A stretch of DNA of 64,000 nucleotides, taken from NCBI GenBank assembly GCA_963748215.1, contig CAVVHS010000007.1, forward strand, positions 433,693 to 497,692. Reading direction: 5' to 3'. The translations under genes were made by a program, and so were the position numbers. Under the pieces are notes generated by a model. That model saw only the letters and a list, made by a program, of their open reading frames with translations. It did not search any database and was not told the origin of the DNA. The DNA comes from an uncultured Gammaproteobacteria bacterium (lineage in GTDB: Bacteria > Pseudomonadota > Gammaproteobacteria > UBA9214). Of this stretch, positions 1 to 64,000 are shown piece after piece (the stretch's first letter is position 1; each line of letters opens with the position of its first letter).

Positions 1-460
1 CCCATACGCCATACTTCGGCTTGGCGTCGACGCACTGCTTGAAGAAATCCTTCGAGCTATTGATGATCTCCGCGGGAAAGACCTTGTCCTTGATGATGCG
101 CTGCCTGTGATAGACATCATCGATGAACATGTTGAGCGCCGTCAGGCGCTGGACCAGGCCGGCCTCCAGGCGCCGCCACTCCGTAATGGGGATGACACGC
201 GGAATGATGTCCATGGGCCAGGAACGGTCGATGTTCTCGCCCTCGCTGTAGACGGTGAAGCTGATGCCCATTTCCTTGATGGCCAGGTCGGCCGCCTGCT
301 GGCGGTTCTGCAGGTGTTTTTCGGTCAGGGTCTGCAGGTAGGAAACGATGCCGCGCGCAACGGCGCGGGCATGGCCCGGCGAACTGATCAGTTCGTCGTA
401 AAATTTACCTGGATCGTACTGCTTCCAGTCGATTGCCTCTTTGCGGACAACGCGGGTCAT
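1..460 (-). CDS. Circularly permuted type 2 ATP-grasp protein (DUF404/407 family), 5' part only; runs off the window edge
   Basis: Not in the ORF track. Hand translation from ATG at 460 gives MTRVVRKEAIDWKQYDPGKFYDELISSPGHAR...MGISFTVYSEGENIDRSWPMDIIPRVIP, clearly paralogous to 15339..16790 (WQDYSSGDSYDELITPAGHAR...[28 protein letters not shown]). Confidence 0.9.
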   Translation of the reverse strand, partial: MTRVVRKEAIDWKQYDPGKFYDELISSPGHARAVARGIVSYLQTLTEKHLQNRQQAADLAIKEMGISFTVYSEGENIDRSWPMDIIPRVIPITEWRRLEAGLVQRLTALNMFIDDVYHRQRIIKDKVFPAEIINSSKDFFKQCVDAKPKYGVW

Positions 461-547
461 GTTGCCTGTATTCCTGTTCCGGTCATGGGTCACCGAGTGA
501 GTAAGCAGCTTGTGTCAGTTACCTGTCTGCATCCTGCTCCAGACTGA

Positions 548-563
548 AGCAAGACGCATGCCA
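548..563 (-). promoter_or_regulatory. sigma54 (-24/-12) promoter
   Basis: Minus strand TGGCATGCGTCTTGCT, GG-N10-GC, about 90 bp upstream of the ATP-grasp start. Confidence 0.75.
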
Positions 564-695
564 TTATGGGGTATATGGCTAACTGCCCGCAATGGTTATC
601 TATTTACCGGGATAAAATTTCGCGATGGGTCAAGCCGTGGGCGATTCTGGTGCTGGGCGATCCCGTCTGGCGCGTGACAGGTGTAAAGTACCGGC

Positions 696-2645
696 ATGAA
701 AGCTGTGTTGCGCAACGCGACCCGATACGGTGTCGGGGGGATGGTCATACTGCTGTGCTGCGCCGCCGCGTTGTCGTCGGGTGCGGACGAACAACGGACG
801 GGCGGCTGGCGGCTGGCGAAGGAGTCGAGCCCCTACCTGCAGTTGCACGCGGACAATCCGGTGGCGTGGTACCCGTGGGGCGCGGCAGCGCTGGAGCGGG
901 CGCGTGCGGAGAACAAGCCGCTGTTCATCTCGATCGGGTATTTCACCTGCCACTGGTGTCACGTGATGGCGCGCGAGTCGTTCAGCGACCCGGCCATCGC
1001 GGCCTTGCTCAACGAACACTTTATCGCCATCAAGATAGACCGCGAGCAGCGTCCTGACCTTGACGATGCCTACATGGAATATGTGACAGTGACCAGCGGG
1101 CAGGGCGGCTGGCCGATGTCGGTGTGGGCGACGCCGCAGGGCGAACCGTTTTTCGGCGGCACCTATTTCCCGCCGCGGGCGTCGCTGGGCCGCAGCGGTT
1201 TCCTGGAGCTGCTGGAGCGGATCGATGCCGCCTGGCGCGAGGACGAGGCAGGGGTGCGCGCGATAGCGCAACATGCGGTGGCGACGCTGCGTGAGCGCGG
1301 CCGCTCCGCGGCGCCCGTGCCACGCCTGACGGACAAGCCGCTGCAAGCTGCACGGCGCGAGTATGCCGCCCGCTACGACGCGCTGCAGGGTGGTTTTAGC
1401 CCGGCGCCGAAGTTTCCGCAACCGGCGCGGCTGCTGTTTCTGCTGGAAGACAGCGACCCGGCCAGCGCGCCCATGGCGCTGGCCACGCTCGACCACATGC
1501 TGGCAGGTGGCATCTATGACCGGCTGGACGGCGGTTTTCACCGCTACTCGACCGACTACGAATGGCGCATACCGCATTTCGAGAAAATGCTCTACGACCA
1601 GGCGCTGATGGCGCGTGTCTGCCTTAACGCCTGGCGCAACACCGCTAAGACGCGTTATGCCGACTGCGTGCGCGGCGTTCTCGACTTCACCCTGAACGGC
1701 ATGCGCGATCCCCGCGGCGGTTTTTATGCGGCGCTCTCCGCGGACAGCCTCGTGGCGGACAGCCCGGACAGCCATGCCGAGGAGGGCGCCTACTACACCT
1801 GGGACTGGCCGCAACTGGCCGCGGCACTGCCGGACAAGGTATTGCGCGAGTGGGCGGTGCTGCGCTACGGGCTGGAGGAGTCGGGCAATGCCCTGAGCGA
1901 CCCGCTGGGTGATATGGCCGGGCGCAATGTGTTGCTGCTGGTGCTGGACGACGATGCGCTGGCCAAACGGTTTGCGCTCGACCCGAAGACCGTACGGCAA
2001 CGCAATGCGCGGATCGAGGACGGCCTGCGCGCGGCGCGGCATGCACGGCCGCCGGTGCCGGTCGACGACAAGATCGTCACGGCCTGGAACGGATACCAGA
2101 TCGTCACGCTGGCACTGGCCGGCCTGCTGCTGGAGGAGCCACGCTACAGCGATGCCGCACGGCAGGCGGCACAATTCCTCCTGGACGAGTTGTTCGATGC
2201 CGGGCGCGGCGTGCTGTACCGTGACTGGCGCGACGGCGTGCGTGGCGTGCCGGGTTTCCAGGAAGACTACGCGGCGCTGGCGCAGGGACTGCTGACACTG
2301 TACCGGACCAGCGGGGAACGGCGCTGGCTGAACAGTGCGCGGCGCCTGGTGGACATCATGCGCGAGCGTTTCGAGGACAGGACACACGGCGGTTTCTTCA
2401 GTACCGGTGCCGATACGGAACTCTGGTTGCGTGACAAGCCGGCGGATGACGGCGCCGCGCTGTCCGGTAACGGTATTGCCGTGCATGTGCTGCTGGAACT
2501 GGGCCGGTTGACCGATAACCAGGCTTACCTCGACAGCGCCAGGCGTGTTGCGGCCTGGGCCGCCGCGCAGCTGGACGATTACCCGGCGGCCATGCCGCAG
2601 ATCCTGCAGGCCTGGCCGCTGCTGATGGCCATCAAGACGCCATAG
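696..2645 (+). CDS. Thioredoxin-domain protein, YyaL/DUF255 (SPATA20-like) family
   Basis: [80 protein letters not shown]. Start could be 696 or 741. Confidence 0.9.
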
Positions 2646-2837
2646 GCGGTCAGGCCGCGGGGAAGGGATTTGCTCCCGCGCAGTCCCGGAAGGGGGTGAA
2701 CCGGTTGTCTGCCGGCAGGCGCCGGGCATTACACCGCAACCCCGTGACCGGTTTCCCGACAGTCACCGGCAGGCATGCACCGCCCGGGTGCAGTGCCGCT
2801 GCTGTGCGTGACAGCACTGCGACACGAGCGTTTGACA

Positions 2838-4994
2838 ATGCAGCGAAACTCGAAAACACTCCACGCCGTGGATTCCGACGACGACAGTTTTGATGCAGCA
2901 ATCCGCGCCCACGATGCAGCAGTGGAGGCCAGCGACCTCGATGTCTGGATAGGTGCCGAGCCGACCTTTACCAACCGCCTCTCCGAGTCGCCGGAATGGC
3001 TGACCGACGCCCTTGGCGCAAGCAAGCTGGGCTACGCCTGCCACATTATCGAACAGCTCCGCGATAGCTATCCCGGCTCGATCATACTGCGCACCCTGGG
3101 ACGCCAGTATCCCGGGGAAGAGCGACCCCGCTGGAGCCTGGGCCTGTACCAGCGCCGTGACGGTCGCGCGCTGGCCGATGACCTGCCGGCTGATCCGCTG
3201 GGGATGGCGTGTTCCTGCGAAGCGGGACGCCTGACGGCGTTCTGGCAGGCCCTGGCCGCGGCCCTCGGCCGGGATGGCTGGGATGCAGCGGGTTTTCGGG
3301 TCGATGGGGAGATGGGTCTGCGCGTGGTGTTCCGCTGCGACAGGCAGCAGTCGCTGGCCGATCCGGCCACGGATGCGCGCCTCGGGCGGGCGTCACTGCA
3401 TACGCAGGCCGTACCGACGGATGGCCTGGCGGATGACCTTGCCGGCGAGGGACTGTATCTGGTCGCGGTTGGCTGCGTGGCCACGGGTCCGGATGACAGC
3501 CAGCAGCCCTGCATCGAGTTGCCGGCGTTTGCGAAGGTCGCGTTGTTCATGGCTTTCATACAGCGTGTCGCGCAGGCGGCGCGTGAGGCGGGACTGACTG
3601 CGCTGGTGTGGCGCGGATTCCCGCCGCCGGTGGACAGGACCGTCGCCTGGACTACACTGACACCGGATCCGGCAGTACTTGAAATCAATGAAGCGCCCGC
3701 GTCCTCTGTTGCCGAGTTTCTGGAGCGGAGCCGCCGGCTGTACGCCCTGGTGGAGGCGCAGGGCCTGGCACCTTACCGGTTGCAATACGACGGCACCGTG
3801 TCGGACAGCGGTGGCGGCGGTCAATTCACACTCGGTGGGCCCACACCGGCGCACAGCCCGTTTTTCGTGGCACCCCGGCTGATGAGTCGCATGGTCGTCT
3901 ATTTCAATCGTCATCCGGCGCTGTCCTACTGGTTTGCACCGCTTTATGTCGGCAGCTTCAGCCAGTCGCCACGCGCGGACGAGAACGTGCTCGAATCGTT
4001 CAGCGAACTGCAGGTGGCGTTGCAGCATCTGGACGCCACACCCGAACCGGAGCCCGAATACATCTGGCGCAGTCTCAGTCCGTTTCTGGTCGATACCTCG
4101 GGCAATGCCCACCGCAGCGAACTCAACATCGAAAAACTCTGGAATCCCTTACTGCCCGGACGCGGCTGTCTCGGACTGGTCGAGTTGCGTGCGTTTCGCA
4201 TGGCCATCGATGCGGAAAGCGCGGCTGCCATTGCCGCCATGCTGCGTGCGCTGGCGGCGATGCTGAGTCGCCAGGCGAGCAGCCGGCAGCTGATCGAGTG
4301 GGGCAGCCGCCTGCACGACCGTTTTGCACTGCCGTTCTACCTGCGCCAGGATCTGGGTGCGGTATTCAGTGACCTGACCGCGGCCGGACTGGGACTTGGT
4401 GCACCTGTCATCGAGCGTCTGCTTGCCGATCACTGGCGGCATATCGGTGATGCCGAGTGCGCCGGTTGCCGGCTCGATGTCGACCAGGCCATCGAATTCT
4501 GGCCGCTGCTGGGCGATGCCGCCACGCAATCGGGCGGTTCGCGCCTGGTGGATGCCAGCACGACACGCCTGCAGATCATGCTGCGGCCCGCGTCCGGTCA
4601 TGCAGCGGATCTCGATGGCTGGCAGCTGCTGGCGGGCCGCTACCGGGTGCCGTTGCGCCGTGACCAGGACGCCTTCGGGGCGGTGCTCATCATGGGCCTG
4701 CGTTACCGTGCCTTTGTACCCTGGGCAGGCCTGCATCCGGGACTCGGTGCGCAGGGGCCGATCGTGCTCACGCTCCTGCCGCCCGGGGGTGAGCGCGGGC
4801 TGCGCATCACACTGCACGTCTGGCAACCTCAGGGGGAGGCCTATGCGGGTCTGCCTGGATCACTCGACGACGCGCGCAGGCGCATACGCGAGCGGTTCGC
4901 CGTGGAGGTGATCACGGCGGACAGCGCGCCCGAAGGCATCGCGCCGCCGGCCGAAGCGATGTCGGACTACTGTTTCGACCTGCGGCGCACCTGA
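2838..4994 (+). CDS. Stand-alone DUF2126 (putative amidoligase) protein without a transglutaminase domain
   Basis: [70 protein letters not shown] and LGLVELRAF match the C-terminal region of the 13852..10466 protein. Start chosen at MQRNSK; the ORF is open from 2775. Confidence 0.85.
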
Positions 4995-5049
4995 GGACAG
5001 ACGTCGCGCCCGGTCGGATGTGCCCCGCAGCAGATAGACTTCAGCGTGA

Positions 5050-5120
5050 AAATGCGCCGCATACATTTCTGCCTGATCAAGCCCGAATACCCTGACCGAA
5101 AAATGTATCCGGCCTTTTTT
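5050..5120. repeat. REP-like inverted doublet (GGGGCCGGATAC family), upstream of cytochrome c5
   Basis: Degenerate GCGCCGCATACATTTCTG (5054) followed by CCGAAAAATGTATCCGGCCTTTTT (5096-5120). Confidence 0.55.
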
Positions 5121-5199
5121 CAATTTCCCGATCCGGGCGGTTTCGCGTACAGTGTGCAGGCTCTGAATACCCGATCCCATTACTTACGGAGATGAACTC

Positions 5200-5667
5200 A
5201 TGTCGACTGATACAATCAAATCGAGAAAATCCGGTGCACTGGTGTTGATTCCCGCACTGGCCCTGATGCTGCTGGGTGCCGGCTGCTCGGATAAGGAAAC
5301 CACGTCCTCCCAGCAAGTTACACCGGCGGAGGCACCCGCCCCGCAGACTGCGAAACCGGAAGCAATGCCGCCTGTCAAGGCACCCGAACCTGCCGCCGAG
5401 GCGCCGGCCGGGACCGGGATGGCCGCTGCGGGCGGGGAGAAGATCTATCAGTCAAGCTGCCATGCCTGCCACGCGGCCGGTGTTGCGGGTGCGCCGAAAC
5501 TGGGTGATAAAGCGGCCTGGGCACCGCGAATTGCGAAGGGAAATGATGCCCTGCTGTCTTCGGTCAAGAACGGTCTCAACGCCATGCCCCCGAAAGGTGC
5601 CTGCATGAGTTGCAGTGATGACGATCTGCGTTCAGCCGTAGACTACATGGTCGGGCAGGGCTCCTGA
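5200..5667 (+). CDS. Cytochrome c5-family lipoprotein
   Basis: Lipobox LGAGC, Pro/Ala linker, CHACH heme motif, GAPKLGDKAAWAPRI, MPPKG, CMSC disulfide. Confidence 0.92.
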   Translation: MSTDTIKSRKSGALVLIPALALMLLGAGCSDKETTSSQQVTPAEAPAPQTAKPEAMPPVKAPEPAAEAPAGTGMAAAGGEKIYQSSCHACHAAGVAGAPKLGDKAAWAPRIAKGNDALLSSVKNGLNAMPPKGACMSCSDDDLRSAVDYMVGQGS

Positions 5668-5673
5668 CGGTCT

Positions 5674-5742
5674 AAAGGGGCCGGATACTTTTTCGTATAA
5701 GGATATACCTCGGCCGAAAAATGTATCCGCCCCGTTTTTTTT
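5674..5742. repeat. REP-like inverted doublet (GGGGCCGGATAC family); may act as a bidirectional terminator
   Basis: AAAGGGGCCGGATACTTTTTCG ... CCGAAAAATGTATCCGCCCCGTTTTTT between convergent genes. Confidence 0.65.
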
Positions 5743-5779
5743 CTTTGCCCTGCCGGGCGTGTCCTGCCGGCAGCCTACC

Positions 5780-6964
5780 TCAGACCCGGTACGGTGCAAG
5801 CCGATCGACCAGGTATCCGGCGATCTGTTGCAGCAAGGAAGCGCCGCTACCGGGGCGGTCGACGTCCTGGTCCAGCACATAACCGGCATCAAATTCGCGG
5901 TGTGCCCTGACGATCCCGTGCACGAATGCGAGTTTCCGCACCGCCGGATCGGGCAGTGTAAACGGGTACAGGTCCGGAAGCCCCATGCTTCGGTTGAGGC
6001 TGTTCAGGGCATGCGTCAGCGGTATCCAGTGACTGATGATGGTGTCGAAATCCTCGATACGATAGGCATTGAAGCGGGGGTCGGCATGGTGAATGGTGCC
6101 GTCCGGCAGCTCGCGTCTGACCTGCACGCCGTAGTGCCCGGCAGTTTCCAGTGTGTCAATGATATGCAGGTAGTGCGCCCAGGACTCGGCCCAGTCCTCC
6201 CATGGGTGTGAGCTGGCGTAGCGGGAGATATAGCGGCTCTGCCAGTCCCCCGGTGCGCCGGCCTGGTAATGGTTGTCGAGGGCCTGCGGATAGTTGATCC
6301 GTTCGTCACCGAACAGCTCGCGGAAGGGGGCCAGCGAAGGCGTGTTCCGGATCAGTCGATTCCAGTAATAGTGTCCGCTTTCATGTCTGAAGTGCCCCAG
6401 CAGCGTCCGGTATTTTTCGTTCAGGTCGACGCGGGACCGTTCGCGCAGGGCCGGATCCGCCTCATCGAGGCTGATGATGATATGGCCGTTATCATGCCCG
6501 GTGATCACGTGTGACCCGGGCGGTGAATCGATATCGGACATAAAGGAAAAGGCCAGTCCCCGTGCGGGGTCTTCCGCACTGGTGTGCAGGGGCAACCCGA
6601 GTTTCAGCAGGCTGTAGATCAGGCGCCGCTTGCTGCGCTCCAGTCGATACCAGCGTTCCGCGAAGCCGGGCCGGGAAAGATTGGGGATGGTCTGGTTGAA
6701 CTTGCAGGCGATACAGACACGCTGGCCGGAGTCGACCGGGACCATCCAGTTGCAGACGTTGTGAACCGCGTAGTTTTCGCACTTGCGGTAGCGGTTACCC
6801 GCCGCCATGTCGGTGAGTGCCTTCCAGGTCCCGTCCGTAGCGGGTTCCAGCGCCGACACGCGCAGAATCTGCGGCAGCACGCCGAGTGCGTGGTTGCAGC
6901 GGGTGCAAACGCTATTGTCGAAATAGACCGGATTTTTACAGTGTTCGCAGTGAAAGGTTCGCAT
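5780..6964 (-). CDS. Putative zinc-binding metallopeptidase (zinc ribbon + Peptidase_Mx, DUF2248)
   Basis: N-terminal CEHC...CTRC ribbon, TGHDNG, YRTLLGHFRHESGHYYW (HExxH), YASSHPWEDWAESWAHYLH. Confidence 0.9.
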   Translation of the reverse strand: MRTFHCEHCKNPVYFDNSVCTRCNHALGVLPQILRVSALEPATDGTWKALTDMAAGNRYRKCENYAVHNVCNWMVPVDSGQRVCIACKFNQTIPNLSRPGFAERWYRLERSKRRLIYSLLKLGLPLHTSAEDPARGLAFSFMSDIDSPPGSHVITGHDNGHIIISLDEADPALRERSRVDLNEKYRTLLGHFRHESGHYYWNRLIRNTPSLAPFRELFGDERINYPQALDNHYQAGAPGDWQSRYISRYASSHPWEDWAESWAHYLHIIDTLETAGHYGVQVRRELPDGTIHHADPRFNAYRIEDFDTIISHWIPLTHALNSLNRSMGLPDLYPFTLPDPAVRKLAFVHGIVRAHREFDAGYVLDQDVDRPGSGASLLQQIAGYLVDRLAPYRV

Positions 6965-6994
6965 CTGTCGACCGCTGTTTCCAGGGGGAGGATT

Positions 6995-7915
6995 TCAGCC
7001 GCCGGGTGCCGGTTGAGCCGCCGGTGCATCGGGTTCCGGCAGGCGCTCCATGTCCACCGACACCTGCGGCCGGTGTCCCGGGTCGCCGCCGAACAGTACG
7101 CCCTTGAGTGGCGTGACATCGGCATAGTCCCGTCCCCAGGCCGTGGTGATGTGCTGGTCCAGCGGCACCCGGTTGTTGGTGGGGTCGAAGTCATGCCAGC
7201 CGACATCGGGCAGGTATACCGAGAACCAGGCATGCGATTCGTCGGCCCCGCGCTGCTTGGCCTGGCCCGGTGGCGGCAGGGTTTCCAGGTAGCCGCTCAC
7301 ATAGCGCGCCGCCAGCCCGAGACTGCGCAGGCAGGCGATCGCCAGGTGGGCGAAGTCCTGGCATACGCCCCGCCGACTGGAGAGGACCTCGGTCAGGGGG
7401 GTGGAGACGGTGGAAAATCCCGGGTCGTAGGTGAACTCGTGGTGGACGCGCGCCATCAGGTCGCGCACCGACTCCAGCAGCGGCCGGCCGGGCGGGAACG
7501 ACGGCGCCGCGTAATCGGCCAGTTCCTGCCCGGTGGGCACCAGCGATGAATCGAGCACGAACTGCCGGTTCTCGCGTGACATGTCCGTGGCGGGTTCCGC
7601 CAGGCGCCTGCGCGCCTCGTCCCAGGGGATGTCAGCTTCAAGTGCCAGCTGGCCGGTCCCGGGATTCAGCTCGATTTCGCTGGTGGCGATGACCGTGAGG
7701 GTCTGGTGCGGTTGCTGAATGGAAAAATAGCTGACATGGTTGCCGAAGTAATCCGCGTGTTCGGCAAGATCCATCGGCAGCGGGTCGATCTGCAGGCGAT
7801 GTCCCAGGCACTGCTGGGTGACCAGATTGCGCGGCCGCAGGTGGGCCAGGTTGTGGCACAGGCTGACGGTCATCCCGTAACGGTACTCTGTCTTGTGCAC
7901 GACACGGTATTTCAT
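6995..7915 (-). CDS. Transglutaminase family protein (Bact_transglu_N + core)
   Basis: YRVVHKTEYRY, DYFGN, GVCQDFAH (catalytic Cys), ARYVSGY, SHAW, FDPTN, GRDYADV. Confidence 0.93.
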   Translation of the reverse strand: MKYRVVHKTEYRYGMTVSLCHNLAHLRPRNLVTQQCLGHRLQIDPLPMDLAEHADYFGNHVSYFSIQQPHQTLTVIATSEIELNPGTGQLALEADIPWDEARRRLAEPATDMSRENRQFVLDSSLVPTGQELADYAAPSFPPGRPLLESVRDLMARVHHEFTYDPGFSTVSTPLTEVLSSRRGVCQDFAHLAIACLRSLGLAARYVSGYLETLPPPGQAKQRGADESHAWFSVYLPDVGWHDFDPTNNRVPLDQHITTAWGRDYADVTPLKGVLFGGDPGHRPQVSVDMERLPEPDAPAAQPAPGG

Positions 7916-10473
7916 GACTGTTCTGATTCTTCATCGACCAGCTGGTAGGGCCGCTCGGCATGGGTGAAATAGGTTGACGTCAGGGCATTGGAGGTGTCAC
8001 CCAGGTGCTGGCCGAGCCCGGCGAGCAGGTTTTCGAGTCGCGGCCTGATACCGCCGTCCGCCTGCGCCAGTTCCTCCGCATTCGCCAGTTCGAGCTGGGT
8101 GGTGGCTTCGAGCACGAGTCGCATTTCCCGCTTGTAGGGACGTCGGTCCTGTCCCGGTAACACGGCGAGATGCTGCCGCGCCGCGTGCAACTGGTAGACG
8201 AGGGAGCGGCTGTTGGTTTCATCCAGCAGCAGCAGGTCCAGCGTGGCTTCCAGCTGCGGCCGGTTGCGAAAACGGCGTCGATAGAGGGTGAAGCTCTCGG
8301 TAACGGCCAGCACCGACTCCAGCAGCAGGACCTCGATTTCCGGCGCCACGCGGCTGGTCAGCACGGCGCGCAGCAGCGCGATCAGCAGCAAGGCGCGCTC
8401 GATGCGTCTGCCCAGGTTGAAGAAGTGCCAGCCCAGGTCCCGGCTCATGCTTTCGCTGGCGGCGCCGGCGATGGCCATCAGGGCGGTGATGATGCGGTCC
8501 TGTGTGTCCTGCAGGAACTGCAGATCGGTGTGACCGCCTTGCGCAAGGCCGTCCAGTTCGTCACCGATGTCATTGAATACCCGCCGCGCGTCGCTGCTCA
8601 CCAGGTTGCGAACGGCGTAGGCCGCGTTGAGGCAGTCCGACAGGTTGGCGGCCAGGGTTCCGGTGCGCCGCCGGTTGCAGATCAGGTCGATAAGCTCCGC
8701 CTGCGGCTCGGCCAGGCGTTGCTCGGCGCCGACCCCCGTGAAGCCGGGGTAGGTCATGCTCATGTGGGTCAGACCCCGCAGCAGCATGTCCAGGGTCGTC
8801 TGGTAGACCGGGTCCGTCAGCTGCAGGGTTTCGTTGCGGCGTGTGTGGATGTTGCGGATCAGCCGGATCATGTCCTCGGCACGCTCGGCGTAGCGTGCCA
8901 GCCAGAACAGGTTTTCGGCGGCCAGGCCGGGCAGGGTCTCCTGCGATTGCGGGAAGATGCCCTTGCCCTGGGGCAGCAGTGTCACGATCTGCTCGGGTTC
9001 GGAGGCCAGCACCCAGGTGTCCTTGCTGACGGCGCCGGCCTGGTTGGACACTAACCGGCTTTCCGGTGTCTCGCCGACGCGGGTCAGTCCGCCCGGCATG
9101 ACCGTGAAACTGTCCTGGCCGGCGGCCAGGAAGGTGCGCAGCACGCTATGGCGCGGTTCCAGCCGGCCCGCGTTCAGCGTCGGCGCCGATGACGGTATCA
9201 GTCGTTCCTGACCGATGTACTGGTGGGGCTGCGCCTTGATGCGCTCGCGCCATTCTGCCAGTCCTGTGGCATCGAGCTGGTCGCCGAACACCGGCTGGCC
9301 GCCCCGCTTGACCGGTCGCAGTACCAGGGTGGCGAGGTTGGCCAGCACGTAGTCACGCTCCCGCGGCTGTCCGCACCACCAGGTGGCGACCGAGGGCAGC
9401 CGCAGTTCCTGTCCCAGCAAATGCCTCGCCAGCCGGGGCAGGAAGGCCATCAGGCCGGGACTCTCCAGGATGCCCGCGCCGATCGAATTGGCGATGGCAA
9501 CCCGTCCGCGACGCATCACTTCCACCAGCCCGGGGACACCGAGCAGGGAGTCGGGGCGCAGTTCCAGCGGGTCACAGTAGTGATCGTCGACGCGCCTGAG
9601 AATGACATCCACCGGGGCCAGCCCGCTGACGGACTTGAGCCAGACCCGACCGTCGCGCACGGTCAGGTTGGCGCCCTCGATCAGGGTGTAATCGAGGTAG
9701 TTGGCAAGGTACAGGTGTTCGAAATAGGTTTCGTTGTGCGGCCCGGGGGTCATGATCACCACCCGCGGGTCCTCGCGCGCCGGTTCCGGCGCCAGGTTTG
9801 CCAGCGACTCGCGCAGGCGGCGGAAGAAGGGGGCCAGCCGGTGCGGGTGGGAATCGCGGAACAGGCTGGGAATCAGGCGCGACATGACGGTGCGGTTTTC
9901 CAGCGCATAGCCCATGCCCGAGGGGGCCTGGGTGCGGTCCTTGAGGACCCGGAACCGGCCGTCATTGCCGCGCACCAGGTCCGCGGCAAACAGGCTCAGT
10001 CCCGGCGGCCTGGCGGGCGGAGCGACCACGCAGGAACGCTGGAAGCCGGGATCGCCATACACCAGGTCCGGCGGGATCAGGCCCTTCCTGATCAGGCTGC
10101 AGGGACCGTAGAGATCCTGCAGGATCAGGTTGAGCAGCTCCGCCCGCTGCATCAGGCCGGACTCGATGCCGGCCCATTCGCTGCTGCTGATCAGCAGCGG
10201 TACCGGGTCGAGCTGCCAGGCCCGGTTGAGGCCGTCCTGAGCGCCGTAGACATTGTAGGTGGCGCCGTCGCTGCGCAGCATGCGGACTGTGTCACGCTGC
10301 CGCTGCTGCAGCACCTCGGGACCCATGGCATCCAGCGCGCTGATCAGGTACTGCCAGTGTTTGCGCACCGTGCCGTCTCCGGTGCACATCTCGTCATAGC
10401 CTGACGGCGACCGCGCGTAGGCCGGACAGGCTGCGCTGCGGTCGGGGGTGTTCATGGTTGGCGTATCAGTCAC
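7912..10473 (-). CDS. Circularly permuted ATP-grasp protein fused to an alpha-E (DUF403) domain
   Basis: DRTQAPSGMGYALENR, YFEHLYLA, VILRRVDD, LGVPGL, MPGGLTRV and SKDTWV, followed by alpha-E ER motifs LFWLARYAERAE and LGRRIERA. Confidence 0.92.
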   Translation of the reverse strand: MTDTPTMNTPDRSAACPAYARSPSGYDEMCTGDGTVRKHWQYLISALDAMGPEVLQQRQRDTVRMLRSDGATYNVYGAQDGLNRAWQLDPVPLLISSSEWAGIESGLMQRAELLNLILQDLYGPCSLIRKGLIPPDLVYGDPGFQRSCVVAPPARPPGLSLFAADLVRGNDGRFRVLKDRTQAPSGMGYALENRTVMSRLIPSLFRDSHPHRLAPFFRRLRESLANLAPEPAREDPRVVIMTPGPHNETYFEHLYLANYLDYTLIEGANLTVRDGRVWLKSVSGLAPVDVILRRVDDHYCDPLELRPDSLLGVPGLVEVMRRGRVAIANSIGAGILESPGLMAFLPRLARHLLGQELRLPSVATWWCGQPRERDYVLANLATLVLRPVKRGGQPVFGDQLDATGLAEWRERIKAQPHQYIGQERLIPSSAPTLNAGRLEPRHSVLRTFLAAGQDSFTVMPGGLTRVGETPESRLVSNQAGAVSKDTWVLASEPEQIVTLLPQGKGIFPQSQETLPGLAAENLFWLARYAERAEDMIRLIRNIHTRRNETLQLTDPVYQTTLDMLLRGLTHMSMTYPGFTGVGAEQRLAEPQAELIDLICNRRRTGTLAANLSDCLNAAYAVRNLVSSDARRVFNDIGDELDGLAQGGHTDLQFLQDTQDRIITALMAIAGAASESMSRDLGWHFFNLGRRIERALLLIALLRAVLTSRVAPEIEVLLLESVLAVTESFTLYRRRFRNRPQLEATLDLLLLDETNSRSLVYQLHAARQHLAVLPGQDRRPYKREMRLVLEATTQLELANAEELAQADGGIRPRLENLLAGLGQHLGDTSNALTSTYFTHAERPYQLVDEESEQS

Positions 10474-13400
10474 ATCTGCCGCTGTGTCTCAGGTCCAGGG
10501 TATAAGGATACTCCGGATTGATCTCCTCCACAGGGGGTGCCATGGGTCCCGGGGCATGGCCTTCGGGGAAAAACTTCGCCAGGGGTGCAAGCTCCGGCGG
10601 CGGGCGCAGCGGGCCCGTGCTGTGGCCATGGCCCCAGAAACGGCTGATGCGGCGCGATTCGGCCTCGTAGGCATTGACCGGGAAAACGTCGTAGTGCCGC
10701 CCGCCGGGATGTGCCACGTGGTAGGTGCAGCCACCGATGGAACGGCCGTTCCAGGTGTCGATGATATCGAAGACCAGCGGCGAATGAACGCCGATGGTGG
10801 GGTGCAGCGCCGAGGGTGGCTGCCAGGCGCGGAAGCGTACGCCCGCCACGTACTCGCCATGGGTGCCGGTGCTTCGCAGCGGGATCCGGCGGCCGTTGCA
10901 GGCAACCACGTAGCGGCTTTCCGTCAGCCCGCTGACCTTGACCTGCAGCCGCTCCACCGAGGAGTCGACGAAGCGTGCCGTGCCCAGGTTGCTCATTTCC
11001 TCGCCCAGCACGTGCCAGGGCTCGAGCGCGGCATGGAGGTCGAGGCGGATGTCCTGCACGCTGAGCGATCCGCAATGCGGGAAACGGAATTCCAGGAACG
11101 GCGCCAGCCATTCCAGCTGGAACGGGTAGCCGGCGCGCTGCAATTCGCACGCCACGTCCTTGATGTCGGCCCATACGTAATGGGGCAGCATGAAGCGGTC
11201 ATGCAGCTGCGGTGCCCCAGCGCACCAGCCGGTGCCGGTAGGGCTGGTCCCAGAAGCGTGCGACCAGGGTGCGCAACAGCAGCATCTGCACCAGGCTCAT
11301 CTGTGCATGCGGCGGCATTTCGAAGGCACGGAATTCCACCAGCCCCAGGCGTCCGGTCGACGAATTGGGCGAGTACAGCTTGTCGATACAGAACTCGGCG
11401 CGATGGGTGTTGCCGGTGATATCCACCAGCAGGTTGCGCAGCAGCCGGTCCACCAGCCAGGGTTCGGCCACTTCACCGTCGGGCATTTGCTGGAAGGCGA
11501 TTTCCAGCTCGTACAGGTTCTCGTCCCGGGCCTCGTCCACCCGCGGTGCCTGGCTGGTCGGGCCGATGAACATGCCGGAGAACAGGTGGACAGGCCGGGG
11601 TGATGCTGCCAGTAGGTCAGCAGGCTGCGCAGCAGGTCGGGACGCCGCAGGAACGGACTGTCGGCCGGGGTGGCGCCGCCGAGGGTGACATGGTTGCCGC
11701 CGCCGGTGCCGGTATGGCGGCCGTCCAGCATGAACTTCTCCGTCCCCAGCCGGGACAGGCGCGCCTCGGCGTAGAGGGTCTCGGTATTCTCCACCAGTTC
11801 CTGCCAGTCGTGCGCCGGGTGAATGTTGACCTCGATCACGCCCGGATCGGGGGTCACGGCCAGCTTGCGGATACGCCAGTCCCGCGGTGGCTCGTAGCCT
11901 TCGATGCGTATCGGCATCTCCAGTTCGGCCGCCGTCAGTTCCACCGCGGCGAGCAGGTCCAGGTAATGTTCGAGGTGGGTAAGCGGCGGCAGGAACAGGC
12001 GCAGCATGCCTTCGCGGGCCTCGACACACAGGGCGGTATGAATCACCTCGATCCGCCGCCGCGCCTGCGCGCCGTTGTCCGCCGGTTCCTGCTGCATGAT
12101 TTCCGGGTGGGATTCCGGTGCCGCCTCGATGCGGCTGAAGCGGCGGGTTACCTCGCCGTAGTAATCACCCAGTGCCGGTCGCGGTTCGAACAGGTCGCGA
12201 TCCGGTTCGATGTCGCGTTCCTCCTCGGCTATCCAGGGCAGGGCGTCGAGTGGCAGGCGCAGTCCCATGGGGGAATCGCCGGGCGCGAGGCACATATGCC
12301 CGCGGCGAAAGTGCCAGCTGCAGCTTTGCCAGCCGCTGCGGGAATCATCCCAGCGCAGCGGCAGGGCGAAGCCGGCGGGTTTGCCGAGGTCGCCGGCGAG
12401 CAGTTCCACCAGCCGGCGCCGTTCGTCCGGCTTCTTCAGGTCGGTGCCGAGCAGGTCCACGTTGACCGGCTGGTCGCCTTCCTTCCACAGGTAGTAGAGG
12501 GTGTCTTCGTAGGCGGGGAGCAGGTAATGCCCGGGTACGCCGAGCTTGCGGGTCAGTGCCGCAGCGAACTGCTCCGCCTCGTCCGGCCCGCAGCCGTAAT
12601 CGACGCCGTCCCGCGCCAGCAGTTTCGGGTCGCGCCACACCGGCTTGCCATCGACACGCCAGAAACAGTTCAGCGACCAGCGCGGCACGGGTTCGCCCGG
12701 GTACCACTTGCCCTGTCCGTAGTGCAGCAGGCCGCCGGGTGCGAAGCGCCCTTGCAGTCGCTGCAACAGATCACCGGCCAGCTCGCGCTTCTGTTTCCCG
12801 AGCGCGGCATCATTCCACTGCGCAGATTCCATGTCATCGATGGAGACGAAAGTCGGTTCGCCACCGAGGGTGAGCCGCACATCACCCGCCGCCAGGTCGG
12901 CATCCACCTTGCGTCCCAGGGCCTGGATGGTCTCCCACTGTGACGCGGTGTACGGCTTGGTGACCCGCGGATCCTCGTGGATGCGCTGCACCTCGTTATG
13001 GAAGCGGAATTCCACCTTGCATTTGCCGGTCGTGCCGGTTATGGGCGCGGCACTGACGGGGTGGGGCGTGCAGGCGAGCGGGATATGGCCTTCGCCCGCG
13101 AACAGGCCCGAGGTCGGATCCAGTCCCAGCCAGCCGGCGCCCGGTATAAACACCTCGGCCCAGGCATGCAGGTCGGTGAAGTCATGGTCGGTGCCGGCAG
13201 GACCCTCCAGCGGTTTTTCATCCGGTGTCAGCTGCAGCAGGTAGCCGGAAACAAAGCGCGCCGCAAGGCCGAGATGGCGCAGGATCTGCACCATCAACCA
13301 GGCGCTGTCGCGACAGGAACCCAGTGCCTTGTCGAGGGTTGTCTCACAGCTCTGGATGCCCGGTTCCATGCGGATGGTGTAGTCGATGTCACGCTGCAGC

Positions 13401-13852
13401 CGCTGGTTGATAGCCACCAGGAAATTATTGATCTCCTGCTTCGAACGATCGGCACCGGACAGCCACTTCAGCAACCGCGGGCCGTCCTCGGTGATCTCCA
13501 GATAAGGCGCCAGTTCCTTGCGCAAGCCGGGCGTGTATTCGAAGGGGTAGTGCTCCGCATATTTTTCGACGAAAAAATCGAACGGGTTGATGACCACGAT
13601 ATCGGCCACCAGGTCCACCTCGAAGGACAATGTCCGCACCGGTTCCGGGAACACCAGGCGGGCGAGGTAGTTGCCGAAGGGATCCTGCTGCCAGTTGATG
13701 AAATGTTTTTCGGGCAGCACCTTGAGCGAATAGGACTCGATCGGGCTGCGTGTATGCGGGGCCGGGCGCAGCCGTACGATATGCGGGGAGACCTCGACCG
13801 GCCGGTCAAAGCGGTACTCCGTCAAGTGATTGATAGCAACTCGAATAGCCAT
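10466..13852 (-). pseudogene. Large transglutaminase + DUF2126 protein (about 1128 aa if repaired), broken by two compensating frameshifts
   Basis: [36 protein letters not shown]. Family sequence moves frame at ~11588 (HHPGLS/[Y][15 protein letters not shown], one base missing) and again at ~11208 ([14 protein letters not shown], one base extra). May be a sequencing artefact. Confidence 0.85.
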
Positions 13853-13916
13853 TTCAAGGAAACCTGGTCAGTAGTAAACAGGGGTCACCATAGCACGGAT
13901 CGCGTCAACGGCAGCT

Positions 13917-14765
13917 TCAGCTGTCCGTCCGGATGCTGAGATCAAAGTGCATTTCGGAATTCTCAACAGCGCCGTAACAGGACCCCTCTATCGGCAGGGT
14001 CCCGGCCGGGCTGCAGGCCGCGGCCAGCGCCACGTGCGCATCCGCCACGGCGGTACCGTGGCCGGGGTCGTAACCGCGCCAGCCACCACCGGGGATGTAG
14101 ACCTCCGGCCAGGCGTGCAGGTAACGGCGTTTCCCGCGGGTTTCCGAACGGGCCTGGTAGCCGCTGACGAAACGCGCCGCGATGCCCTGTTCCCGGCAGA
14201 GTGCGATAAACAGCAGCGTCAGGTCGCGGCATGCGCCCCGGCGCTGTGCCAGTGTTAGTTCGGGGCTTTGCGGTGCACCCTGGTCCCGAATCGTCTTTTC
14301 GCATGTGGTGTGCAGGAAGCGGCTCAGGGTGTCGAGAAAAGCCAGCGTGTTGTTGCCCGCCTGTCTGGCCAGGTCGGCGGCCAGCTCGATGACCGCGGGT
14401 GCGGCTGTGCCGCAGGCACGACAGGCTGCCAGCGCCGGGACCTCGTGCTGGCTGTACCGAACGGGCAGAGCGGTTGCCGGAGTATTCACGATGTAGTCGA
14501 AGGGATTGTCCCGCAGCGTGACGACGCGAGCGGTGCTGTCAATACGCAGTTCGTTCGTCGTGCCGGTAAACCACAGGCGCGTGACCAGGTTGCCTTCGGC
14601 ATCGATGACGTTCGATTGCAGCACAGGTTTCGGGGTGATCGTACAGTCATGGTCGAGCACCCGCTGGCTGCCGTCGGTACGCGGCAGCAGGCGTACGATA
14701 TGCGGGCCGAGCTGGACCGGACTGTGGTAACGGTACGTGGTGATATGCCGGATTTCAAATTGCAC
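13917..14765 (-). CDS. Transglutaminase family protein
   Basis: FEIRHITTYRY, GACRDLT, ARFVSGY, LHAWPEVYIPGGGWRGYDP. GTG start. Confidence 0.92.
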   Translation of the reverse strand: MQFEIRHITTYRYHSPVQLGPHIVRLLPRTDGSQRVLDHDCTITPKPVLQSNVIDAEGNLVTRLWFTGTTNELRIDSTARVVTLRDNPFDYIVNTPATALPVRYSQHEVPALAACRACGTAAPAVIELAADLARQAGNNTLAFLDTLSRFLHTTCEKTIRDQGAPQSPELTLAQRRGACRDLTLLFIALCREQGIAARFVSGYQARSETRGKRRYLHAWPEVYIPGGGWRGYDPGHGTAVADAHVALAAACSPAGTLPIEGSCYGAVENSEMHFDLSIRTDS

Positions 14766-14803
14766 GAGCGAAGGTCTTCATCTGCAGTCCCTGGTATCGG
14801 TAA

Positions 14804-14819
14804 GGCAAGAAGTACGCCA
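14804..14819 (-). promoter_or_regulatory. sigma54 promoter for the leftward transglutaminase/ATP-grasp/peptidase operon
   Basis: Minus strand TGGCGTACTTCTTGCC, GG-N10-GC, about 40 bp upstream of the 14765 start. Confidence 0.7.
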
Positions 14820-14987
14820 TTTCTGCTGTTCCTGTCCTTCCCGCGCCGCCGGACGGGATATCGGGAGATTGCAGGCCGGCTGTGGCTGTGTTTCATGCCC
14901 TGCTGCCGGTTGGTGCCGCTGACCGGGAACCTGCCAGGCAGGTTCAGGTGCAAGTCTGGTGCGTAAAACGGGGTTTTTTATGACCCG

Positions 14988-15004
14988 TGCGTTATGTTGG
15001 TGCA
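14988..15004. promoter_or_regulatory. Candidate NtrC-type enhancer site
   Basis: TGCGTTATGTTGGTGCA versus consensus TGCACC-N5-GGTGCA. Lies midway between two divergent sigma54 promoters, with a second half-site TGGTGCG at 14957-14963. Confidence 0.55.
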
Positions 15005-15201
15005 TGTCAGGCGCCGCAGGCATCCCTGCTGCAGGCGGCGGCCACCGTACGCCGCTTGACCCGAGGTCAGTGCCGGCAGCGGTGCGCGTCCGCCAAGATG
15101 CTGTATTTCAATGATGGCCGGTTCCGCCTGGCATGATTCCGTGCGCCATGGCGAAACGAATGGTGCGACAGCGGCTGCACCGGCCGGCCGGCTCGCCCGG
15201 G

Positions 15202-15217
15202 TGGCACGTTGTTTGCT
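15202..15217 (+). promoter_or_regulatory. sigma54 promoter for the ATP-grasp / alpha-E / gltB operon
   Basis: TGGCACGTTGTTTGCT, a near-consensus TGGCAC-N5-TTGC. Confidence 0.85.
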
Positions 15218-15338
15218 TTTATGTGAGGTATACGGTGGCAGCGATACCGACGACCTGATCATCCGGTAGCCATGACCAGCGGTTCGCTATACACCATTCC
15301 GTGACACGGCAGGCGCGATCAGGCGGGACATCGGTGAT

Positions 15339-16790
15339 ATGACAATTCGGTGGCAAGACTATTCAAGCGGCGACTCCTACGACGAACTGATTACGCCGGC
15401 CGGGCATGCGCGCAAGGCGGCCCGGCAAGCGATACGGTATATCAGTGCGCTGAGCGATGCGGAATGGACCGAGCGCCGGGATGCCGCGGAACTGGCCATG
15501 CGCGTCATGGGTATTACCTTCACCGTCTATACCAACGAAAGCGGTATCGACCGGGTCTGGCCGTTCGATATCATTCCACGCATCATTCCCGCCCGCGAGT
15601 GGCGTACCACCGAGGCCGGCCTGATCCAGCGTGCGACCGCATTGAACAAATTCATCGCCGATATTTACGGCGAACAGCGCATCATCAGGGACAGGATCTT
15701 TCCGGGTGAACTGCTCGCGGAGTCGGTCAATTTTCGCAAGCAGTGCGTCGGTATCAGGCCGCCACTCGATGTCTGGGCACATATCTGTGGCAGTGACCTG
15801 GTACGCGACAGCGACGGAAAATTCTACGTCCTGGAAGACAACCTGCGTGTCCCGTCGGGTGTTTCCTATATGCTGGAGAATCGCCTGGTCATGAAGCGTG
15901 TCTTTCCCGAGTTGTTCGAGGAGGTCAGCATCCTGCCGGTAGACGGCTATCCTACCCGCCTGTTCGATACCCTGGCCTCGCTGTCGCCGCGCCCGGCCGA
16001 CTACCCGACGGTCGTTGTCCTGTCACCGGGCATCTATAACTCCGCCTATTTCGAGCATTCCTACCTGGCACAGCAAATGGGTGTGGAACTGGTGGTCGGC
16101 AGGGACCTGGTGGTGATGGATGACGACTGTGTCTACCTGCGCACCGTCGGCGGGCTGGAGCGGGTCGATGTCATTTACCGCCGGGTCGACGACATGTTCC
16201 TCGATCCCGAAGTCTTCCGTCCGGACTCCATGCTCGGCGTGCCCGGCCTGATGCGGGCCTGGCGTGCGGGCAATGTGGGCATTGCCAATGCCCCCGGTGC
16301 CGGCGTTGCCGATGACAAGGTTGTCTATGCCTTTGTGCCGGACATGATCCGCTACTACCTGGACGAAGAGCCGATCCTGCCCAATGTCGAGACCTACCTG
16401 TGCATGGACGACAGGCAGCGCGACTACGTGCTTGCCAACCTCGACAAGCTGGTGGTCAAGCCCGCCAACGAATCGGGCGGCTACGGCATGCTGGTCGGAC
16501 CGTTTTCCAGCAAGGCGGAACGGCAGAAGTTCGCGGAACTCATCAAGGCGAAACCCCGTAATTATATCGCCCAGCCGACACTGGCGCTGTCAACAACACC
16601 GACGCTGTGTGACGGTCACATCGAGTCGCGTCATATCGACCTGCGGCCGTTTATCCTGTCCGGGCAGACCAGCCATGTCACGCGAGGCGGCCTGACGCGG
16701 GTTGCACTCAAGAAGGGCTCGCTGGTGGTGAATTCATCACAGGGTGGTGGCAGCAAGGATACCTGGGTTGTGGACATGGAGAGAACCTGA
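15339..16790 (+). CDS. Circularly permuted type 2 ATP-grasp protein
   Basis: VLEDNLRVPSGVSYMLENR, NSAYFEHSYLA, VDVIYRRVDD, NAPGAGVADDK, DLRPF, GGLTRVAL, VVNSSQGGGSKDTWV. Confidence 0.95.
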   Translation: MTIRWQDYSSGDSYDELITPAGHARKAARQAIRYISALSDAEWTERRDAAELAMRVMGITFTVYTNESGIDRVWPFDIIPRIIPAREWRTTEAGLIQRATALNKFIADIYGEQRIIRDRIFPGELLAESVNFRKQCVGIRPPLDVWAHICGSDLVRDSDGKFYVLEDNLRVPSGVSYMLENRLVMKRVFPELFEEVSILPVDGYPTRLFDTLASLSPRPADYPTVVVLSPGIYNSAYFEHSYLAQQMGVELVVGRDLVVMDDDCVYLRTVGGLERVDVIYRRVDDMFLDPEVFRPDSMLGVPGLMRAWRAGNVGIANAPGAGVADDKVVYAFVPDMIRYYLDEEPILPNVETYLCMDDRQRDYVLANLDKLVVKPANESGGYGMLVGPFSSKAERQKFAELIKAKPRNYIAQPTLALSTTPTLCDGHIESRHIDLRPFILSGQTSHVTRGGLTRVALKKGSLVVNSSQGGGSKDTWVVDMERT

Positions 16791-16792
16791 TC

Positions 16793-17773
16793 ATGTTGCT
16801 TTCAAGTGTTGCCGAGCATATCTACTGGATGTCCCGTTATATCGAACGGGCCGAGAACACCGCGCGCATCATCCTCGTGCACAACAACCTGATGCTCGAT
16901 ATGCCGCACAGGATTGCCATCGGCTGGGACCCGCTGGTCTATATCATGGGCTCCATGGAACCGTTCCGTGAGCGCTACGAGGAAGCCAGTGAGCGCAACG
17001 TGGTGCGTTTCCTGGTCTCCGACAGGAACAATTCCAGCTGCATCACCCGCTCGCTGGGCCAGGCGCGCGAGAACCTGCGGACCATTCGGGCCATTGTGCC
17101 GCGTGCGGCCTGGGAGACCCTGAACGACCTGAATGAATACACCCGGGAAAATGCCGCCAGCGGCATCAACCGCCGCGGCCGTTACGCCTATATGAAACGG
17201 GTCGTTGATTCCTGCCAGCTGCTGGCCGGCAAGCTGTCCGGCACCATGAGCCATGACATGGCCTACGAGTTCCTGCGCGTCGGCCGTTTCATGGAACGCG
17301 CCGACATGACCAGTCGCGTTATCGATGTGCGGGCCACCAACCTGCTGCCGCAACAGACCGATGAACTCAAACCCTTTGACGATATCCAGTGGAAAAGCGT
17401 GCTGGACCTGCTGATGGCTTACCAGATGTACCGGCGTCGGGTGCATGTGGGCGTGCGGGGCAGGGAGGCATTGCGTTTCCTGCTGCAGGAGGAGGAGTTT
17501 CCGCGTTCGATACATTTCTGCCTGGCCGAGGTCGGCCACTGTCTGCGCCGTCTGCCCGGCAACGAGTCGGTGCTCCGCGTGCTCGGCCGCGCGCAGCGCA
17601 TGGCGCAGGATTTCAGGGTCGGTGACAACGTTACCGCCGGTTTGAATGATTTCATCAACGAACTACAATTGGTACATACCGAGTTGCATGAACAGCTCGT
17701 CGCAAGCTACTTCGATGTGCCGCAGGAAGCCGCATCACTGCATGCGTCCACCAATCTCGCTGCAACCGGTTGA
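16793..17773 (+). CDS. Alpha-E domain protein (DUF403)
   Basis: IYWMSRYIERAENTAR, ARENLR, GRFMERADMTSR, FPRSI. Confidence 0.92.
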   Translation: MLLSSVAEHIYWMSRYIERAENTARIILVHNNLMLDMPHRIAIGWDPLVYIMGSMEPFRERYEEASERNVVRFLVSDRNNSSCITRSLGQARENLRTIRAIVPRAAWETLNDLNEYTRENAASGINRRGRYAYMKRVVDSCQLLAGKLSGTMSHDMAYEFLRVGRFMERADMTSRVIDVRATNLLPQQTDELKPFDDIQWKSVLDLLMAYQMYRRRVHVGVRGREALRFLLQEEEFPRSIHFCLAEVGHCLRRLPGNESVLRVLGRAQRMAQDFRVGDNVTAGLNDFINELQLVHTELHEQLVASYFDVPQEAASLHASTNLAATG

Positions 17774-17846
17774 TTGTCTCCAGATCTCTTTCAAGGCGCC
17801 GGCACCGGTGACCTTTCTGCAAGGGCTGCGGTACACATGAACTGAC

Positions 17847-20800
17847 ATGGCCATGATCACGCATGACGGCAGCGGTCTGTATCAACCGGGATTCGAGCAT
17901 GACGGTTGCGGCTTCGGCCTGATTGCGCAAATGGACGGCAAGCCGGGGCATGCGCTGGTGCACCGGGCGATCCGCGCGCTGTCACGCCTGACCCACCGCG
18001 GGGCGGTTGCGGCGGATGGCAAGAGCGGTGACGGCTGCGGACTGCTGATGAAGCTGCCGCATGATTTTCTGCATGCCTTGGCACTCGCCGATGGTATCAA
18101 CCTGTCATCCCGTTATGCCGTGGGGATGCTGTTTCTCAACCGGGACCCGGAACGTGCCGGGGCGGCGCGCTGGAGACTGGAGTTCGAACTCGAGGCGCAG
18201 GACCTGGTAGTGGCCGGCTGGCGTACCGTGCCCGTCGAGCCGGATGCCTGCGGAGCGCGTGCACTGGAGAGCCTGCCTCTGATCGAACAGGTGTTCGTCA
18301 ATGCACCGCCCGGGCTGCCCGGGGACGAGCTGGAACGACGCCTGTACATCGCCCGGCGTCGCGCCAGGAAGGCCATCAAGGACGAGGACAGGACGTTTTA
18401 CGTCGCCAGTCTCTCCAGCCAGGTGATCTGCTACAAGGGCCTGGTCATGCCGCATAACCTGCCGGTGTTCTACCCCGACCTGTGTGATGAACGCCTGGAG
18501 TCCTCGCTGTGCGTGTTTCACCAGCGGTTTTCCACCAACACCTGGCCGGAATGGCGGCTGGCACAACCGTTCCGCTACCTCGCGCACAATGGTGAAATCA
18601 ATACCATCCAGGGCAATCGCAACTGGGCCCGCGCACGCAGCCACAAGTTCGAATCGCCGCTGATCCCCGACATGGACGCGATTCGTCCCTGGGTGTCGAT
18701 GTCGGGCTCCGATTCCTGCAGCCTGGACAATATGCTGGAGGCGCTGCTGGCCGGCGGCATGGATATCTTTCTGGCCATGCGCCTGCTGATCCCGCGCGCC
18801 TGGCAGAACATCGAGACCATGGATCCCGACCTGCGGGCATTTTACGAATACCACTCCATGCACATGGAACCGTGGGACGGACCGGCGGGGATCGTGCTGA
18901 CCGATGGCCGCTATGCCGCCTGCGTGATGGATCGCAACGGCCTGCGCCCGGCGCGCTACGTGATCACCCGTGACCGCTGTATCACCCTGGCATCGGAGAT
19001 CGGGGTGACCGAACACGAACCGCAGGACGTCGTTGCCAGGGGGCGCCTGTCGCCCGGCGACATGATGGCGGTGGACACCCGGACCGGCCGCTTACTGACG
19101 CCGGACATGATCGAGGATGACCTGAAAGGCCGCTGGCCCTGCCGCAAGTGGCTGCAGCAGCATGCCGTGCGCCTCGAGTCACGCCGCGAAGAGGAAGCGC
19201 GCTACTGCCGGCAGTCGGCACCCGGACAACTCAGGATCCGGCAGAAGCAGTACCAGGTAACGCTGGAGGAACTCGACCAGGTGCTGCGTGTGCTGGCCGA
19301 GGGCGGGCAGGAGGCGATCGGCTCCATGGGAGACGATACCCCCATGCCGGTGCTGTCACGGCAGGTCCGCTCGCTGTTCGACTATTTCCGGCAGCAGTTC
19401 GCACAGGTCACCAATCCGCCCATCGATCCCCTGCGCGAGCAGATCGTCATGTCACTGGAAACCTGTTTCGGTGTTGAACGCAACCTGTTTGTCGAGGACC
19501 CGCAGCATGCCGCACGCCTGATGGTCAACAGCCCGGTCCTGTCGGGAAGCAAGTTCAACCAGCTGCTGGAACAGTCGGATCCGCGCTACCGGCATGCCCG
19601 CATCGACCTGAACTACGACCGCACGCTGGACCTGCGCAGCGCCATCGATGCACTGGCCGAACGGGCCGTCGAACAGGTGCGAAGCGGCAAGTGCATCCTG
19701 GTCCTGTCGGACCGGGACATCGCGCAGGACCGCCTGCCCGTGCACGCGCTGCTGGCCACCGGGGCGATACATCACCGGCTGATCGAAGCCGGCCTGCGCT
19801 GCGATGCCAACCTGGTGGTCGATACCGGCACCGCGCGCAATCCGCACGAATTCGCCGTGCTGATCGGCTTCGGCGCAACGGCCATCCATCCCTGGCTGGC
19901 CTACCAGTGTATCGCCGACCTGTTTCGCGGCGGCCAGGCGGACGCCGCTGGCGACACCGTGACCGGGGCACTCCATTCCTACCGGCGCGGTATCAACAAG
20001 GGCCTGTACAAGATCCTTTCCAAGATGGGGATCTCCACCATCACGAGCTACCGGGGCGCGCAACTCTTCGAGTCCATCGGCCTGCATCGCGATGTCGTCG
20101 ATCAGTGTTTCAGCGGTACGCCGTGCCGCCTGCAGGGCGCCGGTTTCGAGGAACTCGAGGCGGACCAGCGGCGCCTGGCGGACGCGGCCTGGGACGGACG
20201 CCGGGACATCGAGCCGGGCGGGCGGCTGAAATTCATCGCCGGCGGGGAGTTCCATGCCTTCAACCCGGATGTCGTCACGACCCTGCACCAGGCCGTGGCC
20301 AGCGGCGAGTACCGGGACTACCGGCGCTACGCGGCGCTGATCAACCAGCGGCCGCCGCTCGTGCTGCGGGACCTGCTGGGGGTGCGTGACGATCTCGAGC
20401 CGGTGCCGATCGAGGCGGTCGAACCGGTCGAGGACATTGTCAGGCGTTTCGAGACCGGCGCGATGTCACTGGGCGCCCTGTCGCCGGAGGCGCATGAGAC
20501 CCTGGCGATCGCCATGAATCGACTCGGCGGCCGCTCCAACTCGGGTGAGGGTGGCGAGGACGCGCAACGCTTCGGCACCGAGCGTGTTTCCAGGATCAAG
20601 CAGGTGGCATCCGGCCGCTTCGGCGTGACGCCGCATTACCTGGTCAATGCGGACGTGCTGCAGATCAAGATTGCGCAGGGTGCCAAGCCCGGTGAAGGCG
20701 GTCAACTGGCCGGCCAGAAGGTGAACGAACTGATTGCCCGCCTGCGGCATGCCGAGGTCGGTACGCCGCTGATATCCCCGCCGCCGCATCACGATATCTA

Positions 20801-22322
20801 TTCCATCGAGGACCTGGCGCAGCTCATCTTCGATCTCAAGCAGGTCAACCCGGCGGCGATGGTATCCGTCAAGCTGGTTTCCGAGGCCGGCGTCGGTACC
20901 ATCGCCGCCGGTGTCGCCAAGGCCTATGCGGACCAGATCACCGTCTCCGGCTACGATGGCGGTACCGGTGCCAGTCCGCTGTCGTCGGTGAAATACGCCG
21001 GCAGTCCCTGGGAGCTGGGTCTGCGCGAGACGCACCAGATACTGCGTGCCAACGATCTGCGCCAGCGCGTGCGGCTGCAGGTGGACGGCGGCATCAAGAC
21101 CGGCCTCGATGTCATCAAGGCGGCGCTGCTGGGTGCAGAGAGTTTCGGCTTCGGCACGACGCCGCTGATCGTGCTGGGCTGCAAGTATCTGCGCATCTGC
21201 CACCTGAACAATTGTGCGACCGGTGTGGCGACCCAGGACCCCGTGTTGCGCAGTCAGCACTACCGCGGCGAGGCGGAGAAGGTGATGACCTTTTTCCGCT
21301 GGGTAGCGCAGGAAGTGCGTGAATGGATGGCGGGGCTTGGTGTGCACCGATTCGATGAGCTCATCGGCCGCACGGACCTGCTGCGCCTGCTGCCCGGGGT
21401 AACCGGCAAGCAGCGCCGGCTCGACCTGCAGCCGCTGCTGTACGATGCTGACGTCGCCGCAGACAAACCGCGCTATTGCCTGCAGGCGCGCAACGCATCA
21501 TTCGACAAGGGGGCGATGGCCGAACAGATGGTCAACGACATGCTGCCCCTGATCGAGGCGGGTAAGGGCGGTGAATTCAGTTACCGTATTCGCAACGACA
21601 ACCGCTCCATCGGCGCGCGCGTGTCCGGTGAAATCGCGCGACGCCATGGCAATAACGGCTTCGGGGAGCAGCCACTGGTGGTGCGCCTGCAGGGAACCGC
21701 CGGCCAGAGCCTCGGGGTGTGGAATGCCGGCGGTCTGCACCTGTACCTGGAAGGGGATGCCAACGATTATGTCGGCAAGGGCATGGCCGGCGGAAAGATC
21801 GTCGTTTATCCGCCTTACGCCAGCGAATATCCAAGCCAGGACAATGTCATCCTGGGCAATACCTGTCTGTACGGCGCCACCGGCGGGTACCTGTATGCAG
21901 CGGGCCAGGCAGGGGAGCGTTTCGCCGTGCGCAATTCAGGAGCGGTTGCCGTGGTCGAGGGTGCCGGCGATCACTGCTGCGAATACATGACCGGCGGGAT
22001 CGTTGCGGTGCTTGGCGATACCGGCTTCAACTTCGGCGCGGGAATGACCGGCGGCTTCGCGTTCGTGTTCGATCGCAACAATGTGTTCGTCGATCACTAC
22101 AACCATGAACTGGTGGACATCCACCACATCGACACCGAGCAGACCGAGAATCACCGTAACCTGCTGTGCCGGATGATCGGCGATTATGTCGCGGATACCG
22201 GCAGTCGATGGGGGCAGACCTTGCTCGACGGGTTCCCGGACCATGTCAGGCATTTCTGGCTGGTGAAGCCAAGGACCGCGAAAATGGATGCCCTGGCGGA
22301 TGCCATGGTGCAGGTGGCGTAG
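17847..22322 (+). CDS. gltB: Glutamate synthase large subunit
   Basis: HDGCGFG (N-terminal nucleophile Cys), HQRFSTNT, HNGEINT, EPWDGPA, SPPPHHDIYSIEDL, CKYLRICHLNNC (3Fe-4S), GERFAVRNSG. Confidence 0.97.
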   Translation: MAMITHDGSGLYQPGFEHDGCGFGLIAQMDGKPGHALVHRAIRALSRLTHRGAVAADGKSGDGCGLLMKLPHDFLHALALADGINLSSRYAVGMLFLNRDPERAGAARWRLEFELEAQDLVVAGWRTVPVEPDACGARALESLPLIEQVFVNAPPGLPGDELERRLYIARRRARKAIKDEDRTFYVASLSSQVICYKGLVMPHNLPVFYPDLCDERLESSLCVFHQRFSTNTWPEWRLAQPFRYLAHNGEINTIQGNRNWARARSHKFESPLIPDMDAIRPWVSMSGSDSCSLDNMLEALLAGGMDIFLAMRLLIPRAWQNIETMDPDLRAFYEYHSMHMEPWDGPAGIVLTDGRYAACVMDRNGLRPARYVITRDRCITLASEIGVTEHEPQDVVARGRLSPGDMMAVDTRTGRLLTPDMIEDDLKGRWPCRKWLQQHAVRLESRREEEARYCRQSAPGQLRIRQKQYQVTLEELDQVLRVLAEGGQEAIGSMGDDTPMPVLSRQVRSLFDYFRQQFAQVTNPPIDPLREQIVMSLETCFGVERNLFVEDPQHAARLMVNSPVLSGSKFNQLLEQSDPRYRHARIDLNYDRTLDLRSAIDALAERAVEQVRSGKCILVLSDRDIAQDRLPVHALLATGAIHHRLIEAGLRCDANLVVDTGTARNPHEFAVLIGFGATAIHPWLAYQCIADLFRGGQADAAGDTVTGALHSYRRGINKGLYKILSKMGISTITSYRGAQLFESIGLHRDVVDQCFSGTPCRLQGAGFEELEADQRRLADAAWDGRRDIEPGGRLKFIAGGEFHAFNPDVVTTLHQAVASGEYRDYRRYAALINQRPPLVLRDLLGVRDDLEPVPIEAVEPVEDIVRRFETGAMSLGALSPEAHETLAIAMNRLGGRSNSGEGGEDAQRFGTERVSRIKQVASGRFGVTPHYLVNADVLQIKIAQGAKPGEGGQLAGQKVNELIARLRHAEVGTPLISPPPHHDIYSIEDLAQLIFDLKQVNPAAMVSVKLVSEAGVGTIAAGVAKAYADQITVSGYDGGTGASPLSSVKYAGSPWELGLRETHQILRANDLRQRVRLQVDGGIKTGLDVIKAALLGAESFGFGTTPLIVLGCKYLRICHLNNCATGVATQDPVLRSQHYRGEAEKVMTFFRWVAQEVREWMAGLGVHRFDELIGRTDLLRLLPGVTGKQRRLDLQPLLYDADVAADKPRYCLQARNASFDKGAMAEQMVNDMLPLIEAGKGGEFSYRIRNDNRSIGARVSGEIARRHGNNGFGEQPLVVRLQGTAGQSLGVWNAGGLHLYLEGDANDYVGKGMAGGKIVVYPPYASEYPSQDNVILGNTCLYGATGGYLYAAGQAGERFAVRNSGAVAVVEGAGDHCCEYMTGGIVAVLGDTGFNFGAGMTGGFAFVFDRNNVFVDHYNHELVDIHHIDTEQTENHRNLLCRMIGDYVADTGSRWGQTLLDGFPDHVRHFWLVKPRTAKMDALADAMVQVA

Positions 22323-22653
22323 GGCAGCGCTGCGCCCGGATCGGGCAGGGGGCGTGTCGCCGGGATCTTTCCCTGCGAGACACCAGTCCTCGACCGCTAT
22401 CGAATGAACGGGTCGGCCGGCTGCTGAGTGGCGCAAGAACAACGCATGGTGGACTTCAGCAGTGGAACGTCGGCCAGCTCCACGCGTTCACCAAATCAGG
22501 CTATATTCCCGAAGGCACTGTGCTTGCGACCGGTGCAGCGGACATCATGCCGTGTCTCCCGTAAACGCATCATCCGCAGAGTGCGTATAATGGCGACGAC
22601 GCGCAGGACGATGTCCTGACAGCCAATGTAGACAATCGTTATTCCTGTTCGAG

Positions 22654-22941
22654 GTGATACAGATGCCGAGAATCCTGTTGCTGTTATCCCTCGGTCTGCT
22701 GCTGGGCGGCTGTACGGAAGAACAGCAGAACCGCCTGAGCCGGCTCGGGGTAACCTGGCTCGAGGGTAATTACCGGGTGACCTATGCCGACGGGGAGCAT
22801 GTCAAGAGCTGGGTGGTGCGTGACAGCAAGGTTACGTCTGAACCGGAGAAGGGCTATTATTACTTCTGGGTCAAGCAGGGCGATAAACGTTACTACGTGC
22901 AGACACCGATTGCGCGCTCCTATATCGAGGAAATACCGTAG
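22654..22941 (+). CDS. Small hypothetical lipoprotein
   Basis: Hydrophobic leader with lipobox LGGC, GAGG before the GTG start, and an aromatic-rich beta-type mature part. Confidence 0.7.
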   Translation: MIQMPRILLLLSLGLLLGGCTEEQQNRLSRLGVTWLEGNYRVTYADGEHVKSWVVRDSKVTSEPEKGYYYFWVKQGDKRYYVQTPIARSYIEEIP

Positions 22942-23078
22942 CTCGCCAGCGGGCGCCGCCGACAAATAGCTGCACCAGGGCGGGGATGCGGCCGTCATTC
23001 ACCGCCTGTTTCAACGCATTCAGAGGGTTGGCAGGTCCGACGCCTGCGAATCCCTTGTTTTCGTGCAGCAGTCCCGGG

Positions 23079-23501
23079 TCAGTTTTCAACGGCACCATTA
23101 TCGATCCAGACCCGGATGGTCTCGATCTCTTCGGCACTGAGGGGTGCCTTGCCGTGCGGCATGGAGATTGTCAGGTTGTCTTTGGAGGAAATCAGGATAT
23201 ACAGCGAACTGGTCCTGGCCGAGCCCGGATGGATGACCGGTCCGTATCGGTCGTCTTTCATCAGCGATGCATAGGAATCCAGCAGCAGGCCGGTTGCCTC
23301 GGCACCCGGCTTTCCGGCGACATGACATTCAGCACAATGCTTTTGCAGGATGGGGGCCACATCATCCGCATAGCTCACCTGCCGTGACTGTGGTGGCTCT
23401 GCCTTTTGTGACTGCAGCTGCCCTGCCTTGTCGTCATCGCAGGCCGCCAGGCTCGCGGCGATTGCCAGTAACGCGGCGAGCGGCATGGCTCGAATGTTCA
23501 T
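23079..23501 (-). CDS. Monoheme c-type cytochrome lipoprotein (planctomycete cytochrome c-like domain)
   Basis: Lipobox LAAC, VSYADDVAPILQKHCAECH, GLLLDSY, MP, IRVWIDNGA. Confidence 0.85.
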   Translation of the reverse strand: MNIRAMPLAALLAIAASLAACDDDKAGQLQSQKAEPPQSRQVSYADDVAPILQKHCAECHVAGKPGAEATGLLLDSYASLMKDDRYGPVIHPGSARTSSLYILISSKDNLTISMPHGKAPLSAEEIETIRVWIDNGAVEN

Positions 23502-23551
23502 TGGGGTACCCCTTCGGGACTGTTGGCCAGCCGGCATCTTAGCATTCTTCA

Positions 23552-23826
23552 GGGTCGGACCTCTCTAACTCACTGAGATCACATGGTACTTATCACTGAT
23601 AACGACTCTATTCGGGCTTAAAACACCTGTTTCGACCCCAATTAGGTACCTGCAAGACGTCAGGATGTGCTCGTAACGCGTCGGTATTTTCCCATGCGAT
23701 GAAAGCGTCGCATTTCGATTTCTTAACTGCTTGCTTTTGACCCTGAAATGGCCACGCCAAGGCGGCATTTCGGCCTTCATACGCAGCAAGTCTAAACAAA
23801 TTCAATTGTCTGGCGAGGTCCGACCC
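23552..23826. repeat. AT-richer segment bounded by a 12-bp perfect inverted repeat
   Basis: GGGTCGGACCTC at 23552-23563 and GAGGTCCGACCC at 23815-23826. Confidence 0.45.
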
Positions 23827-23843
23827 CTGTGACCCCGGGACAG

Positions 23844-24893
23844 TCAAGCGATGCTTACGTCGGGTGACAGGTACACGTCCTGGATCGCGTTCAGCAGGTT
23901 GATGCCTTCATCCATCGGACGCTGAAATGCCTTGCGTCCGGATATCAGACCCGTTCCGCCGGCACGTTTGTTGATGACCGCCGTGCGGACTGCCTGGTGC
24001 AGGTCGTCCTTGCCCGAGGGGCCTCCGGAATTGATCATGCCGACGCGTCCCATGTAACAGTTGGCTACCTGGTAGCGCACGAGATCCACCGGGTGGTCAC
24101 TGGTCAGCTCCTCGTACACCCGGGGGTGGGTTTTACCGAACTTGATAGCGTTGTAGCCGCCATTTGTTTCCGCCTGTTTCTGCTTGACGATATCGGCTTC
24201 GATTGTCACCGCCAGGTGGTTGGCCTGCCCGGTCAGATCGGCCGCCGTGTGATAGTCAACGCCTTCCTTCTTGAATTCCGGGTTGCGCAGATAGGCCCAC
24301 AGGAATGTCACCATCCCAAGCTCGTGGGCATGGGCGAATGCCTCGCTCACTTCGAGAATCTGCCGGCGCGATTCCATGGAGCCATAAAAGACCGTAGCAC
24401 CCACGGCGACCGCGCCCAGTTCAAATGCCTGGTCGACGCTGGCGAACAGTGTCTGGTCAAAGTGATTGGGGTAGGTCAGCAACTCGTTGTGGTTGAGCTT
24501 GACCAGGAAGGGGATTTTATGGGCATATTTCCGACTCACCGAGCCGAGCACGCCGAGTGTCGATGCGACCGCATTACAGCCCCCCTCGATGGCCAGTTTG
24601 ACGATGTTCTCCGGATCGAAATAGAGCGGGTTCGGCGCGAAGGAGGCGCCTGCGGAATGTTCGACGCCCTGGTCCACCGGCAGGATAGACATATACCCAC
24701 TGCCCCCGAGACGGCCGTGGTCATGCAAGGCCTGCAGGTTGCGCAGTACCCGCGGACCCCGGTCGCTGTGTGACGTCACGCGGTCGACAAAATCCGGTCC
24801 CGGCACATGCAGCAACTCTTGCGGAATACCCTTGCAGACATGCCCCAGCAGGTACTCGCTCTCGTCGCCCAGCAATTTCTGGATATCGGTCAT
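23844..24893 (-). CDS. fbaB: Class I fructose-bisphosphate aldolase (FbaB/DhnA type)
   Basis: [45 protein letters not shown] (Schiff-base Lys), [15 protein letters not shown]. Confidence 0.96.
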
Positions 24894-24992
24894 GGTCAGT
24901 CCTCTCTCCTGGAATCTGTTACAGGGTGTGCACGGGTAAAATCAATCAAGGTGCAATTTCAGGAATCTATCATTGACGTTACAGGACCCGCC

Positions 24993-25006
24993 TTGATCGT
25001 GATCAA
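24993..25006. promoter_or_regulatory. FNR/Anr-type binding site, class II position for fbaB
   Basis: Perfect TTGAT-CGTG-ATCAA, with a minus-strand -10-like TAGATT at 24969-24964 at the spacing expected for a site centred near -41.5. Confidence 0.8.
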
Positions 25007-25110
25007 CCGTTGCCGTTTGCATTATTGAGACTTGCATAAATGGGTCTTCCTTGGTTGAGTGGGTAACACATCAATTCAGACGAGACGCATTGCTTCTGAT
25101 GACAAGGTTG

Positions 25111-25358
25111 TTGGCCGAATGAATTCGGCCCTGCTCAATCAGACCTGTAGGGTCGAATTCATTCGACCAGCGGTGTTTCATTCGAGCAGACGTCCTGCAG
25201 TGATATCCGTAGATAAGGGATGACGACCGGGTAAACGTGGTGATGCAATAGACTAGATGGTACAGGGAATGACGCTCTCCTGCGCAATGCGTCACAGGAC
25301 AGGGCGACCTCCTTGTCTCCAATGGCAACAGGCTGTTGGCCGAGTGAATTCGGCCCAC
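25111..25358. repeat. Three REP elements (GTAGGGYCGAATTCATTCGRCC family)
   Basis: 25111-25134 (minus, GCAGGGCCGAATTCATTCGGCCAA), 25147-25169 (plus, GTAGGGTCGAATTCATTCGACCA), 25336-25358 (minus, GTGGGCCGAATTCACTCGGCCAA). Confidence 0.8.
25178..25302 (-). pseudogene. 5' remnant of a REP-associated tyrosine transposase (RAYT, Y1 family)
   Basis: Strong SD AAGGAGGT (25314-25307). Joining three frames gives (M)SCDALRR/RHSLYHLVYCITTFTR/GRHPLSTDITAGRLL, which matches the RAYT N-terminal pattern LRxGRHS...Y.ITT.T..R.PLF. Flanked by REPs. Confidence 0.7.
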
Positions 25359-25415
25359 AACGGTAATCTATCCACTCGATTTGGGAAAGAGCCAAACAGG
25401 CAGGCACGGTGCACC

Positions 25416-26864
<1,449 letters not shown>

Positions 26865-27078
26865 TCAGGACGGGCACATCCGCCAGCTGCCGTTAGCCGG
26901 GTGCTGTCGCCGGGCGATCCGTCTTCGCAACGCTGCAATCACGGGGCATGGCCGGATCCATTCTTTCCTGTTTTGATACAGAAACTATTCGCATCCGGCC
27001 ACCAGTTCCGGGTCGTGTTACTCAACCGGCCGCAGGTGGCCGCCGTCTGTTAAAAGCATAGACCATCAATGCCGGCCA

Positions 27079-28692
27079 TCAACCCTGCGGACCCGCCGCG
27101 GCGATTTCCGGCGAGACGTCGAAACGCGCGATGTTGTCGCGGAAGCGCCCGATGAGTTCGCGGGTATTACGGTCATAGGCGGCCTTGTCATTCCAGGTTT
27201 CGCGCGGGTTCAGTATTCGTTCGTCGATACCGTGGAGCTGCAGCGGTATACGCAGGTTGAATCCCGGCAGTATCCGTGTTTTGGCCACCTCCAGGTCGCC
27301 GCGCAGCACGGCGTGCACGATGGCGCGTGTCGTGGCGATGCTGAAGCGCCGGCCCTCGCCATAGGGGCCGCCGGTCCAGCCGGTGTTGACGAGATAGACG
27401 GGCACACTGTAACGCGCGATCTTGTCCATGAGCAGTTCGGCATAGACGCTGGCGCGGCGCGGAAAGAAGGGTGCGCCGAAGCAGGCACTGAAGGTCGGTG
27501 TTATCCCTTCCATTTGCCCCACCTCGGTGCTGCCGACCAGGGCGGTATAGCCGCTCAGAAAATGATAGGCCGCCTGTTCGCGCGTCAGCATGGCAACCGG
27601 TGGCAGTACACCGTACAGGTCACAGGTGAGAAAGATCACCGCATGCGGCTGCCCGCCCTGGTTGCCCGGCATCCGCTTGTCGACGAACTCGCGAGGGTAG
27701 GCGACCCGGGTATTCTCTGTCATGCTGCCGTCATCGAAGACGGGCGCGTGGCTGTCACCGGCAAGCACCACGTTTTCCATCGCCGCCCCGAAACGGATCG
27801 CATTCCAGATCACCGGTTCCCGCTCGGGGTTCAGGTTGATGCATTTCGCATAGCAGCCGCCCTCGAAGTTGAAAATACCCTCGTCGTCCCAGCCGTGCTC
27901 GTCGTCACCGATGAGGAAGCGCATGGGGTCGGCCGACAGTGTGGTCTTGCCCGTGCCGGACAAGCCGAAAAACAGTGCTACATCGCCGCCTTCGCCGACG
28001 TTGGCAGCACAGTGCATGGGCAGCACGTCGTGTTCAGGGGCCAGGTAGTTCAGGGCGGAAAACACGGCCTTCTTCATTTCGCCGGCGTAGCGCATGCCCA
28101 GCAGCAGGATGCGGCGATGGGTGAAATCCAGGATCACTGCACCGTCGCTGTGCGTGCCGTCACGGGCGGGATCGGTCACGAGTGACGGCAGGTTGAGGAT
28201 GGTCCACTCGGGTCCGGCCGCCTCGGGGGTGGCGGGGTCAGGGCGCACGAACAACTGGTGTGCAAACAGGTTATGCCAGGCGTATTCTGTCACGACGAAC
28301 AGGGGCAGGGCATGGCGTGCATGGCTTCCGGCCTGCAGTTGTGCCGTGAACAGTTCGCGACCGCGCAGCCAGTCACAGGCGCGCCCCCAGAGCGCATCGA
28401 AGGCCGCGGGGTCAAAGGGATGGTTGACCTTGCCCCAGTCAATCTCGGCGTCCACGAGCGGGTCATCCACGATGTACCGGTCCATGGGCGAACGGCCGGT
28501 GCGCGTGCCGGTGCGAACACAGAGGGCGCCGTTATCGGCCAGCACACCCTCGCCGCGCTGCAGCGCCATCTCGACCAGTTTCGGGATCGGCAGATCCATG
28601 TGCAGCCGGGCATGGCGCAGGCTCTCGCCCAGCAACCCGTTGCCGGGCTTTGCATAGCCGTGCTGTATGATTTTCGCTGCGTTGCTGTTCAT
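27079..28692 (-). CDS. pckA: Phosphoenolpyruvate carboxykinase (ATP)
   Basis: [63 protein letters not shown] before ATG at 28692. Confidence 0.96.
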
Positions 28693-28895
28693 CTTCAAGC
28701 ACTCCTGTTTATCGAGGCATGCCGTGCCCCTGCCGCCCGCTGCGCGGGATGCCGTCACCTGCAGCGTGCTGTAACCCGGCTTATGCCGCGGCACTGGCCA
28801 GCTTGCATACGCCATCGGGCACTGGACCTTCGTGCGTCGAGCGGCGTGTGTCCCTCCCGGGCAGGCATGGATTGCCGGGGCCTGTCTTATATCTT

Positions 28896-28911
28896 AGCAA
28901 CATATGTGCCA
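28896..28911 (-). promoter_or_regulatory. sigma54 promoter upstream of pckA(-gltD)
   Basis: Minus strand TGGCACATATGTTGCT, a consensus TGGCAC-N5-TTGC. Confidence 0.85.
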
Positions 28912-28973
28912 TGCGCTGCCGGTGAAAACAGGTTTGCACAACAGTGGCTTGCCGGATGTCGGTCAGGGCCTTC

Positions 28974-29021
28974 TGCACCAGAATCCGCCGCACTGCCCTG
29001 CGTCCGCCTTGTTATGGTGCA
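28974..29021. promoter_or_regulatory. Tandem NtrC-like enhancer sites
   Basis: TGCACCAGAATCCGCCG (28974) and CGCCTTGTTATGGTGCA (29005), 31 bp apart, upstream of the sigma54 site. Confidence 0.55.
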
Positions 29022-29243
29022 GGAACCGGGCACTCCGTCTGCGCCGTGCCTGTACACGGTCCGCGTGGTCCGGCAGGCCTGAAGTGCAGTGCGCCGGGTC
29101 TGGTCCGCCCTGAGCTGAAACCGGTCGGGACCATGGCGTGCTGGCAAGGTGTCTGGCAAGGAGATGCCGGGTGCGCCGGATACCGGCGTCTGATGCGGGA
29201 GAAGGTGTGACTGGACGGGGCGGCAGGGCGTATTGCCTGCGCG

Positions 29244-29726
29244 TCATGCGTGGCCTTGATCAGCGCCACTCGGCACCCGTGGGTGCGGGGTCGCGGCTAA
29301 ACGTGCAACCAGCATCTGCAGTGCCGCCGTGAGGTTCTCGGCAGCGGCGTCACTCAGGGATGCACCAAGTTCGAAGTCGTAACCGCGCACAGCGAGTACG
29401 AATGCGGCAGGCAAGGGTGCATCGGCGACACGCACAAATGCCTCCAGCACGGCCGCCGGTGTCAGGGCGTGAGAGATCGCGCCGGCATGCGCCGCCGGGC
29501 TCACTGGCGTGAATTCGAAGGGTTCGGGCCCGGTGGCGGCAGCGTCGATGAATACCACCTCGCGGCGCCCGACCAGGTCGAGCGCATGTTCGACCTGCAG
29601 CTGGAAATCGGTCAGCAGCTCGGTATCGGGCAAACCGTGTGCCTCCAGGTGCTCGATAGCGAGTGGTCCGATGGCGTCGTCGCCGCGGCTCGGGTTGCCG
29701 ATGCCGATGACGAGGACCGGCGCCAT
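29244..29726 (-). CDS. hoxW: [NiFe] hydrogenase maturation protease
   Basis: VLVIGIGNPSRGDDAIG, FQLQVEHA, VVFIDA, SHALTP. Follows hoxH. Confidence 0.88.
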   Translation of the reverse strand: MAPVLVIGIGNPSRGDDAIGPLAIEHLEAHGLPDTELLTDFQLQVEHALDLVGRREVVFIDAAATGPEPFEFTPVSPAAHAGAISHALTPAAVLEAFVRVADAPLPAAFVLAVRGYDFELGASLSDAAAENLTAALQMLVARLAATPHPRVPSGADQGHA

Positions 29727-29746
29727 GCCGTCCGTTGGTCCGGGGC

Positions 29747-31228
29747 TCAGGGACACCGCTCGATCGAGCTCTTGACCAGGGTGTCGATGCACTGGCCCTC
29801 GGCGTCGATCAGCTCCACGTTGAACGGCATCCTGCCCAGCGCGTGGGTGGCGCAGGACAGGCAGGGATCGAAGGCACGGATCGCCACCTCGATGTGGTTC
29901 AAAAGGCCCTCGGTCAACCGGCGGCCGTCGAGGTAGCGTTTCGCCACTTGACGGATCGCCTCGTTCATCGCCTGGTTGTTATGCGTCGTCGAGACGATCA
30001 GATTGGCGCGCACCGCCTGGTCGTTCTCGTCCACCCGGTAGTGGTGAATCAGGGTGCCGCGCGGCGCCTCGATGACACCCACCCCGCGTTCACGGCGTTC
30101 GCCGGTGACCACCAGGTCATCGCCCGAGATATCCTCGTCGTGCAGCAGGTCCTTGATTGATTCTGCGGCGAACAGCAGCTCGATCATCCGCGTCCAGTGA
30201 TAGGCCAGCGTGGCGTGCACCGGCTGGCCGCCGCCGAAATCGACGAACTCGCGACGTTCCGCTTCCGCAAACGGCGTCGGTATATGATCGCAGTTCTGCA
30301 CCCGCGCCAGCGGCCCTACCTTGTACCAGCCGGCCTCGGCACCCAGTGACCGGATGTAGGGGAACTTCATGTAGGACCAGGGCCTGACCTCTTCCGTGAT
30401 GTGGTCCCAGTAGCGGTCATAGTCGACGGTATCGAAAATGATCTTGCCGTTGCTGTCGCGTGCCCGCAGCACGCCATGATAGAGGTCCATCCCTCCGTCA
30501 GGTGCGACCAGGCTCATCAGGTTGGAACGAAAGGCACCGAAGCTGTTGTAGAGGCCCGCATTGGCCAGGTGCAGGCGCTTCGCCAGCTGCACGGCGGCGC
30601 GGCACCAGCCGATGATCTGGTAGATATCCTTGAGCAGCTCGGCGCGTTCTTCACGAGTCACGGCCTTGTTGACGCCACCGGGAATCGCCCCGGTGCCGTG
30701 TATGCGCTTGCCGGCAGTGACGCGGATCACCTCCTGGCCGAAGCGGCGCAGCAGCACGCCTTGCCTGGCGATATCCGGATACTCGGCCGCAACACCGACG
30801 ATGTTGCGTCGCGCGACGTCCGAATCGAATCCGAACAGCAGGTCAGGCGAGGACAGGTGAAAGAAGTGCAGCGCATGTGACTGCAGTATCTGTCCGTAAT
30901 GCATGAGCCGCCGGATCTTGTCGGCGGTCGGGGTCAGGTGGTCGACACCGACCACCTGGTCCAGCGCCTTGGCCGCCGCCAGGTGATGGCTGACCGGGCA
31001 GATCCCGCACAGGCGCTGCACCATGACCGGGATTTCCCAGTACGGCCGGCCCTGGATGAACTTCTCGAAACCGCGAAACTCGACGATATGCAGCCGGACC
31101 TGCTGTACGTGATCATCGCCATCGAGCAGGATGGTTACCTTGCCATGCCCCTCCACGCGGGAGAGCGGCTCGATGACCACGCGCTTCAGTCTGGCGGGAT
31201 TGGCGGCGGTTTCCAGTTCAAAGCTCAT
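29747..31228 (-). CDS. hoxH: Group 3d NAD-reducing hydrogenase large subunit
   Basis: SRVEGHGK, L1 motif [23 protein letters not shown]2 motif DPCLSCATH with a cleavable C-terminal tail. Confidence 0.95.
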
Positions 31229-31250
31229 TGGGCAGGACTCCGGTGTGTAC

Positions 31251-31802
31251 TCAGTCGTAATGGATCAGGCCGTGGCCGAGATGCGGTGTGCGCCCTGCCA
31301 GCAGGTCGGTGAGGAATTTCCAGATCGCGTCCGCGGTCGGCGGGCAACCGGGCAGGAAATAGTCGATTTTCACCACCTCGTGCAGGGCGTGTACCTTGTC
31401 CAGCGGCAGCGGCAGCTCGGGGTCGTTGGGGATGCAGCCCTTCGCCAGGCTGACCTCGGTGACGTAGACCTCCTGCAGACAGTCGCCGAGGTCGAGGTGA
31501 TTGCGCTGCGCCGGCAGTCCGCCGTTTACCGCGCAGGCGCCCACCGCGACCAGGATCTTGCACTGCTTGCGAAACTCGCGCAGCACGTGAACGTTGTCCG
31601 CGTTGCAGATGCCGCCCTCGATGAGGCCGACATCGCAGGGGCCGCAGTGCTTGATGTCGGTGAACGGCGAGCGGTCGAACTCGATACGATCGAGCAGCTC
31701 GAACAGCCGCTCGTCGATGTCGAGAAATGACATGTGGCAGCCGAAACAGCCGGCGAGCGAAGTGGTCGCGACACGCAGTTTGGGCTGGGCGGGTTCGCTC
31801 AT
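31251..31802 (-). CDS. hoxY: NAD-reducing hydrogenase small subunit
   Basis: SLAGCFGCHMS, GACAVNGG, PGCPP. True start is MSEPAQ at 31802, overlapping the hoxU stop. Confidence 0.93.
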   Translation of the reverse strand: MSEPAQPKLRVATTSLAGCFGCHMSFLDIDERLFELLDRIEFDRSPFTDIKHCGPCDVGLIEGGICNADNVHVLREFRKQCKILVAVGACAVNGGLPAQRNHLDLGDCLQEVYVTEVSLAKGCIPNDPELPLPLDKVHALHEVVKIDYFLPGCPPTADAIWKFLTDLLAGRTPHLGHGLIHYD

Positions 31803-32551
31803 GTCGAATCCTTGCGCCGGGTCGTCGGCTGGCGCGGTGCGTCCCCGAGGGCCTGGGCGCTGACCGGCTGCCGGTCGAAGCGCCGTTCGCCGATGGGCAC
31901 CCTGAACCCGACGCGCTTGTGCAGGATCACCCCGACGGGGCATACCTCCATGGCCTTGTCGGTGACGGCGATATCGGTGTCGGCCAGCCGCCTGGATTCG
32001 GCATTGACAATCAGATGCTTGGTAATGCCGCGGCCCGACAGGGCGAACACGCACTTGTGGTCGACCTCTCTCGAGGCGCGCACGCAGAGTTCGCACAGGA
32101 TGCAGCGGTTGAATTCGAGCAGGATATCGGGATGCGAGGCATCGACCGGCCGGTTCGGAAACAGGTAGTCGAACTCGGTCGACATGATATCGAGATCGTA
32201 GGCCACCGCCTGCAGCAGGCAGTTGCCGCTTGCCTCGCAGGACGGACAGAAGTGGTTGCCCTCGATAAACAGCATCTGTACCACTGTCTGGTGTTCCTTT
32301 TTGAGTCGCTCGGTCTGGCTCGCCACTTCCATGCCGGCCTGTGCCCGCAGGGTGCAGGACGCCGTGGTCCGGCCGTTCACCTCCACCGTGCAGACCTTGC
32401 AGCTGCCATGCGGCTTGAACTCGGGGTGATAACAGAGGTGCGGGATGTAATGGCCTGCGGCAAGCGCGGCCTGGATCACCGTCTGCCCGGGTTCGAACGG
32501 CACCTCTTCCCCGTCGAGCAGAAACGTCGCGGTATTCGCTTCGGCGTTCAT
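31799..32551 (-). CDS. hoxU: Diaphorase small subunit
   Basis: IPHLC...GSCKVCTV, HFCPSCEASGNC, RCILCELCVRA, CPVG. Confidence 0.93.
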   Translation of the reverse strand: MNAEANTATFLLDGEEVPFEPGQTVIQAALAAGHYIPHLCYHPEFKPHGSCKVCTVEVNGRTTASCTLRAQAGMEVASQTERLKKEHQTVVQMLFIEGNHFCPSCEASGNCLLQAVAYDLDIMSTEFDYLFPNRPVDASHPDILLEFNRCILCELCVRASREVDHKCVFALSGRGITKHLIVNAESRRLADTDIAVTDKAMEVCPVGVILHKRVGFRVPIGERRFDRQPVSAQALGDAPRQPTTRRKDST

Positions 32552-34332
32552 TCATCGGCCCCCAGGTGTGCGCCGGCGTCAGTCCGGCCGGTCATCGCCC
32601 GGGCCCGTTCCAGCGCCCCGTCCAGGTCGAAGGCGGGCTCGAATTCGAGCGACTCCAGGTGGCGCTCGTAGGCCGGGCGAAAGCGCTTGATGGTATCGAG
32701 GAGCGGATTGCAGGCCGTGTGACCGAGCCCGCAGTGACTCGCGGACTGCAACAGCCGGCTGAGCCGGAAGATCTGGTTGAGATCATACAGGGAGCCCTTG
32801 CCTCCCTGCAGCTTGTCCATCACGTTGCACAGCAGCGTGGTGCCGACCCGGCAGGGTGTGCAGAAGCCGCAACTCTCGTGCGCGAAGAAATGCGTGAAAT
32901 TACGCGCCACCTCGAACATGTCGCGCGATTCGTCAAACACCATGAAGGCGCCGGCGGTCGGCAGGTCCTCGAAGGCGATGTGCCGCTCGAACTCGGTTGC
33001 GTCGATGCAGGTTCCCGAGGGGCCGCTGACCTGAACCGCCTGGGTGCGTTCCGCCCCGCAGTCCTCCAGCACCTGGCGCACCGTCACGCCGAACGGATAC
33101 TCGTAAATGCCGGGGCGTGCGCAGTCACCGGATACCGACAGGATCTTGCTGCCCGTGGACTTGCCGGTACCGATGCTGCCATACCATTCGTTGCCGTGCA
33201 GCGCGATCAGTGCCGCCGCGCAGAAGGTCTCGACATTATTCACCGTGGTCGGCTGCTGGAGGTAGCCGTGGGTGACCGGGTAGGGCGGACGGTTGCGCGG
33301 AATGCCCCGCTTGCCTTCCAGCGATTCGATGAGCGCGGACTCTTCACCGCAGATATAGGCGCCGGCACCGAGGTGAATCTCGATATCGAAGCCGAAACCG
33401 GCCTGGCCGCAGATGTCAGTGCCCAGCAGGCCCTCGGCACGCCGGCGCGCCAGCACCTCCTGCAAGGGCGGGAGCAGATGCCGGTACTCCCCGCGCAGGT
33501 AGAGGAAGCCCTGGCGTGCGCCGATCACGTGAGCGCAAACGGTCATGCCCTCGAACATCAGGTCAGCGTAGCGCGTCAGCAGCACCCGGTCCTTGAAGGT
33601 CCCCGGCTCGCCCTCGTCCGCATTGCAGACGACGTAGTGACTGTCACCCGCCGCGTTCCGGCAGGACTGCCACTTGAGCCCGGTGGCGAAGCCCGCACCG
33701 CCCCGGCCACGCAGGTTGGAACGTTGTATTGCCTCCAGCGTCGCCAGCGGTCCCCGGGTGATCGCGCTGCGGATGGCGGTGCCCGGTTCGAGCGAGGCGT
33801 CGAGCAGGATGTCCTTGCGGTGTATGTTGTCCTCGATCCGGAACAGCCCGGCCGGCCAGTCCTCGACCGGCGTGCGCGAGCGTATCAGTTCGGCAATCTC
33901 GTCGACCCGTGCCGTGGTGAGTTGCGGGATGGCCCAGCCGTTCACCAGCATGGCAGGGCCCTGGTCGCACATGCCGGTGCATGACGTGGTATCGACGCTT
34001 ACCAGGCCGTCCTCGGATGTCTTGCCGCGCTCCAGCCAGAGACTGTTGCACAGGTGTTCCAGCAACGCCAGGTTGCCCGCCATGCGGTCGGTGATGTTGT
34101 CGGAGAACAGCACCCGGTAGCTGCCGGCAGGCTCGAGGTGCAGGAAGCTGTAGAAACCGGCCACGCCTTCGACACGGCCGCGTGGCAGCTTGAGCAATCG
34201 CGCCAGGCAGGTCAGTGTGGCCGGCGGCAGCCAGCCCTCGATCTCCTCGGCCTCCCGCAGGATCTGCAGCAGCGCGGTCTGCTCGCTGCCGTAGCGGTCA
34301 ACGATAGTTTCCAGTTCGGTCTGTGCTTCCAT
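32548..34332 (-). CDS. hoxF: Diaphorase large (FMN/NAD-binding) subunit
   Basis: NuoE-like N-terminus, LRGRGGAGF, CNADEGEPGTFKDR, GAGAYICGEESAL, ESCGFCTPCRVG, CGLG. Confidence 0.94.
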   Translation of the reverse strand: MEAQTELETIVDRYGSEQTALLQILREAEEIEGWLPPATLTCLARLLKLPRGRVEGVAGFYSFLHLEPAGSYRVLFSDNITDRMAGNLALLEHLCNSLWLERGKTSEDGLVSVDTTSCTGMCDQGPAMLVNGWAIPQLTTARVDEIAELIRSRTPVEDWPAGLFRIEDNIHRKDILLDASLEPGTAIRSAITRGPLATLEAIQRSNLRGRGGAGFATGLKWQSCRNAAGDSHYVVCNADEGEPGTFKDRVLLTRYADLMFEGMTVCAHVIGARQGFLYLRGEYRHLLPPLQEVLARRRAEGLLGTDICGQAGFGFDIEIHLGAGAYICGEESALIESLEGKRGIPRNRPPYPVTHGYLQQPTTVNNVETFCAAALIALHGNEWYGSIGTGKSTGSKILSVSGDCARPGIYEYPFGVTVRQVLEDCGAERTQAVQVSGPSGTCIDATEFERHIAFEDLPTAGAFMVFDESRDMFEVARNFTHFFAHESCGFCTPCRVGTTLLCNVMDKLQGGKGSLYDLNQIFRLSRLLQSASHCGLGHTACNPLLDTIKRFRPAYERHLESLEFEPAFDLDGALERARAMTGRTDAGAHLGADE

Positions 34333-34618
34333 CAGTCGTGTACCACCGGGTTATGGAGGGGCGCGGTATGGCGGGCTGGAGAAACACCATCCTCAGGCGG
34401 CCGCCTGTCAACTTCAGTATACGGCATCAGCTGCACGTCATGCGGGCCGCAGTGAACGGGATGTCGTAACGGCAGCTGGTGATGTGCCGGGCATTACCGG
34501 GCAAGTCGAAGGTTACCCTGCAGACAGGTTTTGCCTTGAGAAGCCGCTTTTTCATCTTGCGTGACCTCCTGCACATGTCGTGCGGGTCGCCGGGATGCGA
34601 GTGGCGGCAGGCAGGCGC

Positions 34619-37294
34619 CTACTCGCGACCCATGTCGCTCGAAACGCCGCCCGCTGCCGGCAGATAGCAATTGACAACATAATCCTTGACCATGCGGTCG
34701 GCATTGAAGCGCCAGCCCAGGGTGCGGATGGAGCGTTTCATGCGCGCGATCCAGGCATGCGGCAAGCCATCCGGGTCGCGCTGGTAGTAAAGCGGTATCA
34801 CCTCATCCTGCAGTACACGGTACAGGGCCGCGGCATCGCGCTGGTCCTGCAGTGCCTGGTTGCTGTGGGTTTCACCGTTGCTGATGGTAAATCCGTTGCG
34901 GCCGTCGTAGGCCTCCGCCCACCAGCCGTCCAGCACCGAGAGGTTGAGTCCGCCGTTGAGCACGACCTTCTGCCCGCTGGTGCCCGAGGCTTCCAGTGGC
35001 CGTCGCGGGTTGTTCAGCCACACATCGACGCCCTGCACCAGGTGGCGCGCGGTGTTCATGTCGTAGTTTTCGACAAACACGATCTTGCCGGCAAAGCGCG
35101 GATCGCGGCTGAGCTGGTCGATGTCCTGCAGGATGCCCTTGCCGACGCTGTCCTGGGGATGCGCCTTGCCCGCGAACAGGACCTGTACCGGGGCCTGCGG
35201 ATTGTTGACCAGGCGATCCAGTGCCTCCAGGTCATCGAGCAGCAGGTGACTGCGCTTGTATTCGGCGAAGCGGCGCGCGAAGCCGATGGTGAGCGTGTCG
35301 AGGTTGAGCGAGCGGCGCAGCTCCTCCATCACCGCGGCTGTCGCCCCGCGGCGCTGCTCCTGGCCGGTGACGCGGTGCCGGACGAAATCGAGCAGGCGTG
35401 CCTTCAGGATCTGGTGCGTTTCCCACAGTTCGCCGTCATCCAGCCGGTCGATGCCGGTCCATACCCCGGGCTCGGCGCTGTGCTGCGCCCAGTCCGGGCC
35501 GAAATGGCGTTCGTACAGGGTGCGCATCTGCGGTGCCAGCCAGGACAGGACATGCACGCCGTTGGTGATATGACCGATAGGCGGCGACCGGCCGGGCCAC
35601 AGATCGCGCCACATGGAACGCGACACCCGGCCGTGCAGGGCGGACACGCCGTTGGTACGGCGTGACATCTTCAGCGCCAGCACGGTCATGCAGAAGGTTT
35701 CCCCGGGGTTGTGCGGATTCACCCGGCCCAGTCCCATGAACTCGTCATAGCTGATGCCGAGCGCATCGCGCAGCGGGCCCAGGTGTTCTTCCACCATATC
35801 GGTATGGAAGCGGTCGTGGCCGGCCGGTACCGGGGTATGGGTGGTGAAGACATTGCGGCGCGCCACACGCAGCATGGCGTCCCAGAAATGAATGCCCTCC
35901 AGTTGCATGCGGGTACGCGCGATTTCCAGGGACGCAAAGGCGCTGTGGCCCTCGTTCATGTGCAGCACGCCCGGTGTGATGCCCAGGGCGTCCAGGGCGC
36001 GCACGCCACCGACGCCCAGCAGGAGCTCGTGGCGGATGCGGGTGCGGGCATCACCACCGTAGAGGCGCGCGGTCAGGGCCCGGTCCTCCTCGTTGTTCCC
36101 GGGTACATCCGAATCCAGCAGCAGCAGGGTGCAGCGGCCGACGGCGAGTTTCCAGACGCGTGCGGACAGCGTGCCGTTGCGGGTCTGGATATGGATCATC
36201 AGGGGCTGCCCGTCAGCGCCGGTGGCCGGCTCCATGGGCAGCTGCCAGGCATCGACGTCGAGGTAGTCCTCGTGCTGCCAGCCGTCCTGGTCCAGGTGCT
36301 GGCGGAAATAACCCTGGCTGTAATAGAGCCCGACGCCGATCAACGGTACGCCGAGATCGGAGGCGCTCTTGACGTGGTCGCCGGCCAGGATGCCCAGGCC
36401 GCCGGAGTAGATGGGCACGGATTCATGCAGGCCGAACTCGGCGGAAAAATACGCCACCGGGCGGGCGCCGAGCACGCCGGCATGGGTGTCGCCCCAGGAA
36501 TCCCGATTGCCGAGATATTCCTGCAGGCGCCGGCAGGTTTGATTGATGCCGCCGCTCAGCACGTGGCGGTCGATGTTTTCCTCCAGCTCGAGCAGCGGGA
36601 TTTCGGCAATCAGGGCCACGGGATTGTGGTCCAGCTCCTGCCAGCGCAGCGGGTTGAGGGCGTGGAACAGCCCTTCGGCCACCATGTCCCAGCACCACCA
36701 CAGGTTGCGGGCCAGGCCGTAAAGACGCTCGTAGTCCGGCGCGATCAGTTGTTCGATCTTGCGTACCTCGCCGACGATGGGACCCAGCGGCGCGGTTGCG
36801 CTAACCAGCTGCTGGATTTCGTTCGGGGAGAAGGTGCGCGGCTCGGTGGTCTGTACCACCAGGACACCCTGCAGCAGCCCGCGGTCCAGCAGCGGCAGGC
36901 CGAGGAAGGAATGGTAGGGCTCCTCGCCGGTTTCCGGAAAGTACTTGAAGCGTGCATGCTGACTGGCGTCTTCCACCATGATGGGCCGGGATTCCTGGGC
37001 CACCAGGCCGGCCAGTCCTTCGTGCAGGCTCATGCGCACCTTGCGCACGCTTTCCTGGCGCAGGCCCAGGGTCGCGGCCAGCACCAGGTGGCTGCGGTCG
37101 GGTTCGAGCAGGTACACCGAGCAGACATTGGTATGGAAGTGCGCCTGGATCAGCTGGATCACGGAATTGAGCGTCACCGCCGGATCGCCGCGCTCGGCGA
37201 CCATCGTGCGCAGCGCCTCCACGTTGAGGTGCTGTTCCACGACCGGCTGCAGCGATGGGGTCGAAGGCGCCGCTGCTGGATCGTTCAAATTCAT
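34619..37294 (-). CDS. glgP: Alpha-glucan phosphorylase (YSGGLG type) with an N-terminal PtsP-like GAF domain
   Basis: LARNLWW, VAYFSAEFG, YSGGLGILAGDH, HMNEGH, GFARRFAEYKR, EASGTSGQK (PLP Lys). N-terminal VCSVYLL...LAATLGL...EGLAGLV...FKYFPETGEEPYHSFLGLP...GVLVVQ is a GAF domain. Confidence 0.92.
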   Translation of the reverse strand: MNLNDPAAAPSTPSLQPVVEQHLNVEALRTMVAERGDPAVTLNSVIQLIQAHFHTNVCSVYLLEPDRSHLVLAATLGLRQESVRKVRMSLHEGLAGLVAQESRPIMVEDASQHARFKYFPETGEEPYHSFLGLPLLDRGLLQGVLVVQTTEPRTFSPNEIQQLVSATAPLGPIVGEVRKIEQLIAPDYERLYGLARNLWWCWDMVAEGLFHALNPLRWQELDHNPVALIAEIPLLELEENIDRHVLSGGINQTCRRLQEYLGNRDSWGDTHAGVLGARPVAYFSAEFGLHESVPIYSGGLGILAGDHVKSASDLGVPLIGVGLYYSQGYFRQHLDQDGWQHEDYLDVDAWQLPMEPATGADGQPLMIHIQTRNGTLSARVWKLAVGRCTLLLLDSDVPGNNEEDRALTARLYGGDARTRIRHELLLGVGGVRALDALGITPGVLHMNEGHSAFASLEIARTRMQLEGIHFWDAMLRVARRNVFTTHTPVPAGHDRFHTDMVEEHLGPLRDALGISYDEFMGLGRVNPHNPGETFCMTVLALKMSRRTNGVSALHGRVSRSMWRDLWPGRSPPIGHITNGVHVLSWLAPQMRTLYERHFGPDWAQHSAEPGVWTGIDRLDDGELWETHQILKARLLDFVRHRVTGQEQRRGATAAVMEELRRSLNLDTLTIGFARRFAEYKRSHLLLDDLEALDRLVNNPQAPVQVLFAGKAHPQDSVGKGILQDIDQLSRDPRFAGKIVFVENYDMNTARHLVQGVDVWLNNPRRPLEASGTSGQKVVLNGGLNLSVLDGWWAEAYDGRNGFTISNGETHSNQALQDQRDAAALYRVLQDEVIPLYYQRDPDGLPHAWIARMKRSIRTLGWRFNADRMVKDYVVNCYLPAAGGVSSDMGRE

Positions 37295-37337
37295 GGTCGT
37301 TCTCGTGTGAGCCGGATCGTGTCGGGTCGGGCGCAGC

Positions 37338-38591
37338 CTAGGCGGATTTGCTGCGGCTGTTGCCGGACTGTGCCTGCAATTCGAGCAGTTCTTCCTCGAC
37401 CCCGGCGGCATGCGTCAGCTGGGCCACGTTCTCCTTGGTGAAGAAGCCCTGGAAATCACCGAAGCGCTGTACGTACTCGATGATCAGCGAGGAATGTTCC
37501 GAGGCGCTGGAGAAGATCTGTTTCAGGCCCTGGTCCCTGGAGCCAATGACGTCGAGCAGGAAGTCACGACCCTGGGCGGCGATTCGGCTGACGACGTGTT
37601 CGATGTTTTCCACGCCATCAGTCTCGCCGTCACGCACGGCCAGGGCGATATGATGCAGCCGCGGACCGTAGTTGCGCACGAAGGTCTCGGTGGGCGAGGG
37701 CAGCTGTTCGAGATGGTTGACGAAGTAGGGCGTGTTGTTGGCGGTGAACACCTTGGCCGGACTGTGTATTTCGCTGCCGGGGTGCGCGTTCTTGGTGACA
37801 TTGGTCGAGGAATTCTGGTCGTGGATGTCGTAGGAGCCCCAGTAGTAGTAGCTGGAAAGCGACAGCCATTCCAGGATGGCGACCTCCCGGTTCTGGCTGT
37901 AGATGCGCGTGGCCAGATGGTCGATGGGCAGGATCAGGTCGTCGATGTGCAGCGTCTTCTGCAGTTCCTTGGCAGCCAGGTAGACATCCTGCACCTCCGG
38001 ATTGATGCTGCTGATACCCAACGCGTAGACCCGGATCTGCTCGGGCGTCCGCTCCATGTAGCCGACGATGTTGTGGGTGTAGGGCGACGGCTTGACGATA
38101 GCGAGGTTGCCGGGCAGTTCCAGCTTGCGGGCGTCGTCCTGGGAGAAGAAGCGGAATTCCCGCGCCTGCTGGGTTTCGACCACGCCGTGCAGGTCGCTGA
38201 CCCGCAGGATTTCACCCATGTAACGGCTGTTGGGTTTGCGCGCGCCGATGGGGTAGACCTCGTTGAGGCTGCGGAAGATGCCGCGCGTACGCCGGTCCTT
38301 GACCTCGCGTACCAGGAAGTCCGGCGAGTTCATGTCGATGCGCAGGACATGCGTCCAGTGGCTCTTGCTCTCCAGCGTCACCAGGTAGTGGTAAGGCGTC
38401 ATCAGCGCCAGTTCGCCGATGTAGCGTATGGAATTGCCGGGATCGACGGTGATCATGATGGCCTCGATCTGGTCGATCATGTCGGTCAGGCCGCTGCGGT
38501 CGCGCTCTTCCAGCAGGCGCAACAGGTACTCCTCGAAGAACGGTGAATTCTGCTTGTCGCCGTGGCGGGCGAATGTGGTCGAGCTGGTCAT
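37338..38591 (-). CDS. Uncharacterised VOC/HPPD-fold protein
   Basis: IDHLATRI, GPRLHHIAL, LKQIFS and IIEYVQR...GFF follow the order of the HPPD C-terminal domain motifs (His-His-Glu triad). Confidence 0.7.
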   Translation of the reverse strand: MTSSTTFARHGDKQNSPFFEEYLLRLLEERDRSGLTDMIDQIEAIMITVDPGNSIRYIGELALMTPYHYLVTLESKSHWTHVLRIDMNSPDFLVREVKDRRTRGIFRSLNEVYPIGARKPNSRYMGEILRVSDLHGVVETQQAREFRFFSQDDARKLELPGNLAIVKPSPYTHNIVGYMERTPEQIRVYALGISSINPEVQDVYLAAKELQKTLHIDDLILPIDHLATRIYSQNREVAILEWLSLSSYYYWGSYDIHDQNSSTNVTKNAHPGSEIHSPAKVFTANNTPYFVNHLEQLPSPTETFVRNYGPRLHHIALAVRDGETDGVENIEHVVSRIAAQGRDFLLDVIGSRDQGLKQIFSSASEHSSLIIEYVQRFGDFQGFFTKENVAQLTHAAGVEEELLELQAQSGNSRSKSA

Positions 38592-38633
38592 GTCTGGCTA
38601 TCCAATCCTGTCGATGTTTGCTGTCGATAGCTT

Positions 38634-38649
38634 TGCAATATTTACGCCA
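38634..38649 (-). promoter_or_regulatory. sigma54 promoter for the HPPD-like / GAF-glgP operon
   Basis: Minus strand TGGCGTAAATATTGCA, GG-N10-GC, about 45 bp upstream of the start codon. Confidence 0.75.
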
Positions 38650-38745
38650 TATGCTCGCCACCGGGCTGCATTGCCCGTTTGCAGCCAGAATTGCGTCCCT
38701 GGCCACCCGCCGCGTCCCTTCAGGCGCGCCGGCACGAGGGTGTCA

Positions 38746-38794
38746 TGCACACCTATGCAGCACGGCAGACTGTCGGTTGCACCAGAATTGACCG
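38746..38794. promoter_or_regulatory. Tandem NtrC-like enhancer sites
   Basis: TGCACACCTATGCAGCA (38746) and TGCACCAGAATTGACCG (38778), 32 bp apart. The second shares TGCACCAGAAT with the site at 28974. Confidence 0.5.
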
Positions 38795-39014
38795 ATGGGC
38801 GGGCGTCCGCCGGACGGCATCAACATTCCAGGCGGCGGGGAATGCTTGCGTTGTCCGGATAGCGGGGGGAATGCTGTTGCGCGACTTTACCCCGGTGTCG
38901 GCACAAGGCAGGTTGGCGGGCGATGCCCGGGCCAATCACCCGGTTCGCGGCGGGAGAGGCGGTGTTGCGCAATATTCCGCGCCCGCTGCCGGATGACGGG
39001 GAGAAATGTCCGGG

Positions 39015-39183
39015 CTAGGAGCCTGTCGGACTTGGGCGATCGTAGCGAGCCGGGTGGGAGAACGAGGTCATTTTTTCGATCGTTCGAGGAGAATAGCCGT
39101 AGCTATTTGACGAGGAGGATCGGAAAAATGGGCCGCTGTCCCGCCGGCGCAGGAGATCAGTCCTAAGTCCGACAGACTCCTAG
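39015..39183. mobile_element. MITE with terminal inverted repeats, flanked by CTAG
   Basis: Left end CTAG-GAGCCTGTCGGACTTGGG; right end (reverse complement) CTAG-GAGTCTGTCGGACTTAGG. Nested internal palindromes CATTTTTTCGATC/GATCGGAAAAATG and AATAGC/GCTATT. No transposase. Confidence 0.8.
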
Positions 39184-39488
39184 ACCACGACCACGGAGTT
39201 ATCCGAGGTACCGAAGGGATTCGGCACATACTTGTCGGCGTCCCAGTCGTTTTCCCAGGTGTCGGCATCGATCAGGTAGCGGAACTGGTATTCGTGGTTG
39301 GTCTCGAGTTCGAGCGTGACCTTGAATGTGCCGTCCTTGAGTTTCTTCAGCGGAATGGCGTAGAGATTCCACTCGTTGAATTCACCGACGATATGAACGT
39401 TGCTGGCATCTTTCGCCGCCTCGGGCGGCAGCCGAAACGTCACCTTGCAGACCGGCTTGGATTTCAGATACTGCTTAGTAAGGCTCAT
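39180..39488 (-). CDS. Isoamylase early-set / CBM48 glycogen-binding protein
   Basis: KQYLKSKPVCKVTF, VGEFNEW, YQFRYLID, WENDWDAD, NPFG..NSVV. AGGAGG SD before ATG at 39488. Confidence 0.9.
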   Translation of the reverse strand: MSLTKQYLKSKPVCKVTFRLPPEAAKDASNVHIVGEFNEWNLYAIPLKKLKDGTFKVTLELETNHEYQFRYLIDADTWENDWDADKYVPNPFGTSDNSVVVV

Positions 39489-39665
39489 CGCCTCCTCCTG
39501 AACGCTGTTGTGATGGTCGCTGCGTGTACAACACAAGGCAAGGATACATCTAGTTGAGCGGACCGTGCAAAGCAAGCGTTTTTTTCCGGGACCGACAGAG
39601 ATCTACTAGCAGAGATCTACTATCAGTCGATCGACATCAACCGGGCTGGCATGCGGCCATCGTCC

Positions 39666-40367
39666 TCACGGCGCCGGTGACGGCGGCATGACGCCAGCGG
39701 TCGATGCCCAGTCGTCATCCCAGAGCCGGAAGCCGCCGGCAAAGGCATTGGCGTTGTCGCCGCGGAACACGTGTTCCGGCAACTCGTCATCCTTGAATTT
39801 CCAGACATTGCCGCCGCCCAGCACCACGTAGTCCGGATAAAGCGCATACCGGAACAGTGCAATGGCCTCCAGCACCTGTGCCTTCCAGCCGGCCAGTCCG
39901 GTGCGGTCGAGGCCCGCCTTGCCGAGCGCGTACTCGAAGGTCTGGCCATCACGAAACGGCAGGTGGGCCATTTCCATGGGCACGATGTGACCATCGTGAA
40001 TGATGGCGGAGCCCAGCCCCGTGCCGAGTCCCAGGAACAGCATGTGGCCGCCCCGGTAACTGCCCAGGGCCTGCATGGCGGCGTCGTTGATGAGCCGGAC
40101 AGGGCTGCCGAATGCGGCCGCGTAGTCGAAATCCACCCAGCCGCCACCCAGGTTGACCGGCTCGCGCAACGGACGGTTGGCGCGGATGGGGCCGGGAAAG
40201 CCGATGGAGGCGCGCTCGTAGTGCCAGTCGCCGGCGGTTTCGTCCAGCGCCTGCATCAGTTGCTGCGGTGTCATGTGCGACGGGGTGGGAAAACTGCGCG
40301 GTACGGTCTCGCCCGTCAATGCCAGCTTGACGCTGAGACCACCGATGTCCACCACGAGTATGTTCAT
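39666..40367 (-). CDS. ROK-family (polyphosphate) glucokinase-like protein
   Basis: ILVVDIGG, SIGFPGP, INDAAMQALG, FLGLGTGLGS, VVLGGGN, NANAFAGG. Confidence 0.88.
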   Translation of the reverse strand: MNILVVDIGGLSVKLALTGETVPRSFPTPSHMTPQQLMQALDETAGDWHYERASIGFPGPIRANRPLREPVNLGGGWVDFDYAAAFGSPVRLINDAAMQALGSYRGGHMLFLGLGTGLGSAIIHDGHIVPMEMAHLPFRDGQTFEYALGKAGLDRTGLAGWKAQVLEAIALFRYALYPDYVVLGGGNVWKFKDDELPEHVFRGDNANAFAGGFRLWDDDWASTAGVMPPSPAP

Positions 40368-40745
40368 GAGCTGTCCCTTTGGCAGGTGAGCGGATCGGAG
40401 TTGGCTGCAGGTTATCATGTCCGGCAACGCGGGCAATGACCGGCGTGCCGTAGTACACGGCGTATGCCGTGCGCAACTGGTTCTGCGCACGGGAATATTG
40501 ATTTGTGTCAACAGCCTGCGTAGTTTTCTGTATTCAATTATACTGCGGGTATGAGGCGCCATGGGCCTGTTGACGGGCCGGGTCACACCGGCCGGGCGAT
40601 AGTCGGCAGTGTTCATTTCCCATGCGCCGCACCATGCGTCCGTGTATCCTTGTGCGCCGCAGGTCAAGCGTGGCGTGGATGGCCCCCTGCACTGGTGCCG
40701 GCGCGGATGTGCCGGAGGCGTCCCGTTTGCCAGGGATTCGACAAT

Positions 40746-42422
40746 ATGAATGCTTCATCACCCAGCACCTCACTGAATCGCCTGCCGGTGATCGCCCGGC
40801 TGTGGCAGCATCACGCCGATATCGGTAGCCAGCACCTGCGTGCCATGTTCGCCGACGATCCGGGGCGCGCGCAGCGCTATACACTCGAATTCGGCGGCCT
40901 GTCGCTGGACTATTCGAAGAACCGTATCAACGACGAAACCCTGCAGCTGCTGTGCATGCTGGCCGGGGACGCCGGTCTGGACAGGGCTCGCGAGCAGATG
41001 TTTTCCGGCGCGCGCATCAATAACACCGAGGGCAGGGCGGTGCTGCACACGGCACTGCGCAACCGCAGCGAGCATGCGGTGTATGTCGACGGCGACGACG
41101 TCATGCCGGCGGTGCGCGCGGAACTCGACCACATGGCTGCATTCTGCCGGCAGGTGCGCAGCGGCGAGTGGCTGGGCCATACCGGCAAGCCCGTAACCGA
41201 TATCGTCAATATCGGCATCGGCGGTTCAGACCTCGGTCCGCGCATGGTGTGCGAGGCATTGCGTCCGCTCTGGCACGAACGTCTGAACATGCATTTCATT
41301 TCCAATATCGACGGCATGCACATCGAACAGTGCCTGGCCAGGCTGGACCCCGAGACCACGCTGTTCATTGTTGCGTCCAAGACCTTTACCACCCAGGAAA
41401 CACTCACCAACGCCACTGCTGCCCGTGACTGGTTCCTGACGGCGGCTGGCGACACGGCGCATATCGCGCGCCACTTCGTCGCGGTCTCCACCAATCGCGA
41501 GGCCGTCGAGGCCTTTGGCATCGATCCCGCCAACATGTTCGTCTTCTGGAACTGGGTCGGTGGCCGCTACTCGCTGTGGTCCGCCATCGGCCTGTCCATC
41601 ATGCTGGCCACAGGGCCGGGGGCATTCGACGAACTGCTGGCCGGCGCCCACGCCATGGACGAACATTTCCGTGCCGCGCCCTTTGCACAGAACATGCCGG
41701 TTATCCTCGCCCTGCTGGGTTTCTGGTACCGGCACTATTTCGGGGCATCCACGCAGGTGGTGCTGCCCTACGATCACCTGCTGCGGTTGCTGCCGCTGTA
41801 CCTGCAGCAGGCCGACATGGAAAGCAACGGCAAGTCGGTCGACCGCGAGGGCAAGCCCGTGGACTACCCGACCGGGCCGGTGCTCTGGGGGGAGAGCGGC
41901 ATCAACGGCCAGCACTCCTTCTACCAGCTGCTGCACCAGGGCACGCACCTGATCCCGGCGGACATCATCGCCAGCATGCATACGCAGGCACACAGCAAGC
42001 GGCAACATGACATCATGATCTCCAATGTCATCGCCCAGACCGAGGCGCTGATGATCGGCCGCGACAGCGCCGAGACCGCGCAGGTGCTGGCCGACAGCGG
42101 CGTCGACACGGCCACGGCCGGTCTGCGCCTGCCGCACATGGTGTTTCCGGGCAACCGGCCGAGCAACACGCTATTCATCGACCGCATCACGCCGCGCCGC
42201 CTGGGTGCGCTGATCGCGCTGTACGAGCACAAGATCTTCGTCCAGGGTGTGCTGTGGAATATCAACTCGTTTGACCAGTGGGGCGTGGAACTGGGCAAGC
42301 AGCTGGCGAAAAAGGTGCTCGAACAGCTGCATGCACCGGAAGCCGTCAGCGATCACGATGCGTCGACCAACCGGCTGATCAACCATTACCGGCAGCATGG
42401 CCAGCAGCACAGAGAGGACTGA
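40746..42422 (+). CDS. pgi: Glucose-6-phosphate isomerase
   Basis: [63 protein letters not shown]. Confidence 0.97.
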
Positions 42423-42423
42423 G

Positions 42424-43743
42424 ATGGCAAACGTTACACCGGAAGAACAGGCCAGGAAATACAAGTATTACATCGAGCCCAAGCAGGTCAGCGACCTGAC
42501 CCGCGGTACGCTGGTGCTGATCCTGGCCGGGGGCGAAGGCTCGCGCCTGTACGATCTGACCCGCTGGCGTGCCAAGCCCGCGGTACCGTTCGGCGGCAAG
42601 TTCCGCATCATCGACTTCGCGCTGTCCAACTGCATCAATTCCGGCCTGCGGCGCATCGGCGTGCTTACCCAGTACCGCGCACATTCCCTGATTCGCCACC
42701 TGCAGCGCGCCTGGAGTTTCCTGCGCAACGAAATCGGCGAGTTCGTCGAGATCCTGCCGGCACAGCAGCGCACCTCCGAGAAACAGTGGTACAAGGGCAC
42801 GGCCGATGCGCTGTTCCAGAACATCGACATCATCCGCCGCCACCAGCCCGAGTACGTCATGGTGCTGGGCGGTGATCATATCTACACCATGGATTACTCG
42901 AAGATGCTGCTGCACCACGTCGAGCACAACGCCGACTGCACCGTGGGCTGCATCGAGGTGCCGCTCGACCAGGCCACCTCTTTCGGCGTCATGACTGTCG
43001 ATGAAAACCTGCGTGTCACCCGTTTCACCGAGAAACCGGAGCATCCCGAGAGTATGCCGGGCAAGGCGGATAACGCGCTGGTCTCCATGGGTATCTATGT
43101 TTTCTCCACCAGCGGGCTCTACGACATCCTGCGCAACGACGCCGGCAACCTGAGTTCCTCGCATGACTTCGGCCGGGATATCCTGCCGGCCCGCATCCAT
43201 GACCTGAACGTGGTCGCCTACCCGTTCCGCGACGAGGACGGCGAACCGGCCTACTGGCGCGACGTCGGCACCGTGGATTCCTACTGGTCGGCGAATATCG
43301 AGCTGTGCGACGTCGAACCCGAGCTGAATCTCTACGACCGCTACTGGCCGATCTGGACCTACCAGACCCAGCACCCGCCGGCCAAGTTCGTGTTCGACGA
43401 TGATACGCGGCGCGGCATTGCCATCGACTCGCTGATCTCGGGGGGCTGCATCATTTCCGGCGCGGAGGTCAGGCGTTCGGTGATCTTCTTTGCCACCACG
43501 ATCGGCAGCTACAGCGTGATACAGAACAGCGTCGTGCTGCCCAAGGTCACCATTGGTGATCACTGCCGCATTATCAACACCATCATCGACAAGGGCTGCG
43601 TGATACCCGATGGCACGGTGATCGGCGAGAACCTGGAAGAGGACGCGAAAAAATTTCACATCACGCCCACGGGTATACGCCTGGTCACCCCGGCCATGCT
43701 GGGACAGAACCTGTATGATATCGTCGATCTGCGTGCCGACTGA
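42424..43743 (+). CDS. glgC: Glucose-1-phosphate adenylyltransferase
   Basis: [60 protein letters not shown]. Confidence 0.97.
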
Positions 43744-43767
43744 CGCGGACTCCCGCGAGGAATATCG

Positions 43768-45474
43768 ATGAAATTCGCGCTCTGCTGGCATATGCACCAG
43801 CCCTATTACCGCGACGAGCTGCACGGTGAATACCACCTGCCGTGGGTGTATCTGCACGCCATGAAGGACTACTCCGACATGGCATGGCACCTGGAGCAAC
43901 ACCCGGGCATGCGCCTGGTGGTGAATTTTGCGCCGGTGCTGCTGGAACAGCTGCTCGACTACACCGCCCAGATCGGCAAATTCCTCGACAGCGGCAAGCC
44001 GATGAGTGATCCCCTGCTGAACCTGCTGGCGGGCGTGACACCGGTTCCGCCGGACAACAAGGCGCGCCACCGCATCATCCGGCATTGCCAGCGCTGCAAT
44101 GCGTCGACCATGATCGACCCCTGGCCCGCCTACAAGGCGCTCATCGAGTATCAGCGACGCCTGCTGGAACCCGAGACCACGCCAGCGAGGGAGCCGATGG
44201 CGCTGGGCTACCTGAACGAACAGTATTTCCATGACCTGTTGACCTGGTACCACCTGACCTGGCTGGGTCACGCCTACAAGCAGCAACATAAAGTTCGCGC
44301 ACTGCTGGACAAGGGCGCTGGCTATACCCAGGAAGACCGCCTCGGCCTGCTGGGCATGATTCACAAATGCATCGGCGACATCATTCCTCGCTACCGGAGT
44401 CTGGCCGGGCGTGGGCAGATCGAGCTGTCCATGACGCCGTGGGGCCACCCGATTGTGCCGCTGCTGAATGATTTCGCGAATGCCAACTGCGCCGTACCGG
44501 AGTCCCCGCGGCCGAGCGCCATCAGCTATCCCGGCGGACGGAGCCGCAGCCGCTGGCACCTGCGGCAGGGCATCGAGCTGTTCGAGCGCTGCTTCGGCCG
44601 ACGGCCGCAGGGTGTGTGGTTGTCCGAGGGCAGTATCAGCAAGGACGCCATGGAGCTGCTGGATGAATTCGACATGCAGTGGACGGCCTCCGGAGAAAAT
44701 GTCTGGCGCAACAGCGCGCGCCTGTCCAAGCTGCCGGAGCAGGATATCACCAGCAAGCACGGACTGTTCCGGTCGCACCGTGCGGCCGGCGGCAAGTGCA
44801 GGATATTTTTCCGTGACGACGGGCTGTCCGACCTGATCGGATTCGAGTACCGCAACTGGGATGCCGGGGATGCCGTCGCCAACTTCGTCAATCACATCCG
44901 CAACATCAGCAAGTTCCTCGGCGCAGAGGCCAGGGATAGCTGTATCAGTGTCATCATGGATGGCGAAAACGCCTGGGAGTACTACCCCGACAACGGCGTG
45001 CACTTCATCGACCGGCTGTACCGGGCCCTGATCGAGGAACCCGGTGTCGAACTGGTCACCTTCTCCGAAGCCGCCACGCTGCCGGCCGCCGAGATGCCGG
45101 AAATCTGCCCGGGCAGCTGGGTGTTCGGGTCCTTTTCCACCTGGATCGGCGACGTCGAGAAGAACCGCGCCTGGGACCTGCTGGTCGAGGCCAAGCGCGA
45201 CTACGACCGCTTCATGGACATGACCACGCTGGACGAGCAGCAGCGCACCCGCATCACGCGCCAGCTTGGGATCTGCGAGGGTTCCGACTGGTTCTGGTGG
45301 TTCGGTGACTACAACCCGAGCGAGTCGGTACAGGATTTCGATAAGCTGTACCGCAGCCAGTTGCGCATGCTGTACCAGCTGATGGACGTGCCCGCACCGC
45401 CGTCGCTGGAAATTCCCATCTCGCATGGCATGAGCCAGGTGCGTGGCGGTTCCGGTACCATGCGTCGTAACTAG
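43768..45474 (+). CDS. Glycoside hydrolase family 57 protein
   Basis: WHMHQPYY, PWVYLHA, HPIVPLL, WLSEG, MDGENAWEYY, EGSDWFWW. Confidence 0.92.
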   Translation: MKFALCWHMHQPYYRDELHGEYHLPWVYLHAMKDYSDMAWHLEQHPGMRLVVNFAPVLLEQLLDYTAQIGKFLDSGKPMSDPLLNLLAGVTPVPPDNKARHRIIRHCQRCNASTMIDPWPAYKALIEYQRRLLEPETTPAREPMALGYLNEQYFHDLLTWYHLTWLGHAYKQQHKVRALLDKGAGYTQEDRLGLLGMIHKCIGDIIPRYRSLAGRGQIELSMTPWGHPIVPLLNDFANANCAVPESPRPSAISYPGGRSRSRWHLRQGIELFERCFGRRPQGVWLSEGSISKDAMELLDEFDMQWTASGENVWRNSARLSKLPEQDITSKHGLFRSHRAAGGKCRIFFRDDGLSDLIGFEYRNWDAGDAVANFVNHIRNISKFLGAEARDSCISVIMDGENAWEYYPDNGVHFIDRLYRALIEEPGVELVTFSEAATLPAAEMPEICPGSWVFGSFSTWIGDVEKNRAWDLLVEAKRDYDRFMDMTTLDEQQRTRITRQLGICEGSDWFWWFGDYNPSESVQDFDKLYRSQLRMLYQLMDVPAPPSLEIPISHGMSQVRGGSGTMRRN

Positions 45475-45591
45475 CCCTAGGCCGAGGCCGGCGGGCTCCG
45501 TGACGGCGTACCGGGGTGCCGGCTCGCTGTCTGCCTGGCACCTTGCCTTCTTCCAGCCCCGTTGACACGGTAAACAACGAGCAGCCATGCC

Positions 45592-46953
45592 ATGACCAGC
45601 AATCCCTTGTTACGCAGACGCAGCGGCATCCTGTTGCACCCCACCAGCCTGCCGTCGCGGCGGCTCGATGACGACGCGCAGCGCTGGCTGGATTTTCTCG
45701 CCGCCGCCGGGCAGGGGGTCTGGCAGGTGTTGCCGCTTGGCATGCCGTGCCGCGGCTATTCACCCTACCAGTGCCTGTCGGCGTTCGCCGCCAACCCGGC
45801 GCTGCTGCCGCTGGACTCCGATCTCCAGCCGCGCCCGGATGACACGGGTTACCGGCAATGGCAGCAGCAGCAGGCGTTCTGGCTGGAGGATTTCGCCGAC
45901 TTCCTGTTGCTCAAGCAGATGCACGACGGCAAGCCCTGGTACGAATGGCCGGACGTCTACCGCCATCGCCGGCCCGGCGTTCTGGAGACGCTGCGGCGCA
46001 AGCACGCCCACCGGCTCGAGCTGATCCGCTGGCAGCAATTCCAGATATTCCGCACCTGGAATGCGATCCGGGCTGCGGCCACCGAGCGCGACATCCAGCT
46101 GTTCGGCGACATGCCGATTTTCGTCGCGCATGACAGCGCCGATGTGTGGGCCGCACCGGAACGCTTTCTGCTCGACGAGGAGGGGCAGCTGACCTCGGTG
46201 ACCGGTGTGCCGCCGGACTATTTTTCGGCCACCGGCCAGCGCTGGGGCAACCCGCACTACAACTGGCAGGTGCTCGCTGACGAGGGCTTCGTCTGGTGGC
46301 TGAAACGCCTGCAGACCCATTTCCAGTGGTTTGACCTGCTGCGCATCGACCATTTCCGCGGTCTCGAGGCGGTGTGGATGATCGAGCACGACTGCCCGAC
46401 CGCCGAGCAGGGCGAATGGGTCAAGACGCCGGGCGACGCGCTGTTGTTGAAGCTGCAGCAACAGATGGGTAATCTTCCGCTGGTCGCCGAGGATCTCGGA
46501 ATTATCACCCCGGCCGTGACCGAGCTGCGCAAGCGTTTCAACCTGCCCGGCATGGCCGTGCTGCAATTTGCTTTCGATGCCTTTGAAGACAATCCGCACA
46601 AGCCCCGCAATATCATGCCGGATACCGTGGTCTATACCGGTACACACGATAACGACACGACCCTGGGCTGGTTCCGTTCGATGCAGCCCCACGAGCAGCA
46701 GCACGTGCTGGAGAGCCTCGGCATCAGCGACCCGGCCGGTGTGGTCGAGGCCATGATGAATGCCGCCATGCAAAGCCGGGCGCAGTTGTGCATCCTGCCG
46801 CTGCAGGACGTGCTCGGGCTGGACTCGAACGCGCGCATGAATTTGCCGGGCAATGACGGGGATCACTGGCGCTGGCGCTTCGACTGGTCGCAGATTACAC
46901 CCGATACCGCCGTACGCCTGAAGGAGATGAGCAGTCATGCGAAGCGTAGCTGA
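45592..46953 (+). CDS. malQ: 4-alpha-glucanotransferase (GH77)
   Basis: [61 protein letters not shown]. Confidence 0.95.
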
Positions 46954-49135
46954 TAAAGAGACCCCGGTCCTGAGTGTGTCCCGACAGCGCGTGCAGGACG
47001 GCGCCGCACACGATCCGTTCGAGGTGCTGGGCCTGCACGTGCGGGCGGACGGCAGCCGTGAGATCACGGTGTTCCTGCCGCCGGCGGAGGCGGTGCAGCT
47101 GGACGGGGTGGGCGCGATGCAGCGCCTGCCGGCCAGCGATTTCTTCGTGCTGTCGCTGGACGCCGCGGTCGTTCTGCCGCTGCACTACAGTCTTACCTGG
47201 ACCGAGAAACTGACCGGCCACGTGCATCGACAGGTGTCGCCGTACAGCTTCGTGCCGCAGATCAGCGATTTCGACCTGCACCTGTTCCAGGAAGGCCGCC
47301 ACCAGCACGCCTGGCAATTTCTCGGCGCGCGGCTGGCCTGCATCGATGACGTGGCAGGCGTGCAGTTCGCCGTGTGGGCGCCGGGCGTGACGCGCGTCAG
47401 CGTGGTGGGCGACTTCAATGGCTGGGACGGACGCCGGCACCCGATGCGCTGCCGCGGCTCGTCGGGTATCTGGGAACTGTTTATCCCGGGACTGCAGGCC
47501 GACGACACCTACAAGTACGAGGTGATGGCGCGGAACGGCCAGGCGTTTGCCAAGACCGACCCCTATGCGCGCCGCATGGCGCTGCGGCCGGACACCACCT
47601 CGATCGTGCCGCAGGACAGTACCTGGTCGTGGGCTGACGGGGAGTGGCTGGCCGCGCGTGCGCAGTTCGACTGGCAGCACCAGCCGGTGAGCATCTACGA
47701 GTTGCATGCCGGTTCCTGGCGCAAGGCTCCGGACGGCGGCTTTCTCAACTGGCGCGAGCTGGCCGAACAGCTGATCCCGTGGGTGACCGGTCTGGGCTAT
47801 ACCCACATCGAGCTGATGCCGGTCAGCGAACACCCGCTGGACCAGTCCTGGGGCTACCAGGTGACCGGCTACTTCGCGCCGACCGCGCGCCACGGCAGCC
47901 CGGACGACCTGCGCTACTTCATCGACCAGTGTCATCTGCACGGCATCGGCGTCCTTCTCGACTGGGTGCCTGCGCATTTTCCGCGCGACTTCTACGCCCT
48001 GGCGCGCTTCACCGGTGAACCGACCTACGAACATGCCGATCCGCGCCGCGGCGAGCACCAGGACTGGGGCACGCTGGTGTTCGACTACGGGCGCCGCGAG
48101 GTACACAACTTCCTGCTCACCAACGCGGTGTACTGGATCGAGGAGTTTCATATCGACGGCCTGCGCGTGGACGCCGTGGCCTCGATGCTGTACCTGGATT
48201 ATTCCCGCAAGGCGGGCGAGTGGTCACCCAACCAGTACGGCGGCCGGGAAAACATCGAGGCCATCGAGTTCCTGCGCGAGATGAACCGCGTGGTGCATGG
48301 CCTGTTCCCGGGCGTGCTGACCATCGCCGAGGAATCCACGTCCTGGCCGATGGTGTCGCGTCCCGTCGAAATCGGCGGCCTCGGCTTCAGCCTGAAATGG
48401 AACATGGGCTGGATGAACGACTGCCTGTCCTATATCGAGGAGGACCCGGTCCACCGCAAGTATCATCACGAAAAGCTGACCTTCAGCCAGCTCTATGCCT
48501 GGACCGAGAATTTCGTGCTGCCGCTGTCACACGACGAGGTGGTGCACGGCAAGCGCAGCATGCTCAGCAAGATGCCCGGCGATCACTGGCAGAAGCTGGC
48601 CAACCTGCGCCTGTTCTACGCCTGGCAGTATGCCCACCCGGGCAAGAAGCTGCTGTTCATGGGCGGCGAGTTCGGGCAGTGGCTGGAGTGGGACGAGGGC
48701 CACACCATCGACTGGCCGCTGATGGAGGTCGACGGCCACCGCGGTGTCCACCAGCTGCTGTGCGATCTCAACCGCCTGTACCGCGAACAGCCCGCGCTGC
48801 ACCGCTACGACCACGACCCGGCCGGTTTCCGCTGGATCGACTGCCACGACAGCGACCAGTCCGTGCTCAGCCTGCTGCGCATGTCCGATGAGCCGGAAGA
48901 GAGCATCATCTGCGTGCTGAACTTCACGCCCGTGCCACGCGAGGGCTATCGCATCGGCGTACCGGAGGCGGGTTACTACCAGGAAATCCTCAATAGCGAC
49001 TCGGAATACTATGGCGGCAGCAACCTCGGCAACGGGACGTTGTCCGTGGAGCCCGTGCCGTGGATGGATTTCGCGCAGTCCGTCTGTCTCGCACTGCCGC
49101 CGCTGGGGGCGATTTTCCTGCAAGGGCGGCGATGA
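46937..49135 (+). CDS. glgB: 1,4-alpha-glucan branching enzyme
   Basis: [47 protein letters not shown]. Confidence 0.97.
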
Positions 49136-50598
49136 AGGTACTGCACGTCATCAGTGAGCTGTTTCCGCTGGTCAAGACCGGTGGACTCGGCGATTTCGGC
49201 TACAGCCTGCCGCACGCGCTGAAGGACCTGGGCGTCGATGTGCGGCTGCTGCTGCCGGCCTACGGCGACGTGCTGCGCACGCTGAAAAAACCGCGCGTGG
49301 TCGCCACCCTGGATATCCCGGTGGCCGGCACGGTGCGCACGTTTCGCGTGCTGGAGGTGCGACCGAAGGGCTTCCGGGTGCCGGTCTGGCTGGCCGACTG
49401 CCCGGCGCTGTTCGACCGCCCCGGCAATCCCTATCTCGACGAACACGGCGCCGACTGGCCGGACAATGCCGAGCGCTACGCCTGTTTCGCACAGCTGGCG
49501 GCTCAGATCGCGACCGGGGTCTTGCCGGACGGCTGGCGCGCGGACGTGGTGCATACCCATGACTGGCAGACCGGCCTGGTGCCGGCCTTCCTGCGCGAGC
49601 AGGCACAGCCGCCACGTTCCATCTTCACCATCCACAACCTGGCCTTTGGCGGACATTTCCCGCGCGCGGAATTCCTGCGTCTGCAGCTGCCGGAGGCCTG
49701 GTGGCACCTGGAAGGCGTGGAATTCTACGGCGGGTTTTCCATGCTCAAGGCCGGTCTGGTGTACGCGGACGCCATCACCACGGTGAGCAGGACCTACGCC
49801 AGGGAGATCCTCACCCCGGCGTTCGGGCACGGCATGGATGGCATATTGCGGCATTATTCCGGCAAGCTGCGCGGCATACTCAACGGCATGGATCACGTCA
49901 TCTGGAACACGGCGACCGACCCGCTGCTGGTCATGACCTACGGAATCGACGATCGGGAGGCAGGGCGTGCGGCGAACCGCGCGGCGCTATTCGAGGCACT
50001 GGACTGGCAGCCTGCCGCGGCGCTCGGTGATCAACCCCTGTTCGGGTCGGTGGGCCGCCTGACGGAGCAAAAGGGCAGCGACCTGCTGGCCGAGGCCGCC
50101 GGGCGCCTGCTGGCGCAGCTCAAGGCGAGTTTCGTGATCATCGGCGACGGCCAGCAGGCCTATATAGACCGCCTGCGGCAGCTGCAGGCGCGCTTTCCGG
50201 ACCGGGTGCGGCTGTTCATCGGCTATTCGGAACGCATCGCGCACCTGGTCGAGGCGGCGGCCGATTTCTTTGTCATGCCCTCGCGCTACGAGCCGTGCGG
50301 GCTGAACCAGCTGTACAGCCTGTGCTACGGTACACCCCCGGTGGTGCACCATACCGGCGGCCTGGCGGACACCGTGGTCGATGCCACGGAGGAAAACCTG
50401 CTGAACGGGACGGCAACCGGCGTGGTTTTTTACCGGCCCGACAGCGAGGCGCTGCATGCGGCGCTGTTGCGCGCGGTGGCGCTGTTCCATCACCCGAAGT
50501 ACTGGCCGGGCGTGCAAAAGGCCGCCATGCGCCAGGATTTCAGCTGGCACGAAAGCGCCCAGCAATACCTTGCCCTGTACCATGAACCCGGAATCTGA
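49132..50598 (+). CDS. glgA: Glycogen synthase
   Basis: [43 protein letters not shown] overlap with the glgB stop. Confidence 0.96.
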
Positions 50599-50604
50599 CA
50601 GCGA

Positions 50605-53157
50605 GTGACCATGAACGAAAGCAACCCCGCCCACAAGGAACTTCACCTGCAGCCCGTTATGGAGCCGCTACCGCTCGATGCCGACGCCATTCGCAGGGAT
50701 TTCGATTTTTACCTGACGCATCACCGCGGCCACTTCCTCGGCTGTACCGAGGTCGATGTCTACCAGGCGCTCGCGGTGACCATTCGTGACCGGCTCATGT
50801 CCGACTGGCGCAATACCTGGCGTGCCTTTACCCGGCCCGGTACGCGCCGCGCCTGCTACCTGTCGCTGGAATTCCTGATGGGCCGCGCGCTGGGCAACCA
50901 CCTGCTCAACCTGAAACTGCGCGATGCGGCCAGCGGCGCGATGCAACAGCATGCATTGGCCCTCGAGGAGATCGAGAGCGAGGAAGTGGACGCCGGACTC
51001 GGCAACGGCGGCCTGGGAAGACTGGCCGCCTGCTTCATGGACAGCTGCGCCAGTCTGCAGCTGCCGGTGATCGGTTACGGCATCCGCTACCAGTACGGCA
51101 TGTTTCACCAGCACATCAAGGACGGCTACCAGGTCGAGGATCCCGATCACTGGCTGCGTGACGGTTTCCCCTGGGAGATCGAACGGCCCGAGTTCACCCA
51201 GGTGGTGCGTTTTGGCGGTCGTGTGGAGCATTACCGCGACACACAGGACCGTCCGCGCATGCGCCTGGTCGACACCGACGACGTGCTGGCCATACCCTAC
51301 GACGTGCCGATCTCCGGCTTTGCCAACGACACCGTGAACACGCTGCGCCTGTGGAGCTCCGCGGCCACCGACGAGTTCAACCTGCACGAATTCAACGCCG
51401 GCAGTTATACCGAGGCGGTCGCCGCCAAGAACAGCGCCGATCACATCAGCATGGTGCTGTATCCGAACGACAGTTCCGAGAACGGCAAGGAACTGCGCCT
51501 GCGCCAGCAGTATTTCCTGGCCTCGGCCAGCATCCAGGACATGCTGGCGATCTGGGAGAGTAGCGAGGGCGAGGACTGGGAACGTTTCACCGAGCTGAAC
51601 GTGTTCCAGATGAATGATACCCACCCGACCATCGCCGTGGCGGAACTGATGCGCATCCTGCTGGACGAGAAAGGGCTGGAATGGGACAAGGCCTGGGATA
51701 TCACCCGCCATTGCATGGCCTACACCAACCATACCCTGTTGCCGGAGGCACTGGAGAAGTGGCCGGTGTGGCTGTTCGACAGGCTGTTGCCGCGTCTGCT
51801 GGAAATCATCTACGAAATCAACGCGCACTTCCTGGAAGAAGTCGCGATGCGCTGGCCCGGGGATGCCGGCATCCTGCACCGGCTGTCGATTATCGAGGAA
51901 GGTCATGTCAAGCAGGTGCGCATGGCGCACCTGGCCATCGTCGGCAGCTTCTCGGTCAACGGCGTGGCCGAACTGCACTCGCAACTGCTGCAGGAAAAAC
52001 TGTTCCGCGACTTCCACCGCATCTGGCCCGGCAAGTTCAACAACAAGACCAATGGCGTCACGCCACGGCGCTGGATCGCGCACGCCAATCCGGGCCTGAC
52101 CGGGCTGTTGAGCGAGACTATCGGCGACGGCTGGCTGCATGACCTGGACGAGATCGGCCTGCTGGAACGCCATGCCGAGCAGGCGGACAGCGCCTTGTTC
52201 AAACGCTGGGAGGACGTCAAGCTGGAGAACAAGCGCCGCCTGGCGGCGGTGGTGCTGGACAAGGCCGGCGTGCAGTTCGATACCGCGTCGATGTTTTCCG
52301 TGCAGGTCAAGCGCATCCATGAATACAAGCGCCAGCTGCTCAACGTGCTGCATGTGATCCATCTTTACCGGCGCATCCGCGACGGCGACACGGACGGGAT
52401 GGTCAACCGCTGCGTGCTGATCGGCGGCAAGGCGGCGCCAGGCTACTGGATGGCCAAGCAGATCATCAAGCTGGTCAACAGCGTGGCGGCTATCGTCAAT
52501 AACGACCCGCTGGTGGGTGACCGGCTCAAGCTGGCCTTCATTCCCAACTACCGGGTATCGCTGATGGAGGTGATCGCTCCGGCCGCCGACCTGTCCGAGC
52601 AGATATCCACGGCCGGCAAGGAGGCGTCGGGCACCGGCAACATGAAATTCATGATGAACGGCGCGCTCACCATCGGCACCTACGATGGCGCGAATATCGA
52701 GATCCTGGATGCCGTCGGCGAGGACAATTTCTTCCTCTTCGGGCTGCATGCGGAAGAGGTCGCCGCGCTGCGCAACAACTACGACCCGCGCTCCGTCGTC
52801 GATGCGGATCCGGATCTCGACAAGGTCATGCAGTTGCTGGCCTCGGGTTACTTCAATCTGCAGGAACCCGGCATCTTCGACGGTGTCATCCAGGCATTGC
52901 TGTCGCCGGACGATCCCTGGGTCACGCTGGCGGATTTCCGTGCCTACGTCGACGCCCAGGAACGGGCCGCCGCGGCGTGGCAGGACCGGCACCACTGGAC
53001 GCAGATGAGTATCCGCAACGTGGCCTCCAGCGGTTTCTTCTCGACCGACCGGACCATCAGCGACTACAACCGCGACATCTGGAAGCTCGACCCGCTGCAC
53101 CTGGACGCTCTGCAGCCGGCCGGACCGGCAGATGTGCAATCCGGCCGCCGGGGGTAG
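50605..53157 (+). CDS. glgP: Glycogen/starch phosphorylase (classical type)
   Basis: YLSLEFLMGR, GLGNGGLGRLAAC, MNDTHP, KRIHEYKRQ, EASGTGNMKF. Confidence 0.97.
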   Translation: MTMNESNPAHKELHLQPVMEPLPLDADAIRRDFDFYLTHHRGHFLGCTEVDVYQALAVTIRDRLMSDWRNTWRAFTRPGTRRACYLSLEFLMGRALGNHLLNLKLRDAASGAMQQHALALEEIESEEVDAGLGNGGLGRLAACFMDSCASLQLPVIGYGIRYQYGMFHQHIKDGYQVEDPDHWLRDGFPWEIERPEFTQVVRFGGRVEHYRDTQDRPRMRLVDTDDVLAIPYDVPISGFANDTVNTLRLWSSAATDEFNLHEFNAGSYTEAVAAKNSADHISMVLYPNDSSENGKELRLRQQYFLASASIQDMLAIWESSEGEDWERFTELNVFQMNDTHPTIAVAELMRILLDEKGLEWDKAWDITRHCMAYTNHTLLPEALEKWPVWLFDRLLPRLLEIIYEINAHFLEEVAMRWPGDAGILHRLSIIEEGHVKQVRMAHLAIVGSFSVNGVAELHSQLLQEKLFRDFHRIWPGKFNNKTNGVTPRRWIAHANPGLTGLLSETIGDGWLHDLDEIGLLERHAEQADSALFKRWEDVKLENKRRLAAVVLDKAGVQFDTASMFSVQVKRIHEYKRQLLNVLHVIHLYRRIRDGDTDGMVNRCVLIGGKAAPGYWMAKQIIKLVNSVAAIVNNDPLVGDRLKLAFIPNYRVSLMEVIAPAADLSEQISTAGKEASGTGNMKFMMNGALTIGTYDGANIEILDAVGEDNFFLFGLHAEEVAALRNNYDPRSVVDADPDLDKVMQLLASGYFNLQEPGIFDGVIQALLSPDDPWVTLADFRAYVDAQERAAAAWQDRHHWTQMSIRNVASSGFFSTDRTISDYNRDIWKLDPLHLDALQPAGPADVQSGRRG

Positions 53158-53345
53158 GGCGCGTCCCGGGCGCTGCCGCACTGCCCCTGAACCCGTGCCG
53201 GCGGCAACAGCAAGGCGCGGTTGTTGCAGCCGGTGTCGGACTGGCGTTGCCCGGTTGCCAGGCTTCTGCAACGGTATCCGTCTCACGGGTTGCAGCCCGA
53301 TGCCGACCGTCATTCGGTCCGCTATCGACATCGGCCAGGCGCGAC

Positions 53346-55436
53346 ATGCATGAAATAAATCGCCAGAACAGGCGGCGCCAGCGCCTGCTGCCCTGGCGTG
53401 CCGGAATACTGCTGGTCATGCTGGCATGTGCGGGCTGCGCAAGCGTCACGCCGTTACCCTCCGAACCGGCCGGGACGACACGGCCTGCGGACACCGCACG
53501 TGACGGCAGCGAGCCCGTCCCGCGTATCGAGCAGGCCGTTCTGACCCCCCCGCTGCTGTCGCTCGCGTATCGCGTCAACGGTGCGCTGCGGCATGCGTCG
53601 GTATCGGTCGAACCGCTGCCGGACGGGCCGTTTGGCAAAGACGCAAAACGTCTGCCGGCCAGGGTGATGAGTCCCGCCGCGGCAACGGCAGGCGAGGGCC
53701 GGCAGGTGGCTGCCGTGCCGGTTACGGTGCACGATCAGGAAGCATGGCTGGCGTTGCTGAATGCCGCCCTGGCCGTGCTGACACCTGACACGGCGGCATA
53801 CGGTGCCGCTGTGGACATTCTCAAACAGGACGAACTGTTCCTGTACCGCGGCGGCGATGGCGAGCTCGTGTCCGTGCCCATGATCTACAAGCCTGCCGGG
53901 ATCGAGATGCAGCACACCTACAGCTTCGATGACCTGCTGCAGGTGATCCTGCGCCAGTTGTCGGGCGCACAGCAGCCCGCCGACAGGCAGCTGTACGAAA
54001 CGGGTGAAGACAGCGAGTACGGCTATCCTTTCGTCTATGTCGATATTGGCGCGGACCTGATCCTGTTCCTGCAGGACCCGCTGGCGGACCCGGCGCTGGC
54101 ACAGGCGGTGCCGGCGGCGGGACCGCTGAAAATCCTGTTCCACACCGTTTTCGATCATGTCCGCGGCGCGTTCAGTCAGCCCGTCTCTTCGGTCATGCGG
54201 CTGTTTACCCTGGCCGGCGGGGTGACGGTGGATATCGCCCGTCCCGCGCCGCTCGGCATGCTGGCCGAACGGCCACTCCCGCCGCTCAGCGCGGGCGAGG
54301 GCATGGACCTGGCGGAATGGGAGGCACAGCTGGACACGCTGACCGGCAGCACCGCCTCCGCGGGGCGCGTGGGTTACCTTGTCGACGGGGCGGCGTTTTT
54401 TCCGCGCCTGATCGACCGCATCGGCACGGCACGTGAATCGGTCTGGCTGCGGGTCTATATCTTCGACAACGATGACTATGCCACCGGTATCGCCGACCTG
54501 CTCAGGCGCCGCGCGCAGGACATCGAGGTCAAGGTGCTGGTGGATGGCCTGGGTACGCTGGGTGCGGGGATGGCCAGCTCGCCCTCGCTGCCGCGCGGGC
54601 ATGTCCCGGAGCCTTCCATCATGCGCTACCTGGAGCAGGATTCGCGGGTGAAGGCGCGGTCGGTCGCCAATGTCTGGCTGGCCGGCGATCACACCAAGAC
54701 CATCGTGATCGACAGGGAGACCGCCTTTCTCGGCGGCATGAACATCGGCCGCGAGTACCGCTATGACTGGCACGACCTGATGGTCGAGGTGAGTGGGCCG
54801 GTGGTCGGCGACATCCGTGCGAGTTTTGAACGTGCCTGGGACGATGCCGGCTGGTTCGGTGACCTGCGCCGCTTCTTCGCCCGCGACCGGGCGCCGGCGG
54901 TCCCGGCCGGCGAGGACGATTACCCGGTGCGCCTGCTGTTCACGCGTCCCGCGGATGCGCAGATCCTGCGCGCGCAGATCGCGGCGACCCGCCGGGCACG
55001 GCATCATATCTACCTGGAAAATCCGTACCTCACCAGCGATGAAATGATCTACGAGCTGGTCAAGGCGCGCCGGCGCGGTGTCGATGTGCGGGTGATCCTG
55101 CCGTACCGCACCGACAGCGGACTCATCACCCGCAGCAACGCGCTGGCCGCCAACACCATGCTGCTGCACGGCATCCGCGTTTACATCTATCCGGGCATGT
55201 CGCACCTGAAGGCGGCGGTGTATGACGGCTGGGCCTGCCTGGGCTCGGCAAACCTCGATCGCCTGAGCCTGCGTACCAACCGCGAAATGAACCTGGCCAC
55301 GTCCCATGGACCGGCCGTCGACGACCTGATGAAACAGGTGTTCGAGGTGGATATGGGACACGCGGTGGAACTGCAGGAACCGCTGCCGGCCAACTGGTCG
55401 GATTTCCTGGCCGAGATGCTGGCGGATTATCTCTGA
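53346..55436 (+). CDS. Phospholipase D / cardiolipin synthase-like lipoprotein with a long N-terminal domain
   Basis: Two HKD motifs (HTKTIVID...GGMNI and HLKAAVYD...GSANLD), WHD, ENPY, and a lipobox-like CAGC after an Arg-rich leader. Confidence 0.88.
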   Translation: MHEINRQNRRRQRLLPWRAGILLVMLACAGCASVTPLPSEPAGTTRPADTARDGSEPVPRIEQAVLTPPLLSLAYRVNGALRHASVSVEPLPDGPFGKDAKRLPARVMSPAAATAGEGRQVAAVPVTVHDQEAWLALLNAALAVLTPDTAAYGAAVDILKQDELFLYRGGDGELVSVPMIYKPAGIEMQHTYSFDDLLQVILRQLSGAQQPADRQLYETGEDSEYGYPFVYVDIGADLILFLQDPLADPALAQAVPAAGPLKILFHTVFDHVRGAFSQPVSSVMRLFTLAGGVTVDIARPAPLGMLAERPLPPLSAGEGMDLAEWEAQLDTLTGSTASAGRVGYLVDGAAFFPRLIDRIGTARESVWLRVYIFDNDDYATGIADLLRRRAQDIEVKVLVDGLGTLGAGMASSPSLPRGHVPEPSIMRYLEQDSRVKARSVANVWLAGDHTKTIVIDRETAFLGGMNIGREYRYDWHDLMVEVSGPVVGDIRASFERAWDDAGWFGDLRRFFARDRAPAVPAGEDDYPVRLLFTRPADAQILRAQIAATRRARHHIYLENPYLTSDEMIYELVKARRRGVDVRVILPYRTDSGLITRSNALAANTMLLHGIRVYIYPGMSHLKAAVYDGWACLGSANLDRLSLRTNREMNLATSHGPAVDDLMKQVFEVDMGHAVELQEPLPANWSDFLAEMLADYL

Positions 55437-55468
55437 TGGCGATGCGCGTGCAGGGTGCATTGCCGAAC

Positions 55469-55853
55469 GGTGAGGCGTGAGGCGTTAGACGTGAAAGGTG
55501 AAACGTGAACCGGAGAATGGCCACGGAATCCACGGAAGAACACGGAAAAAAAACACCCTAACCGTAGGGTGCACTCCGTGCACCATTGCCGGTGCATGGA
55601 ACGCACGCCATCCACACGGTGAGACGTGATATGTGAGACGTGAAAAGGAGAATGGCCACGGAAGCACACGGAAAAAAACACCACCCTAACCGTAGGGTGC
55701 ACTCTGTGCACCATTGCCGGTGCGTGGAACGCACCCTACATTCGAATGGTGAGACGTGAGACATCAGACGTCAAAAGGAGAATGGCCATGGAATCCACGG
55801 CAGTACAAGGGAAAAACAACGGCACAATAACCGTAGGGTGCACTGTGTGCACC
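55469..55853. repeat. Three tandem ~130-bp composite units, each with GTGAGAC heptamers, CCACGGAA repeats and a GTAG-REP hairpin
   Basis: GTAGGGTGCAC-NNN-GTGCACC at 55564, 55692 and 55833. Inverted partner GGTGCGTGGAACGCACCCTAC at 55719-55739. GGAGAATGGCCA in all three units. Confidence 0.85.
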
Positions 55854-55948
55854 GTTTCCTGTGTGTGTAACTCACTCTGCGACTTGATTACAGCGCCACA
55901 GAATGCAAGCATTGCCGGCCATCAGACAAATCAACCGGGACGGAATAG

Positions 55949-56368
55949 ATGAGCGGTCACTACGAAACACCCCAGGACGCGGAAGACGCGTTTTACGATG
56001 CACTGGAGGAAGGCAGCCTGGACGGGCTGCTGGCGGTGTGGTCTGACGCCAACGACATCAGCTGCCTGTTGCCCATGTATCCCCTGATCCGCGGACGCGA
56101 GGATGTCGAGGACGTCTTCAAACACCTGTTCTCACAGGGTAAGGGCGTCGCCCTGAGCGTCACGCACCTGGACTGGATCGAATGCGGCGATATCGCCATC
56201 CATCATGTCGAGGAAACCCTGTCGCAGGTGCCGCCCGGCCAGCCGGCGCCACCGCCGTTCTACGGTACCAATATCTACCGGAAACAGGCGGATGGCTGGC
56301 GCCTGCTTACGCACCTCAATGCGCCGACGCCGCAGCCGCAGGGACAGGGCTGGCTGATGCGGCGGTAA
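55949..56368 (+). CDS. NTF2/SnoaL-like protein
   Basis: TPQDAEDAFYDALE, VWSD, TNIYRK..GWRLLTHL. Confidence 0.8.
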   Translation: MSGHYETPQDAEDAFYDALEEGSLDGLLAVWSDANDISCLLPMYPLIRGREDVEDVFKHLFSQGKGVALSVTHLDWIECGDIAIHHVEETLSQVPPGQPAPPPFYGTNIYRKQADGWRLLTHLNAPTPQPQGQGWLMRR

Positions 56369-56574
56369 ACCGGCGCGCCGAAGCGGGTCCCGGGATCGTC
56401 AAAGACTTCATGTGCCTGGCTGACACCGCGCAGCCGCAGCCTGCGTGGTGTGCACGGTGCGTGTCCTGATGACGCCTGCGCAGCCCATATCGCGCAGTTC
56501 CCGGCCGGGCCAGCGCAAGGCATTGATTCCTATGCGCCACATGATTTATTTTTTTGCTATCTGGCGCGCCCTGC

Positions 56575-56915
56575 AATTCAGGCGATCAAATAGCCGACAT
56601 TTATCAACAACGCTGGCAGGTTGAATTATTCTTCAAGTGGATTAAGCAGAACTTGAAGATCAAGGCTTTCCTGGGCATCAGCCAGAATGCTGTTATGACA
56701 CAGGTGCTGGTAGCACTTTGCCTGTATCTGCTGCTGGCCTATTTGAATTTCCAGTCCAGGATCAGCAAGAGCCTTCTGCAGATACTGCGATTATTGCAGA
56801 CCAACCTGTTTATCAGACGACCGCTGCTGGAGTTATTGCAACCGATACAGCCGCAACCACCGCCCCAGCCGCAATTGCGCCTGGGATTGGTCCGTAATTA
56901 AGTGGGACAGCAGTG
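56575..56915 (+). mobile_element. IS4-family 3' remnant (transposase C-terminus plus probable right end)
   Basis: IADIYQQRWQVELFFKWIKQNL is the IS4 Y-R-E-K motif. Lower GC than the flanks. Ends with TAA-GTGGGACAGCAGTG. The 5' part is missing. Confidence 0.85.
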
Positions 56916-57060
56916 ATCCGGCCCCATTTTGGAAAGTTTCAGCACGCCGAGGCCGTACATTTACCCTGCCTGGCTAATACTGTAGGATTTCAGCGAGTTT
57001 CTGCTATCCGTGCAGGGCACGTACCGGGCCCGGCTTCAACCCGTGGGAAAATGAATTGGC

Positions 57061-58347
57061 ATGATAAAGACTGGTGGTATTTCAATTGTTTTCATTGCGA
57101 CAGCGGCACTGACATCGGCAGCCGTTATGGCAGCTGATGCTGAACGGGCCGCTGTGGAGGATGCCTGGGCACTGGTAGAGGAACCAGCAGACGGCTACCA
57201 CGCCGGTTCTTTTCTGTGGCAACCCGAGCTGGCCGTGTCCGGAGTCTATGATAGCAATATCTTTGCGACCCGGACGGATGAAGTGGATGATTTCATCCTG
57301 GTGTTTTCACCTGATCTGAGCATCAAGTCAGAATGGGAGCGGCACAAGCTGGATCTCGACCTGGGCGGGGCATTTGGCCGCTATCTCAGCCAGCATGATG
57401 AGGACTATGACGACTACTGGGCCAACCTGGACGGGCGCTATGACTATACCGACAGCAGCAATGTGTTCGGTGGCCTGGGATACTCCCACGAGCATGAAGA
57501 CCGCGGTTCCCCGGAGGACAGCCAGTCCGGTAGTGAACCTACCACCTTCGATTCCAGTCGTGTGCACGCGGGGGTAAGCCAGGGCCTGGGCAAGGCGACC
57601 CTGCGGATGGGGGGCACCTTCGAGCAGCTGGATTTTGCTGATACCGGTTTGCTCTCCAACCAGGACCGCGACCGCGATCTGATCGGTGCCGGGCTGCGCC
57701 TGAGTGTTGCCCTGCATCCCCAGTATACGGTGTTCGGGCAGGGTGTATGGGACAGGCGTGAATACGACGAAAGCGCCGATGACAACGGATTTCAGCGGGA
57801 TTCCGACGGTTACCGGGCCGATGCCGGTGTGCAGGCGACCATCACCAACCGGCTGAAGGGCGAGGCGTATCTGGGTTATTTGCGGCAGGATTACGATGAT
57901 CCGCGCTTTTCCAGTGTCAGTGCAGTCGATTTTGGCGGCAGCCTGAACTGGCGTGCCTCGCCGCGTACGACCCTGTCGGCCGAGCTGGACCGCAGTCTGG
58001 AGGAAACCACGCTGGCGGGTTCTTCCGGCTACCTGTATACCTCGCTCACTGGCACGGTGCGGCATAAATTTTCACCACGCATGAACATCAATGCCGGTCT
58101 CTCCGTTGCCGAAGCAGACTACCAGGTGGTGGACCGCAATGACGACTATTACACGGCCCAGCTCGGGATGCGTTACTACATCACGCCCGGCTATTACCTG
58201 GGTACTGAATACCGGGCACTCATACGCAATTCCGATCCGCAGGAAGTCAATGATTACACGCGCCACCAGTTTTTTCTCACCCTGGGGACCTTGCTGTACC
58301 CGGTGAAGCCGAGTGCCTACTGGAACATGTCCTCGGCTGAAAATTGA
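57061..58347 (+). CDS. Outer-membrane beta-barrel protein (BBP2/EpsL-like); C-terminus probably truncated
   Basis: Signal peptide, YDSNIF, alternating amphipathic strands, YLGYLRQDYDDP, LNWRASPRTTL. Lacks a terminal aromatic residue. Confidence 0.8.
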   Translation: MIKTGGISIVFIATAALTSAAVMAADAERAAVEDAWALVEEPADGYHAGSFLWQPELAVSGVYDSNIFATRTDEVDDFILVFSPDLSIKSEWERHKLDLDLGGAFGRYLSQHDEDYDDYWANLDGRYDYTDSSNVFGGLGYSHEHEDRGSPEDSQSGSEPTTFDSSRVHAGVSQGLGKATLRMGGTFEQLDFADTGLLSNQDRDRDLIGAGLRLSVALHPQYTVFGQGVWDRREYDESADDNGFQRDSDGYRADAGVQATITNRLKGEAYLGYLRQDYDDPRFSSVSAVDFGGSLNWRASPRTTLSAELDRSLEETTLAGSSGYLYTSLTGTVRHKFSPRMNINAGLSVAEADYQVVDRNDDYYTAQLGMRYYITPGYYLGTEYRALIRNSDPQEVNDYTRHQFFLTLGTLLYPVKPSAYWNMSSAEN

Positions 58348-58606
58348 TCCCTGCGACGACACAGTGGCCGGGCTCCTGTGCCGGCTATGAGGTTACCCTG
58401 AATCGCTGGTATGCCGCGCTGGAGGGCGAGTACGAGAACAGTCGCGCCAGCATCTACTTATCAAGAGCAAAGCCAAGCCCAGCGCCGCACCCTCGAGCTG
58501 GCCAGGAATGCCCCTGGGGCTGGGATTCTGGGTAGCGGGGTGGGCAAGGCTGCGAAGCAGGAATTTGTCAGGAAAAATCAGAATATTTTTCACATAAGGC
58601 GTTATT

Positions 58607-58620
58607 TTGAGATGTATCAA
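58607..58620. promoter_or_regulatory. FNR/CRP-family site, class II position
   Basis: TTGAG-ATGT-ATCAA (one mismatch), with -10-like TAGTGT at 58643-58648 in an AT-rich leader. Confidence 0.6.
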
Positions 58621-58722
58621 TGACGCAATCGATTTCATCGTTTAGTGTATTAGTTACTCAATAAAGTAATTGATACTTATATTGACTTACAAACAAGTAA
58701 TTGAGGAAGGAAGAAGCTAATT

Positions 58723-59889
58723 ATGAAAACACACAGAATTTCAACGAAAAAGACCCTGATCGCGAGTGCCGTCGCAGTGAGCCTGCTGGCAGCACCGTTG
58801 TTTGTGACAGGCACCTTCACCGCGGGTGTGGCCCAGGCCGGTGTCATCTCCGATGCCAATGCCGCGCCAGATAGCGGTCAGGGCCAGAAGGGTGCCGGTG
58901 CCGGTGGCGGCCAGGGGCAGCAAGGTGCTGGCGGTGCGGGTGGTCAAGCCGGCCAGGGTGGCAAGAAGGGCATTGACAAGGTGCTCGAAGGAGACGACGA
59001 CTCCGACCGTCCGGCATGGGCTGGCGGCAACACGGCAGAGAACCCGCACTCCGGTGGCGGTGGCGGCAAACCCGACAGTGCCGGCACCATGAAGGGCGAC
59101 GACTACGGTGACCTGATTGTGCTGATGCGTGACCCGATCACCGGCGAGCCGCTAACCGATGCCAATGGCGAGTTGCTGATCTGTCTCGATGTGGCCTGCA
59201 CCAGTACTGTCCCGACGGTCGATGGCGAGATACCGGCCGGTGTGACCCCGATCGAGGTCGACTTCGGTCGTGCCGCCGTGGCCCGTTCACCGGACAAGGT
59301 GACCGACAAGGCGCTGACCGATGCGCTTGCCAAGCTGACGGCGGATGGTGTTGTATTATCCACAGATGAGGCTGGACGCATCACCTACACGGTGGACGGC
59401 GTTACCAGCACCATCGACTCCCCGCTGGAGAACCTGGCATTGTATGTCGACCTGCTGGAAGGTCTCACCTCTACCAGCACGTCGCCGACGGAGGCTGCAC
59501 TGGATAGCCTGGCGACTCTGGATACCGCGGCTTCCCTGCTGGCAGGCGTTGCCGACAAGACGGGTGACATTTCCGTTGACTACGTTGTCTACAATAATGT
59601 CATCAGCGACGTCGTCGACTCGGGTGACTACTACAACTACAGCACCTTCACCTACAACAGGTCGTATCCCACGGACTACCTGTATAGCTACTCGCTGGAC
59701 GGGAATGTTACCGTGTTGTCTGCCACCCTGGACATCAATGCGTACCTGGATGCAGTCAACGGGGATCTGCCAGATGACGGCGGCGTCACCGCGTTCGCGG
59801 CAGCAGCGGACGATGCCCTGGAGGTGATCGAGCTGATCCACACCCAGATCCATGATTCGATCCTGCCGGGTACGGTAGTAGCACCCTAA
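58723..59889 (+). CDS. Exported Gly-rich, acidic hypothetical protein (DSPLENLALY paralog 1)
   Basis: Long signal peptide, Gly/Gln linker, DDDSDRPAWA, DFGRAAVARSP, IDSPLENLALY, ADKT. Confidence 0.8.
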   Translation: MKTHRISTKKTLIASAVAVSLLAAPLFVTGTFTAGVAQAGVISDANAAPDSGQGQKGAGAGGGQGQQGAGGAGGQAGQGGKKGIDKVLEGDDDSDRPAWAGGNTAENPHSGGGGGKPDSAGTMKGDDYGDLIVLMRDPITGEPLTDANGELLICLDVACTSTVPTVDGEIPAGVTPIEVDFGRAAVARSPDKVTDKALTDALAKLTADGVVLSTDEAGRITYTVDGVTSTIDSPLENLALYVDLLEGLTSTSTSPTEAALDSLATLDTAASLLAGVADKTGDISVDYVVYNNVISDVVDSGDYYNYSTFTYNRSYPTDYLYSYSLDGNVTVLSATLDINAYLDAVNGDLPDDGGVTAFAAAADDALEVIELIHTQIHDSILPGTVVAP

Positions 59890-59931
59890 AGGGGCATCCT
59901 GTGGCAGTTGGCGCAGGAAGCTAGAAACCAG

Positions 59932-59961
59932 TGCGGGCGCCGGAAGGCGCCCGCATTGTTT
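59932..59961 (+). terminator. Intrinsic terminator or stabilising hairpin between the two paralogs
   Basis: TGCGGGCGCC-GGAA-GGCGCCCGCA-TTGTTT, a 10-bp perfect stem with a GNRA loop. Confidence 0.7.
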
Positions 59962-59980
59962 ACAGCATGAGGACATCATT

Positions 59981-60856
59981 ATGAACAGAGATACAAGGCC
60001 CAGGGCAGGATCGCGCTTTTTGCCGTCGTTCGTGATTGCCCTGGTATTGGGCACGGCAGGTCCGGGTGGATTGGATGAGGCCGGTTTCAGCTGGTGGACA
60101 TCGGCCCACGCACAGGATTCAGGCCACAGCGGCGGCCACGCGGGCGGCGGTGGTGGCGGCCACTCGGGCGGTGGTGGTGGCGGCCACTCGGGCGGTGGTG
60201 GCGGTCATGACAGTGGACATGACGACGATGGCGACCATGGGGATGGTCATACGCCTGGCCCCAAGGGTTATGGCAGTCACGGTACCCACCGCGGCGGCCA
60301 CGGCCATGATGTGGCACGGGGCGGTGGCAAGGCGGTTGAATTCCGGGTGCTGCGTGGTCAGCGTCCGGTGTGGGCACAGGAAGGGATCCCCGAAGTGGAG
60401 CTGGGTCGTCTGAATGTGTCCCGCGCACCCACCCGGGTGCTGGTGCGTGCGGAAGGCGAGGCGCTGGCAACCTACAATGAAGCGATGGCCGAGCTGTACA
60501 GTCTGGATGCCGATCAGGCCGCGGCATTGCTCAGGTCCAGTTTCTACGATGTGACCCGGTATGATTCACCCTTACAGAATCTTGCACTGTACAAGGACGT
60601 GATGACCTTTGGTGACACCCGGCTCAGGGCAATCGATCCCAACATGGCGCCGGCCAGCCAGCTTGACCTTGCCGCGATCTTTCTGGGTTCGGCCTCTGAC
60701 AAGACCATCCCCATCAGCGAGGATACGGTCATTGCCCTGAACCGTATCCTTGGGCTTGTGGAGCTGGGTTCGGAAGACCGCAGCACGCTGGCCACCAAGG
60801 CTGAGACCGTCCGCGCGGCCATCCTCTCAGGTCACGGACCGACAGAAGATCACTGA
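59981..60856 (+). CDS. Exported Gly/His-rich hypothetical protein (DSPLQNLALY paralog 2)
   Basis: Leader ending AHA, GGHSGGGG repeats and a His/Asp tract, RPVWA, ELGRLNVSRAP, YDSPLQNLALY, SDKT. Confidence 0.8.
   Translation: MNRDTRPRAGSRFLPSFVIALVLGTAGPGGLDEAGFSWWTSAHAQDSGHSGGHAGGGGGGHSGGGGGGHSGGGGGHDSGHDDDGDHGDGHTPGPKGYGSHGTHRGGHGHDVARGGGKAVEFRVLRGQRPVWAQEGIPEVELGRLNVSRAPTRVLVRAEGEALATYNEAMAELYSLDADQAAALLRSSFYDVTRYDSPLQNLALYKDVMTFGDTRLRAIDPNMAPASQLDLAAIFLGSASDKTIPISEDTVIALNRILGLVELGSEDRSTLATKAETVRAAILSGHGPTEDH
60134..60208 (+). repeat. Coding 24-bp tandem repeat encoding GHSGGGGG
   Basis: About three copies of a GGCCACTCGGGCGGTGGTGGYGGC-like unit. Confidence 0.7.
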
Positions 60857-61337
60857 CCTTGTCCATGCGCCTGGCTGTACGGGTGTCTGGCGTGCCATGT
60901 GTTTGCGACGGGGACAAATCATGATGCTGTCTTCGCAGCCGGTGAGTCATCCCGTTAACGCGACCTTGACAGGCGGATGTTTCGCCTGGAAGGTCCGCGC
61001 TGGGGTTGTAACGTCGTTCAAGGTCCCGGCCTGACGTCGACGCGACTCCACCCGGACACCGTGACCGTGTTGGCCGCAGGACAGGCACATGCGGCTGAAC
61101 CGGAAGCGTAAGCGCCCGGGTTGAATGTCGCTGCCTCGACCCGGGCAGGTGTCGAGGTGTTGCCGAGGCCGGATAACAGGCACTGTCATCGGCGTGTGCA
61201 TGTGCGGAACCTGTGCGTGTGGCCAGATTGAAACGGGTCGTATTGAACAGAGTTGTGATCTAGTATGTCTTGCCAGATGCGTCGAGGTATAACTCGGCTT
61301 GTTGTGCCGGGTTAAAACGAGTAACCGGAGACCCGCC

Positions 61338-62075
61338 ATGAACGACCTGAAATCCTATCCCGCCTGGGACGCCACCGTCCGCTGGTTTCACTGGATCAAC
61401 CTGCTGTGCATGATCGGACTGATCGCCGTGGGCCTGGTTATCATGAATGACAAGGCACTGGGCGTGACCAACGACGGCAAGATCCTGTTGAAGACCGTGC
61501 ATGTCTGGATCGGCTATGTGTTTGCGCTGAACCTGGCGTGGCGTCTGGTCTGGGCCTTTATCGGCGGGCCGCATGCACGCTGGCGGGCGATTCTGCCCGG
61601 TGGCCCCGGTTACCTGGACAGGGTGCGGGCCTACCGGGCCGGTTTCAGCGCCGGGCGGCCGCTGCAGTACATCGGGCACAACCCGCTCGGACGCATCGCG
61701 GTCACCCTGCTGCTGTTACTGCTGGTGGTGCAGGCGGTCACCGGGCTGGTACTGGCCGGTACGGATATTTTCTATCCGCCCCTCGGGTCCTGGATCGCGG
61801 GCTGGATCGCCGCCCCGGGTGTCGATCCGGCTACGCTCATGCCCTATGCGAAGGAGACCTACGACGCGGCCGCCTACGAGGCCATGCGCGCCTTTCGCGG
61901 GCCCTTCATCGAAATTCACGAGAACGGGTTTTTCGTGTTGCTCGGCCTCGGGGTGATCCATATCCTGGCCGTCGTTATCACCGAGCTGCGCGGCGGCGGC
62001 AACCTGGTATCCGCCATGATCACGGGACGGAAAATACTGAGCGGGCCACCGGAGGACCAGGCGCAGGATCGGTAG
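61338..62075 (+). CDS. Cytochrome b (Ni/Fe-hydrogenase b-type cytochrome family)
   Basis: WDATVRWFHW, VHVWIGY, GHNPLG, EIHE...IHILAV, SAMITGRK. Four His ligands in transmembrane helices. Confidence 0.9.
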   Translation: MNDLKSYPAWDATVRWFHWINLLCMIGLIAVGLVIMNDKALGVTNDGKILLKTVHVWIGYVFALNLAWRLVWAFIGGPHARWRAILPGGPGYLDRVRAYRAGFSAGRPLQYIGHNPLGRIAVTLLLLLLVVQAVTGLVLAGTDIFYPPLGSWIAGWIAAPGVDPATLMPYAKETYDAAAYEAMRAFRGPFIEIHENGFFVLLGLGVIHILAVVITELRGGGNLVSAMITGRKILSGPPEDQAQDR

Positions 62076-62176
62076 ATTATGTAGAGTCGGTGGGCGAGGA
62101 CCTGAACACCATAACGGGGCCGGATACGTTTACCTGGAAGGCGCTTCCCCAAACCGAGTAGGTAGATTACCGTTGT

Positions 62177-62632
62177 AGATACCATCTCCCTCAGTTGCCC
62201 ACAACCAGCCGATCAGGCAAGTTGAGGCGAATAGGGTACCTGGTGTTTCAGCACCCCAAAACAGATCTGCACCAGTTTTCGCATCGCCGCACCAATGGCC
62301 GACTTCTTTGATTTGCCCGCCCTCAAGAGTCGCGCGTACTGGCAGCGGATATCCGGGTTGTGCAGGGTCGCCACGATCGCTGCCATATACAGCTTGCGTC
62401 GGACACGGCCATCCCCGCGCTTGGACAATCTCGGCGGACTATAGACACTGGTGCCCGACTGATGCGCTACCGGTACCACCCCCAGGAAGGCGGCGCACTG
62501 GCTGGCCCGGGTAAACGGGCGGCTGCGGATCACCGCCACCATTTGCTGGGCAATCACCGGGCCCACGCCGGGGATGCTCTCCAGCAACGCCCGGTCTTTC
62601 TTCAGACCCGGATGCTTGTCGATGTGATCATC
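62177..62632 (-). mobile_element. IS110-family (IS621/Piv-like) element, 3' remnant: transposase C-terminus 62632..62213 plus right end
   Basis: LLESIPGVGP, FLGVVPVAHQSGTSV, LSKRGD..VRRKLYM, GKSKKSAIGAAMRKL. Right junction reads ATGGTAT-CT-ACAAC. Confidence 0.9.
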
Positions 62633-62646
62633 AGGTTGGTGATATT

Positions 62647-63674
62647 CGGCTGCGCAATTCCATGGTGCGCTGGTTGGAGCGCCGCTACGGCCTGCAGCTG
62701 GACGCGGCCACCAGGTTCTGCCCATCAACGGCTCGCGCGAAGCCCTGTTTGCCTTTGCCCAGACCGTGGTGAACCCCGAAAAGGCCGACGCCCGGGGTCC
62801 GGTGCAGGTGGTGTGCCCGAATCCGTTCTACCAAATCTACGAAGGTGCGGCCCTGCTCTGCGGTGCCCAGCCCTACTTTGTGCCGTCGGTACCCGAGCGC
62901 AACTTTGCGCAGGACTGGGACAGCGTGCCAGCCGACGTCTGGGCACGCACGCAGCTGCTGTACGTGTGCTCGCCCGGCAACCCGGCCGGTGCGGTGATGC
63001 CGCTGTCCGAATGGGCCAAGCTGTTTGCGCTGAGCGACCAGTACGGCTTTGTGATCGCGTCCGACGAGTGCTACAGCGAGATTTACTTCCGCGACGAGCC
63101 GCCGCTGGGCGGCCTGGAAGCGGCCGCCAAGCTGGGCCGCAGCGACTTCAAAAACCTGGTGTCCTTCACCAGCCTGTCCAAGCGCAGCAATGTGCCGGGC
63201 ATGCGCAGCGGCTTTTGCGCAGGCGATGCCAAGCTCATCAAGCAATTTTTGCTCTACCGCACCTACCACGGCAGCGCCATGAGCATGGTGGTGCAAACGG
63301 CCAGCGTCGCCGCCTGGGACGACGAGGCCCATGTGGTGGACAACCGCGCGCAGTACCGCGCCAAGTTCGCCCAGGTCACCCCCATGCTGGCCGAAGTGAT
63401 GGACGTGGCCCTGCCCGATGCCGGCTTTTACTTGTGGGCCAAGGTCGAGGGCAGTGACACCGATTTCGCACGCGACCTGCTCGCTCAATACAATGTGACG
63501 GTTCTGCCGGGCAGCTACCTGGCCCGCGAGGCCCATGGCAGCAACCCGGGCGCGGAGCGAATCCGCATGGCGCTGGTGGCCGAAACCGCCGAATGTGTGG
63601 AAGCCGCCCAGCGCATCGTCCAGTTCGTGCAATCCCGAGCTCCTGAGTCTCCGAATTCAAATCCCGTCTTTTGA
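62647..63674 (+). pseudogene. dapC: Succinyldiaminopimelate transaminase, 5'-truncated, with a 1-bp frameshift at ~62712
   Basis: RLRNSMVRWLERRYGLQLDAAT/[Q]VLPINGSREALF, PNPFYQIYEGAA, CSPGNP, ASDECYSEIY, SLSKRSNVPGMRSG. The N-terminal part is absent. Confidence 0.88.
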
Positions 63675-63698
63675 TCCTCACTCCTCTACTACCACACC

Positions 63699-64000
63699 AT
63701 GAGCCAAACTCTGCAAACTGTTATCGAAGCCGCGTGGGAAGACCGCGCCAACATCTCCGTGGCCTCTGCCTCCGCCGAAGTGCGCGATGCGGTTGAGCAT
63801 GTGCTCAACGAGCTGGATGCCGGCCGCCTGCGCGTCGCCACCCGCGAAGCCGTGGGCCAGTGGACCACCCACCAGTGGATCAAGAAGGCCGTGCTGCTGT
63901 GCTTCCGTTTGAAAGACAACGACATCGTGCAGTCGGGCGACCTGGGCTTTTACGACAAGGTGGCCACCAAGTTTTCTGGCCTGTCTGAGGCAGAAATGAA
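63699..64000 (+). CDS. dapD: Tetrahydrodipicolinate N-succinyltransferase, partial (runs off the edge)
   Basis: Hand translation MSQTLQTVIEAAWEDRA...LDAGRLRVA...WTTHQWIKKAVLLCFRL...FYDKVATKF. Follows dapC. Confidence 0.93.
   Translation, partial: MSQTLQTVIEAAWEDRANISVASASAEVRDAVEHVLNELDAGRLRVATREAVGQWTTHQWIKKAVLLCFRLKDNDIVQSGDLGFYDKVATKFSGLSEAEM

What the first reader, a model, noticed from the sequence alone, without database searches (positions are those of the whole stretch)
34619..37294. Glycogen phosphorylase fused to an EI-Ntr (PtsP)-type GAF sensor
Seen: about 170 N-terminal residues (VCSVYLLEPDRSHLVLAATLGL...EGLAGLVAQESRPIMVEDASQHARFKYFPETGEEPYHSFLGLPLL...GVLVVQ) lead in frame into a complete PLP-dependent alpha-glucan phosphorylase. 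A classical glgP without the domain is at 50605. Established: this pattern closely resembles the PtsP GAF domain, which senses glutamine and 2-oxoglutarate. Inference: a one-protein switch tying glycogen breakdown to nitrogen status, itself behind a sigma54/NtrC-like promoter. I know of no characterised enzyme with this architecture.
Basis: partly seen in the sequence, partly recalled or inferred. Interest (0 to 1): 0.8.

Follow-up and report, generated by a model that had tools for sequence, protein, structure and literature searches.

The report
Glycogen phosphorylase with PtsP-type sensor
This gene encodes an intact glycogen-degrading enzyme that carries, at its front end, the same small-molecule sensor domain that bacteria use in their nitrogen-status relay, an arrangement found in many soil and sediment bacteria but apparently never studied.

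Summary
Window 34619-37294 (minus strand) is one 891-aa gene: a GAF domain (residues ~39-170), a linker, DUF3417, and a complete TIGR02094 alpha-glucan phosphorylase (825 bits). All catalytic residues known from the solved Segatella copri enzyme are conserved. The GAF is PtsP/EI-Ntr-type. Its best HMM is PtsP (E 6.5e-31), its best solved structures are PtsP GAFs (E 1.3e-28), it is up to 60% identical to real PtsP GAFs, and it clusters with them in a tree.

The architecture is not unique. It forms one clade found in over 100 species genomes (Acidobacteriota, Planctomycetota, a small gammaproteobacterial group), but only 1 of 301 sampled Gammaproteobacteria and 3 of 151 sampled genomes of an acidobacterial carrier's phylum. 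I found no paper on it.

The sigma54 claim is partly right. A conserved -24/-12 element lies upstream of the preceding, co-oriented gene, not directly before this one, and NtrC involvement is not shown.

Best reading: a one-polypeptide, metabolite-gated phosphorylase isoenzyme, probably sensing glutamine and/or 2-oxoglutarate. The ligand, the sign of the response and the mechanism are inferred, not shown. It is a new variant of a known kind, of moderate interest.

The parts
34619..37294 (-). CDS of the GAF-DUF3417-alpha-glucan phosphorylase (891 aa, stop codon included)
   Evidence: ORF list; translation; Pfam and NCBIfam; homologues of ~885 aa
36785..37180 (-). PtsP/EI-Ntr-type GAF sensor domain (residues ~39-170)
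   Evidence: Pfam GAF. Best NCBIfam family is PtsP, E 6.5e-31. PDB PtsP GAF domains 3ci6 (1.3e-28) and 3trc (2e-23). 57-60% identity to true PtsP GAFs. 39% identity to E. coli PtsP. 30 of 132 columns invariant in 40 family members.
36725..36784 (-). Linker between GAF and DUF3417 (residues 171-190); predicted helical with low confidence
   Evidence: AF2 model, pLDDT 56-64 in this stretch; 2 of 20 columns invariant (R178, P186)
36419..36730 (-). DUF3417 N-terminal helical domain of TIGR02094-type phosphorylases (residues ~189-292)
   Evidence: Pfam PF11897, E 4.5e-22
34661..36457 (-). GT35 catalytic body (TIGR02094, residues ~280-878). Its motifs are GGLG 298-301, NEGH 447-450, THTPVPAGHD with H486, RRFAEYKR 674-681, and EASGTSGQK with the putative PLP lysine K776.
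   Evidence: NCBIfam 825 bits. Alignment to Segatella copri GP 9l6i (E 4e-177) shows H316, R507, R508 and K513 conserved (residues named in PMC12912991). These residues are invariant in alignment A1. The PLP-lysine assignment is recalled knowledge of GT35 enzymes.
37338..38591 (-). Upstream co-oriented gene for a 417-aa conserved hypothetical protein; probable first gene of a two-gene operon
   Evidence: Its stop is 43 nt before the phosphorylase ATG. It is adjacent in L001, L002, L006, L007 and L009. No Pfam or NCBIfam family. 2846 homologues, the top 120 at 80-99% identity.
38634..38649 (-). Sigma54-type -24/-12 element TGGCGTAAATATTGCA, 43 nt upstream of the 417-aa gene
   Evidence: Pattern scan. 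TGGC-N8-TTGC[AT] is conserved in 5 of 5 aligned upstream regions within an otherwise diverged spacer. rpoN is present in the genome. No sigma70-like site in 34200-39700.
38778..38789 (-). AATTCTGGTGCA block about 140 nt upstream of the -24/-12 element; a possible activator-binding site
   Evidence: The block is partly conserved in related loci. The 11-mer ATTCTGGTGCA occurs 3 times in the genome (about 0.8 expected). A second copy (28974-28984) lies upstream of the perfect sigma54 site before pckA.
50605..53157 (+). Classical GlgP (TIGR02093) without GAF, last gene of the pgi-glgC-GH57-malQ-glgB-glgA-glgP row

Best explanation
The gene encodes a catalytically competent alpha-1,4-glucan (glycogen/maltodextrin) phosphorylase of the TIGR02094 ('clade 2', DUF3417) type. 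An N-terminal PtsP/EI-Ntr-type GAF domain serves as a built-in small-molecule sensor. The GAF most likely binds the same effector(s) as the EI-Ntr GAF, namely glutamine and possibly 2-oxoglutarate. Through the conserved linker it would switch the enzyme between a more active and a less active state. One candidate mechanism is a change in oligomeric assembly or in substrate access, as AMP does in the closest solved relative. In this genome it is an accessory, regulated isoenzyme beside a classical GlgP and at least one GAF-less paralogue. It is probably co-transcribed with a conserved unknown gene from a sigma54-type promoter. My guess at the physiology is that the enzyme is made in advance and held in check until nitrogen status changes. 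Shown here: domain anatomy, intact catalytic residues, PtsP-type GAF, one clade for the fusion, strong conservation of the GAF, and a conserved -24/-12 element. Inferred: the ligand identity, the sign of the response, the allosteric route, the operon, and the activator.
For: Anatomy and intact catalytic residues. The GAF is PtsP-type by several measures. The best HMM is PtsP, 107 bits against NifA's 31 bits. The best solved structures are PtsP GAF domains. In the search restricted to the GAF region, 5 of the 120 best hits are true PtsP proteins at 57-60% identity, as close as distant GAF-phosphorylases. It is 39% identical to E. coli PtsP over 136 residues without gaps. Trees: in the 111-row tree, the 41 phosphorylase GAFs plus 12 rows of other or unknown architecture form one clade (SH-aLRT 99). 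That clade lies inside an 83-row clade (98) that holds all 21 PtsP GAFs, with 27 of the 28 multi-GAF proteins outside it and the 28th as its sister. Without the unlabelled rows, the 41 phosphorylase GAFs form one clade (99). Column comparison: 33 GAF columns are conserved with the same residue in both groups, and 0 columns are conserved differently (41 phosphorylase rows against 22 PtsP rows). This gives no sign of a change in specificity. The GAF is under selection like the enzyme: 30 of 132 columns invariant against 180 of 585, and median identity to the query of 63% against 68% over 36 distant members. The catalytic-body tree places all 25 GAF-bearing rows in one clade (support 95), with GAF-less Planctomycetota enzymes as neighbours. 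This fits a single fusion that has been kept since. The same GAF subtype is also joined to HAMP-HD and to histidine-kinase outputs (P0214, P0224), as expected of a portable sensor. Glutamine acts on EI-Ntr through its GAF: passages of PMC4848567 describe this, and that paper cites the E. coli glutamine/alpha-ketoglutarate work. Precedent that clade-2 phosphorylases are regulated through oligomer state: Segatella copri GP forms a pentamer that AMP converts to a decamer (passages of PMC12912991). Outside the gammaproteobacterial group the gene stands alone among unrelated neighbours, as a self-contained sensor-enzyme would.
Against: No ligand-binding or activity data exist for any member. The ligand-contacting residues of EI-Ntr GAFs are not defined in what I could read, so a 'same pocket' claim rests on overall conservation only. 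The PtsP rows used in the comparison were picked by similarity to the query, which biases the column comparison toward agreement. The genome's own PtsP GAF is only 41% identical. Whether the phosphorylase GAF arose from within PtsP GAFs or is merely their sister is unresolved (p-AU 0.47). The full-length AF2 model is of middling confidence (pLDDT 71.8, pTM 0.64) and gives no reliable GAF-body interface. The sigma54 site has two mismatches to the TGGCAC half. The window shows no overall enrichment of such sites, and the activator is unknown. The direction of regulation is a guess.
Confidence: 0.5

Rival explanations
1. The GAF is a true ligand sensor, but in this family it responds to an effector other than glutamine or 2-oxoglutarate. 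Candidates include a glycolytic or energy-charge metabolite, a nucleotide second messenger, or a redox signal through the invariant cysteine C58.
For: GAF domains as a class bind very different ligands: DevS haem GAFs and a cGMP phosphodiesterase GAF also appear among the PDB hits, though weakly. Identity to experimentally studied E. coli PtsP is only 39%. The PtsP proteins closest to it (P0144 group) are themselves uncharacterised. C58 is invariant in the family. The closest solved phosphorylase is regulated by AMP, and its distal-site arginine R583 is conserved here as R750.
Against: No column is conserved differently between the phosphorylase and PtsP GAFs (0 switch columns against 33 shared). 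C58 is also conserved in 91% of the PtsP rows, so it is not a family-specific novelty. The haem and cGMP GAFs score 20 orders of magnitude worse than the PtsP GAFs.
Confidence: 0.27
2. The GAF has lost ligand sensing and serves only as a structural or oligomerisation module, or as a docking site for a partner protein such as a PTS-Ntr component. Regulation, if any, would be indirect.
For: Many GAF domains dimerise (recalled knowledge). A link between the PTS and glycogen phosphorylase through protein-protein contact is known for E. coli HPr and GlgP (title and abstract start of PMC13324651 in the listing). The genome holds PtsP and a second EI-like gene near rpoN.
Against: The motifs shared with ligand-responsive PtsP GAFs are invariant across phyla. 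That is more than a scaffold would need. The same GAF subtype is reused on unrelated signalling outputs.
Confidence: 0.15
3. The fusion is an artefact: an assembly chimera, or a mis-joined frame of two genes.
For: The window comes from a metagenome-assembled genome of 9 contigs.
Against: The same uninterrupted frame is seen in 118 of the 120 best database hits from several sources. It also occurs in more than 100 independent loci from other genomes. The linker itself is conserved. The stretch is held at 0.67-0.97 of sampled words in 6 DNA runs of 2 studies, although the best holder may be the source sample.
Confidence: 0.01

Closest known systems
Segatella copri glycogen phosphorylase ScGP (PDB 9L6I and related entries; 'clade 2' GP; PMC12912991)
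   Same: It belongs to the same TIGR02094/DUF3417 family: E 4e-177 over residues 192-877, and Foldseek TM 0.68-0.71. Catalytic H316/R507/R508/K513 are conserved, as are the AMP-site residues E278, Y512 and R583. It shows that this clade can be regulated allosterically through its oligomeric state.
   Different: ScGP has no GAF; it starts about where our residue 160 would be. It carries a C-terminal extension of about 140 residues that is absent here (chain 852 aa, match ends at 711). Its effector, AMP, binds the catalytic body itself. The oligomeric state of the GAF-fused form is unknown.
EI-Ntr / PtsP (nitrogen-related PTS enzyme I) GAF domain
   Same: It has the same GAF subtype. The PtsP HMM is the best hit, and the solved PtsP GAFs 3ci6 and 3trc are the best structures. 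Identity is 57-60% to some PtsP GAFs and 39% to E. coli PtsP. 33 conserved columns are shared. In EI-Ntr the GAF conveys glutamine, and in E. coli also 2-oxoglutarate, to the output domain.
   Different: The output is a PLP-dependent glucan phosphorylase, not a PEP-dependent phosphotransferase. No PEP-utilizer domains are present, so it is not a PtsP. The genome has its own separate PtsP.
Chlamydomonas alpha-amylase AMA2, activated by glutamine through an N-terminal ACT domain (PMC11190351)
   Same: It is a functional analogue: a storage-glucan-degrading enzyme with an N-terminal amino-acid sensor domain that ties polymer breakdown to nitrogen status. I saw the title and abstract start and passages.
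   Different: The enzyme class differs (GH13 hydrolase against GT35 phosphorylase), as do the sensor fold (ACT against GAF) and the kingdom. There is no homology.
E. coli GlgP regulated by HPr of the PTS (PMC13324651); classical GlgP/MalP (TIGR02093)
   Same: It is a glycogen phosphorylase under the control of a PTS-related signal. I saw only the title and abstract start in the listing.
   Different: In E. coli the control works in trans, through protein binding to a classical clade-1 enzyme. Here a PTS-Ntr-type sensor domain sits in cis on a clade-2 enzyme. The classical GlgP of this genome (50605-53157) has no such domain.

Membership tests
TIGR02094 alpha-glucan family phosphorylase (GT35, DUF3417-type, 'clade 2') | Whole-protein HMM score above the curated cut-off | tested here: met
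   825.2 bits against a cut-off of 191.7
TIGR02094 alpha-glucan family phosphorylase (GT35, DUF3417-type, 'clade 2') | DUF3417 domain directly before the catalytic body | tested here: met
   PF11897, E 4.5e-22, profile positions 6-108 of 109
TIGR02094 alpha-glucan family phosphorylase (GT35, DUF3417-type, 'clade 2') | Catalytic residues of the solved member (ScGP H316, R507, R508, K513) and the EASGTSGxK lysine for PLP | tested here: met
   They align to H486, R674, R675, K680 and K776. The residues are named in PMC12912991. All are invariant in 40 family members. The role of the PLP lysine is recalled.
TIGR02094 alpha-glucan family phosphorylase (GT35, DUF3417-type, 'clade 2') | Phosphorolysis of alpha-1,4-glucans with PLP | not testable with these tools
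   Needs an enzyme assay
PtsP / EI-Ntr-type GAF domain (sensor module only) | GAF fold and Pfam GAF match | tested here: met
   PF01590, 53.3 bits against a cut-off of 22.4. The AF2 model gives pLDDT 78-89 over residues 41-170, with a mixed helix-and-strand pattern.
PtsP / EI-Ntr-type GAF domain (sensor module only) | Closer to PtsP GAFs than to other GAF classes | tested here: met
   PtsP HMM E 6.5e-31 against NifA 1.1e-7 and NorR 7.8e-3. PDB PtsP GAFs E 1e-28 to 2e-23 against DevS or PDE at 1e-6 to 6e-8. Joint clade with all 21 PtsP GAFs, SH-aLRT 98.
PtsP / EI-Ntr-type GAF domain (sensor module only) | Binds glutamine and/or 2-oxoglutarate | not testable with these tools
   Known for EI-Ntr from the literature. 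No residue-level definition was available to me. The L83 position of the Caulobacter protein could not be mapped, because its supplementary alignment is closed.
PtsP (EI-Ntr) protein proper | PEP-utilizer N-terminal, mobile and TIM-barrel domains (PF05524, PF00391, PF02896) | tested here: not met
   None were found in this protein. They are present in the PtsP hits P0144, P0164 and others. So it is not a PtsP.
Sigma54-dependent promoter | GG-N10-GC spacing with TGGC...TTGC[AT], placed shortly upstream of the gene | tested here: inconclusive
   TGGCGTAAATATTGCA lies 43 nt upstream of the preceding 417-aa gene, not of this gene. It is conserved in 5 of 5 relatives. It has two mismatches to TGGCAC, and the window shows no enrichment (44 against 39.2 expected). 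rpoN is present.
Sigma54-dependent promoter | Cognate enhancer-binding protein (NtrC) and its binding sites | tested here: inconclusive
   The genome holds 11 strong enhancer-binding proteins, none of them in the window. A shared ATTCTGGTGCA block lies upstream of two sigma54-like sites. It contains TGGTGCA, which I recall as an NtrC half-site. No full palindrome is present.

The most novel reading that the evidence does not exclude
A whole, cross-phylum family of glycogen phosphorylases is gated directly by the cell's glutamine/2-oxoglutarate status, through a sensor domain shared with the nitrogen PTS. The GAF would act by pairing protomers and so switching the oligomeric state of a clade-2 phosphorylase, for example a pentamer stacking into a decamer, in the way AMP does in the Segatella copri enzyme. 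That would be a one-protein carbon-nitrogen switch for storage-polymer mobilisation. It would also be a tractable soluble system for solving how EI-Ntr-type GAF domains recognise their ligands.
Probability: 0.3. Interest if true: 0.72.

Novelty: new variant of a known kind. Interest (0 to 1): 0.55.

Why it matters
How bacteria decide when to spend glycogen is known mainly for enteric GlgP (AMP, HPr) and for cyanobacteria (redox tails). Direct metabolite gating through a fused sensor domain has not been described for any GT35 phosphorylase in the papers I could search. If the GAF reads glutamine or 2-oxoglutarate, it would be a minimal carbon-nitrogen coupling device. It would operate in Acidobacteriota and Planctomycetota, abundant and poorly understood soil and sediment groups in which storage-polymer use shapes survival. 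It would also give a soluble enzyme with an easy read-out for working out ligand recognition by EI-Ntr-type GAF domains, for which I found no ligand-bound structure by sequence search. If the GAF binds nothing, the family is just one more unannotated domain fusion.

Tried and rejected
(1) Sigma54 site directly before the gene. The 43-nt spacer and the 3' end of the upstream gene hold only AGGCACAGTCCGGCAAC, whose spacing is off by one (read by eye). Rejected.

(2) Hydrogenase as a conserved partner. The group-3-type [NiFe]-hydrogenase genes downstream (29244-34332) are missing in relatives L007 and L003, where pckA follows the phosphorylase directly. They are not part of the unit.

(3) Conserved neighbours in distant carriers. 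None were found in L008 or L012.

(4) Other N-terminal sensor fusions. L081 and L076 looked like candidates because of long open frames. They turned out to be separate upstream genes or a C-terminal extension.

(5) PtsP paraphyly. A first AU test rejected PtsP monophyly (p 8.5e-63). That result was an artefact of unlabelled fragments placed among the PtsP rows, and the group had been named after I saw the tree. With those rows left out, p-AU is 0.47. The question of 'nested within PtsP' is left open.

(6) The search of protein representatives on the GAF region gave 13641 hits at E<=1e-3, 3564 at <=1e-10 and 139 at <=1e-30. Many representatives are fragments, so architecture counts could not be made from it.

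(7) Complex prediction on two copies of residues 20-195 gave no verdict (score 0.00). This is no evidence either way.

(8) The look-up of sequencing runs listed no RNA holder. Expression and the operon remain untested.

(9) The 417-aa neighbour. No Pfam hit reached significance; the best was Glyoxalase_4 at E 0.069. The protein atlas gave only conserved hypotheticals, with VOC/HPPD-like leads at 0.85-0.93. The AF2 model failed (pLDDT 33), so no fold search was made.

(10) Mapping of Caulobacter EI-Ntr L83 was not possible. I held no sequence of that protein, and the paper's supplementary alignment is closed.

(12) The claim '1 of 301 Gammaproteobacteria' rests on the 150 best matches printed; 140 weaker matches were not listed. 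The sample includes three genomes flagged as unpublished (G296, G141, G039), which showed only GAF-less matches.


Full report
**1. What is there**

The minus strand carries one open frame, 34619..37411. It sits 43 nt after the stop of the upstream gene and fits homologues of about 885 aa.

Pfam finds GAF, DUF3417 and the carbohydrate phosphorylase domain in that order. NCBIfam files the body under TIGR02094 'alpha-glucan family phosphorylase', with 825 bits against a cut-off of 191.7. The N-terminal 140 residues match the PtsP model best (E 6.5e-31), far ahead of NifA (1.1e-7) and NorR. The classical GlgP at 50605-53157 is confirmed and has no GAF.

**2. Is the enzyme intact?**

The closest solved structure is the Segatella copri glycogen phosphorylase (9L6I and related entries), at E 4e-177. 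Foldseek on my AF2 model agrees, with TM 0.68-0.71.

The paper on that enzyme (PMC12912991; passages read) names three sets of residues:
- catalytic H316, R507, R508 and K513;
- a proximal AMP site (E278, Y512, R508);
- a distal AMP site (R583).

In the residue-by-residue alignment all of them are conserved here (H486, R674, R675, K680, E448, Y679, R750). So is the EASGTSGQK motif, whose lysine I take, from recalled knowledge of GT35 enzymes, to hold PLP. These positions are invariant in an alignment of 40 family members. I conclude that it is an active alpha-glucan phosphorylase.

The same paper reports that this 'clade 2' enzyme lacks the tower helix and is a pentamer. AMP inhibits it by stacking pentamers into a decamer that keeps glycogen out.

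**3. What kind of GAF?**

- Against solved structures, the two best hits are PtsP GAF domains (3ci6 at 1.3e-28, 3trc at 2e-23). Haem- or cGMP-binding GAFs score around 1e-6 to 6e-8.
- A database search restricted to residues 20-185 returned 4787 hits. Of the 120 best, 115 are GAF-phosphorylases and 5 are real PtsP proteins carrying the PEP-utilizer domains. Those five are 57-60% identical over 98% of the region.
- E. coli PtsP, the protein on which the glutamine/2-oxoglutarate work was done, is 39% identical over 136 residues without a gap.
- The genome's own PtsP (contig C8) is 41% identical, so the domain is not a recent in-genome copy.

In a tree of 111 GAF regions, the 41 dereplicated phosphorylase GAFs (from 190) and 12 rows of other or unknown architecture form one clade (SH-aLRT 99). 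That clade sits inside an 83-row clade (98) that holds all 21 PtsP GAFs. Of the 28 multi-GAF proteins, 27 lie outside it and one is its sister. With the unlabelled rows removed, the phosphorylase GAFs are one clade (99). An AU test does not decide whether they are nested within PtsP GAFs or sister to them (p 0.47). An earlier, much stronger-looking test was an artefact (see Tried and rejected).

Column by column, 33 positions are conserved with the same residue in both groups, and none is conserved differently. The caveat is that the PtsP rows were found through similarity to the query.

**4. Is it unique?**

No. Of the 120 best full-length hits, 118 carry the GAF. They come from Pseudomonadota, Thiohalobacterales, Pirellulales, Planctomycetaceae, Blastocatellia, Vicinamibacterales and Bryobacteraceae, and are named only 'alpha-glucan family phosphorylase' or 'starch phosphorylase'.

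Scans of species-representative genomes gave:
- 11 of 13 loci with the GAF part;
- 17 of 80 loci with the GAF part;

These are mostly Acidobacteriota, plus Isosphaeraceae, Planctomicrobium and Pirellulales.

Yet the fusion is sparse within lineages. It was found in only G000 among 301 sampled Gammaproteobacteria. It was found in 3 of 151 genomes sampled from the phylum of an acidobacterial carrier.

A tree of the catalytic body (91 rows; four loci with split matches were left out) puts all 25 GAF-bearing rows in one clade (support 95, FastTree). One row cut by a contig end falls with them. GAF-less Planctomycetota enzymes at 56-62% identity are the neighbours. The window's own GAF-less paralogue lies far away. 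The simplest history is one fusion event, retention, and some horizontal spread, including into this small gammaproteobacterial group.

The GAF is about as conserved as the enzyme. It has 30 of 132 invariant columns against 180 of 585. Median identity to the query is 63% against 68%. The same GAF subtype also occurs on HAMP-HD and histidine-kinase proteins.

**5. Surroundings**

In this genome the gene lies in a glycogen and central-carbon neighbourhood.

On the plus strand:
- pgi, glgC, a GH57-like gene, malQ, glgB, glgA and glgP (40551-53157).

On the minus strand:
- a ROK/polyphosphate-type glucokinase;
- a 102-aa CBM48/AMPK-type glycogen-binding protein (39183-39488);
- the 417-aa unknown;
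- the GAF-phosphorylase;
- a group-3-type [NiFe]-hydrogenase set with a NuoE/F-like diaphorase;
- a maturation protease;
- pckA;
- a class I aldolase.

Only the 417-aa gene is a conserved neighbour among close relatives (5 loci). The hydrogenase is not: pckA follows directly in L007 and L003. Distant carriers have unrelated neighbours. The genome also has at least one further TIGR02094 paralogue. The GAF form is therefore an extra, specialised isoenzyme.

**6. Promoter claim**

There is no good -24/-12 element in the 43-nt gap before the gene. The element TGGCGTAAATATTGCA lies 43 nt upstream of the 417-aa gene, with correct GG-N10-GC spacing. TGGC-N8-TTGC[AT] is the one conserved block near the start in 5 of 5 aligned relatives.

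No sigma70-like site was found in 34200-39700, and rpoN is present. An 11-mer, ATTCTGGTGCA, lies about 140 nt upstream. It recurs upstream of the perfect sigma54 site before pckA; it occurs 3 times in the genome against about 0.8 expected. It contains TGGTGCA, which I recall as an NtrC half-site. There is no full palindrome, and no activator gene lies in the window.

So a sigma54-driven operon of the 417-aa gene plus the phosphorylase is likely. 'NtrC-like' is a lead only.

**7. Mechanism**

Established from the literature: glutamine inhibits EI-Ntr autophosphorylation through its GAF in Caulobacter and Sinorhizobium. In E. coli glutamine and alpha-ketoglutarate act reciprocally. I read passages of PMC4848567, which cites the other two studies.

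Inference: the fused GAF reads the same signal and passes it through the conserved linker (R178 and P186 are invariant) to the DUF3417/catalytic body.

Because the nearest solved relative is regulated by oligomer stacking, a ligand-dependent change of assembly is my preferred route. I could not test it: full-length multimers exceed the size limit, and the GAF-pair job gave no verdict.

The sign of the response is a guess. Activation by glutamine would release stored carbon when nitrogen returns, as in the glutamine-activated Chlamydomonas amylase (PMC11190351).

**8. Novelty**

Three searches found no paper that joins a GAF domain to an alpha-glucan phosphorylase:
- 'GAF domain' with 'glucan phosphorylase' (3 papers, none relevant);
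- GAF / glycogen phosphorylase / DUF3417;
- 'GAF domain' with maltodextrin phosphorylase, starch phosphorylase or GlgP (none of the 15 listed holds 'GAF domain').

The 2024 Chemical Reviews survey of prokaryotic alpha-glucan enzymes has no 'GAF' in the 300,000 characters held. The 2026 papers on bacterial and phototroph phosphorylases have none either. Subscription journals and supplements were not searchable.

I rate it a new variant of a known kind: an uncharacterised, widespread, sensor-fused phosphorylase family.

Noticed in passing
window 37338-38591 (-): This is a 417-aa protein with no Pfam or NCBIfam family that is extraordinarily conserved. It has 2846 database homologues, and the 120 best are 80-99% identical, all called hypothetical (Thiogranum, Sulfurirhabdus, many Gammaproteobacteria MAGs). 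218 alignment columns are invariant in 24 sequences. It shows faint VOC/HPPD-like features at the C-terminus only. It is the probable operon partner of the GAF-phosphorylase in this clade.
   Followed up: partly
window 28896-28911 (-) and 28974-28984 (-): A perfect sigma54 consensus, TGGCACATATGTTGCT, lies upstream of pckA (27079-28815). The same ATTCTGGTGCA block found before the 417-aa gene lies about 60 nt further upstream. This suggests a shared sigma54 activator for gluconeogenic and glycogen genes. Only 15 strict sites exist in the 3.5-Mb genome, and 2 of them are in this window.
   Followed up: partly
window 29244-34332 (-): A group-3-type cytosolic [NiFe]-hydrogenase set is wedged between the phosphorylase and pckA. 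It consists of a NuoE/F-like diaphorase fusion, a small-subunit fusion, a large subunit and a maturation protease. Relatives L007 and L003 lack it at this place, so it looks like an insertion into a glycogen/gluconeogenesis locus.
   Followed up: partly
window 39183-39488 (-): A stand-alone 102-aa protein consists of a CBM48 / AMPK-beta-type glycogen-binding module (E 1.6e-6). It lies between the glucokinase and the long spacer before the 417-aa gene.
   Followed up: no
proteins P0214 and P0224 (metagenome hits): The same PtsP-type GAF subtype (51-55% identity, and inside the phosphorylase GAF clade of the tree) is fused to HAMP + HD(HD_5) and to HisKA-HATPase-receiver outputs. P0197, P0213 and P0272 carry it with C-terminal parts of no known family.
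   Followed up: partly
window 15202-15217 (+), ORFs 15339-16790 and 16793-17773 (+): A second perfect sigma54 consensus precedes a circularly permuted ATP-grasp (CP_ATPgrasp_2) plus Alpha-E gene pair. This pair lies just upstream of gltB (17847-22322).
   Followed up: no
G000 C7:393060-395168 (-) and C6:135743-137568 (+): There are further TIGR02094-type phosphorylase paralogues in the same genome. The C6 copy matched in three pieces that may be in different frames, so it may be frameshifted or a shorter form.
   Followed up: no
loci L029-L043 (Planctomycetota, including Lacipirellula limnantheis I41 and Pirellulaceae SH501): These are the closest GAF-less relatives of the fused family (56-62% identity). 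They begin exactly where the GAF-linker ends (query residue ~188). The Pirellulales genome G302 holds both a fused and a GAF-less copy. They are useful natural controls for the role of the GAF.
   Followed up: partly
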